A program made the position numbers and the translations under genes. Of a stretch of 64,000 nt of DNA, positions 1 to 64,000 are shown one piece after another. Origin of the DNA: Stegostoma tigrinum (taxonomy: Eukaryota); NCBI RefSeq assembly GCF_030684315.1, contig NC_081396.1, positions 1,240,001-1,304,000 of the forward strand, in the 5' to 3' direction. Below the pieces are notes generated by a model that made no database searches, was not told where the DNA came from, and was given only the letters and a program-made list of their open reading frames with translations. The stretch's first letter is position 1, and each line of letters begins with the position of its first letter.

Positions 1-109
1 GCGCAGTGACCAGGTCTCTGCACGCAGTAGTATGCTGAAATATCATTGCCTGAGACCCTTTCATTAACAGCCCTTCACAGGAAGCAGCTGTGACCCAAAA
101 ACCTGCAGC

Positions 110-415
110 AGGTCTTGCACAAAACTTTTGGTCGTTATTGCCATCCTGAGCCTCACTGCACAAAAACTTGCAGCGGTGGCAGTGAACAATAAATCAGAGA
201 TGGTGAGTAAGTACGTCCTGTTTGACTGCTGGACTATATCATAAAACAATTTCTGAGCAAAACCTCCCTTACGACTCATGTAACACCAGACTGTGAACTC
301 CTACCAGTATAAATAATAACGATCACCAATGTAGGCACAAATTAAAGTCGCATCTTTTCCTTCTGGCTGTGTGAGAAAACAACCTAGCTTAATAACACAG
401 TTTCAATCACTTATT
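110..415 (-). pseudogene. TCR alpha/delta-type V pseudogene with degenerate 23-RSS
   Basis: Minus strand reads LTQPEGKDATLICAYIGDRYYLYW*EF...FAQKLFYDIVQQSNRTYLLTISDLLFTATAASFCAVR (both Cys and the Trp are present). Stop after the Trp and most of FR2 deleted. Heptamer position CAGGATG (148-142), 23-nt spacer, nonamer GCAAGACCT (118-110). Confidence 0.8.
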
Positions 416-1039
416 TGTTGAACACAGGGTTAAATAAAGCTTAAATAATCAACTAGCTATTGAAGTGAGCAGAACTGATCGTGAAAATATGAAATAATTT
501 TGATGCCAATGAAATTGAATAGAAGATGCCGCAGAAGAAAATCGAATTAATTTTGTGTGGTCTACGTTGATGCTGACAAATCCCATGAAAATCTGCCCTC
601 ACTCTTTTTTTTTGTCTTAAATCTATACATTCCATTCCTTTGTCGTCTCAACGAGATCTTCAAGTTTGCTTTTACATCTTTGTATGTGACTCTACGTTTC
701 ATTTTGATGGTGAGTTCAATATTCCAAAACGGAAAAAATGATTCTTCTGAATGCCTATTCGATTTGTTCTCTGTCTTGTCTTTATGATGCACAGTTTTGA
801 AATCCTCAAACAGAGTAGCATCTTGTCATGTAAGAGTATAGATAGCCTTCATCAGTTTAAATATCACTATTCTATTACTTCTCAGCAACCCCTTTACCAC
901 AGCAAAGGATCCCAGCTCGTTGCACCTGATTATTGGTTTCACTGCTGTAACTACAAGGCACTGTTTCCGAGGAAACTGAGATATTAACGTCGAGCATTGC
1001 TGTGTAGAAGAGATATCAATAAATATAGGTAATTAGATC

Positions 1040-2450
1040 CCGAATGACCCGAGAAACAGTTAGATTTTCAAATTATCAGAAAGAGTCAGTTCAAAACTTA
1101 GAACAGGAGACCACAGGTGAGGCCGCAGAGGACTGGATAATAATCAATATCGTGTTACGTTTCAAAGGCGTATCAAGAACAATCCAGGAAATTGCAGGTC
1201 CGTAAAGCTAGCGTGTTTAGTAGCGAAATTATTGGAAAAGATTCTAAGGTCCGACAGCTATGCAGATTTAGTAGCAAATTGAGTTATTAGCTGTTTTTTG
1301 TGCAGAGGAAGCCAATTGATCACAAACTCGATCAAGTCTTTTGAGGATTTGACAAAGATAATGAAGAGGAAAGTGTTTATTGTACTGTACATGGACTTCA
1401 GCAAAGACTTTGAGAGGGTCCCTTGTGGGAGGCTGGCACAAAAGTTGAAGTCACATGATGTCAGGGATGAGCTGTCAAGATGGATCCAGAACTGTGATAA
1501 TGGGAACTACAGATGCTGAAGAATCCAAGATAACAAAGTGTGGAGCTGGATGAACACAGCAGGTCAAGCAGCATCTCAGGAGCACAAAAGCTGACGTCTC
1601 GGGTCTGTTATACGAATGGGCACTATGTTGTCTACCAGGTGCCAGTGTCTGTGATGTCTCACATCGTGTCTTCAAGATCCGTAAGAAGGTGGATAAGCAA
1701 CCAACAGTCATGGTACATATCGGTATCAATGACATGGGTAGGAAAAGGACTGAGAAAGTGAAAAACATTTCAAGGAGTCTGAACTCTTGGCTTGGCCTGT
1801 TGTGTTCATCCAGATCCACATTTTGCTAACTTGGATCCAGAACTGGTTTTTCATAGGACACAAAATATGGAGATGGAAGTTTGCTTTGCAGAGTAAGGAT
1901 TTGTTACAAACAGGTGTTCCATAGACATAAGAGCTGAGATTTTTGCTGTTCGTAGTCTGCATGAACATTTTGGAGCTATACGAGGCTGGTCTAATTGTGA
2001 AGTTTGCACATGATATGAATATTATTGGATTTGCAGGTAGTGAGGAGGATTTTCAGATGGTACAGCAGGATAAAGAACAGTTGGAATCATGTGAAGAAAA
2101 TGGCAGGTGCAGTTTAATCTGTCACAAGCGAGGCGTTGCATTTTGGAAGTTCAAGTACAGGTTAAAATAATTTAGTGAATGATAGAACCCTTTGTAGTGT
2201 TGATATGCGGAGACATCTGGGTCTGCAGTACCACAGTTCACTGAAGGTGACAATGCAGAAAGATAGGGCAGTAAAAAAGGCTTTTGGCACACTTGCCTTC
2301 ATTGAAAGGGCCATTGTTTATACTGACAGGCAGGTTATATTTCAGCCAGGCCACATTTGGAAAATTGCTTACAGTTCTGATGTCACCACACTACCAGAAG
2401 AATTTGGAGAGGCCACAGAAGACTTTTACCTGTGTGTTACTTGTTATAGG
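1040..2450 (+). mobile_element. Decayed CR1-type LINE, ORF2 reverse transcriptase fragment
   Basis: Fragments YMDFSKDFERVP..RLAQKLKSH, IVKFAHDM (KFADD) and LGLQYHSSLKV..DRAVKKAFGTLAFI are typical of CR1 RT; many stops; interrupted at 1481-1845. Confidence 0.85.
1481..1845. mobile_element. Palindromic Penelope pseudo-LTR-derived insertion with a 14-bp direct repeat, containing a captured CR1 ORF1 fragment
   Basis: TGGATCCAGAACTG at 1481-1494 and 1832-1845; inverted arms ctggatgaacacagcagg / cctgttgtgttcatccag; 1610-1779 is an inverted copy of 2865-3035. Confidence 0.75.
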
Positions 2451-2609
2451 GCATTTTTTGCTGTGACAGAACATTGGATAGACGGATTTTTGGAAGAAGG
2501 CACCTGGCCCAAAATGTCAGCTTTCTTGCTCCTCTGGTGCTGCTTCGCCTGCTGTGTTTCTCCAACTCCACACTGTATTATCTCTGACTCCAGCATCGGC
2601 ATTTCTTTC

Positions 2610-3500
2610 TATCTCCCTTGGATATACTGGTTCAGGTGTAACCCATCCTTATGGTACAGGTTCAACCCGTCCTTACTGAACAGGTTCCAGCTTCCCTAGA
2701 ATGTGCTCCAATTATTCACATCATGGTAGCTCCACCTCCTCCACCAGTCCTGTAGACACGTGTTTGGCTGCACTATCTCCCACTTTGTTACCTCATAATC
2801 ACTTGGCACTGGGTGCAATGCAGAGATAACTACCTTGTCTGTCCTGGACTTCAGCTTCCAACCTGACTCCTTGAACTTGTTTTTCACTTTCTCAGACCTT
2901 TTCCTACCCATGTCATTGATACCAATGTGTGCCATGACTGTTGGTTGCTTATCCACCTTCTTACGGATCTTGAAGACACGATGTGAGACATCACAGACAC
3001 TGGCACCTGGTAGACAACATAGTGCCCATTCGTATCGTTTGCGCCCACAGAGCCGCCTGCCTTTGCCTCTTACTATTGAATCTCCAACTACAATTGCTCT
3101 ACTTTTCTTCCCCCTTCTCTTCTGTGCCACAGGGCCAGGCTGAGTACCAGAGACCTGTCCCCTATGGCCTTCCACTGGTCGAATGTGCTCCCCAACATTA
3201 TCCAAAATAGTATGCTTATTATTAAGGGGAGCAGCCACAGGGAATCCCTGCACTGTCTCCATATTCCCTTTCCCCCTCTTAACAGTAACCCAGTTACATG
3301 ATTCCTGTACCTTGGATACGACCACCTCCTTATAACTCTTCTCTATCAGCCCCTCAGCTTACCGAATGATCCAGAGTTCATCCGGCTCCAGCTCCAGTTC
3401 ACTAACGTGGTTTGTAAGGAGCTGGAGTTGAGTGCACTTCTCGCAGGTGAAGTCAGACTGGACACCAACAGTGACAATTACCTCCCACATCAAGATGAGA
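2610..3500 (-). mobile_element. CR1-type LINE ORF1 (SGNH/GDSL esterase-like domain), decayed
   Basis: ORF 2696-3325: RAIVVGDSIVRG...CCLPGA...HIGINDMGR, the esterase blocks characteristic of CR1 ORF1. Confidence 0.85.
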
Positions 3501-3899
3501 ATGCAACTACACTAGATTCCATTCCCTCTAATGTAGATTTCCAGAAGAATTAAAAAAAAGGCCTTACCTTACTGCCCCTCCACATAGACTTTTTTATGTT
3601 TAGAAAGGGAGAATGGGTGGGAGACACTACACGTGTAGTGTTTCGGTTTCAGCCAATGCCCAAATATATTAGTTACTTCCTGGCTCGCATTCTCTGCACA
3701 CACCTGCTGCTCCAAACAAGAAGGCCGCTGCCGCACAAGGTAAGCTTTTACAAGGAAAAAGAAACCTTACATTCCCATCAGCACCCTGGCTCGCACTCCC
3801 GCTGCTCCAAACAAGAATTACTTGAGGACAACGTCAGCCAGTAGTGGGCCCTGAAGCTCAAGAAGGATGTATTGACGTTGGTGAGGGTGCAGTGGAAAT

Positions 3900-4238
3900 T
3901 TAGAATCATAGAATCCCTCCAGTGTAGGGATTTATCCTGTTGTGTCCTCCAATAGCATCCCCTCCAGACCCAGCCTCCTACCCTCTCCCTGTAATGCCGA
4001 ATTTCCCACAGGTAATCCACGTAGCCAGGACATCCCTGGAAACAATGGGCAATCTAGCAAAGCCAATCCACCTAACCTGTATATCTTTGAACTATGGGAG
4101 GAAATTGGAGGACCCGGAGGAAACCTGTGCAGACACGTGGAGAATGTGCAAACACCACACTAGACAGTCACCCAAGGGTGGAATTGAATCCAGGTCCCCA
4201 GCACCGTGAGGTAGCAGTGATAAACACCGTGCCAGCCC
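3900..4238 (-). mobile_element. HE1-like tRNA-derived V-SINE
   Basis: Reverse-complement homologue of the SINE at 20754-21052 (tRNA-like head; core atgggcaat..gccaatccacctaacctg; tagaatc tail). Confidence 0.8.
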
Positions 4239-5693
4239 AGAATGATGCTAGCTAAAAGTGTCACAACAGTTATTTGAATTATATTCCCTCAAATGTAGAA
4301 TTTAGAAGATTAAAGAGTGAGAGGTTAATTATGAGGTTCAAGCTGATTAACAATTCGATTGGATAAATACAGAGTAATTATTTCTCCAGTCGTGGTGGTG
4401 GAGCAGGTCTTTAAAATTCAAGCCGGGCTATTCGGGGGTCGGCGGGGGGGTGGGGGGGGGGTTGCTGCCAAGAAGTATTTTTCACACAGAGTGATGAAAA
4501 TCTCAAACACTCTCTCATGAGCAGCTGACAAGTCTGGAGGATCAAGTGGAGAATTCAGCATTGAGATTGACAGTATTTTTCTGAAAGTTAGTTGGCAGTG
4601 GAGTTGGGCTTCTGAACTCCAGGCCCATCTGCTGTGTTTGCTTTTCTTTTTGTTGCTTCTCTTGTTTTTCTCTTTCGAGTTATTTGTTCTCTTTTTAAGG
4701 TTCCCTCTTGTTGAAGATTTCGGTCGTGGCAACAGCATCAGCTGCAGTGATTGGGCCCAGCGAGTAGGCCCAACAGTTCAGGCTCATGCAGCTGCTGAAT
4801 ACAAAAAGGCCACTGCTGAGCAAGGTAAGTTTCCTATTAGGAAAATGATTACCTTCCCAACGGCATCCAGGCTCACGTCCTCACCACTCTCGCCACTGAA
4901 AGCAAGAATGCTGCTGCTGCATGATGTAAGTTTTTGCAATCATGGCTGCAAGGGGAACTTTATGTTTATGTCGAAACTTATCATTTGTATGCAGTTTTGA
5001 CAAAATACATCCGATACTTGCAGTTAACATCTGCTTTATTTTCAATTCATCGTTTGTGTTATTTTGGTTTTCACACCATTTACTTCGATGCCTTGGAAGC
5101 ATGACATCATCCTTGTAGTTTCTCCCTCCATTGATAATTGAGCAGGTTTTTATTTCAATACGCAAAACGTTGCATCAGGAATTCATTATAGTTTGAACTC
5201 TTCATTTATCATATATATGGTGTCTTTAACATTGGGAGGAGCTGAATGAGGATACTGAAGCTCTTGTAGATCTTCCTCACCTCGCCAAATTTGTTGGATG
5301 AAATTCCACATTTTAATGTTTTTTTCTCAATACGCGTATACAAAATCTTCACTGCAGAATGATTCCCTGAAAGCATTATTATCTGTTTCCCTGACAAAAA
5401 GATTTTTCGACCGCAAATGTACATGGATGAAACTATTGTTACCCCACCTCATTGGTATCACTCTGAATATGAAAGGGGACCAAACAGAGGTCTCCAAAGA
5501 AGCAGCAGGTCATTCTGCCCTTACATAGTGAACGCAATAATTTGAAACAATATTATGTATGAAACTTTTCATTTATGTTTAGGTGCACAGTAACCAGGTA
5601 TCTGCACCCAGTAATGTGCTGAAGTGTCACTGTCAGAGGTGCTGTTATAAACAGCCACTCGAAGTTCGCAGCTGTGACCCAGAAACCTGCAGC

Positions 5694-5985
5694 AGTCATT
5701 GCACGAGTCGTTTGCTCGTTCTTACCGCTAGGAGTCTCGTTGTACTGTAACAAGCAGCAATGTCAGAGAGCAATAGATCAGAGATGGTGAATAAGTACGT
5801 CCTGCCTGACTGCTGGACTGTATCATAAAACCCGTTGCAAGCAAAATCTGCCTGAAATGAATCGTCACCATTCATGCAACACCGGAATGTGTACTCAGTA
5901 CCAGAATAAATAATAGCGATTACCAGTGTAGCAACAAAATAAAGTGGCATATTCTCCTACTGGATGTGTGAGAAAACAAACAACT
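5694..5985 (-). pseudogene. TCR V pseudogene, paralogue of 110-415
   Basis: FLTHPVGEYATLFCCYTGNRYYLFWY*, then frameshifted EYTFR...FQADFACNGFYDTVQQSGRTYLFTISDLLLSDIAACYSTTR (second Cys lost). Heptamer position CCTAGCG (5732-5726), 23-nt spacer, GCAATGACT (5702-5694). The flank is homologous to 1-110. Confidence 0.8.
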
Positions 5986-5989
5986 GTAG

Positions 5990-6770
5990 GACGCAGTGCA
6001 GGTAGAGAACTTAGTTAAAAAAGTATTTTGCCATTTATTGGAAGAGTCGTTGAATATAATGACAGTCAAGTTATGCTGCAGGTTTATAGTGTTTCGGTTC
6101 AGCCAAATTTGGAATATTGATTAAAGTTCTGAGGTCACCACAATACGAGAAGCAATTTAGAGAAGACAAAGAAGTTTATCAGGTTGTTGCCTTTTGTAGG
6201 GATTTTTTTTTATTCCTGTGAGGGCATGTTGGAGAGACTGATTTTCTGAAAAAGGGTCCATCCCCGAAACGTTTACTTCACTTGCTGCTTTCCTCCAAAT
6301 CCAAACTGAATTACTTTTGACTCCAGCATCGGCAGTTCTTACTATGTCTCTTGGACTGGCGTTATTTTTTTTTGCTGGATCACAGTAGGTCGAGTGGAGA
6401 CCTGAATAAAGTTTACAAATGATTGATGGCATGAATAGATTGGAAAGTATGAAGCAAATTCCTACGGTGGAGGCTTCAATTTCTTTGAGCTGCAGGTTCA
6501 ATGTGCGAGTTAGGCGTAAGTTTGCGAGCCAAGTTTTTCAAACAAAGATGGTGAATGCTTTGCACGCACTGCCAGTGGAGCTGGTGAGTGCAGGCACAAT
6601 AGTAGCACACAAGAAGCATCTGGAAGAACACATCAATCGGGAAGGAGTAGAGGGCTATAGAACCTGAAAGGCAAGACAGTGTTTATATGGAAGGGCAGCA
6701 TGTGTCTATACAGCCTTGCAGAATAGAAGCCCCTGCCCCTGTTTTGCATTACTATTTGTTATTTCTTCTA
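5990..6770 (+). mobile_element. CR1 LINE 3' fragment with a small Penelope pLTR piece (about 6240-6350)
   Basis: Decayed CR1 C-terminal sequence (e.g. MVNALHALPVELVSAGTI..KKHLEEH) followed by a CR1-type 3' end. Confidence 0.7.
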
Positions 6771-7079
6771 AAAACTGGTTATTGAACATTGATAGAGATG
6801 TCCAGTTTATTTCACTTCCTGATTATTCAGACTGAGCTTCGCATTTTTCATTGACTTTGCAGCTGGAACAAAGCAAGAGGTATATATTTTCCATTTTGCT
6901 CTGTCTTAATGACCTGCAAACAAAGTGGCAAAATGCAGGAGCAATGAAGAAGACAATTTTGCAAAACAACATTCACGGAACGACACGGTTTGCTTATAAA
7001 CTTGAATCATATTTCATTGAACAATTCCTCACCATGGAGTGGATGAAGACTGAAATCGGAGACCTGCATTAATAAACGG

Positions 7080-8635
7080 TGGAACTTGTGTTATCACAAC
7101 TGTCCCAGACTAAACACACGAACAAATGTCGACTGGAGCAAGGCTGGCACAACAGATTGGGCTGCAAAGTGAATTCAAGGAGAATCACTGAAAATACACT
7201 CCTCCCCGATGACCTCAATGCATTAATTTTGAACAGACTGTCGCGTGCCTGGTCAGCCTTGAGAACACCTCAATCCATAGTCGATTCCATAAGCATCAGT
7301 CAAATCCTCTTTGAAGTGAAGGCACAGAAGCCAAGTAGCCTGACTTGAATCTCTTCCCGTGCACTCAAATTCTGCAAGGACTAGCTGGCTGGAGTATTTG
7401 CACACATCTTTAATCACTCCTTACAATTTTGTGAAGTTGTCATCTGCTTCAAATAGGCCACAATAATCTGATGCTAAATAAAATTCTGACATCGTGTCTT
7501 ATCAACTATGGCCCAGTGACAGTTACATCATCCTTCTGAAGTTTCTTTGTAGGCTATGAATGGCACTCATTAACGCCTGCCTCGCTGATTGTTTTGATAC
7601 ACTACACTTAATCTATTGCCACATTAGAGACATGACATTCATCATCTCCTGACCTGACAATAGTCCCTGGAAAACCTGGATTGTAAGGACAGCTGGTTCA
7701 GACTCCTATTTATTAGGACTTTATCTCCATTTTCAGTTACATAATTCCAATCAGAAACCTAGAAGTCAGCTATACCCCCTGCGGATGCATCCTGAACATC
7801 CCCACTCACAGACCACAACCAGTAAAGATGGGCGACAACGCCTCCTCCACAATAATCCTCAACATTGGAAACCTACAAGCTGCGTAGTCATCTCTGCACT
7901 CTTCTCCTCATACACTGAGGATGTTTGATCAAATTCAGCTGTAAATGTATTTATAAATTTATTGATTACACGACCGCAGTGGTGGTGAGTTGGAGGTGGT
8001 CGACAGCTTCAATTTTCGTTGAGTAAATTAGACCACAATCTATCCTGGCTCATCTATGTTGAAGCAACAGCCAAGAAAACACACCATTGTCTACCTCCTC
8101 AGAAGTCGAAGAATATTCAACATGTACAAAACAATTTTGCAATTTTTCACACAGATGCCGTGGAAAGCACCATATCCCGATGCATCAAAGATTTGTGTGG
8201 CAACTGCTCTGCCTAAGGCTGCCAAAATTTACAGAGAGTTGTGATGCAGGCCAGTGCATTACGTAAACCAGTCTTCCTTCTATTGACTTCTAGTACGCTT
8301 TCAATGTCTATGGAAAGCAGCTAACCTGATGGAAGAGCCTTCACACCCTGGTTATAAACTCTTAAATCGGCCAGAAGATATAGAATTTTGAAAGTATGCA
8401 CCAACAGCATCAAGATCGGCTTCTTCCCCGCTGTTTCACTCGTGTCTTTCTTCTCATGTCTTAAATCTGATCTTTCTCTGCAACTTTTCTGCAGCTGTAA
8501 CACGATATTCTCTACCACAGAATTACCCTGACATACTTGTGCAAGGTATGAGTTGTCTGGTTAGAAGGCAAAACTGTATTTTCGCTTCATCTCATTATAT
8601 TTGACAACAATAAATCAAATCAAATCGAATCAAAT
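7080..8635 (+). mobile_element. Decayed LINE of a second clade (Rex1/Babar-like RT)
   Basis: LPDDLNA, KAQKPSS, LAGVFAHIFNHSL and NYGPVTVTS-like RT segments; ends in AATAAA plus a (TCAAA)n tail at about 8608-8635. Confidence 0.65.
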
Positions 8636-8717
8636 TTCTGTGCTTTACTCATCTAATATTAACAGTGCATAGATCTCCCTCCGCAGCTGATACTGCATCA
8701 AATTGCCCCATTGCGCT

Positions 8718-9061
8718 GGTTTTTTTTAACCAGAATCCTCCTGTGTCCTGTCACTGTCTGTCCCAATCCACAGTAATGCACTGTGCTGTCAAATTGCTGC
8801 AGGTCACTGACAGGTGGAGTATCCCTCAATTTTCGTCTTGTCAATAAATCTACGAAATCATGACCCCATCATTTGTGCTCTAAAATAAGTTGGGTGGTTC
8901 GTTATGCAGATTTGAAAACCTTTTTTACTGTCCAGGCAATCTAATTAATATGTGCCAGGCGTTTTGGAACTTCTGAAACGGACATCTGAAATCACCAAAT
9001 GTCCTTCAGAATGAATTACAGTGATTGTGTCTTATCCAAATGAAATTCTTACCATGAGCAC
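8718..9061 (-). pseudogene. TCR V pseudogene with near-canonical RSS
   Basis: Acceptor ttctacag at 9063-9062, then GAHG.., frameshifted VIHSEGHLVI/FRC, W..RLPGQ, FRRFIDKTKIEG, VSDLQQFDSTVHYCGLG. Heptamer GACAGTG (8758-8752); A-expanded nonamer AAAAAAACC 25 nt away (8726-8718). Confidence 0.75.
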
Positions 9062-9109
9062 CTGTAGAAATGTGAAAAAGAAACAGACATGATTGTGATG
9101 CAAAATTCC

Positions 9110-9650
9110 ATGTCTCGGTATAACCTTGTGAACCTTTTCTGAACCCCATCCAGTTTCATTATATCTTTCCCAACTCATGGCGATCAGTCTTGTCTACTCA
9201 CAATTATCGCCAGTGTCCTGTGCAATCACAATTCCGATTCTCAGCTCTCTGAACAGGCGGACCAAGTGCCATCTTCACCACCCTGTCTATCTGCACGGAC
9301 ACTTCCGAGGAACTATATGACTACATCCCAATTGTCACGATTCAGGAGCACTCTCCAGCACTCTACTATTAGCTTGGAAGTCTTGCCTTGACTTGTCTCA
9401 CCAAAAATATGACATTTCACGTTTATCTCAATTAATTTCCACCTGCCATTCCTTACCAATTGGCCGAGTGCATGAGCGTCCTGTTATACTATTAGGAATC
9501 CATCTTAAGTATTCACATTACAACTAATTTTGGAGTAATTCATAAACTTATGAAAAATACATTCAATATTTTCGTCCAAAACATTCCTATAAATGACTAA
9601 CAACAGTGAAGTCAAGCCTGTGTTACTAGTCTGCCGCTGGTCACGGGCCT
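9110..9650 (-). mobile_element. CR1 LINE RT fragment
   Basis: Minus strand VLDENIECIFHKFMNYSKI (decayed KFADDTK region) and downstream CR1 sequence. Confidence 0.65.
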
Positions 9651-10339
9651 CCCATTCGAACAACAACTGAAACAGACACGAATAATGAGCGCCTTCGATT
9701 GCATGCACGTGGTAAGTCTTCAGCCATCTGGAAAAATTTCGAAATTCACAGCTCTCCAATGGAATTCTGACATGTCTCTGACAGTTCCTCTTTGTTCCGC
9801 AGTTTATTTCCTTAGCCAATCTGGGAAATAGTTGAGTGACTGTTTAGTTGTGTTGACATCGACTGTTTATTTGGTTACCCTCTGATATACATTTGAGAGC
9901 TTGTTAGAATTCTGCACACTGAGGTGTTATTTGCTTACGATTGTACACAAACCCAAACCATCTGGAGTTACCATTAAGACATTATATACAGCGGTATAAA
10001 CATATTCTATCGCTGTGAAAACCTTAGAACACAGTAATGCAGTGCAGAGCTCGTCAACACTGCCCACAGATAGAGAACTTGGTGAAGTTATTCTTCGTTT
10101 GAAGCTCAATCGAGAAACGCCACCAAACAAAATCTGCTTTTTTTCTCCGAATCTCTGCAGAGTTTCGATAACATAAACTTGGTTTGCATTTTTGGGTGTT
10201 ATCAGTATCAGGCGAATAAAAACTGTTTGATTATGTCTCACAGGCACAGGTCAACGTCATCACGTGCACTTCCATCTTAAATTCAGAAAGCAGTGGTTGA
10301 GAAATATAATCTCCATGACTCCAATCTGACATCTGGCGG

Positions 10340-11590
10340 AATCCATTGAGGACATTACTTGCATGGTGGACAATGGGGAACTTGTTGATGTAGTGAATCT
10401 GGGTTTGCAGAAGGCGTTGGACGAGGTGCCATACCAAAGGCTTCTAAATAAGATAAAGTGGCATGGTATTACTGGTAATGTATAGGCATGGGTAGAGGAA
10501 TGGTTGACGAGTAGAAAGCAAAGAGTAGGGGTAAATGAGTGTTTTTTTTCTGTTTGGTGAACAGTGGCTAGTAGTGTGCCTCAGAGATTAATGTTGGGAA
10601 CACAATTGTTTACAATTTACAGAGACGATTTGGAGTTGGGACGAAGTTAGTGTCAAAATTTGCAGATGAAACTAAGATGAGTGGTAGAGCCAAGCGTGCA
10701 GAAGACACTGAATGTCTACAGAGTTATATTGATAGTCTAAGTGAGTGGACAAAGGTCTGTCAAATGGAATACAATGTTAACAAGTGTGAGGTCATTCATT
10801 TTGGTAGGAATGAGAGCAAAATGGGTTATGTTTTAAATGGTAAAGGAATGCAGACAGCTGCTTTGCAGAGGAACTTGGGTGTCCTTGTGCACGAATGCCT
10901 AAAAGTAGGTTTGCAGGTGCAGCAGGTAATTAAAACGTAAATAGAATTTTGTCTGTCACTGCTAGAGGGATGGTGTATAAGAACAGCGAGGCTATTCTGC
11001 AGCTCTGTAGGGTCCCGGTGAGGCCACAACTGGAGTACTGTGTACAGTTTTGGTCTCCTTACTTGAGAAGGGATAGACTATCACTGGAGCGGGTGCAGAT
11101 GCGATTCACTTAGTTGATGCCAGAGTTGAGATGGTTGGATTATGAGGAGAGAATGTGTAGGCTGGGATAATCCATTGGAATTCAGAAGAATGAGGGGAGA
11201 TCTGAAAGAAACATATAAGATTATGAGACGAATAGATAAAGTGGAGGCCGGGAGGACGTTTCCACTAGCAGGTGAAACAAGGACCGGGGGCATAGCCTCA
11301 AAATAAAGGGAAGCAGATGTAGGACTGTGGTCAGAAGCAACTTCTTCACCCAAAGCGTTGTGAATCTGTGGAATTCCCTGCCCAGGATAGTGGTTGAAGC
11401 TAACTCACTGAATGTGTTTAAGGCAAGGCTAGATAAATTTTAGAACTGTAAAGGAATTAAGGGTTATGGCATGTAGCCGTGTAAGTGGCGCTGGCCCCAA
11501 AAATACCAGCCATGATCTTATTGAATGGCAGTGCAGGCTTGAGGGGCCAAATGGCCTACTCCTGCTCCTAGTTCTTATGTTCTTATGTGC
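10340..11590 (+). mobile_element. 5'-truncated CR1 LINE with 3' microsatellite tail
   Basis: VDVVNLGLQKALDEVP, SKFADETK..CEVIHFGR, RPQLEYCVQFWSP; (TTCTTATG)n tail at about 11572-11588. Confidence 0.9.
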
Positions 11591-12315
11591 TTACGAATTT
11601 AAATCCCCATATGCACAGAAGAAAATAAACCAGCATTTTCACAAAAATAAATGATATTTGGAGCATTACAGAGGCTTCACAATTAACTGCCAGAAATGGA
11701 TTTGACAAAATTTAAAAACTGATAAGTCGCATTTTCACTGCCTGCTCCCTCAAATGACAGACAGATGTCATTTGCCTTGTCATATGACTGACCTGAACAA
11801 ACCTGCCCATTTTCATACTCGCAAATCTGCTCCATGCTTTCCATGTATCAATCACTATAACCCACGTGCTGCATTCAAACATCACCATCTCTCCTTTCCT
11901 TCCAACTGCCCCACTCCCATCTCGATTACTTTGTGGGATCCCCTCCCTCTCCCTAGTCCCATGGAAGTGTTTTGGCCCGAATTGTTGACTTTGCTGCTCC
12001 TCGGATGCCGCCTGACCTGCTGGGCTTTTCCAGCCTCATGTCTATGGACTATTAATTCCAGCATCTGCAGTCGTTATTGCCTCCTAACAGACCTTAGAAT
12101 CAGTCAATGCCAGTCATTCCATCATGACAGAAATCGCTGTAAGCTCAATTTTTAAATAATTGCCTTGAAGCAGCGTAAATCACGTTTCCACACCTCAGTG
12201 GTGGAGACATCCGCAAAGCTGGCACCTGACAGCTAACTGGTGAATGTAGTTAAAGTTTAGAGTTCCAAAACAAACCATATTTCGGGAATTTCTGCTTTAC
12301 CTTCCACACTGTCGG

Positions 12316-12426
12316 AGTTTTTGAACAGAACCAATCCATCCCACGGAGGATCACAAGCCATCAGTCCGCTTTCTGTATTAACGTTTCAGGACAGTTGATG
12401 TATAAAAGAATCTGCATGACTCTGAC
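12316..12426 (-). pseudogene. Possible internally deleted V relic
   Basis: Acceptor tttgattcag, then GQSHADSFIHQLS*NVNTESGL (a V N-terminus-like start) running into a nonamer-like TCAAAAACT (12324-12316); most of the domain is absent. Confidence 0.3.
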
Positions 12427-13598
12427 CTGAATCAAATAGGTAAACACGTTCAACCAGGGAAATTGAGTTTGGGAAATGAAGAAAAGATGAAATATGCTTA
12501 GTCCAAAATTAATTTAGAGATGTTAGACACACAATCCAATCAATGAATAGCAATTTAGGACAGCAACAATAGAATAACCCTGTTCTGATTCTTAACTCGA
12601 ATAATATGCATTTTTTTTCCACACAGCTTTGGAATCATGTCCTTGAATCTCCCTGTTTGGAGAGTGTTGAGTGTCCTGTGTGATGGGGCCTGTATGATAG
12701 CAAACAGAAATGCCATCATCTTGCGAAATATCAGTAGTTTTTCCAAGTGAAAGACTGCGATTGCTGGATATGTGGTCCTGGATTATGAAATTGCGAGCTA
12801 TTTGTTGTAACCCAAAATATAACATGTCACGTGAATTATTTTATCATGTGCCAACTCTTCCTCTCAAATTCTAGTAGTTTAAAACTTGCTGCATTTAATC
12901 GTTCTCCAACCGTGTATTCCAAAATTTCGAAGAGTAGATCATTAAGTTTCTCCAAATCCTGATTTTCAACAATGGGATATTATAGACACACTAGTATAAC
13001 ACAAATTTCGAAGTAAAATTATAACGAAGTCAGTTACATTTAAATAATATGTATAATGTGTGCATAATATGAATGCATCCGGAGTCATATTTATATCGAT
13101 TGCATGTGTTGGAATTAATCAATATGAACACAGAACATAGAACAGTACATCACAAGACAGGCCCTTCGGGGGTGGGGGGCGGGGGCGCGAAGCCTGAGCT
13201 TGTACCCTAAAGATGACATCAGCAATGCTCTGATACGATATTGTTTAAAATCAATTAATTTAAACAGAATGGCTGGAATATTTATATAGAACGAAAAAGA
13301 AAACGAGTAGGACTGAAACAGAATTTGTGTTAACTCTCGTGTTGAAGTTCAACTGCATTAGATGATGCAGGAATACAGATAATAATAACGTGAAGAATAT
13401 CCTCCAGTAAATTGAGAAGCCAAACATTATCCAATTGTGACGAAGAACTGCTGATTGCCAGCAGGTGGAGACATCTTGCTCACCTGACTGTCAAATCGTC
13501 GATTTTCCCCACGATGGCACTGACGTCTGTCACTCTATCTTGGATTCTCTGAATCAATGTCTTTATCTTTTACTTAATTTCGTATGCACTCACTCATC

Positions 13599-13631
13599 TC
13601 TTTCTCTATCTCTCTCTCTCTCTCTCTCTCT
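13599..13631. repeat. (CT)n microsatellite
   Basis: Direct inspection. Confidence 0.9.
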
Positions 13632-14818
13632 GTTTCTTCCCAGCCTTTCATCAACTATCTCAATTTTTCTTTACATTTTTGTCCCTCTCTCTATCGTTTC
13701 TGCTCTCTCCCATTTTCTCCATTTTCATCTTTCATTTTTCTTTAGGATATCTATTTGCTCTCCCTGCCTCTTCACCGACCCTCTTTCCAGAATCACCTTC
13801 TACACCTGGGCATCCATCTCTTTCTCAACCTTTACATCTGTTTATCTATTTGTCTCAAGATGGCCGAAAGTCTCAAAATTCTTCAGAGTGAATGAAGTAT
13901 TTTTTGTAGTATAATCGCCGTTGTACTGTAAGATAGACTACAGCCAGAGTATGAGTAAGCAAAAAAATCCAAAACAACTAAGAATTGAGCAACATCCGGA
14001 TGATTGTATAACCTGGTTTTCCGATGTTGTCGAGTGCACAATGGCCAAATAGTTTAGAATACATCCACTTCTCTCTATAAAAATAATGCCATGAATGTTC
14101 GCATCTGCCAAAAAAGGAAGGAGTAGACGTTGTGTCACCTCTCATCTGAAAGACTGCACTAAGACATTGAAGAATTTACTCATCACATTATGAGATTGTC
14201 ATCTTAGATTTTGCACAGAAGGCCTCGAGTTACTCTACAGTCAAGGGAGACATCAACAGTTTTTGACCCATTGTGCATGTACATGTTTACATATTGTAAG
14301 GAAGTACTGTGAACTTAGAATGGACTACGTGGTGGTGAACGGTGTAGAATACAAATATCATAAATGTTGTGCAATCAAAGACAAATTCATCAAACATACC
14401 TCACGGTAATGCTTCAGCAATAACCCTCAGTGGTATGATATTCATTTAATAATTTTCGTCAGCAAAAAATCTTTTAATCTTTTATCATAATCTTTTATCA
14501 TAGGTCCTTCTTGAATAGAAGACAATAAAATAATCATATATGATGTCATCAATCTCCGTTGAAAAATCGCACAAGTCCAGCCTTTGTCACAAAATTGTAT
14601 TCCAAATTGATGTGCACCAGAGGCCATTGTCTGAATTATGGCCCTTCTCAGTCCCCAGTCTATTGGCATTTGGAACGCACTGCCTCGCTGAGATTTGACT
14701 CCACTTCCAAGATAGAGAAAACACAAGAGTCTGAATCAACACTTCGCTATTCCCAGCCGGTACTAAGATTTAGAGTCAACGAGTGAGGAATACTGTCAAG
14801 AAGGAGTGTCCATGAGAC

Positions 14819-14864
14819 TGACACGTCAGCATTGGTTTGCTCCCATGCCCACGTCAATATAAAA
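14819..14864 (+). promoter_or_regulatory. Putative V-segment promoter
   Basis: Two CACGTCA CRE/ATF half-sites (14822-14828, 14850-14856), inverted CCAAT (ATTGG 14831-14835) and TATAAAA (14858-14864), about 100 nt upstream of the leader ATG. Confidence 0.6.
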
Positions 14865-14961
14865 CAGATGTGTGCTTTGAAAACTGACACAAAGATAATG
14901 TCAATGCATCCAGAAACATCTCAACTCAAATTGATTGTCACAATACTGCGAGCACAAAGAA

Positions 14962-15380
14962 ATGGAAAATTCAATGTATGGACTCGTCATAAGTTTGTTT
15001 TTATTGAATTCCGGTAAGTGTTCCTTGCAAAAGATCATTTCCCCCTAAAAAAAACCTCCTTTTTGCCACTCCTTTGCCTTCTTGCTTCTTTGTCAACAGT
15101 GATTAGTGGAGAAGCTGCGATTGAGCAACAAGAGCAGATTGTCGCACAAGAAGGACGTTCAGTTGCAATCCGTTGTAATGCAGCCACAAGTGGCACCGAT
15201 AGCATCCACTGGTACAAACAACGAGAAAACCATGGCATGGAATTCATCCTATCTGCTATTCTTGGGAATGCTACTGAAGGGCGATTCAATCTATTTGTTG
15301 ACCCAAAAAGAAGTTATAACATTCTTAGTATTGCCAATCCAGTTCTGTCGGATGCTGGAGTTTACCACTGTGCAATGAGA
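14962..15380 (+). CDS. TRAV: T-cell receptor alpha/delta V segment V1 (leader 14962-15013, intron 15014-15099, V exon 15100-15380), open frame
   Basis: Leader MENSMYGLVISLFLLNS with phase-1 GTAAGT donor; acceptor tcaacag; VISGEAAIEQQEQIVAQEGRSVAIRCNAATSGTDSIHWYKQ...ILSIANPVLSDAGVYHCAMR followed directly by CACAGTG. Confidence 0.92.
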
Positions 15381-15419
15381 CACAGTGAGATAAAGACTGA
15401 GTGCTCCCGTACGATATCT
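15381..15419 (+). other. 23-bp-spacer recombination signal sequence of V1 (weak nonamer)
   Basis: CACAGTG (15381-15387), 23 nt, ACGATATCT (15411-15419; 5/9 match to ACAAAAACC). Confidence 0.85.
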
Positions 15420-16737
15420 ATTGCGGGTGTCTATCAGACAATGTCTACGCATCTATTTACATATTGTACAGAATTCAACTGACTTCATTTATCGGATAAT
15501 GAAAGGATTATTCACAATGTCTGAAATGATTTGGCTCATTTGTGAGACATTTTAAATGTGCTTCTTCTATTCTTTAGGGAATAATGTAGCTACAAGAACA
15601 GCTGGCACAAGAAAATATTCGTTTTCCCCCTACTCCCAGCACAGTAAGAAGAGTGAGCTCCTGTTCTTTGAATAACTGGTATCTTCACATATGGCAAAGA
15701 GAGCAGAGATTCACTAAACGTACCACTTGTATGAAGAATGTACAATAGACACAAAACTCTGGAGCCTGAAGCAGGACCTGGGTGGTACCGAATCTTTAAT
15801 TATTTTCCACTGAACGTCTTCACTCAACTGGTGTTGTTCGCTTGCAAGCTGAGTCGCATTTTGTTTTTTTTTCACTTTTTGAAGACACTGGACCATATGA
15901 TCAGACACTTCTAACATGCATGCACACGATCTGCAATTAAGAACCAACAATGCTTCTTTCCTTATGTACGTTGATACAGAATTTCTTTTGACGTAGTGGT
16001 GTTACTGCTTCAGGCCTCCAGGATTGAGTGCTGAGATGTTGCTCTTTGAGAACAGTTTAGAGAGGCGATTTGGTGGAGACAGACTAAGGCCAGAGAATCT
16101 CAAATGCGCAGAGCATGCACTAGTATAGACAAATATTCGAATATGAACTGGAGAGGCTAGTGCACTGGAACTTTGGGAAAGGAGAAGGGGAGGGGAAACG
16201 GATTTTAACCTATTTTTTCTATTGCAGACAAATGGAACCGATTGTCATTTGACAGCACAGGAAATGTGGATACCACTGTGTTTTTCTTTTTCGGTGTCCT
16301 ACACTCAAAGTGCGATTAAATGCTGAAGTTACCCAGCAACAACCAAACTTCTTCGTAGAGTTCCAGAACACCTGCAGTGATCTCTCAGATCAGTCTCCAC
16401 AAATCTGTCCTTCATTTCAGAATTTAGCAATGCAAAGTATTCTGTCAAAATGCTTAAATATTGCTTTCCTGAGCACTTCAGTTAAAGTTTTGTTAAAAGT
16501 TTTAGCACAAATCAAACATCCTTTGGCCATAATTGCAAGAATGGATATGAACCACTTTGTGAGGCCTGGACAGACGTTTGTCTGTGTAAGTCGTTTCAAT
16601 ACAAAAGGAGATATAATCAAGTTCACGCACATTATATAGAGTATACATGGAGTAGTCACAAGATTTTCAGTGTCCTCTGGGTGATTGAATGAGGGCAAGA
16701 GCAATAATCAGCTTTGACTGAAATCCACAAAAATTAA

Positions 16738-16746
16738 GTGTGTGTG

Positions 16747-16778
<32 letters not shown>
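16738..16778. repeat. (TG)n microsatellite
   Basis: Direct inspection. Confidence 0.95.
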
Positions 16779-16779
<1 letters not shown>

Positions 16780-17329
16780 AGCGATAATGATGACAAATAT
16801 GAGGCTTTATACAAAGCAATATAATAACATCGGCTGCAAGATCATAAGAATTAGTTGAAACTTCGAAATCCACGACTCCTGCACTTTGCATGATTTACAG
16901 TTAACAACAACAACCACAACCCGCATTCAACAATGTTTTTGCATCCGAAAATTAATAAAGATAACTAGGAGACTACGAGACACAAGTTGGCAAGAATTGT
17001 TTGTGGAATCTTTGTAAAACGCTTGATGACGGACAGGCAATGATTCACATTTAAAGAACGTGTACCTGAATGGCAAAAAACGATTCATTACCATTTCAAA
17101 CATCAATAAAAGAGGGAAGGCCAAAGAATCAAGATGTACAATATAAATGAAGAATTAGAATCAGATTCAACGTGACGACAAATAAGATTGCTCGAATCAA
17201 CAGTAAGCCTGAGGTTGCAGATTATTGTTGAATCAGCAAATTTGATTACATTTGCTGTGAGCGCAAAATGATGAAGAACAGTAAAAAAAGGCATGATAAT
17301 TAAATTGCAGGGAGCACAGAAACTGACCA

Positions 17330-18860
17330 TTAAACGCTCTGATGGATATTTGAAGTTTGACCTTCTTTTTAAAAAATAGTTAATAAAGAAAAATAGAGGT
17401 TCCTTCCAATTAGAATTCAAGGAAGATTTAATGGGAACAAAATGAGACATAAATAACTTTGATTCTGTCTTCATGAAAGATGATACAAATATCCTCTCAG
17501 AAATGCTAGAAAACCAAACGGTTAGTTCTTGGGTCAATTTGAAGCAAGAAAATGTTGTTGTGGGAGTAATGGGCAAATGACTGACGAATCACAAAGAGCC
17601 TTACAATTGCTAAAGGCAGTAGCATTGGAAATATTGTACGGATTGACGATCATCTTCCAAAATTCTGAAGACACTAAGTTAACGATTGGGCAAGTATTAA
17701 TATTTGCATAGCACGAGAGGTTTGGATAAATCCAGCATAGGTTTATGAAAGACAAATCATACTTAACCAATTAACTGGAGCTTTTTTTCGTGGATAAACC
17801 TATAAGTTTTGGTAAATGATGACCAGGGACTGTGGAGAGGTTAGACGTGCAGAAAACGTTTGGTAGTTTTTGATAATTGCCGAAGAGGATAGTCAGCAAA
17901 ACTAAAGCTCTTTTAGAAAAGGGCTCAATATTTTGGCATGGCTCCAGAATTCATTGGCACAAAGAAACAAAGTGTAGGAAGTTGTAAGGAGGACACAAGA
18001 GAGCATAAGAAAAGTCTTATGCAAGTTTAAGGAAGACTGTACATATGGTACATCCAGTGTAACATGTTAAATGTAAAGTTATGCACTTTGGTGTGAAAAG
18101 CACAGAGAAATAATATCATTTAAATGATGATGCTTTGGGAATTGTGAATTTACAAAGACTTTGGCTATCCATGTACATCAGCTAATGAAAATAGTAAGCA
18201 GATGCAGCAAGTAGTTAGGAAGGCGAATGGCATGTTTGCCTTCATTGCAAAAGGATTTCAGTTGAGAAGTACGGATGTCTCACTTCTGCTATTCAGGACC
18301 TTGGTACTGTCATAACTAGAGCATTGTACGCAGTTTTTGCCTCCATATCTAAGAGATGATATAGTTGCATACAAAACATGTTTAAATAGCTGGGAGCAGG
18401 GATGAAATGACTATTGTATACCAAGAAACTTGTTTGACTGGACCTATGTTTATGAGAGTTTAGAAGGATGAAAGGATAAAGAATTGAAATACACCCTATT
18501 GTACAGTGTTGGGCTGATTAGAGCCAGGTAGGATCTTTTTGTAGATGGGGAATTTCGAACTAAGGGATATCGTTTCAATATTCCAGGTAAACCATTTATA
18601 ACAGATCGCGTAGGATATCTTCAGTTAAACATTACTGAACCTGCGTAATTCCATAGCACAGAACATTCTGAAGGCTAAGCCACTGAATACCTTCTGAAAA
18701 GAGATGCATAGAGCTTTATAATTAAAAAAAATCAAGGAATGAGGACAGACAACTGGAAATTGATATTGAGATAGATGATTATCCATGGTCATGTTACATG
18801 GTGGATCAGGCTTGAAGGGCCTTGTAGCTTATCCCTGCTCTTAATCTTATGTCTGTTTAA
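17330..18860 (+). mobile_element. Heavily decayed CR1 LINE ORF2 and 3' end
   Basis: KSYLTN-like, KCKVMHFG and VVRKANGMFAFIAKGF segments; ends ...gctcttaatcttatgt like the element at 10340-11590. Confidence 0.75.
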
Positions 18861-19653
18861 ATGTTCTTCTCTCCCCAGATATATTGATGCCCGACGTCCG
18901 TGATGATTTGTCACTGCTCTAGAGCGTGAAAGTATTCTATTTCCCATTCTCTGTGTCTCAGCTTTCTGTGAATTGTCCTTCTTTCTATTCGAAACTGGTG
19001 AGAGTTTGTTGGTGACTGAGGCTCAAAGAGTCGGCTGCTTGTCTGCCTATTCATCATCAGTTAAATAACTTCTATAAAGAATAGCTCTCTTCAGCCTGAT
19101 ATGTACTTTTGGAAGTTTTATTTCTCTATTTCAGTGCGTGAAGATTCAGTTGCGACATAATTAACAGAACCAGGACAAAACAGTGAACACCTCAGACGAG
19201 ATTTACTTCTCATCCCTAGCATATCTCCTTCGGAGGTTTTTAAGATTAGTTCTCATGTCGCAGGATCGATACAAGTGGCATAATAGATAACAGGACTGCT
19301 CTTGTGAAACAAAAATGAGTTCGAAAATAGTGAAGCAACACTAATCATCATTGAACCAGAGAATTCATTTGGCACATTAACTTCTAACGTTCAATGCTGG
19401 CTTCCATTTATAGACTGCATTCTCATAGCTGCAGTAGTTAATCATTTTGTGGCATAAGAAATGTGCTAAATATATTTGTTTTTTGCTTAGTATTCACAAA
19501 GAGTTACACTCGCAGATTTAACTAATACATTTATTACGAAAGTATCTGTGTATTTACATGGAAACATATGTTATATCGTGGCAAAATTTGAATCCATTTC
19601 AGATACACTGCTTACCTCACTATTTGCTTTATGTGCTGTCATGAGGCTTCGGC

Positions 19654-19990
19654 GGTTTTTGCACTGGGTCAGAGCAGCTATGAGTCTCTATGGTCTCAGT
19701 GCGCAGAAATGTACTGCAGAACTTGTCAGGTCTGTCTTCAAAAATTTCAGCTGGATGATTCAGTATTGTCAGATGAAACTTTGAGGAAAATCTGTCCCGT
19801 GGAAATCTCTCTGCATTCCCACTGTACTGGCTTCCCTGCAGCAGAAACTCCATGGATCTGCAATAATGTAGACGGCATCAGAAGAAGCATATATCCGTAC
19901 CTAGAGTCTCTCTGAAATTTTGGTACAACTGTTCTTCATCTTCCTCAATCACGATGATGTGGTCAGTGTCTGTTCAAGTACATTGCCTCA
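19654..19990 (-). pseudogene. TCR V pseudogene with 23-RSS
   Basis: GNVLEQT/DHIIVIEEDEEQLYQNF..DICFF*CRLHYCRSMEFLLQGSQYSGNAERFPRDRFSSKF../IQLKFLKTDLTSSAVHFCALR (first Cys lost, Trp replaced by a stop, frameshifts). Heptamer CATAGAG (19692-19686), 23-nt spacer, nonamer GCAAAAACC (19662-19654). Confidence 0.88.
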
Positions 19991-20753
19991 ACAATGACCA
20001 ACAAGATCCACAGTTTAAATTAAGTTGAAAGAAATAATGTCTCTATCCATATCACTCAGAAACAACCAATAAAAATAATCCAAGGAATAGTCAGTACAGC
20101 TAAATGAATGTATTGCCCACACAATCCGGTGGGTATCATAGGAAGTGTCTGTCTACAGATTAACTGATAAGTCCAATAGCCCTAAACGGACCGTATGCAA
20201 GGACCCTAATGAGATGCAATCATTTGGAAAGTTATCTTTTGAGGATCACCTCTCTACAGCTGGAAGGGTAGTGGGACAGCCAGAAAGTGAGGAGCTACGG
20301 GTCCATGAGTGACCAAAGCCAGCACAGAGATTAAACTCGCACTGTTAGATTTATTTTAAACCTGATGGAGGATCTATTGAATAAAACATATTTTTAATGA
20401 ACTTTCAGCTCCCTCTAACGAGATCATCCTATATCCTACCTGTTGTAATTTGTTTTGAAATCTGCCTTCCATGGATGGTTTAAAATCCTGGATTTGCCAA
20501 TTTGTCTCATTGACCTCACTCTTGACTGGATTCCTAGGCTAATTTTGTCGTTCACTCCGTGACATTCTCCAACTTCTTCCAAATTTATAAGTACAAGATT
20601 TTTGGACAGGCATAGTTTGCGGCAATCATTTCCATTCAGAACAAGTGTTTTATTGCCTCTCTATTTGTTTAGATTTCAATGAGTCTAAAAACAATATTGG
20701 ACGGTTTGTGAGCCTACCAAATAGAACAGCAATGCGGAATGAACACACTTTTG

Positions 20754-21052
20754 AGGCAGCAGCTGGCTCAGTGGTTAGCACTGCTGCCTCACAGCGCTAG
20801 GGTCCAGAGTTTGGTTCCACCCTTGGTCAACTGTGTGTGGAGTTTCTCTGCATAGGTTTCCTAAGGGCGGTCCTGTTTCCTCCCACAGTCCATAGATGTG
20901 CAGGCTAGGTGCATCGGCCATGTTAAATTGCCCATAGTGCTCAGGGATGAGTGGTTTATAGGGTAATAGGGCTGGGTAAGATGCTATGAGGGTCACCGTG
21001 GACTTGTTGGGCCAAAGAGCCTGTTTCCACACTGCAGCAACTCGAGGATTCT
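20754..21052 (+). mobile_element. HE1-like tRNA-derived V-SINE, near full length
   Basis: A box TGGCTCAGTGG (20764-20774), decayed B box gtttggttcca, core ggccatgttaaattgcccatagtg, LINE-like tail gggccaaagagcctgtttccacactg. Confidence 0.88.
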
Positions 21053-21510
21053 AAGTTATTAAGAGACCTTCTTGCAGAAAGGTCATTGTGAAAGTTATCA
21101 GAACGAGTCAAAGCTGAAATTGTTTTCAACATAAGCCTGGAAGAGGTTGAATAACGTTTTGGTCTCTGCTGATTGGTTAGTTCTTCAAGAAGGTCTGACG
21201 TGCCATATTATCCGATTGCCAATTCCAGCGAAAGAGCTCACCTCAGGTCTGCTGCCATTTTTTTTTATCATGGAAGCAACGAAAAAAGAACAAGGTGAAA
21301 TTGTTCATTTGGACAGATATACAATGGTAACGCATTAACTGTTCAAATATGTCAGCAAGGCAGTGAAATATTACAGTTGATCTTGTTGGAGAATCAGAAT
21401 TGGACGGCCTAATTAACAAAGTCTTACGATAACAACTCTCTATGAGCCACAGCAGGAGACCAAGTGTTACAATGTATTTGGTTACAACATGCATATAGAG
21501 GTGCACAAGT

Positions 21511-21525
21511 ACACACACACACACT

Positions 21526-21564
<39 letters not shown>
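21511..21564. repeat. (CA)n/(CG)n compound microsatellite
   Basis: Direct inspection. Confidence 0.95.
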
Positions 21565-21570
<6 letters not shown>

Positions 21571-24500
21571 CACCCTCCACCTCAGAAATAAATTAATGTT
21601 TCATATTCTATCACCTGTCAGCGGTTGCGTGTTCCATCGATTCTAACCTTGACTTTTTCTTTTCATTGTCTCATCATCATTGAGATATTTAGGTACAATT
21701 TCACACCATCATCTCCTTCATCTTTCAGTCACTAAGGACGTATTTATGGTCAAGAAAGGAAAGGGATAGGAGACAAGTTGTTTTTCAATTTTGCCCTGGC
21801 TTCTTCAGCAGTTCCACTCAGAAGTTGATACTCTTTTTCTGCATTTTTGTACATGAAGATTCAGATGCGATAGAGTTAGGATTAGCGTTACTGCAATGCA
21901 CTGCCGTACAATGTTGTGAAAATATACAACGAACACAACTATGGTCCCCTCTGGCGGGATAAATGAGGACATATAATTTAACTCTCTGGGCATTTATAAA
22001 CTTTGTTTCTTTAGGCGCTGTGATAACAGGCCTAAGCAATTACTAATGATGGAAATATGAATGCTGTTAATGGGCTTTGTAAATTACGTCACTCTTTATT
22101 GTTTGTTCCTCTGAATTGAGTTTATATTTAATGTGCATTTTGCCCTGTTCTATTTCCTACTTATTCATATCTATTCCTCGAGTTACCTTTTTTTCATCTC
22201 TGCTCCGATGTTTCCCTTATGTGAATTCTAATTACGGGTCTGTGCTTATAACTCTGATAATTTCTTGTCAATTTTGAATCAATGTCTGATACATGCTTTA
22301 TTTTCGTGTGGTTCTCTCTGCTCTTCGATTGTCGTAACCCAGTTTGAATTTTTATAGAGAACTTCACGGTTTGCTCCTCAAGTTCTGTATGGCCCAGAGG
22401 TAGGTGACAGTGCCTGCTGCAGGCATTGTCTCATTTTGCTTTGTCCCCGTTAGAATAATCCAAATAAGCAATTGTGAGTCAGAGTTAAAATGTTATAACA
22501 AGCAATAACATTCCTGCCAGTTTAAAGATGATGACTATGTTCAGCAAATACATCTTTTGAGCACATTAAAACTGTTCCAATTCAGTATGGTTAAAATGTT
22601 CATTTCACACCGACCTTTTCATTGTTTCTGTTTATTGATTGTTCCCTGTTGTTTTAATTTTAACAAATTCTTTTTCTTTTCACTTGGACAGTACTTGGTG
22701 ATGAAGAACCTTCTTTTTCAGTGTCTTGTTGTCACATGAAACAACCACCAGATTGCAAGGAAATGACTTGACAAGAATTCTCTGCTGATATGTTTCATTT
22801 GCTGCCAGAACGCATCAATTATTTCATTTTTAAAATTGATAAAAAATGATCCACGAGCATGGACATTAATTTCATGTTCCCTTTTCTTAATTTAAAATGG
22901 CTAGAAATGACCGAAACTCATTGGAATTATGAGTCACCTGAAGACTGATGAAGATGTGTCATTTCAATGAATGGTTCGTTTTTGCTGAATGAGACGAAGG
23001 TTTCCAACTCAGAGACTAAAATTGACAGATAACCACCGACCTCTCGGTAAAAATGTTTTCCTTAATTTCCCCTCTCAACTTTCCTCTGATCATCGTAAAG
23101 CTGTATCCCCATTTCATGCACATTTCCTTCAGAGGCTCAAAACTTTCATGTCTATTCTCTCAGAGTGCTTCATTATATTTTTTGCACCTTAATTAAATCA
23201 GGACCCAGCTTTACGAGTACTTATGGAAAAATTCTAGCCACACCACGTTTGTCTCATTGCTATAATGTCTATGTTTTAACACAGCCAGGCATCTTTACAA
23301 ATAACTCTAAATTCTCCCTGAAGTATTGATATGCTTCTTGTAAAGTGGTTATAGAATTGTACAGCATGGAAACAGACCCTTCGGATGGCCCAGTCAATGC
23401 TGACCATGTTTTCAAACTAAACTGTTGCTACCTGACTGTGACTGTCCCACATCCCCTCAAGCTCTTCTTATTCCTGAACTCATCCAAATGTCATTTAAAC
23501 GATGCAACTGTACCTGCTGCCAGTTCTCTCTCAGTTCCTTCTACAGACGAACCAATGCACGTTAAAAGAAATGCCCTTCTGCCCTTTTTAATCATTTCTC
23601 CTCTCACAATGAAAATATGACCTTAGTTTTGAAGTTGTCCTCCCTACTGAAAATAGATTAGCCCAAGGATTCGTTACTGGTGTCTTACTATTTCTTAGTT
23701 CACAGTTTTCTGCAGAGCAGGGCTAACTGTATAATTATTGATAGCATAATAGATATATCAGGTACCAAGATCGTCACAGTTTCACAATCCCAACCAGTTT
23801 GTGTGTTAGTGTGTATACTTGTGCATATGTGCGTGTTTGTCTGTGTGCATGCGAGTTGCAGATAGCCAGGTGTGCTGGACAACTGGTTTTGTGATGCAGA
23901 GTAGCACCATCGAATTGGCTTTAAATTCTGTATTGAGTGACTTTAACATAAATGATTATTTTTCTCAACTCCTGTGTTCTAATACAAACTGACACAGAGA
24001 CAACATCAATATCATTTATCTCTATCTAATGCATTATCTCTGTCTAATGCGTGAAATGCCCTTTGTTCTGGTGATATGTTTTACCTGGAAATTGTCAACC
24101 AATGGAATGCCAGCCAAATAAACGTGATTTCATGATTATCATTAGACTCTTAATTCTAGTCTTTTGTTTTTAAAAATAGAATTTACACTTCAACATCTGC
24201 CGTGGCAGGATTAGAATTCTACTTGGCCATTGACTCTCATTGGTTAAAGGATTTCCTAAGCGTTTGAAGACAAAAATATAGGTACAGAGGGTGAGGTTGC
24301 TTTCAGAATGACAAACTTCGACAAATATTTTGACACAGTGAGAAGTGTTTGGGTCATATTTATTTACAATAAAGGATAATGATTTCAATGAGAAAAGCGA
24401 ATGTATTGTCACCAAATTTTAGATCATACGATATTTTGTGGGAAGGTGTGATGCGTGATTAACACAAAGAGTGTGCAGAGGCAACAGAGGGAAAATGGGG

Positions 24501-25494
24501 TGATGAAACACGTTGTACCTACAAGCATGGAATAATAAAATTTCACAGTATCGAAAGAGGAGTTCCAGGCTCCCAAAACAACAGTCTTGTTCGTCCCATT
24601 CTTCATCCTGTCTTCTCGGCCAGCTAAATTCCTCACTTTCAAATATATATCCAGCTCTCTTTTCAAACCTTCCATTGTCTCTACTACTCTCCCAGGCAAC
24701 ACATTTCAAATCCAAAAAGTTCCTGAAGTAAAGAAGTTCATTCAGCTCTCTGCTGAGGGGTATTCTTCTGGTAATAGAGAAAAGAACAGAGGTGAACCTG
24801 AAGCCCAGTCTGATTTATGCATTGTTTTCCTTTCAAAGACAGCATAGCCTGTAGTATTCCTTTATTCCTAGCAGCAGCAAGACGCAACCACACATGAGCT
24901 TCCAATAAATCTGTTGACTTTCCTCACAATGAGAAGGCTTCACCATCGTATTGTCGGTCAGAATTTGTTCATTGGAATCTGCATACGTCTTCCTGTGACT
25001 GATTGCAAATTCTGTTCCCAATTTTCCTCTGCCATAGCCTTCAGCTCTGTGTATCTTTCTTGTCCCAGCTCAAAGACCTTTATTAATGTACTTTGTATAA
25101 GAAGATCTATTTTGCCACTATGGACTGGCCTGAGAATATGAGACATTGCAAATGAACGTATGCTATTTGCTTGAGGCATGGCCGATTGGATGAATAAATG
25201 ATCATCTATGTATACGTAAGAGAATTGGGGAGCTACATGATGACTTCCAGATCCAGCTCTTCATTTCACTTAGAGAATAAATACGTTACTTCCAAGATCA
25301 ACAAATGCTGTTAATCTCTGAATAGCGGTAGGACAGGCTCCAGCGCTTCACATCTGTGCCCTTCCTGCACAATCCTGTCATGCCGATCTCACTTCCAGTT
25401 CAAGTTCTGCCCAACTTTATCATTATAACTATCTGGCTGACTTGCACTGACACCAAAATTATAGCATTCATACCTTCACACAGAATAATCAAAC

Positions 25495-25770
25495 CTCGAC
25501 AATGGGAAGTAGACCATTCAGCTCATTGACACCACACTGATTCTATGGCGTCCATCCCACCCAAACCCACCTCCCTACCCACTCCCTCTAACTGCACATT
25601 ACCATGAGCCATCCACTTAACTTGCACGTATTTGGAAGGTGGGATGAAACCGGAGTACTCATAGGAACCCCACGTCTGCACGGGAAGAATATGAAAACTC
25701 CAAACAGAAATTTTCCTCAGGATGGAATTGTAGCCCAGTCTCAGGCACTGTACTAACCAATCAACCACTG
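25495..25770 (-). mobile_element. HE1-like SINE, decayed
   Basis: Reverse-complement similarity to 20754-21052 (ccatccacttaacttgcacgtatttgg...gaaaccggagtac). Confidence 0.7.
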
Positions 25771-26459
25771 CAACATTCATTTGCGTTGGAATTGTCCACC
25801 TGAAGAGCTCAGAATGTTCAATACAAGATGTTGGACACTTGTGACAACCCATGTTCGTAACAAGATGGTTGAATGAATACAAGTGGAATTATGATATTGT
25901 TTTGTCATAACGTTGAAATGTTCATTCTATGTGGACCAAGGTCCGTAATGTTATCGACTGACAGGTAAGGTCCAAATGTTTGATCAGCCCAAATCCTGTC
26001 TTATATCCTTCGGTCAGAATATTTTATCTCCATTCTCCTCTCACCGCGCCCTTCTCTCATTGTAGTAGATATGATTTGTTGCTATTTATCGTTATCAGCC
26101 TTAGTGTCTCTGTCTGCAAATCTTTCTCTCCTCTCTCGTGCCACGGATGAATTTTGAAAGGGAGAATAACCTGTTGAATTATCTGAACAACTGTCTCAGT
26201 TTGTAGAGTGTGTTACCTTTCCAATGTTATGCGGTACAGACTGTGTTTCTACATTACATCTGTATCCCACTCTTTCTCTCTCTTGAGTTATTCCTCTTTC
26301 CCTCTGTTTTGTTTCTGGCTACTGTAATCTCTTCACTTTATCTCATTCCCTGAATGTTTATCCCTCTATCAAACAATTGCTGCTCGTCACTAACTCCATG
26401 AAACTCTTCCTGGATCTCTTCCTCCCCACCCCCTACTTCTCTATCTCTCAGGCATTTTC

Positions 26460-27710
26460 CTAAAACATTCCTGAGTCTGACACTTCGTATCCATTGCAAA
26501 CCTACCGACTCCAACCTGGACAAGACATCCTCACACCCCACTTACTGTAAAGAATCCATCCCATTGTCTCAGTTCCTCTGTCTCTGTTGCATATGTTCAG
26601 ATGAGGCCATCTTTGACAACGGAACATCCGAAATGTCCACATTCTTCCTCAGCTGAGGATTCTCCAGCTCAGTTGTCGACAGGGCCCTTCATCGGGTCCG
26701 ACACATCTCCCACACTTCTGCACTCACCCCTTCTCTTCCCTCCCACAACAGCGGCAGCATTCCCATTATCATCAGCTACCGCCCCACCAGCATCCACATC
26801 CAGAAGATCATCAGACGCCATTTCTGCCACCTCCAGTAAGATGCCACCATCAAAAACATATTCCCCTCTCCTCCTTTGCCCGCCTTCCACAAGGACTGTT
26901 CCCTTTGTGACACTATGGCCCTCTCTTCCTTCACCCCCAACACCTCGCCACAGTCCTATGGCAGCTTCGCCTGTAACCGGCGTAGGTGTAACACTAGCTT
27001 ATCTAAGGGCCCAAGTACACCTTTCAGATGAAGCCATACTTCATCTGCACTTCCAATAATCTAGCCTACTGCATTTGCTGCTCACAATGTGGTCTCCTCT
27101 AGATTGGGGAAATGAAGCAGAGACTTAGGGATCACTTCACAGAACATCTACGTTCTATTCCCCCCAAAAAAGACCCTGAGCTACCTATTGCCTGCCACAT
27201 CAAAGTACCACACTGCTCACTGGCCAAAACCTCTATCTCCGGCTTACTACAGTGTTCCAGTGAAGTCCAAAGCAAAATCGAAGAACAAGAGCTGGTTTTC
27301 TGCTTGGGGGACCTACAGCCCTCCGGGCTCAATATTGAGTTCAATAATTTTAGGGTCTAAGCTCCCCTTGTCCCAGCACCCCACCCCACACACCAGGCCT
27401 TGTTATCAGATAGCCTGCCACTACACATCACCTGTTGTTAATCACTAACAGTCCCCATTTACAACTATTCACCCTCTCAGCCTGATTGTTAGCAACTACT
27501 TTGTCTGTCCAAATGTCTTTCTCTCTCTTTGGGTTCTATTCTGTCTTTTACTCCCTATCATCTCCCTGTTTTCGCCATATAAACTGACGTTTTCCCAGCC
27601 ACTATCAGTTCTGAGGAAGGGTCACCTGGTCCAAAATGTTAACTCTATTTTCTCCTCCACAGATGCTTCCAGACCTGCTGAGCTTCTCCAGCAAATTTGT
27701 TTTTGTTCGC
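26460..27710 (+). mobile_element. Penelope-like retroelement 3' part (RT C-terminus, GIY-YIG endonuclease, pLTR)
   Basis: CKESIPLSQFLCL, then CTSNNLAYCICCSQCGLL*IGEMKQRLRDHFTEHLRS (GIY-YIG YIGET motif); 3' pLTR with a decayed CTGAGGA..CAAAA hammerhead-like core near 27611. Confidence 0.85.
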
Positions 27711-29547
27711 AAAAGGATAACATCCACCACAGTCAAGTCATCAGAAGTACGAGTGTACAGCTGTTCCTACTGTCCACTCCTCTAACACGACTATGATGGA
27801 GAAAAAGTATTAATGTTGAAGATCTTAATCACATTCCCCCTGACCCTGTTGCCTCGGTAACCTGTCCTTGTCACCATGCACAATAACTCGATTCCAAATG
27901 TAACATACTTTTTTTCTTAGAATGCAACTTTCATTTTTCTTTGTTTATTATTTGCCATCTATTCCAGGATCGAGCAAATGTGTTTTAAACGTGCTGAGTA
28001 TCGACTACAAAGTTGCAAACGTGTGTAATGAACAAAGCTGGAAACATAGACAGATAAAATGCGGTTTTCATTTAGGACGGGCAGAGACTAGGAATAACTG
28101 TGCAGCTCTAACATGAGCAAAGGACAAAAAAAAGTTATTCAGAGAAATAGATTAACAAATAGGCAACACATTTCCAATTTAAATTGAGAATCGCATTTCA
28201 CATTATTATTTCAATTAAACAATTGTGTTAACCTTTTTTCGTTTATCCCACCCTGATGGTAGATTGGTTAAACTCGACCTCCTGACACCCTGTCATGGCG
28301 AATACAGTGCTTAACGTTTTACTTATCTTTTTCTACCCAGAATTCCTATCTCACACATCAAAACTTTTTTGTTAATTTCTACTACGACCAAATCAGTTTT
28401 CTTTATATTTACATGTGCAATTAATTTCTTCAGAAAAATAAAACTAATAGGAAGCGACAGCACAGCCAACACTTTAATTAGACCTGCTTGTGTGCTTTGC
28501 CAGACCACCATTCTCACACTACCTGTGGTAGAATTTCACTCCAGAACTTTTGGCATAGAGGTAGGCGATGCTTTCACTTTATGCCAAGACACGTCAAAAG
28601 AGGATGTGAATTGTCAGATTAATTCATGGACGATTTTTAGTGTCCTTTGAATCTTCTCGCAGTTACTCCATACATCTTCCAAGGATGCTTCTGAAGTACA
28701 AACGGTGGGGAGTTTCCTGCAAAACGCTTGTCTAACTTTAATCTGAGTCCGAGGGCAAAATGTAGAAAGACATAAATACTTACTTCGATATTCTAATTTT
28801 CTTTTTCGGTATATCACCTAAAATGTTCTGTTGTAAGCCTCGAATGGAGCCAATGTACTTTACTACACTCAATATTGAAGGAAAATGTATAAAGATGCAA
28901 CATGAAGAATGTTAGAAACACTGATAAATGGAACTAAACAGTAATCGCACCGGATACAGTGACAAATACGGAGGAATTAAAAATAAAAAAAAGACATATG
29001 CAATACGAGCAGAGGACAGATAATGAGGCAACTAGGGAAACTAAAGAGAGGGTAGGATCTGGATAAGGTTACAAATTAAAAAAAACGTCATTCATGAGAA
29101 AAAGAAAATCAGAAATGTATTTGATTTGATCTACTATGCAGGGACATCGTCAATGGTTAAGTAGCTGACTTGGTTGAAACCTATGTTTCCAATAAGATGC
29201 ACAAGAAATTGGCCTGGAGAGAGATGTTCACTTTGCGCATTGCGTAAAGTTTTCAGTGCTGCCACCAAAGGGTTTCAGTCTCACATATTGCAATGTTTTC
29301 AATTATAAACCATGAAAGAAACTGGTGTGAACACACTGCCAAGCGAACCCTGTGCAGATCTTGCGTCTATTTACATCTGTCTGATCAGTATTACTGACCT
29401 TAAATATTGGCAAACTGCATTGATGATTTTTACACGTTTGCCATTGGCTTGATCAGCATTACAACGGGCCAGGATCTGCATCTCTCTTCCAACAGAGCAG
29501 TTCTGGGATTCTGATCCAATCATGTTAAACTAGTATCTGGTGGTTAG

Positions 29548-29763
29548 GAACAAAAACAAGGCTGCTGGAAAAAAAGTCAGCAGGACTTTCAGAATCTGTG
29601 AAGGAGAAAACAAAGAACATGTTTCGCCTTGGGTGCTTGGGAAGGCTCACTGGGCCTTAAATGTTAACTCTGTTAACTCTGATGCTGCCAGACCTGCTGA
29701 GCTTTTCCAGCAACTTTGTTTTTGTTCCTGATTTAAAGCCACTGCAGTTCTTTTGGTTTTTAT
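29548..29763. mobile_element. Palindromic Penelope pLTR-derived element
   Basis: Inverted arms gaacaaaaacaaggctgctggaaaa..cagcagg / cctgctgagcttttccagcaactttgtttttgttc; same family as 27600-27710 and 31340-31505. Confidence 0.75.
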
Positions 29764-29879
29764 TTAGCATTTGATATTAGTATTTTGGAGATACGATATG
29801 CTAATTCTAAAATAAGCAATTCCAGAAGTGTCTCGTTTTACTTATATGCTTTTCTAAAGATAGCACATCTCTTTCACAG

Positions 29880-30131
29880 GTAGACTCTGTGCATTTCCAG
29901 TGAGTCAATCTACAGTGGAAATCAATGAGCAGAATGCTGGTGAAGCGCAGTTGGTCTCTGACTATAAATTACTGGATACTTACATCATGGAATGGTTTAA
30001 GCAGAAGTGAGCGCAGGCTCCAAGGTGGGGAATAATAACATCAGTAACATGGAAGCAATTCAAGGTATCAGTACGCTATTTGGCAACAGTCGACAAACAC
30101 AGTAAGTCCTCCAGTTAACGAATACAGGGGG
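29880..30131 (+). pseudogene. TCR V pseudogene, 3'-truncated (no second Cys, no RSS)
   Basis: Acceptor ctttcacag, then a single frame GRLCAFPVSQSTVEINEQNAGEAQLVSDYKLLDTYIMEWFKQK*AQAPRW...RYLATVDKHSKSSS*RIQG; first Cys changed to Ser; two stops. Confidence 0.75.
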
Positions 30132-32244
30132 ACGAAAAAAGTTAGAAATTGGCTGCCCAGGGAGGCACTAATGGCCATTAAATAAAAAAAAACAGTATGA
30201 TGACTGATAGTCATAGCCGAAACACTTCATGACAAAATATCACACGAACTGTCCTACGGGTTTTTGGGGAGGAGGTGGGAATCATTCTCACCTTTCTGTG
30301 ATGTATTGCAGTGGGCCCTCAGGACATTGCATGATTCCCAGATTTCAGGGAGAATGGTATCTCGAAGGTGGACATCATTTGCCTTGCTTCTGGACATGAT
30401 AGTTTTGATATATTTATCAGCGTTGTAATCAGCAAAAGCTGCTGCTTGAGGCCTTTTCAAAAAATGGCACCAAGGGGCAGGAAACTTGTAGGGTCACACG
30501 CTAAAATGCCTGAAATTGAAAGCAAATTGTGCATGCTTAGAGTTTTGAAATTCCTGCGATTAGATTGGTATTTCTTTCCAAATAGAACAGAATTTTGAAT
30601 TTGGTGGCGGTGGCTGGATGTGGGGAAATTTTGTCGGTTGAATGTTGAATACGACAGCAGGTCTTTAATAACAAGAGGTAGAGATGGAAGAACACAGCAG
30701 GCCAAGTAGCATCTTAGGAGCAGGTAAGCTGAGGTTTCGGGCCCAGTCCCTTCTTATTTTGATCTTAAGTTGTATGCCTGATATGGCAATGTTCAATGTA
30801 ATTATTCAGAATATTAATATTTTATTCATGCATCTAAAGGGGGAGCAAGCTGCATGGAGACAATTTGATTGTTTTTAATTTCACAGTTTTAAAGTTGAAA
30901 TGTTTTGTAATTTAATCTTTTGGATATTATGAACAATGTCTATTTTTGGGTAAATTGATGTGTTTGCATCTTCCTTTCCCATAGGTAGTAAGTTTTGTAT
31001 GTTATAGGTTATCGCCGAGGTTAAACTTGATATTGCCACACATTTCTGTGGAATGATGGTCAGATGGCTGTGGAAATAACACCTATAACAAGAAACTTCA
31101 AAAAGACCCTTATTCAGAACTGTCTATCACTAAATCTGTTAACATATTGCCCATAGTCTTGTACCATGTTTTCATGTGTAAACATGAAAACCTATCTTCT
31201 CCATTTTCCACCTCTCTATCTGCAGACGTGATTGTACACTGCATCTCATCACACACTTTTGACATGATGTAGACAGGCTGCAATTCACATGTCTATCAAT
31301 CACCATCATAAAAAAATCCAATTCTTCTCTCCGGCTGCATATAAGCTGACGTTTTCCCAGCCACCATCAGTTCTGAGGAAGGGTCACCGGCCCCAAAACA
31401 TTAACGCTGTTTTCTCTTCCACAGATGCTGCCAGATCTGCTGAGCTTTTCCAGCAACTTTGTTTTTGTTCCTGATTTACAGCATCCAACGTTCTTTTGAT
31501 TTTTAATCACCGTCATATTTACTGTGTCCAGAAATTTCCTTCATCTAGCCTCGTTTGCACATGGTAATAAATATTACTTGTTGTTATTCTTAGATATTCG
31601 TTTATATTCTATCATGGGATCAAGACAAATTTAGGTAGCAATTTTGCCCACTCATTATTGACATTAAATTGTTTTATTGCCTGCCATTTTCAGAGACCAG
31701 TTCAGAGTTACAGATTGCAGTCACAAATTGGTCAAGGTGAATAAGGATGGCTGATTTGTTTTCATAAAGATGTTCTATTAGGTGATTTTTTTTAACAGCA
31801 GTTTATTATTACATCACCGTCACCATTTCTGAAATTCAATTTAAAAACAGGAGTTGATGTATCGACTTCAACAGTCAGTATCTGCAATGGAATGTTTTAA
31901 ATCCAAACATTCTGAATAGAAAACATTAATGTGGTCCACTGGATCAGTAGTCCATTGACATTAATGTAACCAATCCCTCTCTGTTTTCATTATCATTACT
32001 AGTCCTAAACTCAAAACGGTATGCGTTTGTGGCAACATTTCTCCTTTGAAGTAAGAACTTGGTTTTAAATGAACTCAAGAGAATTAAACACCATTGTATT
32101 AAAGAGAAACTGTTGCACAATCCGACAGTCTTTTCCTTCTGAAGAGATGAAAGACAGCGAAAAGTCCATCTCACAAAGGCTGTAAATGGAATGGCTCTTA
32201 ACATCTTTCCGGATAAAGTCGCATTCTAGTTCGCACCATATGGG

Positions 32245-32648
32245 CGCCTGTTTGAATTATAGGGAATTGACTGCGTCTCTGTGTGGTCCTAATTGCGCAG
32301 AGACACATGGCAGTTTCAGGAAATTTATAATCGTTATATCGGTTCTATGAATCCTTCAACATCCGAAGTGATCATTGCATGAAAACACATAAGGATCATG
32401 TTCATTTGTCTTGAAAGCGTGCTTTACCATGGCATCATCTATTTTTCCGACAGTTACTTCAGACATTGGATGTCTTATTGTTCCATAGCAGCTGCACTCT
32501 AATACAGAGCAAAAATGATATCTACAATCAGCATCAAAGACTGATCATCGTAAGCACCAAAAATCATCACTAACATTCTCCCAACAATGACACCAAGTGT
32601 GGCCAAAGAAGTTATAACTGACTGTAGGTGAATGGCGATAAGCCGCGT
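32245..32648 (-). pseudogene. TCR V pseudogene with leader, 83-nt intron and internal deletion
   Basis: Leader-like (ACG)RLIAIHLQSVITSLATLGVIV at 32648-32582; acceptor tgtattag; ECSCYGTIRHPMSEVTVGKIDDAMVKHAFKTNEHDPYVFS.. (aligns with FR1-CDR1 of V2); ends ETAMCLCAIRT plus heptamer CACAGAG (32283-32277); nonamer decayed. Confidence 0.65.
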
Positions 32649-33337
32649 GCTCACTTCACTCGAATTGCTTAATGGATTAAAAGAAAACGATCATTAATGC
32701 TATTATTATGAAGAGCTGCATGGGTCTGTATCCCAAAAGATTTCCAGACACGTTTACGTATCAATGCAGTAAATTACCTGTCAGAGCAAAAACACTGTTC
32801 ACTGTCTCACAATCTACTTCTCTAGAATTGCTCAAAGGTATCAATTAACTATAAACGTAAATTGTGCCGAGTATAAGCCTGAAGAGCAAAATTTGAGCAA
32901 GAAAGCCGCAGCCTCAAGACTGAGAGCAGCCCCACCAGCCAAAGATAAAATGATGGGAATGTAATAGTAATGCCTGAGCATCGAGAACGCTTGCCCACAC
33001 CCTGCACCTGCTCAATGTACAGCTGCAGAGAAAGTCAGGTTGTTGAGAGGGGTTCAGTGCACGAGTAGTCGTGTTGGGGAACTATGAAGTGAAATACAAC
33101 TTCCTAAAGTGAATAATCAAATTTCCTGAATGCATGTGCTTCTCTCCTCATCTTTGAGATCCCACATTTTGTAAATTTATACTTGAATCTTATTTTCCCA
33201 TGACATTGGATATTGTGTTCCAGATCATAACAAATCTCAGTAAAATAAACACAACTCAACTATCCCGATCTTTATCCTCCTCTACAGTTAGGTTAACTTC
33301 TTTTTTAATCGTCTACTGGTAGAAACCAGAACAATGG

Positions 33338-33620
33338 GGAGGCACTGGCCTCGTGGTGTGTTGTTGGAATGTCAATACAGAGATCCAAGCAATCGTTTGG
33401 AGACGGGGGTTCGAATTCCTTTGAGTAAAAATCCGTAATTAAGCAGCTAATGATGGCCATGGTAACAGTACTGATTGTTGGGAAAAAAATCTGGTTCACT
33501 TCAGGGATGAAATCTGCCATCATTGCCTGGTCCGGCCAAAATTTAACTCAGGACCCACGGCAAGGTTGTTGACTCCTTTCTTCCCTCTGGGATGGGTATT
33601 AAATATTGGCCTGGAAGTAA
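33338..33620 (+). mobile_element. Second tRNA-related SINE family, decayed
   Basis: A-box-like tggcctcgtgg, B box GGTTCGAATTCC at about 33408-33419, followed by a typical SINE body. Confidence 0.55.
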
Positions 33621-34641
33621 CAGTCTCAATCTGTGAACGAATTTAATATAAGGAGCGATGAAAAAATTTTAAGCAATGAAATTTCAGCAAGTCAATTAAT
33701 TGTCATTCTATCCTAGGTAATGAAAAGCTATCACGTTATATTTTTCAATTGTTTTCACATGAGAGGTTCTCTGCTTTAGCATCTTTCTGTTGGATCGATT
33801 GTTTCTCCAAACTCTTTCGTCTTTGGATTGGACATTGTCATCTAATGGACATGTGCAACTGGTGTGAGTAAAGTGATAAGATGAGTTTACCTCCCTCTCA
33901 TTACACAGTGTGACTTCAATACTGATCCGAAGATCGCTTTCTGCTTTAAAGTCTTCGACCTCATGCATTCCAGTTCGCACCCCAAGCACCAATAAAGAGA
34001 TGCTTCTGACAACACCTTTGCCTTTGCTTTATGGCAGAGATTAGGGAATATTAATCGAGGCAAATATTTTTTCGTTCAAATTGTATGGTACAACTGTCTT
34101 TGCACCTCACCACTTCTTGAAGGTTTTCCAGTTCAAAGGTGTCTTGTTTGATCTTGCATTAGTCATTTCAAAGGCAACCATTATCGTAATGGCTGCACAG
34201 CATGTTATTAATCCAGTAAAATTGTAGTTACAAATGGAATACATTGACAAAATTAATGCTTTCACTTTCAATTTAATGAAGAAACAGGACAGAAACATTT
34301 AGATGAAGGCTGAAGGCATGGTGAGCGGGGAACTGAATGCAGTGGGAGACGGAGTGAAAACCAAAATGACAGATTACTGACAGAAATATATGCACAAAAG
34401 GAGAGAAAAGAAACGTTTGCAATGAACGTTGGGATATCATGCATTAATTAGATGCAACTGACTCGGATTGGTACACAGGTCGCACCAGGAGTGAGTTATC
34501 TGCCAATCATGTCACAGGGTAGTATTTCCTTTTATCCCATACAAGGACATCGCCAACGACTTTTCCCCTTCAATATTTTGCACCACTTTTAACACGGGTA
34601 AATCATACAGCTGCATTCCATCTACATCTAAATCAGAAACG

Positions 34642-35075
34642 ATGTGTTCTTCACATTTCTTGCTGATAGGACTGATCTTGATGCCTGGTGAGTGTATTTG
34701 TTTCAGACTAATACTTGTTGAGTGTAATTCCTCCAATTTTTAATCTGCATTTTATATTCCTGTTGCAGGTACGAGTGGCATCGATTCAGTCTCTCAGGAT
34801 ACTTCTGATTTAACAGCTCAGGAAGGAGAGACTATCGCTCTGAACTGCAATTATTCCACGACTGATACCTTTCCTTACCTCTTCTGGTATATTCAACACC
34901 CAGGGAGTTCCCTGACATATATATTGAAGAGATACGGCAATGATCTGGGCGAGACTGCTGTAAATTTCCGCAGCAGGTTCACTGCTTCCTTGGACAACGA
35001 ACAAAGAATTGTTACGTTGAGAGTCCTTGAGGTTCTTGTCTCTGACTCCGCCGTGTATCATTGTGCACTGCGCCC
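34642..35075 (+). CDS. TRAV: T-cell receptor alpha/delta V segment V2 (leader 34642-34687, intron 34688-34768, V exon 34769-35075), open frame; absent from the ORF track
   Basis: Leader MCSSHFLLIGLILMP with GTGAGT donor; acceptor gttgcag; GTSGIDSVSQDTSDLTAQEGETIALNCNYSTTDTFPYLFWYIQHPGSSLTYILKRYGNDLGETAVNFRSRFTASLDNEQRIVTLRVLEVLVSDSAVYHCALR, a classic TRAV/TRDV pattern. Confidence 0.95.
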
Positions 35076-35114
35076 CACACTGTTATAGGGGCACAGTCAG
35101 CATGTACAAAAACT
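35076..35114 (+). other. 23-RSS of V2
   Basis: CACACTG (35076-35082), 23 nt, ACAAAAACT (35106-35114). Confidence 0.92.
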
Positions 35115-36159
35115 GGCTAAGGATATTCACCACATTTCAGGCTGTGAGGTTAGGCAAAATGGTTACTGAGAGAAAAAGAAAACAGATATCAGCATGCAAC
35201 GTGTGATTTGGGTAAATACTGTTTCTCTTTGTCTTCATTCAATTTTCTTTTGAAATACCAATACGATTTTGGGGCCACCTGTTCGTGGAGCTAATATCTA
35301 ATTTCAAAAACAATGCTTTGTTCAAATAAGAGTGAAAATGTGTGGTAAAAAACAATTACATATAACAGAATAGGCAAACATTTTATTTTTCACCATAGGC
35401 CATATTCCATTCTGAGATGCTTGAATGAATATGTAAACCACATTGTTCTTCGCGAAATACAATCCATGACTGACATGCAGCCACAGGCAATACTTCTCTA
35501 ACTGAACATGACGCATCAGACAATAAAATTCAATTTTTCTCCAAATAGGTCTCTGGTTTGGTACAAAGCATATTGTACAATCTCAATATTTATAACTGCT
35601 ATTCCACAACAGAGAGGCAACCAAGCAACTCTAGATGTTCTCTCGCCACTGGAGCATGCTATGCGAGAGCATCTAAGGGGGGATATGAACAATGGATCTC
35701 TTGGAACTGTGAGCCCAAGATTTCCTCTGCTGTTTCACAGCTAGAAAATTAGTAATATAATTCATTAGCAATGTCTCGCTAGTAGCATTGAAAAATATAT
35801 ACATTTCTCAAAATGACCAGAATAAACGCTCACACATCGCTGGAAGAGTTTCTCGTATCCTTTCTGGTTACAGATGCTTCAGATTGTTCACCTCTGTAAC
35901 CAACCAAAGCAAACCTATAAGTGATGCAGAAGGAAATTTATTTTATAATGTTGCTTTTTCTTTAACGTGGTCACTTTTTAGAATGTTCAGCTTCCATAAG
36001 CCGGGATGGTTATTTTGTATTTTGTTTTAAAGTTTCCTATTTGACACTTCTTCTGTCTTCTGAATGTAATTCTGCCACACGTGTCTGTTTGATCTTTTAC
36101 TATTCTAACTCATCCTCCTCTTCACTTTCCTTTTTTCTGGGTTCCAATTTTAGGCAGTA

Positions 36160-38350
36160 AGAACATAAGACATTGGGGCAGAATGACATCATTCTGCCCA
36201 AGAATGTGTTCTCCCATTTGTTCATGGCAAAAATGTTTCATAAAGCCTCTCTCCTGGGTTCTGTCTCTGATCTCTTGCTAATCAAGAAAGCATTTATCTC
36301 TACCTTAAAATCACTTAACGACTTGGTCTCCTGAACTTTCAGTGCCAACTAGTCCCAGAGGTTCACCACACTCTGGCAGTAGAAATTCCACTTCATCTCA
36401 GTTCTAAAGACCCATTCCTTCAAGTTAAGAATGTGCCATTGTGTCTGAAACGGTCGTACTATCAGGAACATCTTACTGATATTCTTTGTGCCCAAGCCTC
36501 TTATTATTCTGTGCGGCTCAATGAGATCTCCCTTTTAATTTTAACTTCCATTGAGAACAGATCCAAAGTCTTCAACGTTTCCTCATATGTCAAGCCCAAG
36601 ATTCCCAAGATCATTCTTGGGAATCCCCTCTGCATCTGCCCCCAGTACCCACACTCCTGCCAAGGACAGTGCAATTTCCCTTGGATATGAACTAAAAACC
36701 TCACATAATTGCCCAAAAGTGGCCTGTGGATAGCCGTTTATATTTTCAGCAGGACAGCACAACTCTTGATTTTTTTGTCCTGTCTAACTGAATGCTAACC
36801 TGGTCAAGGGCCTCTGGAAATCCAAATAGATCACTTACACTGGCTGTTCTGTGTCAAGATTCCTCATCACCTACCCAAATAATTCCAATGGATTTGTGAG
36901 GCATGGCTTCCACTTGGTGAAACGTACAGACTCATTTTTTTTTCCCCATCCACTTCATGTATCGTCCCTAATAATGGTCACTATTTACTTACTGATAAGG
37001 AGTTCAGTATAATTGGCTTGTAACTTACAGTATTATATGTCTCTCCCTTCCTGAAGATCCGTGTCACATTAGCCCTTTTTCACTCCTTTAGCACATTGAG
37101 TGACTCCAGTGATTCATGAAAGGTCACTGTCATTTCCTCAGGTATTTCTGTCAGAATGTTGCAGTGCAGTACATTGGTTTGGGTGACTTACCCACCTTCA
37201 ATCCTTTCAGCTGCACCAGCACCTCCACTTTCATGATGCCCACTGCACTCAAATATGCCTCTGATGCTTTTGAAATTGTGATATGCTATTGGGGTCTTCA
37301 AACGTGAAAACTGATACAAAATAGGTATTCCGTTCCTTCACTATTTCTTTTATTGTTAACTCATTTGTATTTCTCCAACCTAATTTTCCATTTACCTAAT
37401 GCAGATTCTTGTCTCTTTCTTATCTTTCATGTATCCAGAACTAACTCTTGCAATTTGCTTTTATATGACTAGTTAGCATTCTCATATTTAGTCTACGTTG
37501 CATTTATTACTATCTTCTGTCGTTCTGTTTTAGTGTCATCCACACACTTACTAATCACGTAGTTCACATTCTCATCCAAATAATTGGTCTGGATAACAAG
37601 CAGGAATGGGCTATGCACCGGCTTTTGAGGCACACCACTCTTCACAGGCCTTCATTGCAAGAAACATTCATTCTGGTATTACTTTCTGCTTCCTCCCATA
37701 TAGGCAATGGTGCATCTAATTTGCCAGCTTTCAATGGATTCCAAACGATCTAATTTTACAGAACAGCCTCACAAGGTGGAACATTTTCAAAGGACTTACT
37801 AAAATCCATGTCAACTATGTCTACAGTCTTGCCTTCTTCAACGATCCTGTTCACTTCATCTAAGAGCAAAAACAAATTTGTCAGGCATGATCTCTCATGC
37901 ACGAAGCCTTGCTGATGATCAAACCCTGTCTTCCTAAATGCATGCATGTCCTAACCCTTAGAATCTTCTCAATTATCTTAATTGTAACAGATGTTAAGCT
38001 TCTTGGTATATAATTCCCTGTTTGTTCTTTGCAGCCCTTCTTGAATAAGATCACAATATTCACTGCCCTCTAGTCTTCTAGAACCTAACTTGTGGCTAAT
38101 GCTGATGCAACTACATCAAACAGGACCCGTGCAACTTTTTCTTGAGAATCTTATATTGTTATCTGGATAGATCCAATCAGGAACAGGAGATTTATTCACA
38201 TTCAAACATTCTAGCACTTCTAACATGTCATCTACAGTGATATGGACTGTCCCCGAGATATTTTCATGAACGACCCCATATTCCCAAGTCTTCATGCCTT
38301 TCCTAACAGTTAACATAGAGGAGAAATATTCCTTAAGATGAGCAGTAAAT
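36160..38350 (-). mobile_element. CR1 LINE fragments (ORF2 and 3' end)
   Basis: QQGFVHERSCLTNL..VDIVDMDFSKSFENVP; NIVILFKKG..GNYIPRSLTSV; LNVNKSPVPD; taagaacataaga tail at about 36160. Confidence 0.85.
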
Positions 38351-40301
38351 GCTTCTTGTAAGATTTTGAAGATCGCTGGAGATCATTAATATCGTTAGCA
38401 GTTAAGGTTGATAAATTATTCCTGTATAGGCTGAGCATTCTGAGAGAAGTGAGCACAGTCACTAATGACTGATCAGCAGATTGAGGAAGAACAAGGGAAA
38501 AGGAAAGATAAGCCCCAGGCATTACGTCACTCTAGTGTTTCCATTCTTCTGTACACCTCTAACAAAAACAAGAAATAGGAGAGAGGCCCTTAGGGAGACT
38601 GTTCAGAAGATTTTTGCAGTCTCGAGAAAATTTGGTATTCATATAAAGATTGCATTGCAATTCATGGAACCGGACAGTGCAGCTAGTTTCAAGAAGTGCG
38701 GACTTGGATGAAATCTGGTCATCAGTGAGTAAGACAAACAAGGTAACGTCAAGGTAAAGTTATTTTATTTGTCTTATTATGAAGGTGTAAAGATGGCAGG
38801 TAGGACAAGGGTACGCTGCCCCTGCCATATGTGGGACATCATGGATCCGTTAGGTGTCTCTGATGTAATGCTGACAGGAGGTGTAACTGGCTGCAGCACC
38901 TCACAGATCATTTATTTTCGTTTGCAGAAGCAGCTGGGCACACTGATGAGCATACAGCGAGGAGACAGTGTGGTCGACACTTGTTACAGGGAGGTGGCCC
39001 CACCACATGTTCAGTCAAGTAGACGGGTGACTGACAAGGGAGGTGAGCAGGTAGTGTAGGACTCTCCAGTGGCTATTTCCCTGGCTAAGTACATACCGCT
39101 TTAGATTTTGGTGGTGGGGTGGATAACCTCTCAGGAGATGATAACAGCAGTAGTCAGGCCTGTGACACCACAACCAGTTTTGTTTCTAGTGAAGGGCAGT
39201 GCAAGATCCAAGCAACTGGTAGTGGTCAGAGGCTAAATAATTAGAGACTCAGACAGGCATTTTTGTGGTTATGTCTGAGTCTGCAGGATGCAGTGTTGCC
39301 TGCTGGGTGCCAGGGTCAATGACGTTTCTGAATGGTTGCAATACATTCTTCAGGGGCAGGGTGAGCAGTCAGAAATCGTGGTGCACCTTGGTACAAATGA
39401 TATAAAGAGAAAAATCAATGGACTATGTTCTGTTGAATGAGTGAAGGAAATTAAGAAAGAGGCTGTAATGCAGGACCTCAATGGCAGTAATCCCAGGGTT
39501 ACTACCAGTACTGTGTCCTAGTGTGACAAGGAGTCAGTAGATAGAACAGATGAATGCATGGAACAAGAAATGTTGCAGGCAAACTGGTTTCAGGTTCATG
39601 GATCTGTGGGATCTCCTCTGGGGAAGCGGTGACCTGTACGAGAGGGATGCATTATATCTACACTGGAGACGAAGAAATACACGCGCTGGGATGTTCTTCA
39701 GTACTACTGAGTATAGTTTGAACCATAGTGACAGATGTTTAGGAATCAAAGCATCAGGTCTTCGAGTGGAGGTACTGAGGTGAAGACAGATGTTTTGAAC
39801 ATTAACTCAGAAAGAAAGCAAGGCTGAGGAGTAATTGAAGACGATGGTAATAATGGGCTGAAGTGTGTTTATTTCAGTACATTGTGTTTTACAGGTAAAG
39901 TGAATGATCTTAGAGACTTTATCAGTACATGGGGTTAAGGTATTGTGTCTTTACAGAAAGTTGGTTGAGAGAGAGGCAGGCGTGACTGCTCAAAGTTCCA
40001 GGGTTTCGTTGTTTTTGACAACATAGAGAGGAATGCAAAAGAGATGGAGGAGTTACATGACTAACACGAAGAATGTCACATCTGTATTCAGAGATGACAT
40101 GCCAGAGGACTCATCCACTGTGGCAATTTAGGTAGAGCTCAAAAACAAGATGGGTACAAACACTCTGATAAGATTATTCTATAAGTGCTCCGAGAGCCAC
40201 TGAGATATTGTGGAACAAATGTGTAGGCAGATTATGGAAATGTGAATTAAAACAGAGTTGTCATCGTGGGTGACTTTAACATCATCAATTCAGACTGGAT
40301 C

Positions 40302-41640
40302 TACCTTGGAGCAAGAGACAGTAGGAACTGCTGATGCTGGAGAATCTTATATAAGACGGTTTGAGGCTGGATGAACACAACAGGCCAAGCAGCATCAGAG
40401 GAGCAGGAAAGCTTGACGTTTCGAGTTGGGACCTTCTCCAAAAATGGGAGAGGGGAAGGGGATTCTGAAATAAATAGAGAGGCGGGGGAGGCGGATAGAA
40501 GATGGATAAAGGAGAAGGCAGGGTGAAAGGAGACAGACAGGTCAAAGAGGCGAGGTTAGAGACAATGAAGGTTATCAGTTTCCATTTGGATGCCAGAGAT
40601 GTAGACACTGGAACTCTCTGTCTCCATCTCTGGCATCCACCTGGGAACCAATATCCATTTTAAGCCTACCGACTCCCATAACTACTTAGAATATTCCTCC
40701 TCTCACGCACCGTCCTGTAAAAATGCCATCCCCTATTCCGAATTCCTTCACCTCCGCCGCATCTGCTCCCGAGATGAGGTATTCCACTCCTGAACATCCC
40801 AGATGTCCGCTTTTTTCAAAAACCGCAACTTCCCCTCCACAGTGATCAAAATGCCCTCGAATATGTCTCCCACATTTCCTGCAACTCATCCCTCACACAC
40901 GCAATAACAACCTGCAATAACAACCAAAACTGAATCCCCCTTGTCCTCACATACAACCCCACCAACCTCCAATTCCAATAGATCATCCTCCGACACGTGC
41001 GCATCTGCAATCCAACCGCTTTGTGGAACTCCGATGCTCAGTTCGCAACGACTAAACCTTCCAATCGCGAACCATTTCAACTCCCCCAACTCCTTGGACA
41101 ACATGTTCATCCTGGGCTTTCTGCATTGCCACAATGACGTCACCCAAAACATGCAGGAACAACATCTCGTATTTCGTTTGAGAGGTCTGCAGCCAAAGGG
41201 TATCAATGTGGACTTTACAAGCTACAAAATCTCCCCTACCCCCGACCACATCCCAAAACCAGTCCAGTTAGTCCCCACCTCCCTACCCATTCTTCCCACT
41301 TCAAGGCCCAACCCATCCCCTAGCCACTAATCTCATCCCGCCCCCCCGCGACCTGCCCATTCTCTCTGGACTGACCTATCCCCCCCAACTCCCCACCTAC
41401 ATTCACCTTTACTGGCTCTAACACCGCCTCTTTGACCTGTATGTCTCCTCTCACCCTATCTTCTCCTTTATCCATCTTCTATCAGCATCTCCCTGTCTCC
41501 TTAACTATTTCAGAATCCCCTTCACCTCCACTATTTCTGAAGAAGGCTCCAGATCCGAAACGTCAAGCTTTCCTGCTCCTCTGATGCTGCTTGACCTGCT
41601 GTGTTCATCCAAACCCACACCGTGTTACCTTGGAGCAAGA
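40302..41640 (+). mobile_element. Penelope-like element with inverted 5' pLTR and 15-bp target-site duplication
   Basis: TACCTTGGAGCAAGA at 40302-40316 and 41626-41640; about 40320-40570 is the inverted counterpart of about 41400-41625; internal CKNAIPYSEFLHLRRIC and LPIANHFNS..EQHLVFRL. Confidence 0.88.
41534..41567 (+). ncRNA. Minimal type I hammerhead ribozyme motif in the Penelope pLTR
   Basis: CTGAAGA (41537-41543), short stem II, GAAAC (41557-41561), GTC (41562-41564). Confidence 0.55.
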
Positions 41641-44600
41641 TGATTAGGCAGGGTCAAATGTATTACATGGATCTAAAAGGGTTTAGTGAAAAAGTATGCA
41701 TATTGTATAAATAGAGAAGAGGTCATACTAGACTTTGCATTGGCTGATGAACTTGGCGAGATGACTGAGCATTCAGTGGGAGAGCATGTCTGAAATAATG
41801 ATCACATCTTATTAATTTCTCAGATAGCAATGAGCAAGGATAATTTAGGGGCTTTCAGGGAGGTAATAAGCCAATTGAGGGCAAATTACGACATTAATAG
41901 ACGAGATTTAGGGAGTTTCAATTCGGAGGAAATGTTATCAGATATGCCCAATGTTGACAGATGGCGTCTGGTGAGAATTCAATACTGGAATGTTGCAGTA
42001 AGAAGGAAGGACAAGGATGGCAAGGTAAGGGACCCTTGGATAACGGGAGATATTGTGACTTTAGTCTAAAGGAGAAACAAAAAGAACAGCATGCAAATTT
42101 TAGAAAGCTGAATTTGGACAGGACCAATGAGGAATATCAGGAAAGCAGCAAGGTTCTCAAGCAGGACATTATGAGAACATGAAGGGTAAACCGTTTGAAA
42201 GAGAATCTGAAGGCATTCTATACATACAATAACAACGAGAGATAACTGGGGAGAAGGTGGAACCAGCTTTCCTGGCCCTCTGATGCTGCTTGGCCTGCTG
42301 TGTTCATCCAGTTCTACACCTTGTTATCTCAGAAGGTAGAACCACTCAGAGATAAAGAATAACTTGCACTTGGAAACAGGGGATATGGGTGAGATCCTAA
42401 ATAAGAAATTTGGATTGATATTCGCTGAGGAAAACGATTTGGAGGACAGTGACACTTCTATTATGCTAGGGTATTGTGCGGTGAAGAAAGAAGTGACATT
42501 AAATTCTTGAAGAGCATTAAGTTGGATAAGTCCTTGGAGACAGATGGGTTCTACCCCAACTTATTGAGAGAGAGAGGAGAATGCTGCGGTCTTTGTCTTT
42601 GTATCCTCGCGAGCAACTGAAGAAGTATGGGAGCACTGGTGAGAAGATTTTTTTTCTATTAATGAAGGGAAATAGGGATGATGCAGGAAATAATAGGTCA
42701 ATGAGTTTCACATCGGTGGTTGGGAACGAAATGGGGAGAATATTTTGGAATATGATTTACATACATTTATAAAAGCATGATCTAATCAGGGACAGTCAGC
42801 ATAGCTTTGTGCAGTACAGGTCGTGGCTCACTGATGTGATTTTTTTCAACGAGCTAACGAAAGAGATCAATGATGGTAGACCAGTGGGTGCTGTTCACAT
42901 ACATTTTAGAAAGGCGTTCGATAAGGTCCCTCATTGCCTACTCATCAAGAAGGTTGAGATGCATGGAATCGACGGTGACTTGACTGCTTAGATACAGAAA
43001 AGTCTTGTCCAATGAAGGCAAAGAGTAGCAGTGGAATAGTGTGTTTGGGTCGAGGTCTCGACTTGAGGTGTTCCACTAGTCTTCAGCTGTTTTTGATATA
43101 TGTAAATGACTAGATGAAAATGTAGATGGTTTCGTTAGTGAGGTTGCAGACGATGAAAAGATCTGTGGAAGTGTGGGTAGTACAGAAGTGGTCAAAGGAT
43201 ACAGCGGGATATTGGTCAGTTGCAAATATGAGTAGAGAAATGACAGTTCGAGTTTTATCCGTGTAAGTGAGAGCTTCTGCATTTTGGGAGATTAAATGAT
43301 AAAGAAAAGCATGCAATTTATATCAAGACCAAAAAGAATTGACAGTCAGAAAGAACTTGACGGTCAAGTCTGTAGGCCTCTGAAAGTCGCCATCCAATTA
43401 GCTACTGTGGTAAAGAAGATGTATGGCATGCTGGCCTAAATTGGTCAGGGAATTAAGTACAAGAGCAAGAATGTTATGTTGCAGCTTTGTAAGGCATTGA
43501 TTAGGTCACACTTGGAGTATGGAATTGAATTCTGATCGCTGCATTACAGGAAGGATGTGACGTTTTTGTAGCGGCTGCATAAGTGGTTGAACAGAATTCT
43601 GTCCTGATTAGAAGGTAAGAACGATAAGGAAAGGCTTCAAAAAACCCATATTGTTTTCTCAAGCGGGGTCTCTGAGGGGAAACTTGATAGACGTTTATAA
43701 AATTATGAAATGCATAGATAAGACTGACAGTCAAAATCTTACTTTTTGTTGAGTTGAAATGTTGAATCCTAAGGTGAGAGGGGGAAAATTGATAGGAAGC
43801 GTGAGGGGCTGTTTGTTCTTTACACAGGGAATGAAAGTATTTTGAAGCATACTACCAAGGGTGTAGTGGAGGCCGATTCAGTAAGGGCATTTCAGGAACT
43901 TTTAGATTATCACATAAATAAACAAGGAATGGAGAGATATGTACAAAGGACAGGCAGGAAGGAGTAATTTCATTTATTGTTATGTTTTAAACAACGAAGG
44001 ACCCGTTTTCTGTCCTATACATTCCAAACTTCTATCTCATATTCATGAATGCGGCAGACAGATTTTCATTCTGAAAGTGAATTGAAGTTTATGTGATCGG
44101 ACAGGAAAGTGGAATTGATGCTTGTTTTATCATTAATCTCATTGAGTGGTGAGTGGACTCGAAAGGCTGAAAGAACAAAATAGACTCTTATGTTTTTGGA
44201 CCTTGGCCTTACAAAACAGGGGAAAACTGCATGAGTCACCTGATATAATCTTCACCCAAGTGTTTTCACGTATCGCAAAGAAACACACATCCTATAACGT
44301 ATGGATCTTTCAACTTCCTGCAGGCCAGATCTAAATTCACGGAAAGTCAGAGTTGATCATTTAGGTCAGCGCTGAGAGAGAGGTCGACAGCTTCCGGTCC
44401 CCGCTGAGTGGAGTTATGCTGGTTTTAAGGCGATGTCAGTCTTGTTGAATCGTGGCGTCACATATCAGGAAGCTCCTGATATTCCTCCCTCGCTGCTCAC
44501 GTTCAATGTTGCAGCTCCCTCACAGCTTATCTTTGTGTTCACATGTTGGAGGCAACCATTTGTAGATGCCGCACTGTAACTGGCGTGGAGCTGAGTTGGA

Positions 44601-44684
44601 AATAAAGGAGCGCTGACTTCTCAAGGAGCCTCTCCCAGCATGAATCTACAGGCACTTGCATTACACAAAACAACAGGATCCGAC

Positions 44685-45202
44685 ATGGAATTGAGAGTTA
44701 CTTTTCTCCTCATCTCACTAAATTTCTTATTTTTCCCTTTTGGTGAGTGTGGCTGATAATTCTGTCAGAAATATTTAACGTGACATGTTGATACGTTCTG
44801 TTAGATCGGTATTTCTGCATTTTTGATTCATTTTACTTTGTACTTCATTGCATTGCATTGCGTTGTATTAAACTCATTTATACAATATTAAATTTAAGTT
44901 ATTTCTGTTTTTCTGCATACTCTCCGAAGCTTCTTCTAACAGCAATGAGGTGTCTCAATCTTCACAGCCAGTGGTCATTATCGAGGGAAAGACTGCCGTC
45001 TTCGCTTGTTCCACCACAGTAGCAGGGCGGGTACCACAGTGGTACAGTCAGTACCCGAACGGACACTTGAAGCATCTGGTGAGCGATGCCAGCGATCGGG
45101 GCAAGATCAAGGCTCGGTTCAATTCGACAGAGAAGACCAGCGCTTTGACTGTTCATGACGCTCGAATGATAGACAGTGCCACATATTTCTGTGCAGTAGA
45201 GA
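44685..45202 (+). CDS. TRAV: T-cell receptor alpha-type V segment V3 (leader 44685-44742, intron 44743-44929, V exon 44930-45202), open frame
   Basis: Leader MELRVTFLLISLNFLFFPF with GTGAGT donor; in-frame acceptor ctccgaag; ASSNSNEVSQSSQPVVIIEGKTAVFACSTTVAGRVPQWYSQYPNGHLKHLVSDASDRGKIKARFNSTEKTSALTVHDARMIDSATYFCAVE. Confidence 0.92.
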
Positions 45203-45241
45203 CACAGTGTAACGAAGATCGATGAGAACCGTACCAAAACC
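45203..45241 (+). other. 23-RSS of V3
   Basis: CACAGTG (45203-45209), 23 nt, ACCAAAACC (45233-45241). Confidence 0.93.
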
Positions 45242-46979
45242 TGCTCAGCGCAACACTCACAGTTTATACTCTGTGCAGTTGTCAAACTGCTGAGTGTTTT
45301 GCAACAATATTCCTCAGTTCCGTATAAGTTGACGCTGACCTGATCTGGGTTTGCACCTTAATATCAGACACGAAGGTGATATATATTTTTTTTAAAATTA
45401 AGCATTTTCTTTTACAGTAGAAAACTAATAGGACATGGCATCAGTGATCTTTTCCAAATATTGCCATGTTGTTGCTGAAGGTTTATATCTCAGATATTGC
45501 AAGCAATCCCCATATTCATAGGAGTTCAAAGCTCTAGGGTAAGAGTGTGTATAACCATGCAAGATTTAAACGCTTTCCCTGCTTCTGTCAGGCGCCAACA
45601 TTTTGGGTCTGATATTTTTCAAATTGACCACGACGAGGCATTCAGTTATGTCCCAAGACTTGTGAGTCGTTATTCATTGGAGCAAGGTCAGAAGTATAAG
45701 TATTCAATGTATAAACTTGTCAATATTTACAAAAAGACAGCAGGTGACAGAAACTGTTGTCTGTCTCCTTGAAGCAAAACACCTAAATGACATATTTGAT
45801 TGAGATGCTAAAATGATCAGTGGCAAAGGGCGGTCGCAATTCATTATTACCAACACTACAAAAAGTAATATCAATGAAAAATACAATACAGAAGCCGTCT
45901 CTTCGGCCCGCCAAGTCGGCACAGACACATGTTACCTTTCCTAACTTAAATGGCCTTCTCCTACAGAACGATATCCCAAACACACCTATAAAAGGTGTGA
46001 AATGCTAGTTACAATTAAATTGCAGTCTTTTGAAGAACTGAGATGTACAGGCAGAATAATATTTACTTCTACTTGTTAAAAACATGGTTAGGTGAAAGTA
46101 CTGGACTGTTTAGCCAATACAAATAGTGGGCAAAGTGTGACATTAAATAGCTCATTCAAAGGCATGTTGAAAAATGTGACCCATTCAATGCCTGAAAAAA
46201 TCATGTTCTGGGTTTGTGAAGCGTTTTCTACTTTTCTTTTAAAATGTCAAACTCGTTGAACAAAGAGCAGGTGCAGAAAGGTCGCAGAGTTCTGACTGAA
46301 TACCCAACCGTCGCTAATGCTGCACCATCAGCTCTAAGAGCAACTGTGAGCCACAGCACATTTCGCTTAATTTGAGTCTGTGGTTTCCACGGGTTCCATA
46401 GCTTCTGTTCGTTGTTCTTCTGACCCAATTGTATACTTGCATGATTGCAGCATAAAAATTAGGATATTTTGGCAAAAATATATGTGTCAAGATTTTAACA
46501 CCTTCCCTCCCTGTTACTAAAGAAAGATACACTGGTACTTGAAGGAATCCAGAAAATTTCACATCGGTTGTTTGCAACAATTGAGGTTTTTTTTTGAGGA
46601 GAATTTGAATAGATTACACTTGTGCTCATTGGAGTTGAGAAGAATGACAGGCAATCTTATTGACACATACCTTTCTCAGACACCTTGTATGGGGCATGCT
46701 GAACAGTTTCCCTGTGAGACAGTGTAGGAAAAGAATACATTATCTCAATGCAAGGATTTCAGACAGAGATAAGGAGGAAACTTTCCCTCAGAGCGCAGTG
46801 TATTTATGGAATTAATACACAGGCTGAAATACACAGTATTTGAATCAGTAAAGGATTCGAGCTTCATGGAATATTGCAGAAAGTTGGAATTGAGTATTGT
46901 CAGAACTAATCATGACCTCATCCCAGCGAAGACTGTACTGATGAATGCTTATTTCTGCTCCTACATGTTATTGTCCTGG

Positions 46980-47215
46980 ATTTGAGTTTGCTCGCTGAGC
47001 TGGAAGGTTAGTTTTCAGACGTTTCGTCACCATTCTAGGTAACAGCATCAGTGAGCCTCCGACGAAGTGCTGATGTTATGCCCTGCTTTCTATTTATCTG
47101 GTTAGGTTTCCTTGGGTTGGTAATATCATTTCCTGTTCTTTTTGTCAGGGGATGGATGATTGGCTCCAAATCAATGTGTTTGTTGATGGAGTTCTGGTTA
47201 GAATGCCATGCTTCT
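46980..47215 (-). mobile_element. 3' end of a second Penelope-like family with a hammerhead motif
   Basis: Minus strand EAWHSNQNSINKHIDLEPI-like C-terminus, then tca-CTGATGC-tgttacc tagaat ggtgac-GAAAC-GTC-tga (47054-47015). Confidence 0.7.
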
Positions 47216-47768
47216 GGTTACTGTCCCATGGAAGCATTTACAGCTCTGGAGAAGACGGTAGTCGACTGTCTTTCTAAACTGCTGCTGCTGTCCATACACT
47301 GCACATGCAGCTACAGTGTTATGAAGAAAGCCATTTCCAGGACGTCCAGAAAACGACTTTGAAGAAGTAAGCCATATTTACAATTCAATATGGTCTTTCC
47401 CTTGAAAACAATTATGGTGTGTTTGTATTATCATATCTCCTGCATCCTCGTACACAAAAAAATAGGCACACATCTCACGGGTTTGCAAAGGACTGGGAGA
47501 GAAATGAATGTCTTTCGGACAGCGTACAAAATAAAAGAAGTGTATAACTTGAAAGTCTAAAAAAAATGCAAATGCTGAACTCTGTTAAGATTTCATGAGA
47601 GGTCGTCATCGGGAATCTGAAGAGCACAAAATTATTGAATTAATTTGAAGATAATTAATGACAGAGAACATGGATAAATGTTCTGTTTATATTTGTTGCC
47701 TAATTATCTTGAAAATGTTTGATGAAGTAGTGAACAGATAGACCATTAGAATTCTGAATAACTACGGG

Positions 47769-47770
<2 letters not shown>

Positions 47771-47834
<64 letters not shown>
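47771..47834. repeat. (CA)n microsatellite, about 32 units
   Basis: Direct inspection. Confidence 0.97.
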
Positions 47835-47837
<3 letters not shown>

Positions 47838-48289
47838 CGTTCATAAAGGTATCCATGGCCTTAATTGACTGCACATGTCACAAGATTCTGCTGTTTTGGC
47901 TTTAACAATCAATCTAGTCTCTGAGAAGTCGTTGATCTCAGTACAAATGTTTTATTTACTTGGGTGTGCTGAGAAATGAGAAAACAAAAGCTCAAAATTC
48001 GTCTAAAACTGTAATGGAAAACAATAACAAGTTAACATTTTACAACTAAAATTTAATAATTGTTAACAATTGTATCACTATTGCCTGTCTGCAATTCAAC
48101 ACAAGCATACGAAACACTCTACAAGGAAGTAGAAAAAAAAAGACTTTTGACAGATTTCCAATGAGTGGAGCTCTGCTTATTCGCAATCATTTCAGGACCA
48201 TCATTGTGCCTGTATCAATATGACAAAAGAAAATTACAGAAAAGAACATGGTGTTGCCTAACATGTTGAACACGTAGGGCCAGGTTTAT

Positions 48290-49880
48290 GAACACAACTG
48301 GACTGGCGGTCTGAGCTATGTTTATTTTGATGCAAGGTATGTAACAGGGAAGATAAATAATCTTAGAGCCTGCATTAGTACATGGTAGCCATTGAAGAAG
48401 CTTGGTTACAAGAAGAGCAACTCAAACTCCTCGGAATTAGATGTGTAAGGCAAGATATGTATAATCAGTAGGAGAGTTGAACTGGTGTTTGAGAAGACTG
48501 TCAGATCCAAGAGATGATGTCTTATAGGGCTTATCCAATGAGACCATACTTAGAATTTAAGTGTAAGAAAAATGCAATCATATGATTTTGTTGTACTACC
48601 AGCATCCGAATAACCAGCGATCAATAGAGGAACAGGCCTTTAAGCAGATTATATGGTGGAGGCGGGGGCGGAGAAATGGAAAAGAAAAACAGTAGCGTTT
48701 TTGTAATGTGCAATTTTAACTTCTGCAACATTGGCAGGAATTGCCCTAATACCAGCGGCTTAGAGGAGGAGAATCTGTGAAGTCTAGATATCGAAGAAGA
48801 TTTCTCGCAGAAATATCTAGAAGATTCAGCTAGGAAAGGGGCTGGAAAGACGTTGCATTCAGAAGTGAGTGCGGCCAGTTGATGAAAGTTTCAGTGGTGG
48901 AACTTTTGGGATCATTAACCTGATGCCGTAAATTGCATGATAATTATGAATGAAGACATGATTGGTCCGACGGCGATCGTGTTGAAGTGTGTGTGGTGGA
49001 AGGGCCTGAGGGGAGGCTAATTACAACAGTATTAGGCACGGAATAGGGACATTAGATTGGAGTCGCTCTTTCAGGGTTACTACTTGTCTAATTTGCCGGA
49101 GTCTTTTCAAGGCCAATTTATCAGCTTTCAGGACCAGCATTTTCCCGTGTTGATGAAAAAAAGAAATGACAAGGTTCCATACCCTTTGTTGACACAGCAC
49201 TTGCAAAGCCCATTCAAAAACAAAAACAAAAAAAAAATCAGACTTAAGTAAGTTTCAGGAAACTGAAATCAAATAAGGCCTTTGACGAGTATGAGGGAAG
49301 CAAAGAAAAGTGTCAAAGCAAGAAAATGGGAGGGCGAGAAGGGGCCATGAAATCCTCTTGCCAATTAAGATTAAGGAGACTGCCAGGCGTATGCAACTTA
49401 TATATTACGAGTACAAGCATAACTATGGAAAGGATAAGTCCACTCAAGGACAAAGGACGAAATCTATGCGTCGAGCTGAAGGAAATTGCTGAACTGCTCA
49501 ACGAGTACTCAGATTTGTTGGTCACCAAGAAGACAGAAATAGATTATCGTAAAATAGAGTGTTATTTTCATATTTTTTCGTACATCAATAATGAGAAGGG
49601 AGATGAGAGGGCGCCTTGAAAGACATTATGGTCAGTAAGACACCAGGAGCTAATGGGAAATATCACATGATAAGGAGGATGCAAGACAGGGCATCTTTGG
49701 GACCTTCTATGAGATCTTTCTCGACTCCTTCAACATAGATGATATAACAGAAGTCTGGAGAATAGGCAACGTGGCTCTTATGTTGAAGAAGGGCAACAAT
49801 AGCGATCTACTGAGTTATAATCCCATGAGCTTTAAGTCAGTGGTAGGGACATTATTTGAATAAAGTATGAAGGGCTAGCA
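48290..49880 (+). mobile_element. Decayed CR1 ORF2 fragment (endonuclease to early RT)
   Basis: LSYVYFDAR-like start, ERISPLKDKGRNLCVE..IAELLNEY, WRIGNVALMLKKG, YNPMSFKSVVG. Confidence 0.75.
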
Positions 49881-50265
49881 CAATGTAGTGCTGTAAATAC
49901 TTGGGAGGGAGATAGAGAATTGAGGATATGTTTTTCGATTTCATCGCAGACCTCAGTATTGTATGTACCTTCAGCTGTTTTCCCGGCTTGGAGGCATAAC
50001 GTCATGGTTCATGAATTTTGGAGAATGACAGCGTTTTCAACCTGCAATTAATCCACATGTATACTAATATCATCTGCTCCAAAGTGCCACTAATGAAAAG
50101 CATAAAGCATTGAATTAATTGTGTTTATTTCCTCAAAGTGGATTCATGCGGCAACTCAACTATTATTCCTCTTGAGACTAACATCTTGAATAAATGAGGG
50201 AAGCATCGACTGTGTGACAGGCTTGGGTTCGCAGTTTTTGGGATTTATTGAGATACTCAAAGAGA

Positions 50266-52840
50266 ATGCATGGTCCAGCAAAGGGTATATTTTATGCCAT
50301 TGGCTATCCATTTCTTGCTGTTATTGGTGTTCCTGGTAAGCATTGAAACACACACAAAAAATTATTTAGTTTATGTGTTTATTTTTAAAACTTCCCAGAA
50401 ATGAGGACTCTTCTTTTTACGGTTTGGTCTTAATTTTGGATAACAATCCAATGCTATGGGAGAATAAGTGAGCCGAACTGAATACTTATCGCCTTCTAGA
50501 GACTGATACGTACATTAAAATTCATTTTATTATCGGGATCATGGAGTGTTTCAAGATAATTCCACTTCATTATGCTGTACATTAAATAAAATGCTGTTTG
50601 AATTGCTGAAATATAAAACATACAGCATGAAATTCCAACAGCATTAAGCTTCTGTACAAGTGAATAGAAGCGTTCTAACGTATTTAATTTTGATGAAAAA
50701 GACATGCCTTTATTTTGCAAGAGGACATACTGGTCATGCACCAATGATATCACGAGCTGTTTGAGACTTGGCTGAAAATTTCACACTGCCAGCTGGGGTG
50801 GGTTTACGTTCAGTTAACGAATCTGACAAACGAGTTTAGTGCCTATATGAATTACCAAAAAAATAGAAAAGTTAAAAAAAAGTTCGCTTAGATCAGTTAT
50901 GTCCCGCAGAGATATAAATTTATCATCTTTTTCTGGTCTATCCTTCATGTGATTCCAGACATGAGGAAATATCAGTGACTCTGAACTGTCGTCTAAAATT
51001 GTCGAGCAAGTGATTTCCCTGGCAATTAGTGATCATCTTGCAACTGAATGAACTACAATCTTTGTTACTGATGATGGACTTTTTCTTGTCCAGATAGACT
51101 TTAAACATTTGGGTTATATTTTTTGGGAAAATGTAGATTGCTATCATTAACAGATGTCATTGTCACTGGAAAAAGTGAGCATTGTTTGGTTATCTCTCGT
51201 TAGCATTTTACAAGGTTAATGCATGACTCCTGCCATACCCATTACAGTACGTCTTAAAAAATGTTTTATAGGAGTTTCGAAAAACACATTTTAGATCAGC
51301 ACATCGTGGAAACTTCGTCCCAGACGGCCAGCAACTTGGTTAAAAAAAGTAGAGTACCAGGAAGCCTCTGAAGATGAAAGGGGAAACAAGACCATTGAAA
51401 TAGGGAATTCCGCAGATTCAGCATTAACAGATAAAGGCATAACTATCATCGATGAAGCATTGATACCAACGATGCACAACATAGTTGCTTGGCGACACTT
51501 AGATTTCACGGACCTTCGAAATTTGGCAAGAATTGGAACGGTAAACCTGTGGATGTTTGGAAATTTAATGGATGAGATATGAAAGCCAGAACATTGTTGC
51601 AAGGGGTGAGAAGGCCGATCAATCAGCATAGACCTGTCGAATGGAAATTATTTGTTCTGCATTAAAGTACTGGCAGCAAATGTTTCAACTGAACTTAAAT
51701 TGGAAGGCGTGGATGGACATTGTGGCCAGAGGGCAGACTTTGTGATGAGCCACATGGCAGTATTTTGTCGAATGGCAAATGCTTAATTAGAATTGGGCTT
51801 TAACGATTTATTTGGCTCTGTCTGGTTCTGGAGGAAGTTGGACAGATCAATTGCTTTCTTCCTTGCAACAAATTGGTACAGCATTATCTCATGTTTCGAG
51901 TCCTGCCCTCAACAGCTCTCTATTTTAATCTCTTACAGCAAATTTGGTGACGATCATAATTCTATCAAGGGGACAATGTGGACTCTCTCGGTGTGTAACT
52001 TACTACTTGGAGGCAATAGCAGTGAGCGATTTCCTCGTCATTATCACTGGGTGCATTCTCAACCGAATCAGTCGCATCTACTTTACCTACAGTGCACTGT
52101 CTACAACTCCTGGGTGTGCACTGAGCGCCGTACTGGTCTACTTTAGCCGGGATGGCTCAGTATGGCTGACAGTGTCCTTCACCATTGACCGTTTTGTGTC
52201 CATCTGCTGCCAAAACCTGAAGAACGGATACTGCACGGAGAAAACAGCGTCACTGGTCATAGGCATTGTCTGTCTCGTGAATGTTATCAAGAATGTCCCT
52301 TTTTACTTTTCTTACAATCCTTTATACACTCTGAATGGTGTGCCCTGGTTTTGTGAAATCAAGTCAACATATTATATTTCATTCGCTTGGCGGGCCTATG
52401 ACTGGCTAGATCACATTTTAATGCCATTTATCCCATTTTTCCTCATTCTATTGCTCAACATCCTGACCATCCGTCATATCTTGACAGTCAGCCAAGCTCG
52501 TAGGAGACTCCAGGGCACTAAGCATCGCAGTGACCCGGAGTTGGCCAGCCGCAAGAAGTCCATTGTTCTGCTGTTCACCATCTCTCTCAGCTTCCTCCTC
52601 CTATGGGTCATCCAAGTTGTACATTTCCTTTACGTGCGTATTCCAGGAAAGGCTTACTTCTCTGGTTTGGATTTTAATGACCCTGATTACCATCTTCAAG
52701 AGGCGACCAACATGCTTCAGATAATCAATTCCTGCAACAATGTTTTCATCTACGCAGTGACTCAGAAAAGGTTCAGAGGGGAATTGAAGAGGCTGCTGAT
52801 GTGCCCCATTGACACTGTCACCCGTTGCAATAAAGAATGA
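50266..52840 (+). CDS. Intact class A 7TM receptor, GPR139/GPR142-like; exon 1 50266-50335, exon 2 51939-52840; 323 aa
   Basis: Exon 1 MHGPAKGIFYAIGYPFLAVIGVP with phase-1 GTAAG donor; acceptor tcttacag restores GVPANLV (TM1 Asn). TM2 AIAVSD, TM3 SVWLTVSFTIDRF, ECL2 Cys (PWFC), TM5 IPF..LLN, TM6 FLLLW, TM7 NVFIY, helix 8 RFRGEL. 972 nt spliced, with no internal stop. Confidence 0.9.
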
Positions 52841-53464
52841 AAACTGACCAAACCTCATCATGTTGTTTTTCTTCCATGAGGAAGACTCGGTTTGGAGGAG
52901 TTTGTCTGAAATCACTGGAAAGTTTTTAAATCAAGTGTTCACTATTCAGACTGTTAGCCCCAGCAGTGTCATGTTGCAAATACTAAACAGGTTCTGAAAG
53001 AATTGAGTCACTGCATGACTAAATGAGATCCTCAGTCTCTCAAATAAAATATTAGATTTTCACTATTTCAGAAGAAAACAAGATTTCAATAAATGTTCTG
53101 AATCAGTACCCAATACTCATCCAACACCACTGAAAGTGATAGATTTTCTGCTTACTTATATGATTAATCTTTGTGTTATTAATGTTCTTGGCATGTTAAA
53201 TGTCACGTTTCCTGCTTGCAACAGAAAATGCTTTAATTGGATTCAAACACTTGGCGATACCACAAACCCTTAAAACAGAGAGTTAAAGTGTTCCGTGCTA
53301 TGTGTTCTCCAATTGTAATTGTCCATTAACAAGTATTATTGCTCAGCCTATACCGAGGTGTGTTAAGATCGTATCACATTGTTGTGCGTCTGGTAAGTCT
53401 TGAGCATGGCTTTCCTCAAGGTGCATTAGAAAATAACTTGGTGATTGCACTGTCCACTTTTCAG

Positions 53465-53810
53465 GGAATATATCCCAATTCAACATTTTCTGACTGAAAG
53501 TCAATGCTGCAGCTTCGATGTTGATGTGCAATCTCATGTGCCCCAAATAAGCGGTATCATCACTGCACCAAATTGTACCCTAATACCCACTTACTTCACT
53601 GAAAATAATTCCAGTGTATCGAACGGTTCCTCAGCACACTTTGATATGAATACGTTCTGGGAGGTGTTCTGGAATATTGTCTCCTGTTTCTATGTACCAG
53701 GTCATTCTGTTCAAGTTTTTGTCTCAAGTTGACCTGCTGTTGGCAGTCCAGCCGTAAATATCTATTCCCATGCCATGGCTCTATGTATTTTCATTCTTCT
53801 GGGAACGTGA
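53465..53810 (+). pseudogene. Probable fragment of another class A GPCR (N-terminus to TM2)
   Basis: One frame: APNCT..ENNSSVSNGSS (N-glycosylation sequons), then FWNIVSCFYVPGHSVQVFVSS*PAVGSPAVNIYSHAMALCIFILLGT*; spacing fits TM1 (GxPGN) to TM2 (YLxAMAxxD), with both signature residues mutated. Confidence 0.4.
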
Positions 53811-55609
53811 ATCAAAACTGACATTTTAATCAACAAAAACTAAAACGAAAATAAAAAAATCATGAATCACATTCAGCGAAAGCAATTGCCTCTCGCTCTT
53901 GCAGTTAAGCAAGGTTATTTTAACTCCACGCACAATAACTTTGACAATAACAAGAGCGGTGTGTTCACGGCGACACTTCCAGAGAAGTGAATATTGAGGC
54001 CTCACCCAAGAAATGAGCGAAGTGTAAGAACAAGAGTATCCAATATGAGGTTAAACCCATTGAACATGAGATTATGAATCTCAACGATGAAGGATGGAGT
54101 GAACCAGTCTGACTAAAGCCACAAACTTGATCACAGACAGATAAATCTTTGAATGCAGTATGAGATAAATAAATCGAATTCCAAAAATCCAGGGTACCAA
54201 TACTTTTTGTTCAATCATTAACATTATTCACAGCTTCTACTTCTTACGCTGCAAGTCCTGAAAAAAAAACAACTTTGCTACGCATTTTCTTTTGTCTTTT
54301 TTTTCCCCCGGATTTCATATTAGTCTGATAATAGTCTAATATTTAAAGCAGACGACCTTAAAAATACATATCAATTATAATTACTAACCTGATGAAGAAA
54401 GAAATTATTCACTAATAGATATGCCATATTGGTTAATTTCATATTTACAAATCTGCTTCTCATCCAATGAACTAATTATGTTAGGAATAGATTGAGAACC
54501 TGCCTTTTATTCATCAGTGTCGTGTGGGCATTAGATAAGTTGTGCTCTGATGTGGATGCTAGATATAGATTCTGTGATTACTTGTAATCTGAAATGAATG
54601 TACAAGGCGGCATGGAAATTCAATTGTTATGAAAGCATCAGAACATGGCTGAAGAAGAGTCATATTGGAATCACAACATTAGTTCTGTTCATCTCTACAC
54701 AGATAATGAAATTAATTATGAGTTTTTCGAGCAACCGTTGCTTTATTTTATATTTCATCATGCACAGGATTGTTTTGAATAAATCAATATTCACATTAAA
54801 TCTTACCGTCGCGTTTGGTACGTCCTTGAAAATGTAAGTCATTGTCCTGCAGTATTGTCGCACAAAAGTCCGATTTCTGTTCACTTCATATTCAAGCTAA
54901 GTTTACTTTTCGATCTAAGGTATTTTAAAGAAAACAGTGACTTCCATAAATGTTCTGTTGACTTCATGCTCATGTCATATACACTCCCTTACTGGCGGAT
55001 CAAGGTGCCAAAGGATAGCAGACGTCTTATGCAAGAGCCAATAAGTATGGAGCTAGAAAAACAAAGTAGGTCAGACAGCACCCGAGGAGAAGCAAGTCAA
55101 TATTCTTTGAAGAAACACTTCGTGGGTGCTGTCTGACTGCTGTGATTTCCCAGTTCAAGATTTATTGACTTTGAATGAAGCTCGCTGTAATGTGGGGTAT
55201 CAATTTTGTCACGTGAATTTGACCATCACTCTGAAATATGCTTTTCTTCCTGCTTTGTGAACAATCACAATAGCTGGATCGTGGAGTCTCTAGCTCCTGA
55301 ATGTTGCCAAAGCTGTTGTTTAAAACAGAAAAAAAATGACTGGCAGGGTTAATGAGAAATGTTGGAACATGATGCAACATGGCTACAAATCAAGCCATAA
55401 TTCATCGGGAAGAATGGCAAAATTCCCCGGTTTTGATTCTGGAATCATTGTATCATGTAAATCCATCAATATTGATGCACATCTTAGCGTTTAAATTGTG
55501 ACGAAGGTGCGAAGGTAGTGGTTTTACCCCACACAAATTTGAATACTGCCTAATGTTTTTATGCACACTCCATACTTTAAAAAAAGCGGTCACAGCATCA
55601 TTTGCATGG

Positions 55610-55741
55610 NNNNNNNNNNNNNNNNNNNNNNNNNNNNNNNNNNNNNNNNNNNNNNNNNNNNNNNNNNNNNNNNNNNNNNNNNNNNNNNNNNNNNNNNNNN
55701 NNNNNNNNNNNNNNNNNNNNNNNNNNNNNNNNNNNNNNNNN
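55610..55741. other. Assembly gap (N run)
   Basis: 132 N. Confidence 1.
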
Positions 55742-55929
55742 GACAGACACATACACACGTTTTATTATCACTGGCTATTCATGAACCCACCACACACTGA
55801 TATGCATTTATGCAAAATTTGACCCACCTGAGCTACCTGATTCCTTGTCCATGTATAAGTTGCTTTGGATTCATGGGGTGAAGACAATCTCTCTATCGCA
55901 AACCATTGCTGTAAGTTGATGTAAGTTGA

Positions 55930-57560
55930 AACTCCCTCAAAAAAGGACGGAAACATCTCTTTGGAGGTACTGTTGCATTGTAAGTGGAGGAATTGATGGA
56001 GAACGATATGTTGGATGCGACGGTTGGGAGTGTGAAATGTGACGGCTTTATTTTCTATTTGGGGAGGGAATGTGAGGGCAGAAGTATTGGAAACACAAGA
56101 GATGTGTTTGAGGACATTTTGGACAACCAGAGAGGTAAGTTATGAAATGTGAGGATATCTAGGGCATGTGGGAGAGCCCCATGTAGAAAGTCAACACTGC
56201 AGAGGGTGAGGAATTGGGAGAATGGCTAATCGTTATTTCCGGAAGGTGGGTGAGCCGAAGGTGTCGCCTGGATAACAGTGGGAGTAGGTGATTTTGAAAC
56301 AGATGCCATATTCGAGGCAGACACTAGAGATGGAGAAAGAGAGGTACAAGAAGGAGATGGAGATATTGGAGCTGGTCTCGGTGATTGTGAGAATGGTGCA
56401 AAAGCTGTCAGTAAAGTTGAAGAACTGTGCAAGCTCCTCGTGGAAGCACCGATGCTGTCATCAATATAACATAGGAAGACGTGTGAGAAAATGCCAGTGT
56501 ACCAACGGAAGAGGGACTGTTACACTTATTCTACAAAAAGACAGGCATAGTCTGGGCCCATGTGCGTGCTCACTTCCACAGCCACAGTGTGTCGAAAGTG
56601 GGTATATTTAAAGGAGAAGTTGTAAAGTGTAAGGATGAGGTTGTTTAAGTGGATGAGGGTGTCGGTGCTGGGAACAAGGGGCGAGGGAATGATTATCCAT
56701 TGTCAACATGAGGTGTGGCGTAATCAGGAATTTGGAGGAGGTGGAGAACACAGGTGGTGTGCGAGAAATGGATGGGCGTTCTTGCACCGGGCGAGAATAC
56801 CAGAATTTGGGGAAGCAGATACAAGTCCATTGGAGCAGAAGCAGGCAGAGGCAATGGGTCTTTTGGGGAAGTCAGGTTTACAGATTCTGGGAAGCAGATA
56901 GAATCGGGTGGTGTGGGGCTGTGGAATGATCAGTGCGGAGTTTGTGTGTGGGAGGGCTCCGAGGGTGATGAGGTTGTGATTGATATGCGAGATGCTAGTT
57001 TGGTGGCCAGGCGTGAGGACAAGATTGAGGGGCTTCTGGGAGGAGGTCTCAGTGAGTTGGCGCTGGGCCGCGCATATATAAATTTCACTGCACCATACTA
57101 CTACTGTGCCCTCATTAACTGTGGGTTTGAATGTGAGTCTAGGATGAGATTGAAAGGAACGGAGGGCTGCACATTCCGTTGGAGAGAGGTTGAAGAGAAT
57201 GTGCCGGGTTGAGAGGTTGATGTGATCGATTTTGTGACGACACTTGGAAATGAGGATTTCAAGAGAGGGTAGGAGGCCATGGGGTGTGTGCTGGAGGAAT
57301 TCCTCCACCTCCATTGCATTTGTTCCTCATATGCGGCTTTCCACTCACACACCTCCCAGACGCCCACTGGTCTGTATGTATATCCTTCTTGAGGAATACC
57401 TTGCAATGAAGGTCAGCATTGTAACTTAGGATCAAGCATGGACGAATTTCACGGGTGTTCTGGCGAACACCTGCATAAGAGGAAGGATTGTTTTGTGCCT
57501 TAAAATGGAGGTGTGGGTAGGAGTGTAACATTAAGTGACTGGAAGGTAATGATATTTTAT
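55930..57560 (-). mobile_element. Penelope-like element RT region, decayed
   Basis: ORF 56724-57314: NLSPTECAALRS..LTFKP..GTVVVW..RFYLLPRICKPDFPKRPIASAC, the PLE RT N-terminal motifs (KPADKG, LPKIHK, RPI). Confidence 0.85.
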
Positions 57561-58379
57561 CATTTTCAAAACTGAAATTATATTGTCTTTCACCATTTCG
57601 AGCATAACTGCTCAGAGGTCACACAAGACCAGATTAAAATCCAACTGATTATTAGAAATATCACGCTTTCTAACGTTGCTGCTTCATCAGGTGCCTTAAA
57701 CCGCTGAAGAGGCAGCCATTCGAAAGCTGTGACTTCAAATGAACCAGTTGCATTGTAATCTGTTGTGTTGTGACTTCTGACTTTGCCAACACCAGCCCAA
57801 CACTGGCACGTCCAAATCACGTAAAATTAATTCTGAACGAATGCAGAACTCAATGTACTTATGTTGGTTTGGACATTCCTTGTTTAGAATTTAACTTGAT
57901 CACCGTTCCCTTTTCAATCTATGCGGCAACGTTTTATTGAATAAAGAAGTTTTGTCACAAGACATTGTTTCAGAATATGGTGAAATTAATTTACGATGGA
58001 ATTTCTTCACCCAGACAGCCGTGCATATCTGGCATTGTCCAAAGTACACTTGTGGAGTTTCTTCACTGAAAACATTTTAATAGGAGGTAACTGCTTTCTT
58101 GGACATATTGGGAAGTTTACAGCTTGGATGACGTGTATGAAAGGAGCCAGTGTGGTGCAACTGTGTTGTGATCTTATTAATTGAAAGGTTCTGGCTTGAT
58201 AGCCTGAATGGTCTGTGTTGCTTCGTATTTATTATGTTTTCCCGACATATCTAATGACCTAAACCCAGGAAATCAGTAATTATCCAAAGAAAATAGAAAT
58301 TTGATTTGCACACTCAGTCAAACTTAGTGCTGGTTATCTTCCCCTTTTCACAATTAATGTGCAGCACATCTTGAAATCT

Positions 58380-58748
58380 TTCGACTATCAGTCAAAGTCG
58401 AAACACTAATATGAATGCAACCAGCTTCAAGATACATGTAGTAATATGGAGACTACATGCAGTAACATGGAGACATAGTCATAATGTGTCACCTGAATTT
58501 AATGTTGTTTTGGTTGAAGACAGAAGGAAAAGAACGAAGGAAAGGAAGAAATTGTATAAGAGATTGCGAATTTTATCAGCTCTGTATAGAAGGGGAAAAT
58601 CACCAGCAGAAGAGCGACACTGTTTTCTAATGGAGCTCAGTAGTCCAAATCCATTTTAAGTAACGATCTTGTGTTCGAGGACGCCAGCATGTATCACTGT
58701 GTGATGAAGGCACATTGTGACAAAGTGCAATCGGCCTGTACATTATTA
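58380..58748 (+). pseudogene. Decayed TCR V pseudogene (V1-like 3' end)
   Basis: RILSALY../..SILSNDLVFEDASMYHCVMK (compare V1 ILSAIL..ILSIANPVLSDAGVYHCAMR); heptamer CACATTG (58711-58717), 22-nt spacer ending TGT, ACATTATTA. The 5' boundary is uncertain. Confidence 0.6.
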
Positions 58749-59157
58749 TGCTTACTGTTGTATCTCTGCTGTCATGTGAGACATTTCCCACTGCAGGAGC
58801 TTTTGCAATATCAACTATTTTCAGCGAAAACAAAACTACTGACACATATTTAAACATGTATCTTGTTGAGCTTCATAATGTTATAAAGACTACTGCAGAT
58901 GAACTGCATAGGAACACGTGAAATGTACTTTTCTTTGTTCAGTTCAGCAGCACACGACTTGGGTAACACAGAAGAAAAGAACGTCTGAGAATGAAAAGCT
59001 GGAATTTAGTTGCCACCTCCAGTAGTTAAGCAGAATGAGCCATACATCTGGCAACTGCAGTACTTCAATTCAGAACTTCCCAATTCTGTTTTCTGATAAA
59101 GAGAACTGCACACAGAATAATTCTAATTTAAGAAACATCGAGAAGATTTTATTCATA

Positions 59158-60036
59158 TTACCGTGAAAAGAAACCATTTAAAACGGAGAAGGTATTCATT
59201 ATCATCTTCTTCAGCTGCTTTCTGAACTTGGACTGAGAAACAGCATATATGAAGACGTTGCTACAAGTACCAAGTAATTGGAAAACTTTGATGGTCTTTT
59301 GACGGTCAATTGAAATTCCTGGTGTTAAAGTCGGCATCGACTTTATTTCACGGGTAGAGAACATAAATGACATAAGTAACCCAAAGAAGAAGGAAGCTGA
59401 GAGAAATGCTGAAGAGCAGGACAACAGACATTTCCTGGTCGTCACCATTCTCAACTCGCCAGAGCCTCCTGCTAGCCTGGCTGGCTGCAAGGTTGAGTCT
59501 TACCGTCACGACTTTGAGCAGCAGAATGAGGACAGATGGTGGAAAAAAGAAGTTAATATTCGTGCTCGTCAAATGTAGACCTGCCAGACTGTCAAGGAAC
59601 AGTAAATGGCCATGATATCAAAAAGACAGGGGACCTCATGCACAAAGTATAAAGGCTGGTACATGAAGTCATAAGGAATGTTCTTTATGAGGCTCAGTGC
59701 ACAGATGACTGCCATGACTCGCAACACAGTTAACACAGTGCTGCATCTTGCCTTCAGGGTCTTGGAGGAGATGGCCACAAAACGGTCAATAGTAAAAGCC
59801 AATGTCTACCAAAGTGATGCATCCCGTGACATAGAGGAGCACATCACTAACACTGCATGCTTGAGTAACAGACAGAATACTGTGCCTAAAGTCGTTTCTG
59901 GGGATCCGGTTGAGTAAACAAGCGCTGGTAAACAAGACAAGTAAGTCAGCCACCTCTATGGATACCAGGTAGAAAGCAATACACCATGAGACTTCACACT
60001 GCCTTTGGGAGAGAATTATAACTGGTATGAGGGTGG
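59158..60036 (-). pseudogene. GPR139-like receptor pseudogene (exon 2), paralogue of 50266-52840
   Basis: Acceptor ttgttgcag at the same phase-1 position; ATLIPVIILSQRQCEVSWCIAFYLVSIEVADLLV, AFTIDRFVAI, IKNIPY, SVVLLFSISLSFLLLW and CSNVFIYAVSQSKFRKQLK lie in different frames (several frameshifts). Exon 1 not found. Confidence 0.9.
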
Positions 60037-60636
60037 CTGCAACAAATAAAGAGAGATGTTACCCAACGAGCTGTAACACACTAGCTACAGCTTTTTTCAA
60101 ATCTTTTACTGAAACTCTCTTCCTCCACCAGAACTCACAAAAGCTCATTCATACCATTTTCCATACAGTTGCCACCTTTGTGCTTGGTGAATAACCTCTC
60201 CAGCTCCGTCACTTTTTCGATGCTAATACTTCTGACCTGTAAATTTGAAAATCCCCCTGGTTTCTCAGAATTCATGAATAAACAATACCATCAGAATTCG
60301 AAAAGTGCCTCAATTTATGTCCTTTTGTGAATGCATGTTATTGATGCTGGATGATGTTATTAATTATCAGTACTCAAACAGATTCATCATTCAATACCAC
60401 GCAGTGCATTTTATCTTTCAGCCATCGAATAAACTGATGACCCAGAGATACAGAGGCTTATAATTTTTTACGTGTGAAGAAGTGGACTTGTGTTCAGGTG
60501 CCACATTCTCGTCCGCTTTCGACAATCAGTTGAGGTCCTACGTCAAAAAAGGAAACTTCTTTTCCTATCTCTAAAGTGCTTGAAATTATTTCATGTCTTT
60601 TAGATTCCATCTTACTTACATCATTGTTCTTGGTGA

Positions 60637-60772
60637 NNNNNNNNNNNNNNNNNNNNNNNNNNNNNNNNNNNNNNNNNNNNNNNNNNNNNNNNNNNNNNNN
60701 NNNNNNNNNNNNNNNNNNNNNNNNNNNNNNNNNNNNNNNNNNNNNNNNNNNNNNNNNNNNNNNNNNNNNNNN
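60637..60772. other. Assembly gap (N run)
   Basis: 136 N. Confidence 1.
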
Positions 60773-61119
60773 AAATGCATTTGACGTTGCTCGAGACAGA
60801 ATCTGGAGAAAATGTGAGACTAATTGCATTTGGCGAACAAGAAGAAGACTTGGGAAGACACGGCATCAACATAACTTTAGGAAATTGTTGAGCATAATTG
60901 AATGTGCGCAGTCGCATGTATTGCTATTAATTAGCATGTTCCGACTTCTTTCATGTAAGTGAATTGGCCTTTGGAAATTGTGCAAGATTGACAGAACTAC
61001 ACTCAGAACCGAGAACAAATCGTACACATCAAGTGAAGGAACGATTTCTGTGGTCTGTGAAGTCTATTCTCACAGAGAGTTTGCCCGTGAGGGATGAAGA
61101 GTTCAGATACAGGGAGTAA

Positions 61120-61530
61120 TAGAGTCTTCGAGCTGTACAGAATTGAAACAGACCCTTCAGCCCAAAATGACCATGCTGACCAGATGTCCTAAATGAATCT
61201 AATCACATTTGTTAGCATTTTGCCCATATCCTCGAAAACATTCCTATTCATATACCCATCGAAATAACTTTTAAATGTCATAATTATACCAGCCTCCACC
61301 ACTTCCTTTGTTAGCTCATCCCATACATGAACCACCAGCTGCATGAAATAATTATGCCCCCTCGGTTCCTCATAAATCTTTCTGCTCTCACTTTAAAACA
61401 ATGCCCTCTATTTTTTATTCTTTTGACCATGCCACCCGAGGGGAAAAATGATTCGTCCAATCACCTGAGGAACTTATCAACCTCGACATTCTCTGTCTCC
61501 AACGTTCCAGTGAAAATACTTTGATGAACT
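61120..61530 (-). mobile_element. CR1 LINE 3' end fragment
   Basis: gaaacagacccttcagccca..ccatgctgacca..; same 3' end family as about 23345-23640. Confidence 0.7.
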
Positions 61531-63130
61531 CTGAATTTGGATGGGTTTTGCACGATTTTTGTCTCCTTACTTTCAGTAATATTTGTCAGTTTATGAAAAA
61601 AAAAGTATACGTTTTAGAACTGATTCCAAGTCGAACTTTGTATCCCAATGCAGAGAGATTTGTTAGGTTTCTTTCCTGTGATGGCCGAGTCTATGACATT
61701 AAAAGATACAGAGTATAAGAGGGGCTGCACGATATTGGTATTGTGGCGATGATTCCCAATCTGTTAAATCCATAACACTCCGTTTACACTGAGCTAGTTT
61801 TTTTTCATTTCACAAAGTAGCGCACTGAGGTTTCTTCTGTAAATCACTGAGAATTTGCGGAAGTCTACATGCAAGACATTTGTCATTGATCGATGCTTAA
61901 ATTTACTTCACATAAATATGGACAAATTTTCAATAATAAAGGAATGACACACATGAATACAATGCACGAAGCTTAAATTGACATGGTCCTAACGTTTTTT
62001 TTTTGAATGAAGAATGGAGCAGGATCGAAAGATGTACCTGTTTCCTCCCGCTGCTAGTTATAGTGTTACCGATTTTGATTTGTTTCACAGTCGTAAGCGT
62101 CAACATTAACAATAATCCAGTTCTGTCTGGAACTCTTCAACTGTCTGAAGTATGCAATCTCGAGTGGACTTTAGGCTGTGAATGTGTTGAAAACAGAAAC
62201 ATGATGAAGAGAAATGTGCTGCAGGTTCCATCATGCTGAATGTGCAATTCAATGTGATTATGGGTGAGGATAAGCTTCAACATTAGATTCCTGTGTATTT
62301 TCCCCGTTCCTTGATTCCCTAAGATTTTGGATTTTTACACTTATTTGTCTTGTTTGTTTTCCATGGAATCTTCAAATTTATAAGACTCACAACTCTTTGA
62401 TTTTTAATCTATCTCTAACAAAATAAATCTGGTTCTCAAAATTTCAGCTAACTTTTTTAACTGACTGACTCCTTTGGAACTCATGATGGAATCATTGGAA
62501 ACATGAAGGGTTTTTTTGGAATTCTTTTCTCAGAAACTAAATTGTCTGTTAGAAATTGAAATGAAATTATGGCCTTTGTTAGTGGTAATCCAGAGTGGAT
62601 AATTGTTGTTTTTTTTTCATTATACTAGGTTTATCAATGCTGAGATTTTCATGGACCTTGATGTTAATTGCACTGCTCCCAGTCTCCTTTGTTTGGAAGT
62701 AGTTGTTTTTTGACATGTCAACACTTCATTTGGTTCAGATTGTTACTTTGCATGCATTATCTTGATTATCTCCTCAAGTTCTCTATGATTTGTCATTCCT
62801 AAATATCATCCTGATTTTTGTTCTGATCCTTGCTTTAGCAAAATGATGTTTCCATTCTAATCAGCCAGATCCTAATTCTGTTTCTCCTTGTCCGTTAAAT
62901 TAAACGAATATCTGCCCAAATGATTGCTGCACAGGATCCGAGTGATGCATGTATATCAGTTGAACAACTCTTATGGCACTAACGCCTGACTTTGTTTGTA
63001 CGATGCATGATATATTAGCAGTAAGTCACTCAATGCGATATTTTTTACATTTCACTGGGTGCTGTGACAGTTCAATGAGCCAGTTTTATATTTCACTGGG
63101 TGCTGTGACAGTTTGTATGAAAGTAGACGA

Positions 63131-63273
63131 GGCAATTGGTTATAAGAGATAACAACGTGAGGAGCTCGATGATCTAAGATGCTGCATCTTCTGCTGTGTT
63201 CATCCAGCTCTATACTTTGTTATCTTGAATTCTCCAGCATCTACAGTTCCCATTATCTCGGGCAATTGGGTAT
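63131..63273. mobile_element. Short palindromic Penelope pLTR insertion with a 13-bp target duplication
   Basis: GGCAATTGG(T/G)TAT at 63131-63143 and 63261-63273 flank gataacaacgtgaggagc...ctgctgtgttcatccagctctatactttgttatc. Confidence 0.7.
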
Positions 63274-64000
63274 GCTGCTCATACCTTTTATACAGTACAT
63301 ACAGCATTAGGTCATGTGCTTCCCAGTATTACAGCTACCCTCTATACAGTTCATTTTAAACCTCCAGCATTATTATTTGTATTGATTTTGGGACTTGCGC
63401 AGTTAATGCAATGCTGTAACTCGTTAGGATGATCCTGCTTCTACACTGTTCTGAATGGGGATCATTGAGTATATTATGTGACCGTGCCATTTTTCTATTC
63501 TACAGTAGGCCCTGTCCCAATAAGCACTGTGCCAGGTCACTATTTTACAGGCTAATCACATGATGTTCCACGCTCATTCAAGAGGTCGACATGATTGTCC
63601 TTATCCTGTGCTAAACCTTGTCTTAATTGTTGAGGATGGAGAACCAGTTCCGTTATAAATGATATCCTGCACGTCTCCAGCTTATCAGTTATTGCAGGAG
63701 AGCATTTACCTCTCCACGTTGCAATTTCAGTTTCACGTTAGCCAGGAGCCTTGATGCTAAATTTCCAAACCAGTTTTCAGCTGATATTACAGAAGATGAT
63801 TTCCTTTTTCTTGTTAATTCATCAAAAGCTATTGTAACAAGAACTCAGAAGCTGGACATGAGAATTTGAGATTTTTACTCCTTTTTCTGCAGAGAAACAA
63901 ATTAATCACTGTCCACGTTCTGCACCTTTTCCACGTGCTGGAAGTTCACACATGATTTTCCCTCCCATCTGTGAAAACGTATTTTCAAATATTTCAGATC

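What the first reader, a model, noticed from the sequence alone, without database searches (positions are those of the whole stretch)
44685..60036. GPR139-like orphan GPCR genes interleaved with TCR V segments
Seen: an intact two-exon 323-aa class A GPCR lies 5 kb downstream of functional V3 in the same orientation. A V relic (58380-58748) lies beyond it, followed by a second, pseudogenised paralogue, so the receptors are inside the V array rather than at its edge. Established: mammalian TRA/TRD neighbours olfactory receptor genes, TRB contains trypsinogens, and mammalian GPR139/GPR142 respond to aromatic amino acids. Inference: a duplicated GPR139-like family has undergone birth-and-death inside a shark antigen-receptor locus. 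It may share the locus's T-cell chromatin and enhancer, making it a candidate lymphocyte chemosensory or metabolite-sensing family. I do not know of a description of this arrangement but cannot search the literature.
Basis: partly seen in the sequence, partly recalled or inferred. Interest (0 to 1): 0.8.

Follow-up and report, generated by a model that had tools for sequence, protein, structure and literature searches.

The report
Shark orphan receptor gene among TCR segments
An intact gene and a dead copy of a large, shark-expanded and unstudied receptor family sit among T-cell-receptor V segments, much as smell-receptor and trypsinogen genes do in mammalian TCR loci, and nothing here links them to immune cells.

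Summary
A two-exon, 323-codon class A GPCR gene (50266-50335 and 51939-52840, + strand) lies 5 kb downstream of an intact TCR alpha/delta-type V segment with a 23-RSS. Beyond it lie a half-length V relic (58572-58709) and a dead paralogue.

Three points need correcting:
- The dead paralogue is on the minus strand.
- It is not a local duplicate of the intact gene.
- No short-read contig bridges the N gap at 55610-55741 that separates the gene from the relic.

The receptor belongs to a very large elasmobranch family that RefSeq labels "probable GPR139". Human GPR139 is its closest solved relative. However, the arginine at 6x51 that marks GPR139/GPR142 is glutamine here, and none of the 121 closest family members has R or K there. 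An aromatic-amino-acid ligand cannot therefore be assumed.

No RNA run holds the gene, so the lymphocyte idea is untested. The best reading is passive co-residence of two families that both evolve by gene birth and death. Known parallels are OR10G3 at the mammalian TRA/TRD border and the trypsinogens inside TRB.

This scan has already noted the same arrangement in at least ten other windows on this piece of the genome.

The parts
15018..15419 (+). V1: TCR alpha/delta-type V segment. The ORF ends in ...YHCAMR. RSS: perfect heptamer at 15381, 23-nt spacer, poor nonamer (5 of 9).
34642..35114 (+). V2: intact V segment. Leader exon 34642-34687, V exon 34769-35075. RSS: CACACTG, 23-nt spacer, ACAAAAACT.
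44685..45241 (+). V3: intact V segment. Leader starts at ATG 44685, and the V exon runs from the acceptor AG at 44941-42 to 45202. RSS 45203-45241: CACAGTG, 23-nt spacer, ACCAAAACC. The donor may be at 44743 or 44747; by my frame arithmetic only 44747 keeps the reading frame.
50266..50335 (+). GPCR exon 1: 23 codons plus 1 nt, covering the N-terminus and most of TM1. Donor GTAAGC follows.
51939..52840 (+). GPCR exon 2, from N1.50 to the stop codon. Carries D2.50, DRF, W6.48, Q6.51 and NVFIY.
53043..53093 (+). Two AATAAA motifs about 200-250 nt after the stop codon. These are candidate polyadenylation signals only, with no transcript evidence.
55610..55741 (.). Assembly gap (N). It is intergenic and no short-read contig bridges it.
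58572..58717 (+). V relic covering FR2 to FR3 only, with two stops, ending ...MYHCVMK. A degenerate heptamer CACATTG follows; no recognisable nonamer.
59164..60043 (-). Pseudogene of the same GPCR family (exon-2 equivalent). It has 3 frame changes and 4 in-frame stops and keeps the family-consensus ...LLWVTYV. No exon 1 was found; the gap at 60637-60772 lies upstream of it.

Best explanation
The window is part of a field of shark TCR alpha/delta-type V segments. It holds three intact V segments on the + strand and several decayed ones. One working gene and one dead copy of an elasmobranch-expanded class A GPCR family are interspersed among them. The family descends from the GPR139/GPR142 branch, but this subfamily has lost that branch's hallmark basic residue in the ligand pocket.

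The receptor most likely works as an ordinary G-protein-coupled receptor for an unknown ligand, either a peptide or a small molecule. Across paralogues the outward-facing half of the protein varies while the signalling half stays fixed.

Its position among V segments is most likely passive. Both families grow and decay by local segmental duplication in the same duplication-prone region. The same is seen for olfactory-receptor genes at the mammalian TRA/TRD border and trypsinogen genes inside TRB.

Shown: gene structure, family membership, motif states, the dead copy, and adjacency to V3. Inferred: G-protein signalling, ligand diversification, and the absence of a functional link to T cells.
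For: GENE AND FOLD
- Pfam 7tm_1 is matched at 63.2 bits.
- D2.50, R3.50, W6.48, N7.49 and Y7.53 are kept in 119-121 of 121 family members.
- The AlphaFold model of the 81%-identical orthologue P0002 is a 7TM bundle with helix 8 (pLDDT 81.8, pTM 0.81). It matches peptide-type class A receptors.

FAMILY
- 569 proteins score E<=1e-5 among 1836 candidates. Of the 120 listed, 116 are from named sharks and rays and 4 are unnamed.
- 100 representatives of 50%-identity clusters score E<=1e-30.
- The family profile hits GPR139 at 1.6e-19; the next receptor scores 1.1e-12.
- Outer-half TM positions are more variable than inner-half positions (mean entropy 1.21 vs 0.75, Mann-Whitney p 3.5e-5).

PASSIVE CO-RESIDENCE
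- The dead copy is not a duplicate of the live one, so copies of different lineages have been shuffled into this spot.
- The V segments likewise include intact and decayed copies on both strands.
- Mammalian precedents are documented.
- Family members also lie on other large chromosomes.
Against: - Expression could not be tested. All 4 runs that hold the gene are DNA and none is RNA, so a lymphoid or any other tissue pattern is not excluded.
- Unchecked notes of this scan report the same GPCR-and-V interleaving in at least ten other windows, 0.38-8.2 Mb further along this piece. That is more regular than a single chance insertion.
- Among the 120 closest paralogues, most per species sit on one contig: Rhincodon 10 of 11, Cetorhinus 5 of 5, Stegostoma 5 of 7, Heterodontus 9 of 16. 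This could mean a long-conserved linkage.
Confidence: 0.7

Rival explanations
1. Chemosensory reading. The family is a large, undescribed elasmobranch chemoreceptor repertoire (smell, taste or solitary chemosensory cells), and this gene is one of its members. Its presence among V segments would reflect shared chromatin suited to genes that are chosen one at a time.
For: - The family is large and shows birth and death.
- Outer-half positions are variable and the signalling half is fixed.
- Pocket position 6.51 is hypervariable in the wider family: Y17, N11, F7, R6, S5, K4 and others among 79 representatives.
- Passages of the whale-shark genome paper state that cartilaginous fishes have few olfactory receptors and few GPCRs overall.
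Against: - There are no expression data of any kind.
- The catshark sensory-organ paper reports no GPCR among the 50 genes most specific to its 'brain & olfactory epithelium' library (passage). This is a weak negative.
- The entropy pattern is common to many diversified GPCR families.
- The predicted ECL2 beta-hairpin and the best fold matches are to peptide receptors.
Confidence: 0.15
2. The receptors share the T-cell chromatin and enhancer of the antigen-receptor locus and act as a lymphocyte chemosensory or metabolite-sensing family.
For: - The gene lies on the same strand as, and 5 kb from, an intact V segment.
- Unchecked notes report repeated co-occurrence along the same piece, and one note places GPR139-like genes beside NKp30-like genes on another piece.
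Against: - No RNA evidence exists.
- The known nested genes in mammalian TCR loci are, from general knowledge, not T-cell genes.
- Inference: if J-C lies downstream, any deletional rearrangement using V1-V3 would excise this gene from that chromosome. That is a poor design for a gene needed in mature T cells.
- The metabolite-ligand analogy with GPR139 fails at 6x51.
Confidence: 0.07
3. Assembly artefact. The GPCR, relic V and pseudogene are brought together by a misjoin at the N gap.
For: No contig in 4 runs bridges 55610-55741.
Against: - V3 to the GPCR is free of N, so the core adjacency does not depend on the gap.
- Contigs of 1.5-4.8 kb in all 4 runs (2 samples) end at 52579 with 0 differences over 51900-52579.
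- Short-read contigs break everywhere in this stretch, not only at the gap (table 8).
Confidence: 0.05

Closest known systems
Human GPR139 (and its paralogue GPR142), class A orphan receptors activated by L-Trp and L-Phe
   Same: - GPR139 is the closest solved relative by sequence: E 6.3e-9 with the single protein and 1.6e-19 with the family profile, seven orders of magnitude better than the next receptor.
- Both have W6.48 and an NxxxY motif without the usual proline at 7.50. An Asn aligns with GPR139 N271.
- The nearest bony-vertebrate relatives keep a basic residue at 6.51: R in coelacanth and a teleost, K in salamanders.
   Different: - Identity is only about 22-25%, so this is not an orthologue.
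- R244 at 6x51 occurs, according to PMC8807744, only in GPR139/GPR142 and is needed for ligand recognition. It is Q here and Y in 97 of the 121 closest members; none has R or K.
- F109 at 3x33 aligns with Y, and H187 at 5x43 aligns with D in the HMMER alignment.
- GPR139 is a single-copy gene. This family has hundreds of copies in sharks and rays.
Olfactory-receptor genes at the 5' border of mammalian TRA/TRD (OR10G3) and trypsinogen genes inside TRB
   Same: Members of an unrelated multigene family lie in the germline beside or between TCR V segments (passages in PMC8945572 and PMC7824213).
   Different: - The gene family and the vertebrate class are different.
- Here the receptor gene has V-type sequence on both sides within 14 kb.
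- By unchecked scan notes the interleaving recurs over megabases, whereas OR10G3 marks a locus border.
Multigene chemoreceptor families (OR, TAAR, V1R)
   Same: Class A fold, large copy number, intact and dead copies side by side, and a variable outer half with a fixed inner half.
   Different: - These genes have two coding exons, with the split at TM1.
- There is no sequence kinship closer than class A.
- Chemosensory expression has not been shown.

Membership tests
Class A (rhodopsin-family) GPCR | Match to the Pfam 7tm_1 profile above the gathering score | tested here: met
   63.2 bits against a cut-off of 30.5, E 3.5e-17, covering profile positions 7-260 of 260
Class A (rhodopsin-family) GPCR | Activation microswitches: D2.50, D/ERY at 3.49-3.51, W6.48, NPxxY at 7.49-7.53 | tested here: met
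   D29, D82-R83-F84, W221 and N266...Y270 are present. In the family they are kept in 120, 120/121/113, 121 and 119/119 of 121 sequences respectively. The prolines at 6.50 and 7.50 are replaced (I and V). Numbering is by offset from anchor residues.
Class A (rhodopsin-family) GPCR | Seven-helix bundle with helix 8 | tested here: met
   Tested on the 81%-identical natural orthologue P0002, not on the spliced window protein. pLDDT 81.8, pTM 0.81. At least 500 solved GPCR chains match at E<=0.001.
GPR139/GPR142 | Closest known relative by sequence | tested here: met
   GPR139 is the top PDB hit with the single sequence and with the profile. GPR142 has no solved chain among the hits.
GPR139/GPR142 | Arginine (or another basic residue) at 6x51, stated to be unique to GPR139/GPR142 and critical for ligand recognition (PMC8807744) | tested here: not met
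   The window gene has Q224. Zero of the 121 closest family members have R or K (Y 97, Q 7, H 4, L 4, E 3, F 2, and D, N, S, T once each). In the wider family, 10 of 79 representatives that cover the position have R or K. Eight of those 10 were looked up; the 7 with a named organism are shark or ray genes, and the eighth cluster has a skate member.
GPR139/GPR142 | Other pocket residues shown by mutagenesis: F109 3x33, H187 5x43, N271 7x38, W241 6x48 | tested here: inconclusive
   In the HMMER alignment, F109 aligns with Y, H187 with D, N271 with N and W241 with W. By offset numbering, position 5.43 is H157. Two of the four are kept, and the alignment in TM5 is uncertain by one residue.
GPR139/GPR142 | Orthology: clusters with GPR139 or GPR142 in a tree that includes both | not tested
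   No tool gave a full bona fide GPR139/GPR142 sequence that I could put in a tree. About 25% identity to human GPR139 makes orthology very unlikely.
GPR139/GPR142 | Activation by L-Trp or L-Phe | not testable with these tools
   Needs a cell-based assay.
TCR alpha/delta V gene segment (V1-V3) | Leader exon, V-set domain with conserved C...W...YxC, and a 23-spacer RSS | tested here: met
   V3 matches V-set at 31.1 bits against a cut-off of 26. The RSSs of V2 and V3 match 6-7 of 7 heptamer and 8 of 9 nonamer positions with a 23-nt spacer. V1 has a perfect heptamer and a poor nonamer.
TCR alpha/delta V gene segment (V1-V3) | Closer to TCR alpha/delta V domains than to Ig V domains | tested here: inconclusive
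   The best solved matches to V3 are TCR alpha chains (8.7e-12). The top hit of V1 is an antibody-type construct (1.5e-14), followed by TCR alpha chains. The homologues of V2 are unnamed 'Ig-like' proteins of bony vertebrates.
TCR alpha/delta V gene segment (V1-V3) | Linked to TRAJ/TRAC or TRDC and used in rearranged transcripts | not testable with these tools
Non-antigen-receptor genes nested in a TCR locus | An unrelated gene lying between V segments in germline DNA | tested here: inconclusive
   An intact V lies 5 kb upstream with no gap. The only downstream V-type sequence in the window is a half-length relic at E 0.006, beyond an unbridged gap. Intact V segments further downstream are known only from unchecked notes.

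The most novel reading that the evidence does not exclude
This GPR139-derived family is the large chemoreceptor repertoire that sharks and rays have seemed to lack. Its main galeomorph expansion has grown together with TCR alpha/delta V segments over megabases of one chromosome. The proposed reason is that both gene types are chosen one at a time and use the same kind of repressive, duplication-prone chromatin. As a side effect, V-J rearrangement would delete receptor genes somatically in T cells.
Probability: 0.12. Interest if true: 0.85.

Novelty: new variant of a known kind. Interest (0 to 1): 0.4.

Why it matters
Cartilaginous fishes are described as poor in olfactory receptors and in GPCRs generally (passages of PMC8455134). 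Yet this family has at least 100 distinct 50%-identity clusters at E<=1e-30.

I found no paper that names the family in sharks. The searches were 'GPR139' with 'shark', 'GPR139' with cartilaginous/elasmobranch/chondrichthyan terms, and 'coupled receptor 139' with shark, skate, catshark and ray. The library lacks most subscription journals, and supplements were closed, so gene lists there could still mention it.

If the family's tissue of expression were found, it would give a new handle on shark chemosensation or neuro- and immunomodulation.

The loss of the GPR139/GPR142 hallmark R6x51 in the subfamily next to the V segments, with R or K kept in other shark subfamilies and in coelacanth, teleost and salamander relatives, gives a concrete starting point for finding ligands.

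The nesting in a V field is a shark counterpart of a known mammalian pattern. By itself it is not a new mechanism.

Tried and rejected
- Linking GPCR contigs to TCR V contigs through V homologues: V3 gave no candidates. V2 gave 20 hits among 22 candidates, none from a named shark or ray. No conclusion.
- Expression: the look-up of sequencing runs (kind rna) listed 4 holders, none recorded as RNA. It says nothing about transcription.
- Fold search: it confirms a class A fold but does not discriminate. TRH, neuromedin U and neurotensin receptors rank first; GPR139 ranks 50th but has the highest identity, 22%.
- Protein Atlas: it returned only automatic 'probable GPR139' chordate clusters and generic 7tm_1 clusters.
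- 'Recent local duplication' of the two GPCR copies: rejected.
- More family copies in the window: tblastn with 8 family proteins found only the two loci, plus one weak piece at 24756-24902 (E 0.086).
- A blank look-up of earlier findings around the window and blank word look-ups mean nothing.
- Species: not determined here. The best hit is 92% to Rhincodon typus, and no protein in the collection is identical to the window's. 'Zebra shark' comes only from earlier notes.

Full report
WHAT IS IN THE SEQUENCE

The window has two N gaps, at 55610-55741 and 60637-60772.

On the + strand an ATG at 50266 opens a 70-nt exon that ends at 50335 before GTAAGC. An acceptor AG at 51937-38 opens a second exon whose frame stays open to the stop at 52838-52840. 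70 + 899 nt make 323 codons.

The exon-2 ORF (298 aa) matches Pfam 7tm_1 at 63.2 bits, against a cut-off of 30.5. The 23 residues of exon 1 match the start of the 323-aa Chiloscyllium plagiosum protein P0002 at 21 of 23 positions. Five of 8 family proteins find exon 1 by tblastn, at E 4.6e-8 to 3e-4.

THE V SEGMENTS

V3 has a leader starting at ATG 44685 and a V exon ending ...YFCAVE. It is followed by CACAGTG, a 23-nt spacer and ACCAAAACC. It matches Pfam V-set, and its best solved relatives are TCR alpha chains at 8.7e-12.

V2 (34642-35114) is likewise intact with a 23-RSS. V1 (15018-15419) has a perfect heptamer but a poor nonamer.

All three V segments and the GPCR are on the + strand. The GPCR start lies 5.0 kb beyond the V3 RSS, with no N between them.

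THE RELIC AND THE SECOND RECEPTOR COPY

With V1 as the query, tblastn finds 58572-58709 at E 0.006. Identity is 40% over 47 aa, there are two stops, and the match ends ...MYHCVMK. A degenerate heptamer CACATTG follows. This is the best V-like match outside V1-V3 in the window; the next scores E 0.061. Only FR2 to FR3 survives, 58380-58571 shows nothing, and nothing V-like lies at 60-64 kb.

The second receptor copy is on the minus strand (60043-59164). It has 3 frame changes and 4 in-frame stops. It is about 50-52% identical to family members such as P0008, P0011 and P0015. The intact gene ranks only 52nd of 121 against it. The two copies are therefore not a local duplication.

THE GAP

Four runs hold the region, from 2 samples of 1 study. 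None is recorded as RNA, and each holds 0.94-0.96 of the sampled words including the intron. I take them for DNA.

Laid on 51900-57899, their contigs reach both sides of 55610-55741 but none bridges it. Contigs break often throughout the stretch.

Over 51900-52579 all four runs agree with the window with no difference. At 52823 all four show C>A (complete in two runs, partial in the other two), which changes Arg to Ser five codons before the stop.

Contiguity across the gap is thus open. The gap is intergenic, so frame is not an issue.

THE FAMILY

The exon-2 protein finds 569 proteins at E<=1e-5 among 1836 candidates. Most are labelled 'probable G-protein coupled receptor 139'. The best hits are Rhincodon typus at 92% and C. 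plagiosum at 81%. No protein identical to the window's is in the collection.

A full HMMER scan of 1.84 billion representatives gives 100 clusters at E<=1e-30. At 33-35% identity come single 'probable GPR139' genes of salamanders, coelacanth and a teleost.

Human GPR139 is the closest solved relative, at 6.3e-9 with one sequence and 1.6e-19 with a 35-sequence profile. The next receptor scores 1.1e-12.

In a FastTree tree of all 121 sequences (midpoint-rooted; supports not inspected), the window gene groups with P0001 and P0002. This is an orectolobiform-only branch with a long stem.

IS IT A GPR139?

PMC8807744 (passages read) states that R244 at 6x51 occurs only in GPR139 and GPR142, and that a basic residue there is critical for ligand recognition.

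- In the window gene the aligned residue is Q.
- Among the 121 closest members it is Y in 97, Q in 7, and never R or K.
- In the wider family, 10 of 79 representatives that cover the site have R or K. Eight of those 10 were looked up: 7 are genes of named sharks or rays, most on other large chromosomes, and the eighth cluster contains a skate protein.
- The coelacanth and teleost relatives have R and the salamander relative has K.

The family therefore descends from the GPR139/142 branch. The subfamily at this locus has changed a key pocket residue, so an aromatic-amino-acid ligand cannot be carried over.

The signalling motifs are intact. The outer halves of the helices vary more than the inner halves (mean entropy 1.21 vs 0.75, p 3.5e-5). 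The residue numbers are by offset from anchor residues and may be off by one where helices bulge.

FOLD

The model of P0002 is a confident 7TM bundle with helix 8 and an ECL2 hairpin. Its best fold matches are peptide receptors. This does not discriminate between families.

CONTEXT AND INTERPRETATION

IMGT papers (passages) give OR10G3 as the 5' border gene of mammalian TRA/TRD. They place trypsinogen-like genes between TRBV29-1 and TRBD1. Nesting of an unrelated multigene family in a TCR locus is therefore a known pattern.

The window also holds weak V relics on the minus strand. Both families thus show turnover here.

Unchecked notes of this scan report the same interleaving in at least ten windows, 0.38-8.2 Mb further along the same piece, together with IgM and IgNAR constant clusters. 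They also report the family on other pieces. All those windows lie beyond my window's end, so this window may be near one edge of that region.

Among the 120 closest paralogues, most per species share one contig. The counts are Rhincodon 10 of 11, Cetorhinus 5 of 5, Stegostoma 5 of 7, Heterodontus 9 of 16, C. punctatum 7 of 11 and C. plagiosum 4 of 8. Tandem duplication alone predicts this. I could not test whether those contigs carry V segments.

VERDICT

The placement is best read as passive co-residence (0.7). A chemosensory role (0.15) and a lymphocyte role (0.07) remain untested for want of RNA data. A misjoin is unlikely to matter (0.05).

I found no paper describing the family or the arrangement (passages). 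Supplements were closed and could hold gene lists that mention it.

The scan has found this arrangement before on other DNA of the same genome.

Noticed in passing
window 19694-19759 (-), 10022-10198 (-), 5889-5972 (-), 154-225 (-): Weak V-like relics on the minus strand (tblastn E 0.061, 0.20, 0.45 and 0.91). The relic at 19.7 kb ends ...SSAVHFCALR and is followed by a degenerate heptamer, a 23-nt spacer and GCAAAAACC. The V field therefore contains decayed segments in both orientations.
   Followed up: partly
window 15018-15419 (+): V1 has a leader-like start and the V domain in one open frame with no evident leader intron. Its RSS nonamer matches only 5 of 9 positions. Its best solved match is an antibody-type construct rather than a TCR chain.
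   Followed up: no
window 49326-49619 (+); protein P0001: A transposon-like ORF lies about 650 nt upstream of GPCR exon 1. It resembles the first ~50 residues of the 386-aa Rhincodon model P0001 (compared by eye). The other orthologues start with MHGPA.... The first exon of that public model may be a transposon fragment.
   Followed up: no
window 56724-57314 (-) and 2175-3325: Transposon-like ORFs and a GC-richer block at 56-58 kb. A contig of one run (X4) skips 56443-56835, a possible insertion/deletion difference.
   Followed up: no
window 24756-24902 (-): A weak match to TM3 of family proteins (E 0.086 with P0011). It may be a third, almost erased receptor relic.
   Followed up: no
window 52823: All four DNA runs show A where the window has C (CGT Arg to AGT Ser, five codons before the stop). 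This may be a polymorphism or a consensus difference of the assembly.
   Followed up: partly
proteins P0243, P0256, P0238: The coelacanth and teleost 'probable GPR139' relatives have Ser instead of the toggle Trp at 6.48, together with R at 6.51. The salamander relative has W6.48, P6.50 and K6.51.
   Followed up: partly
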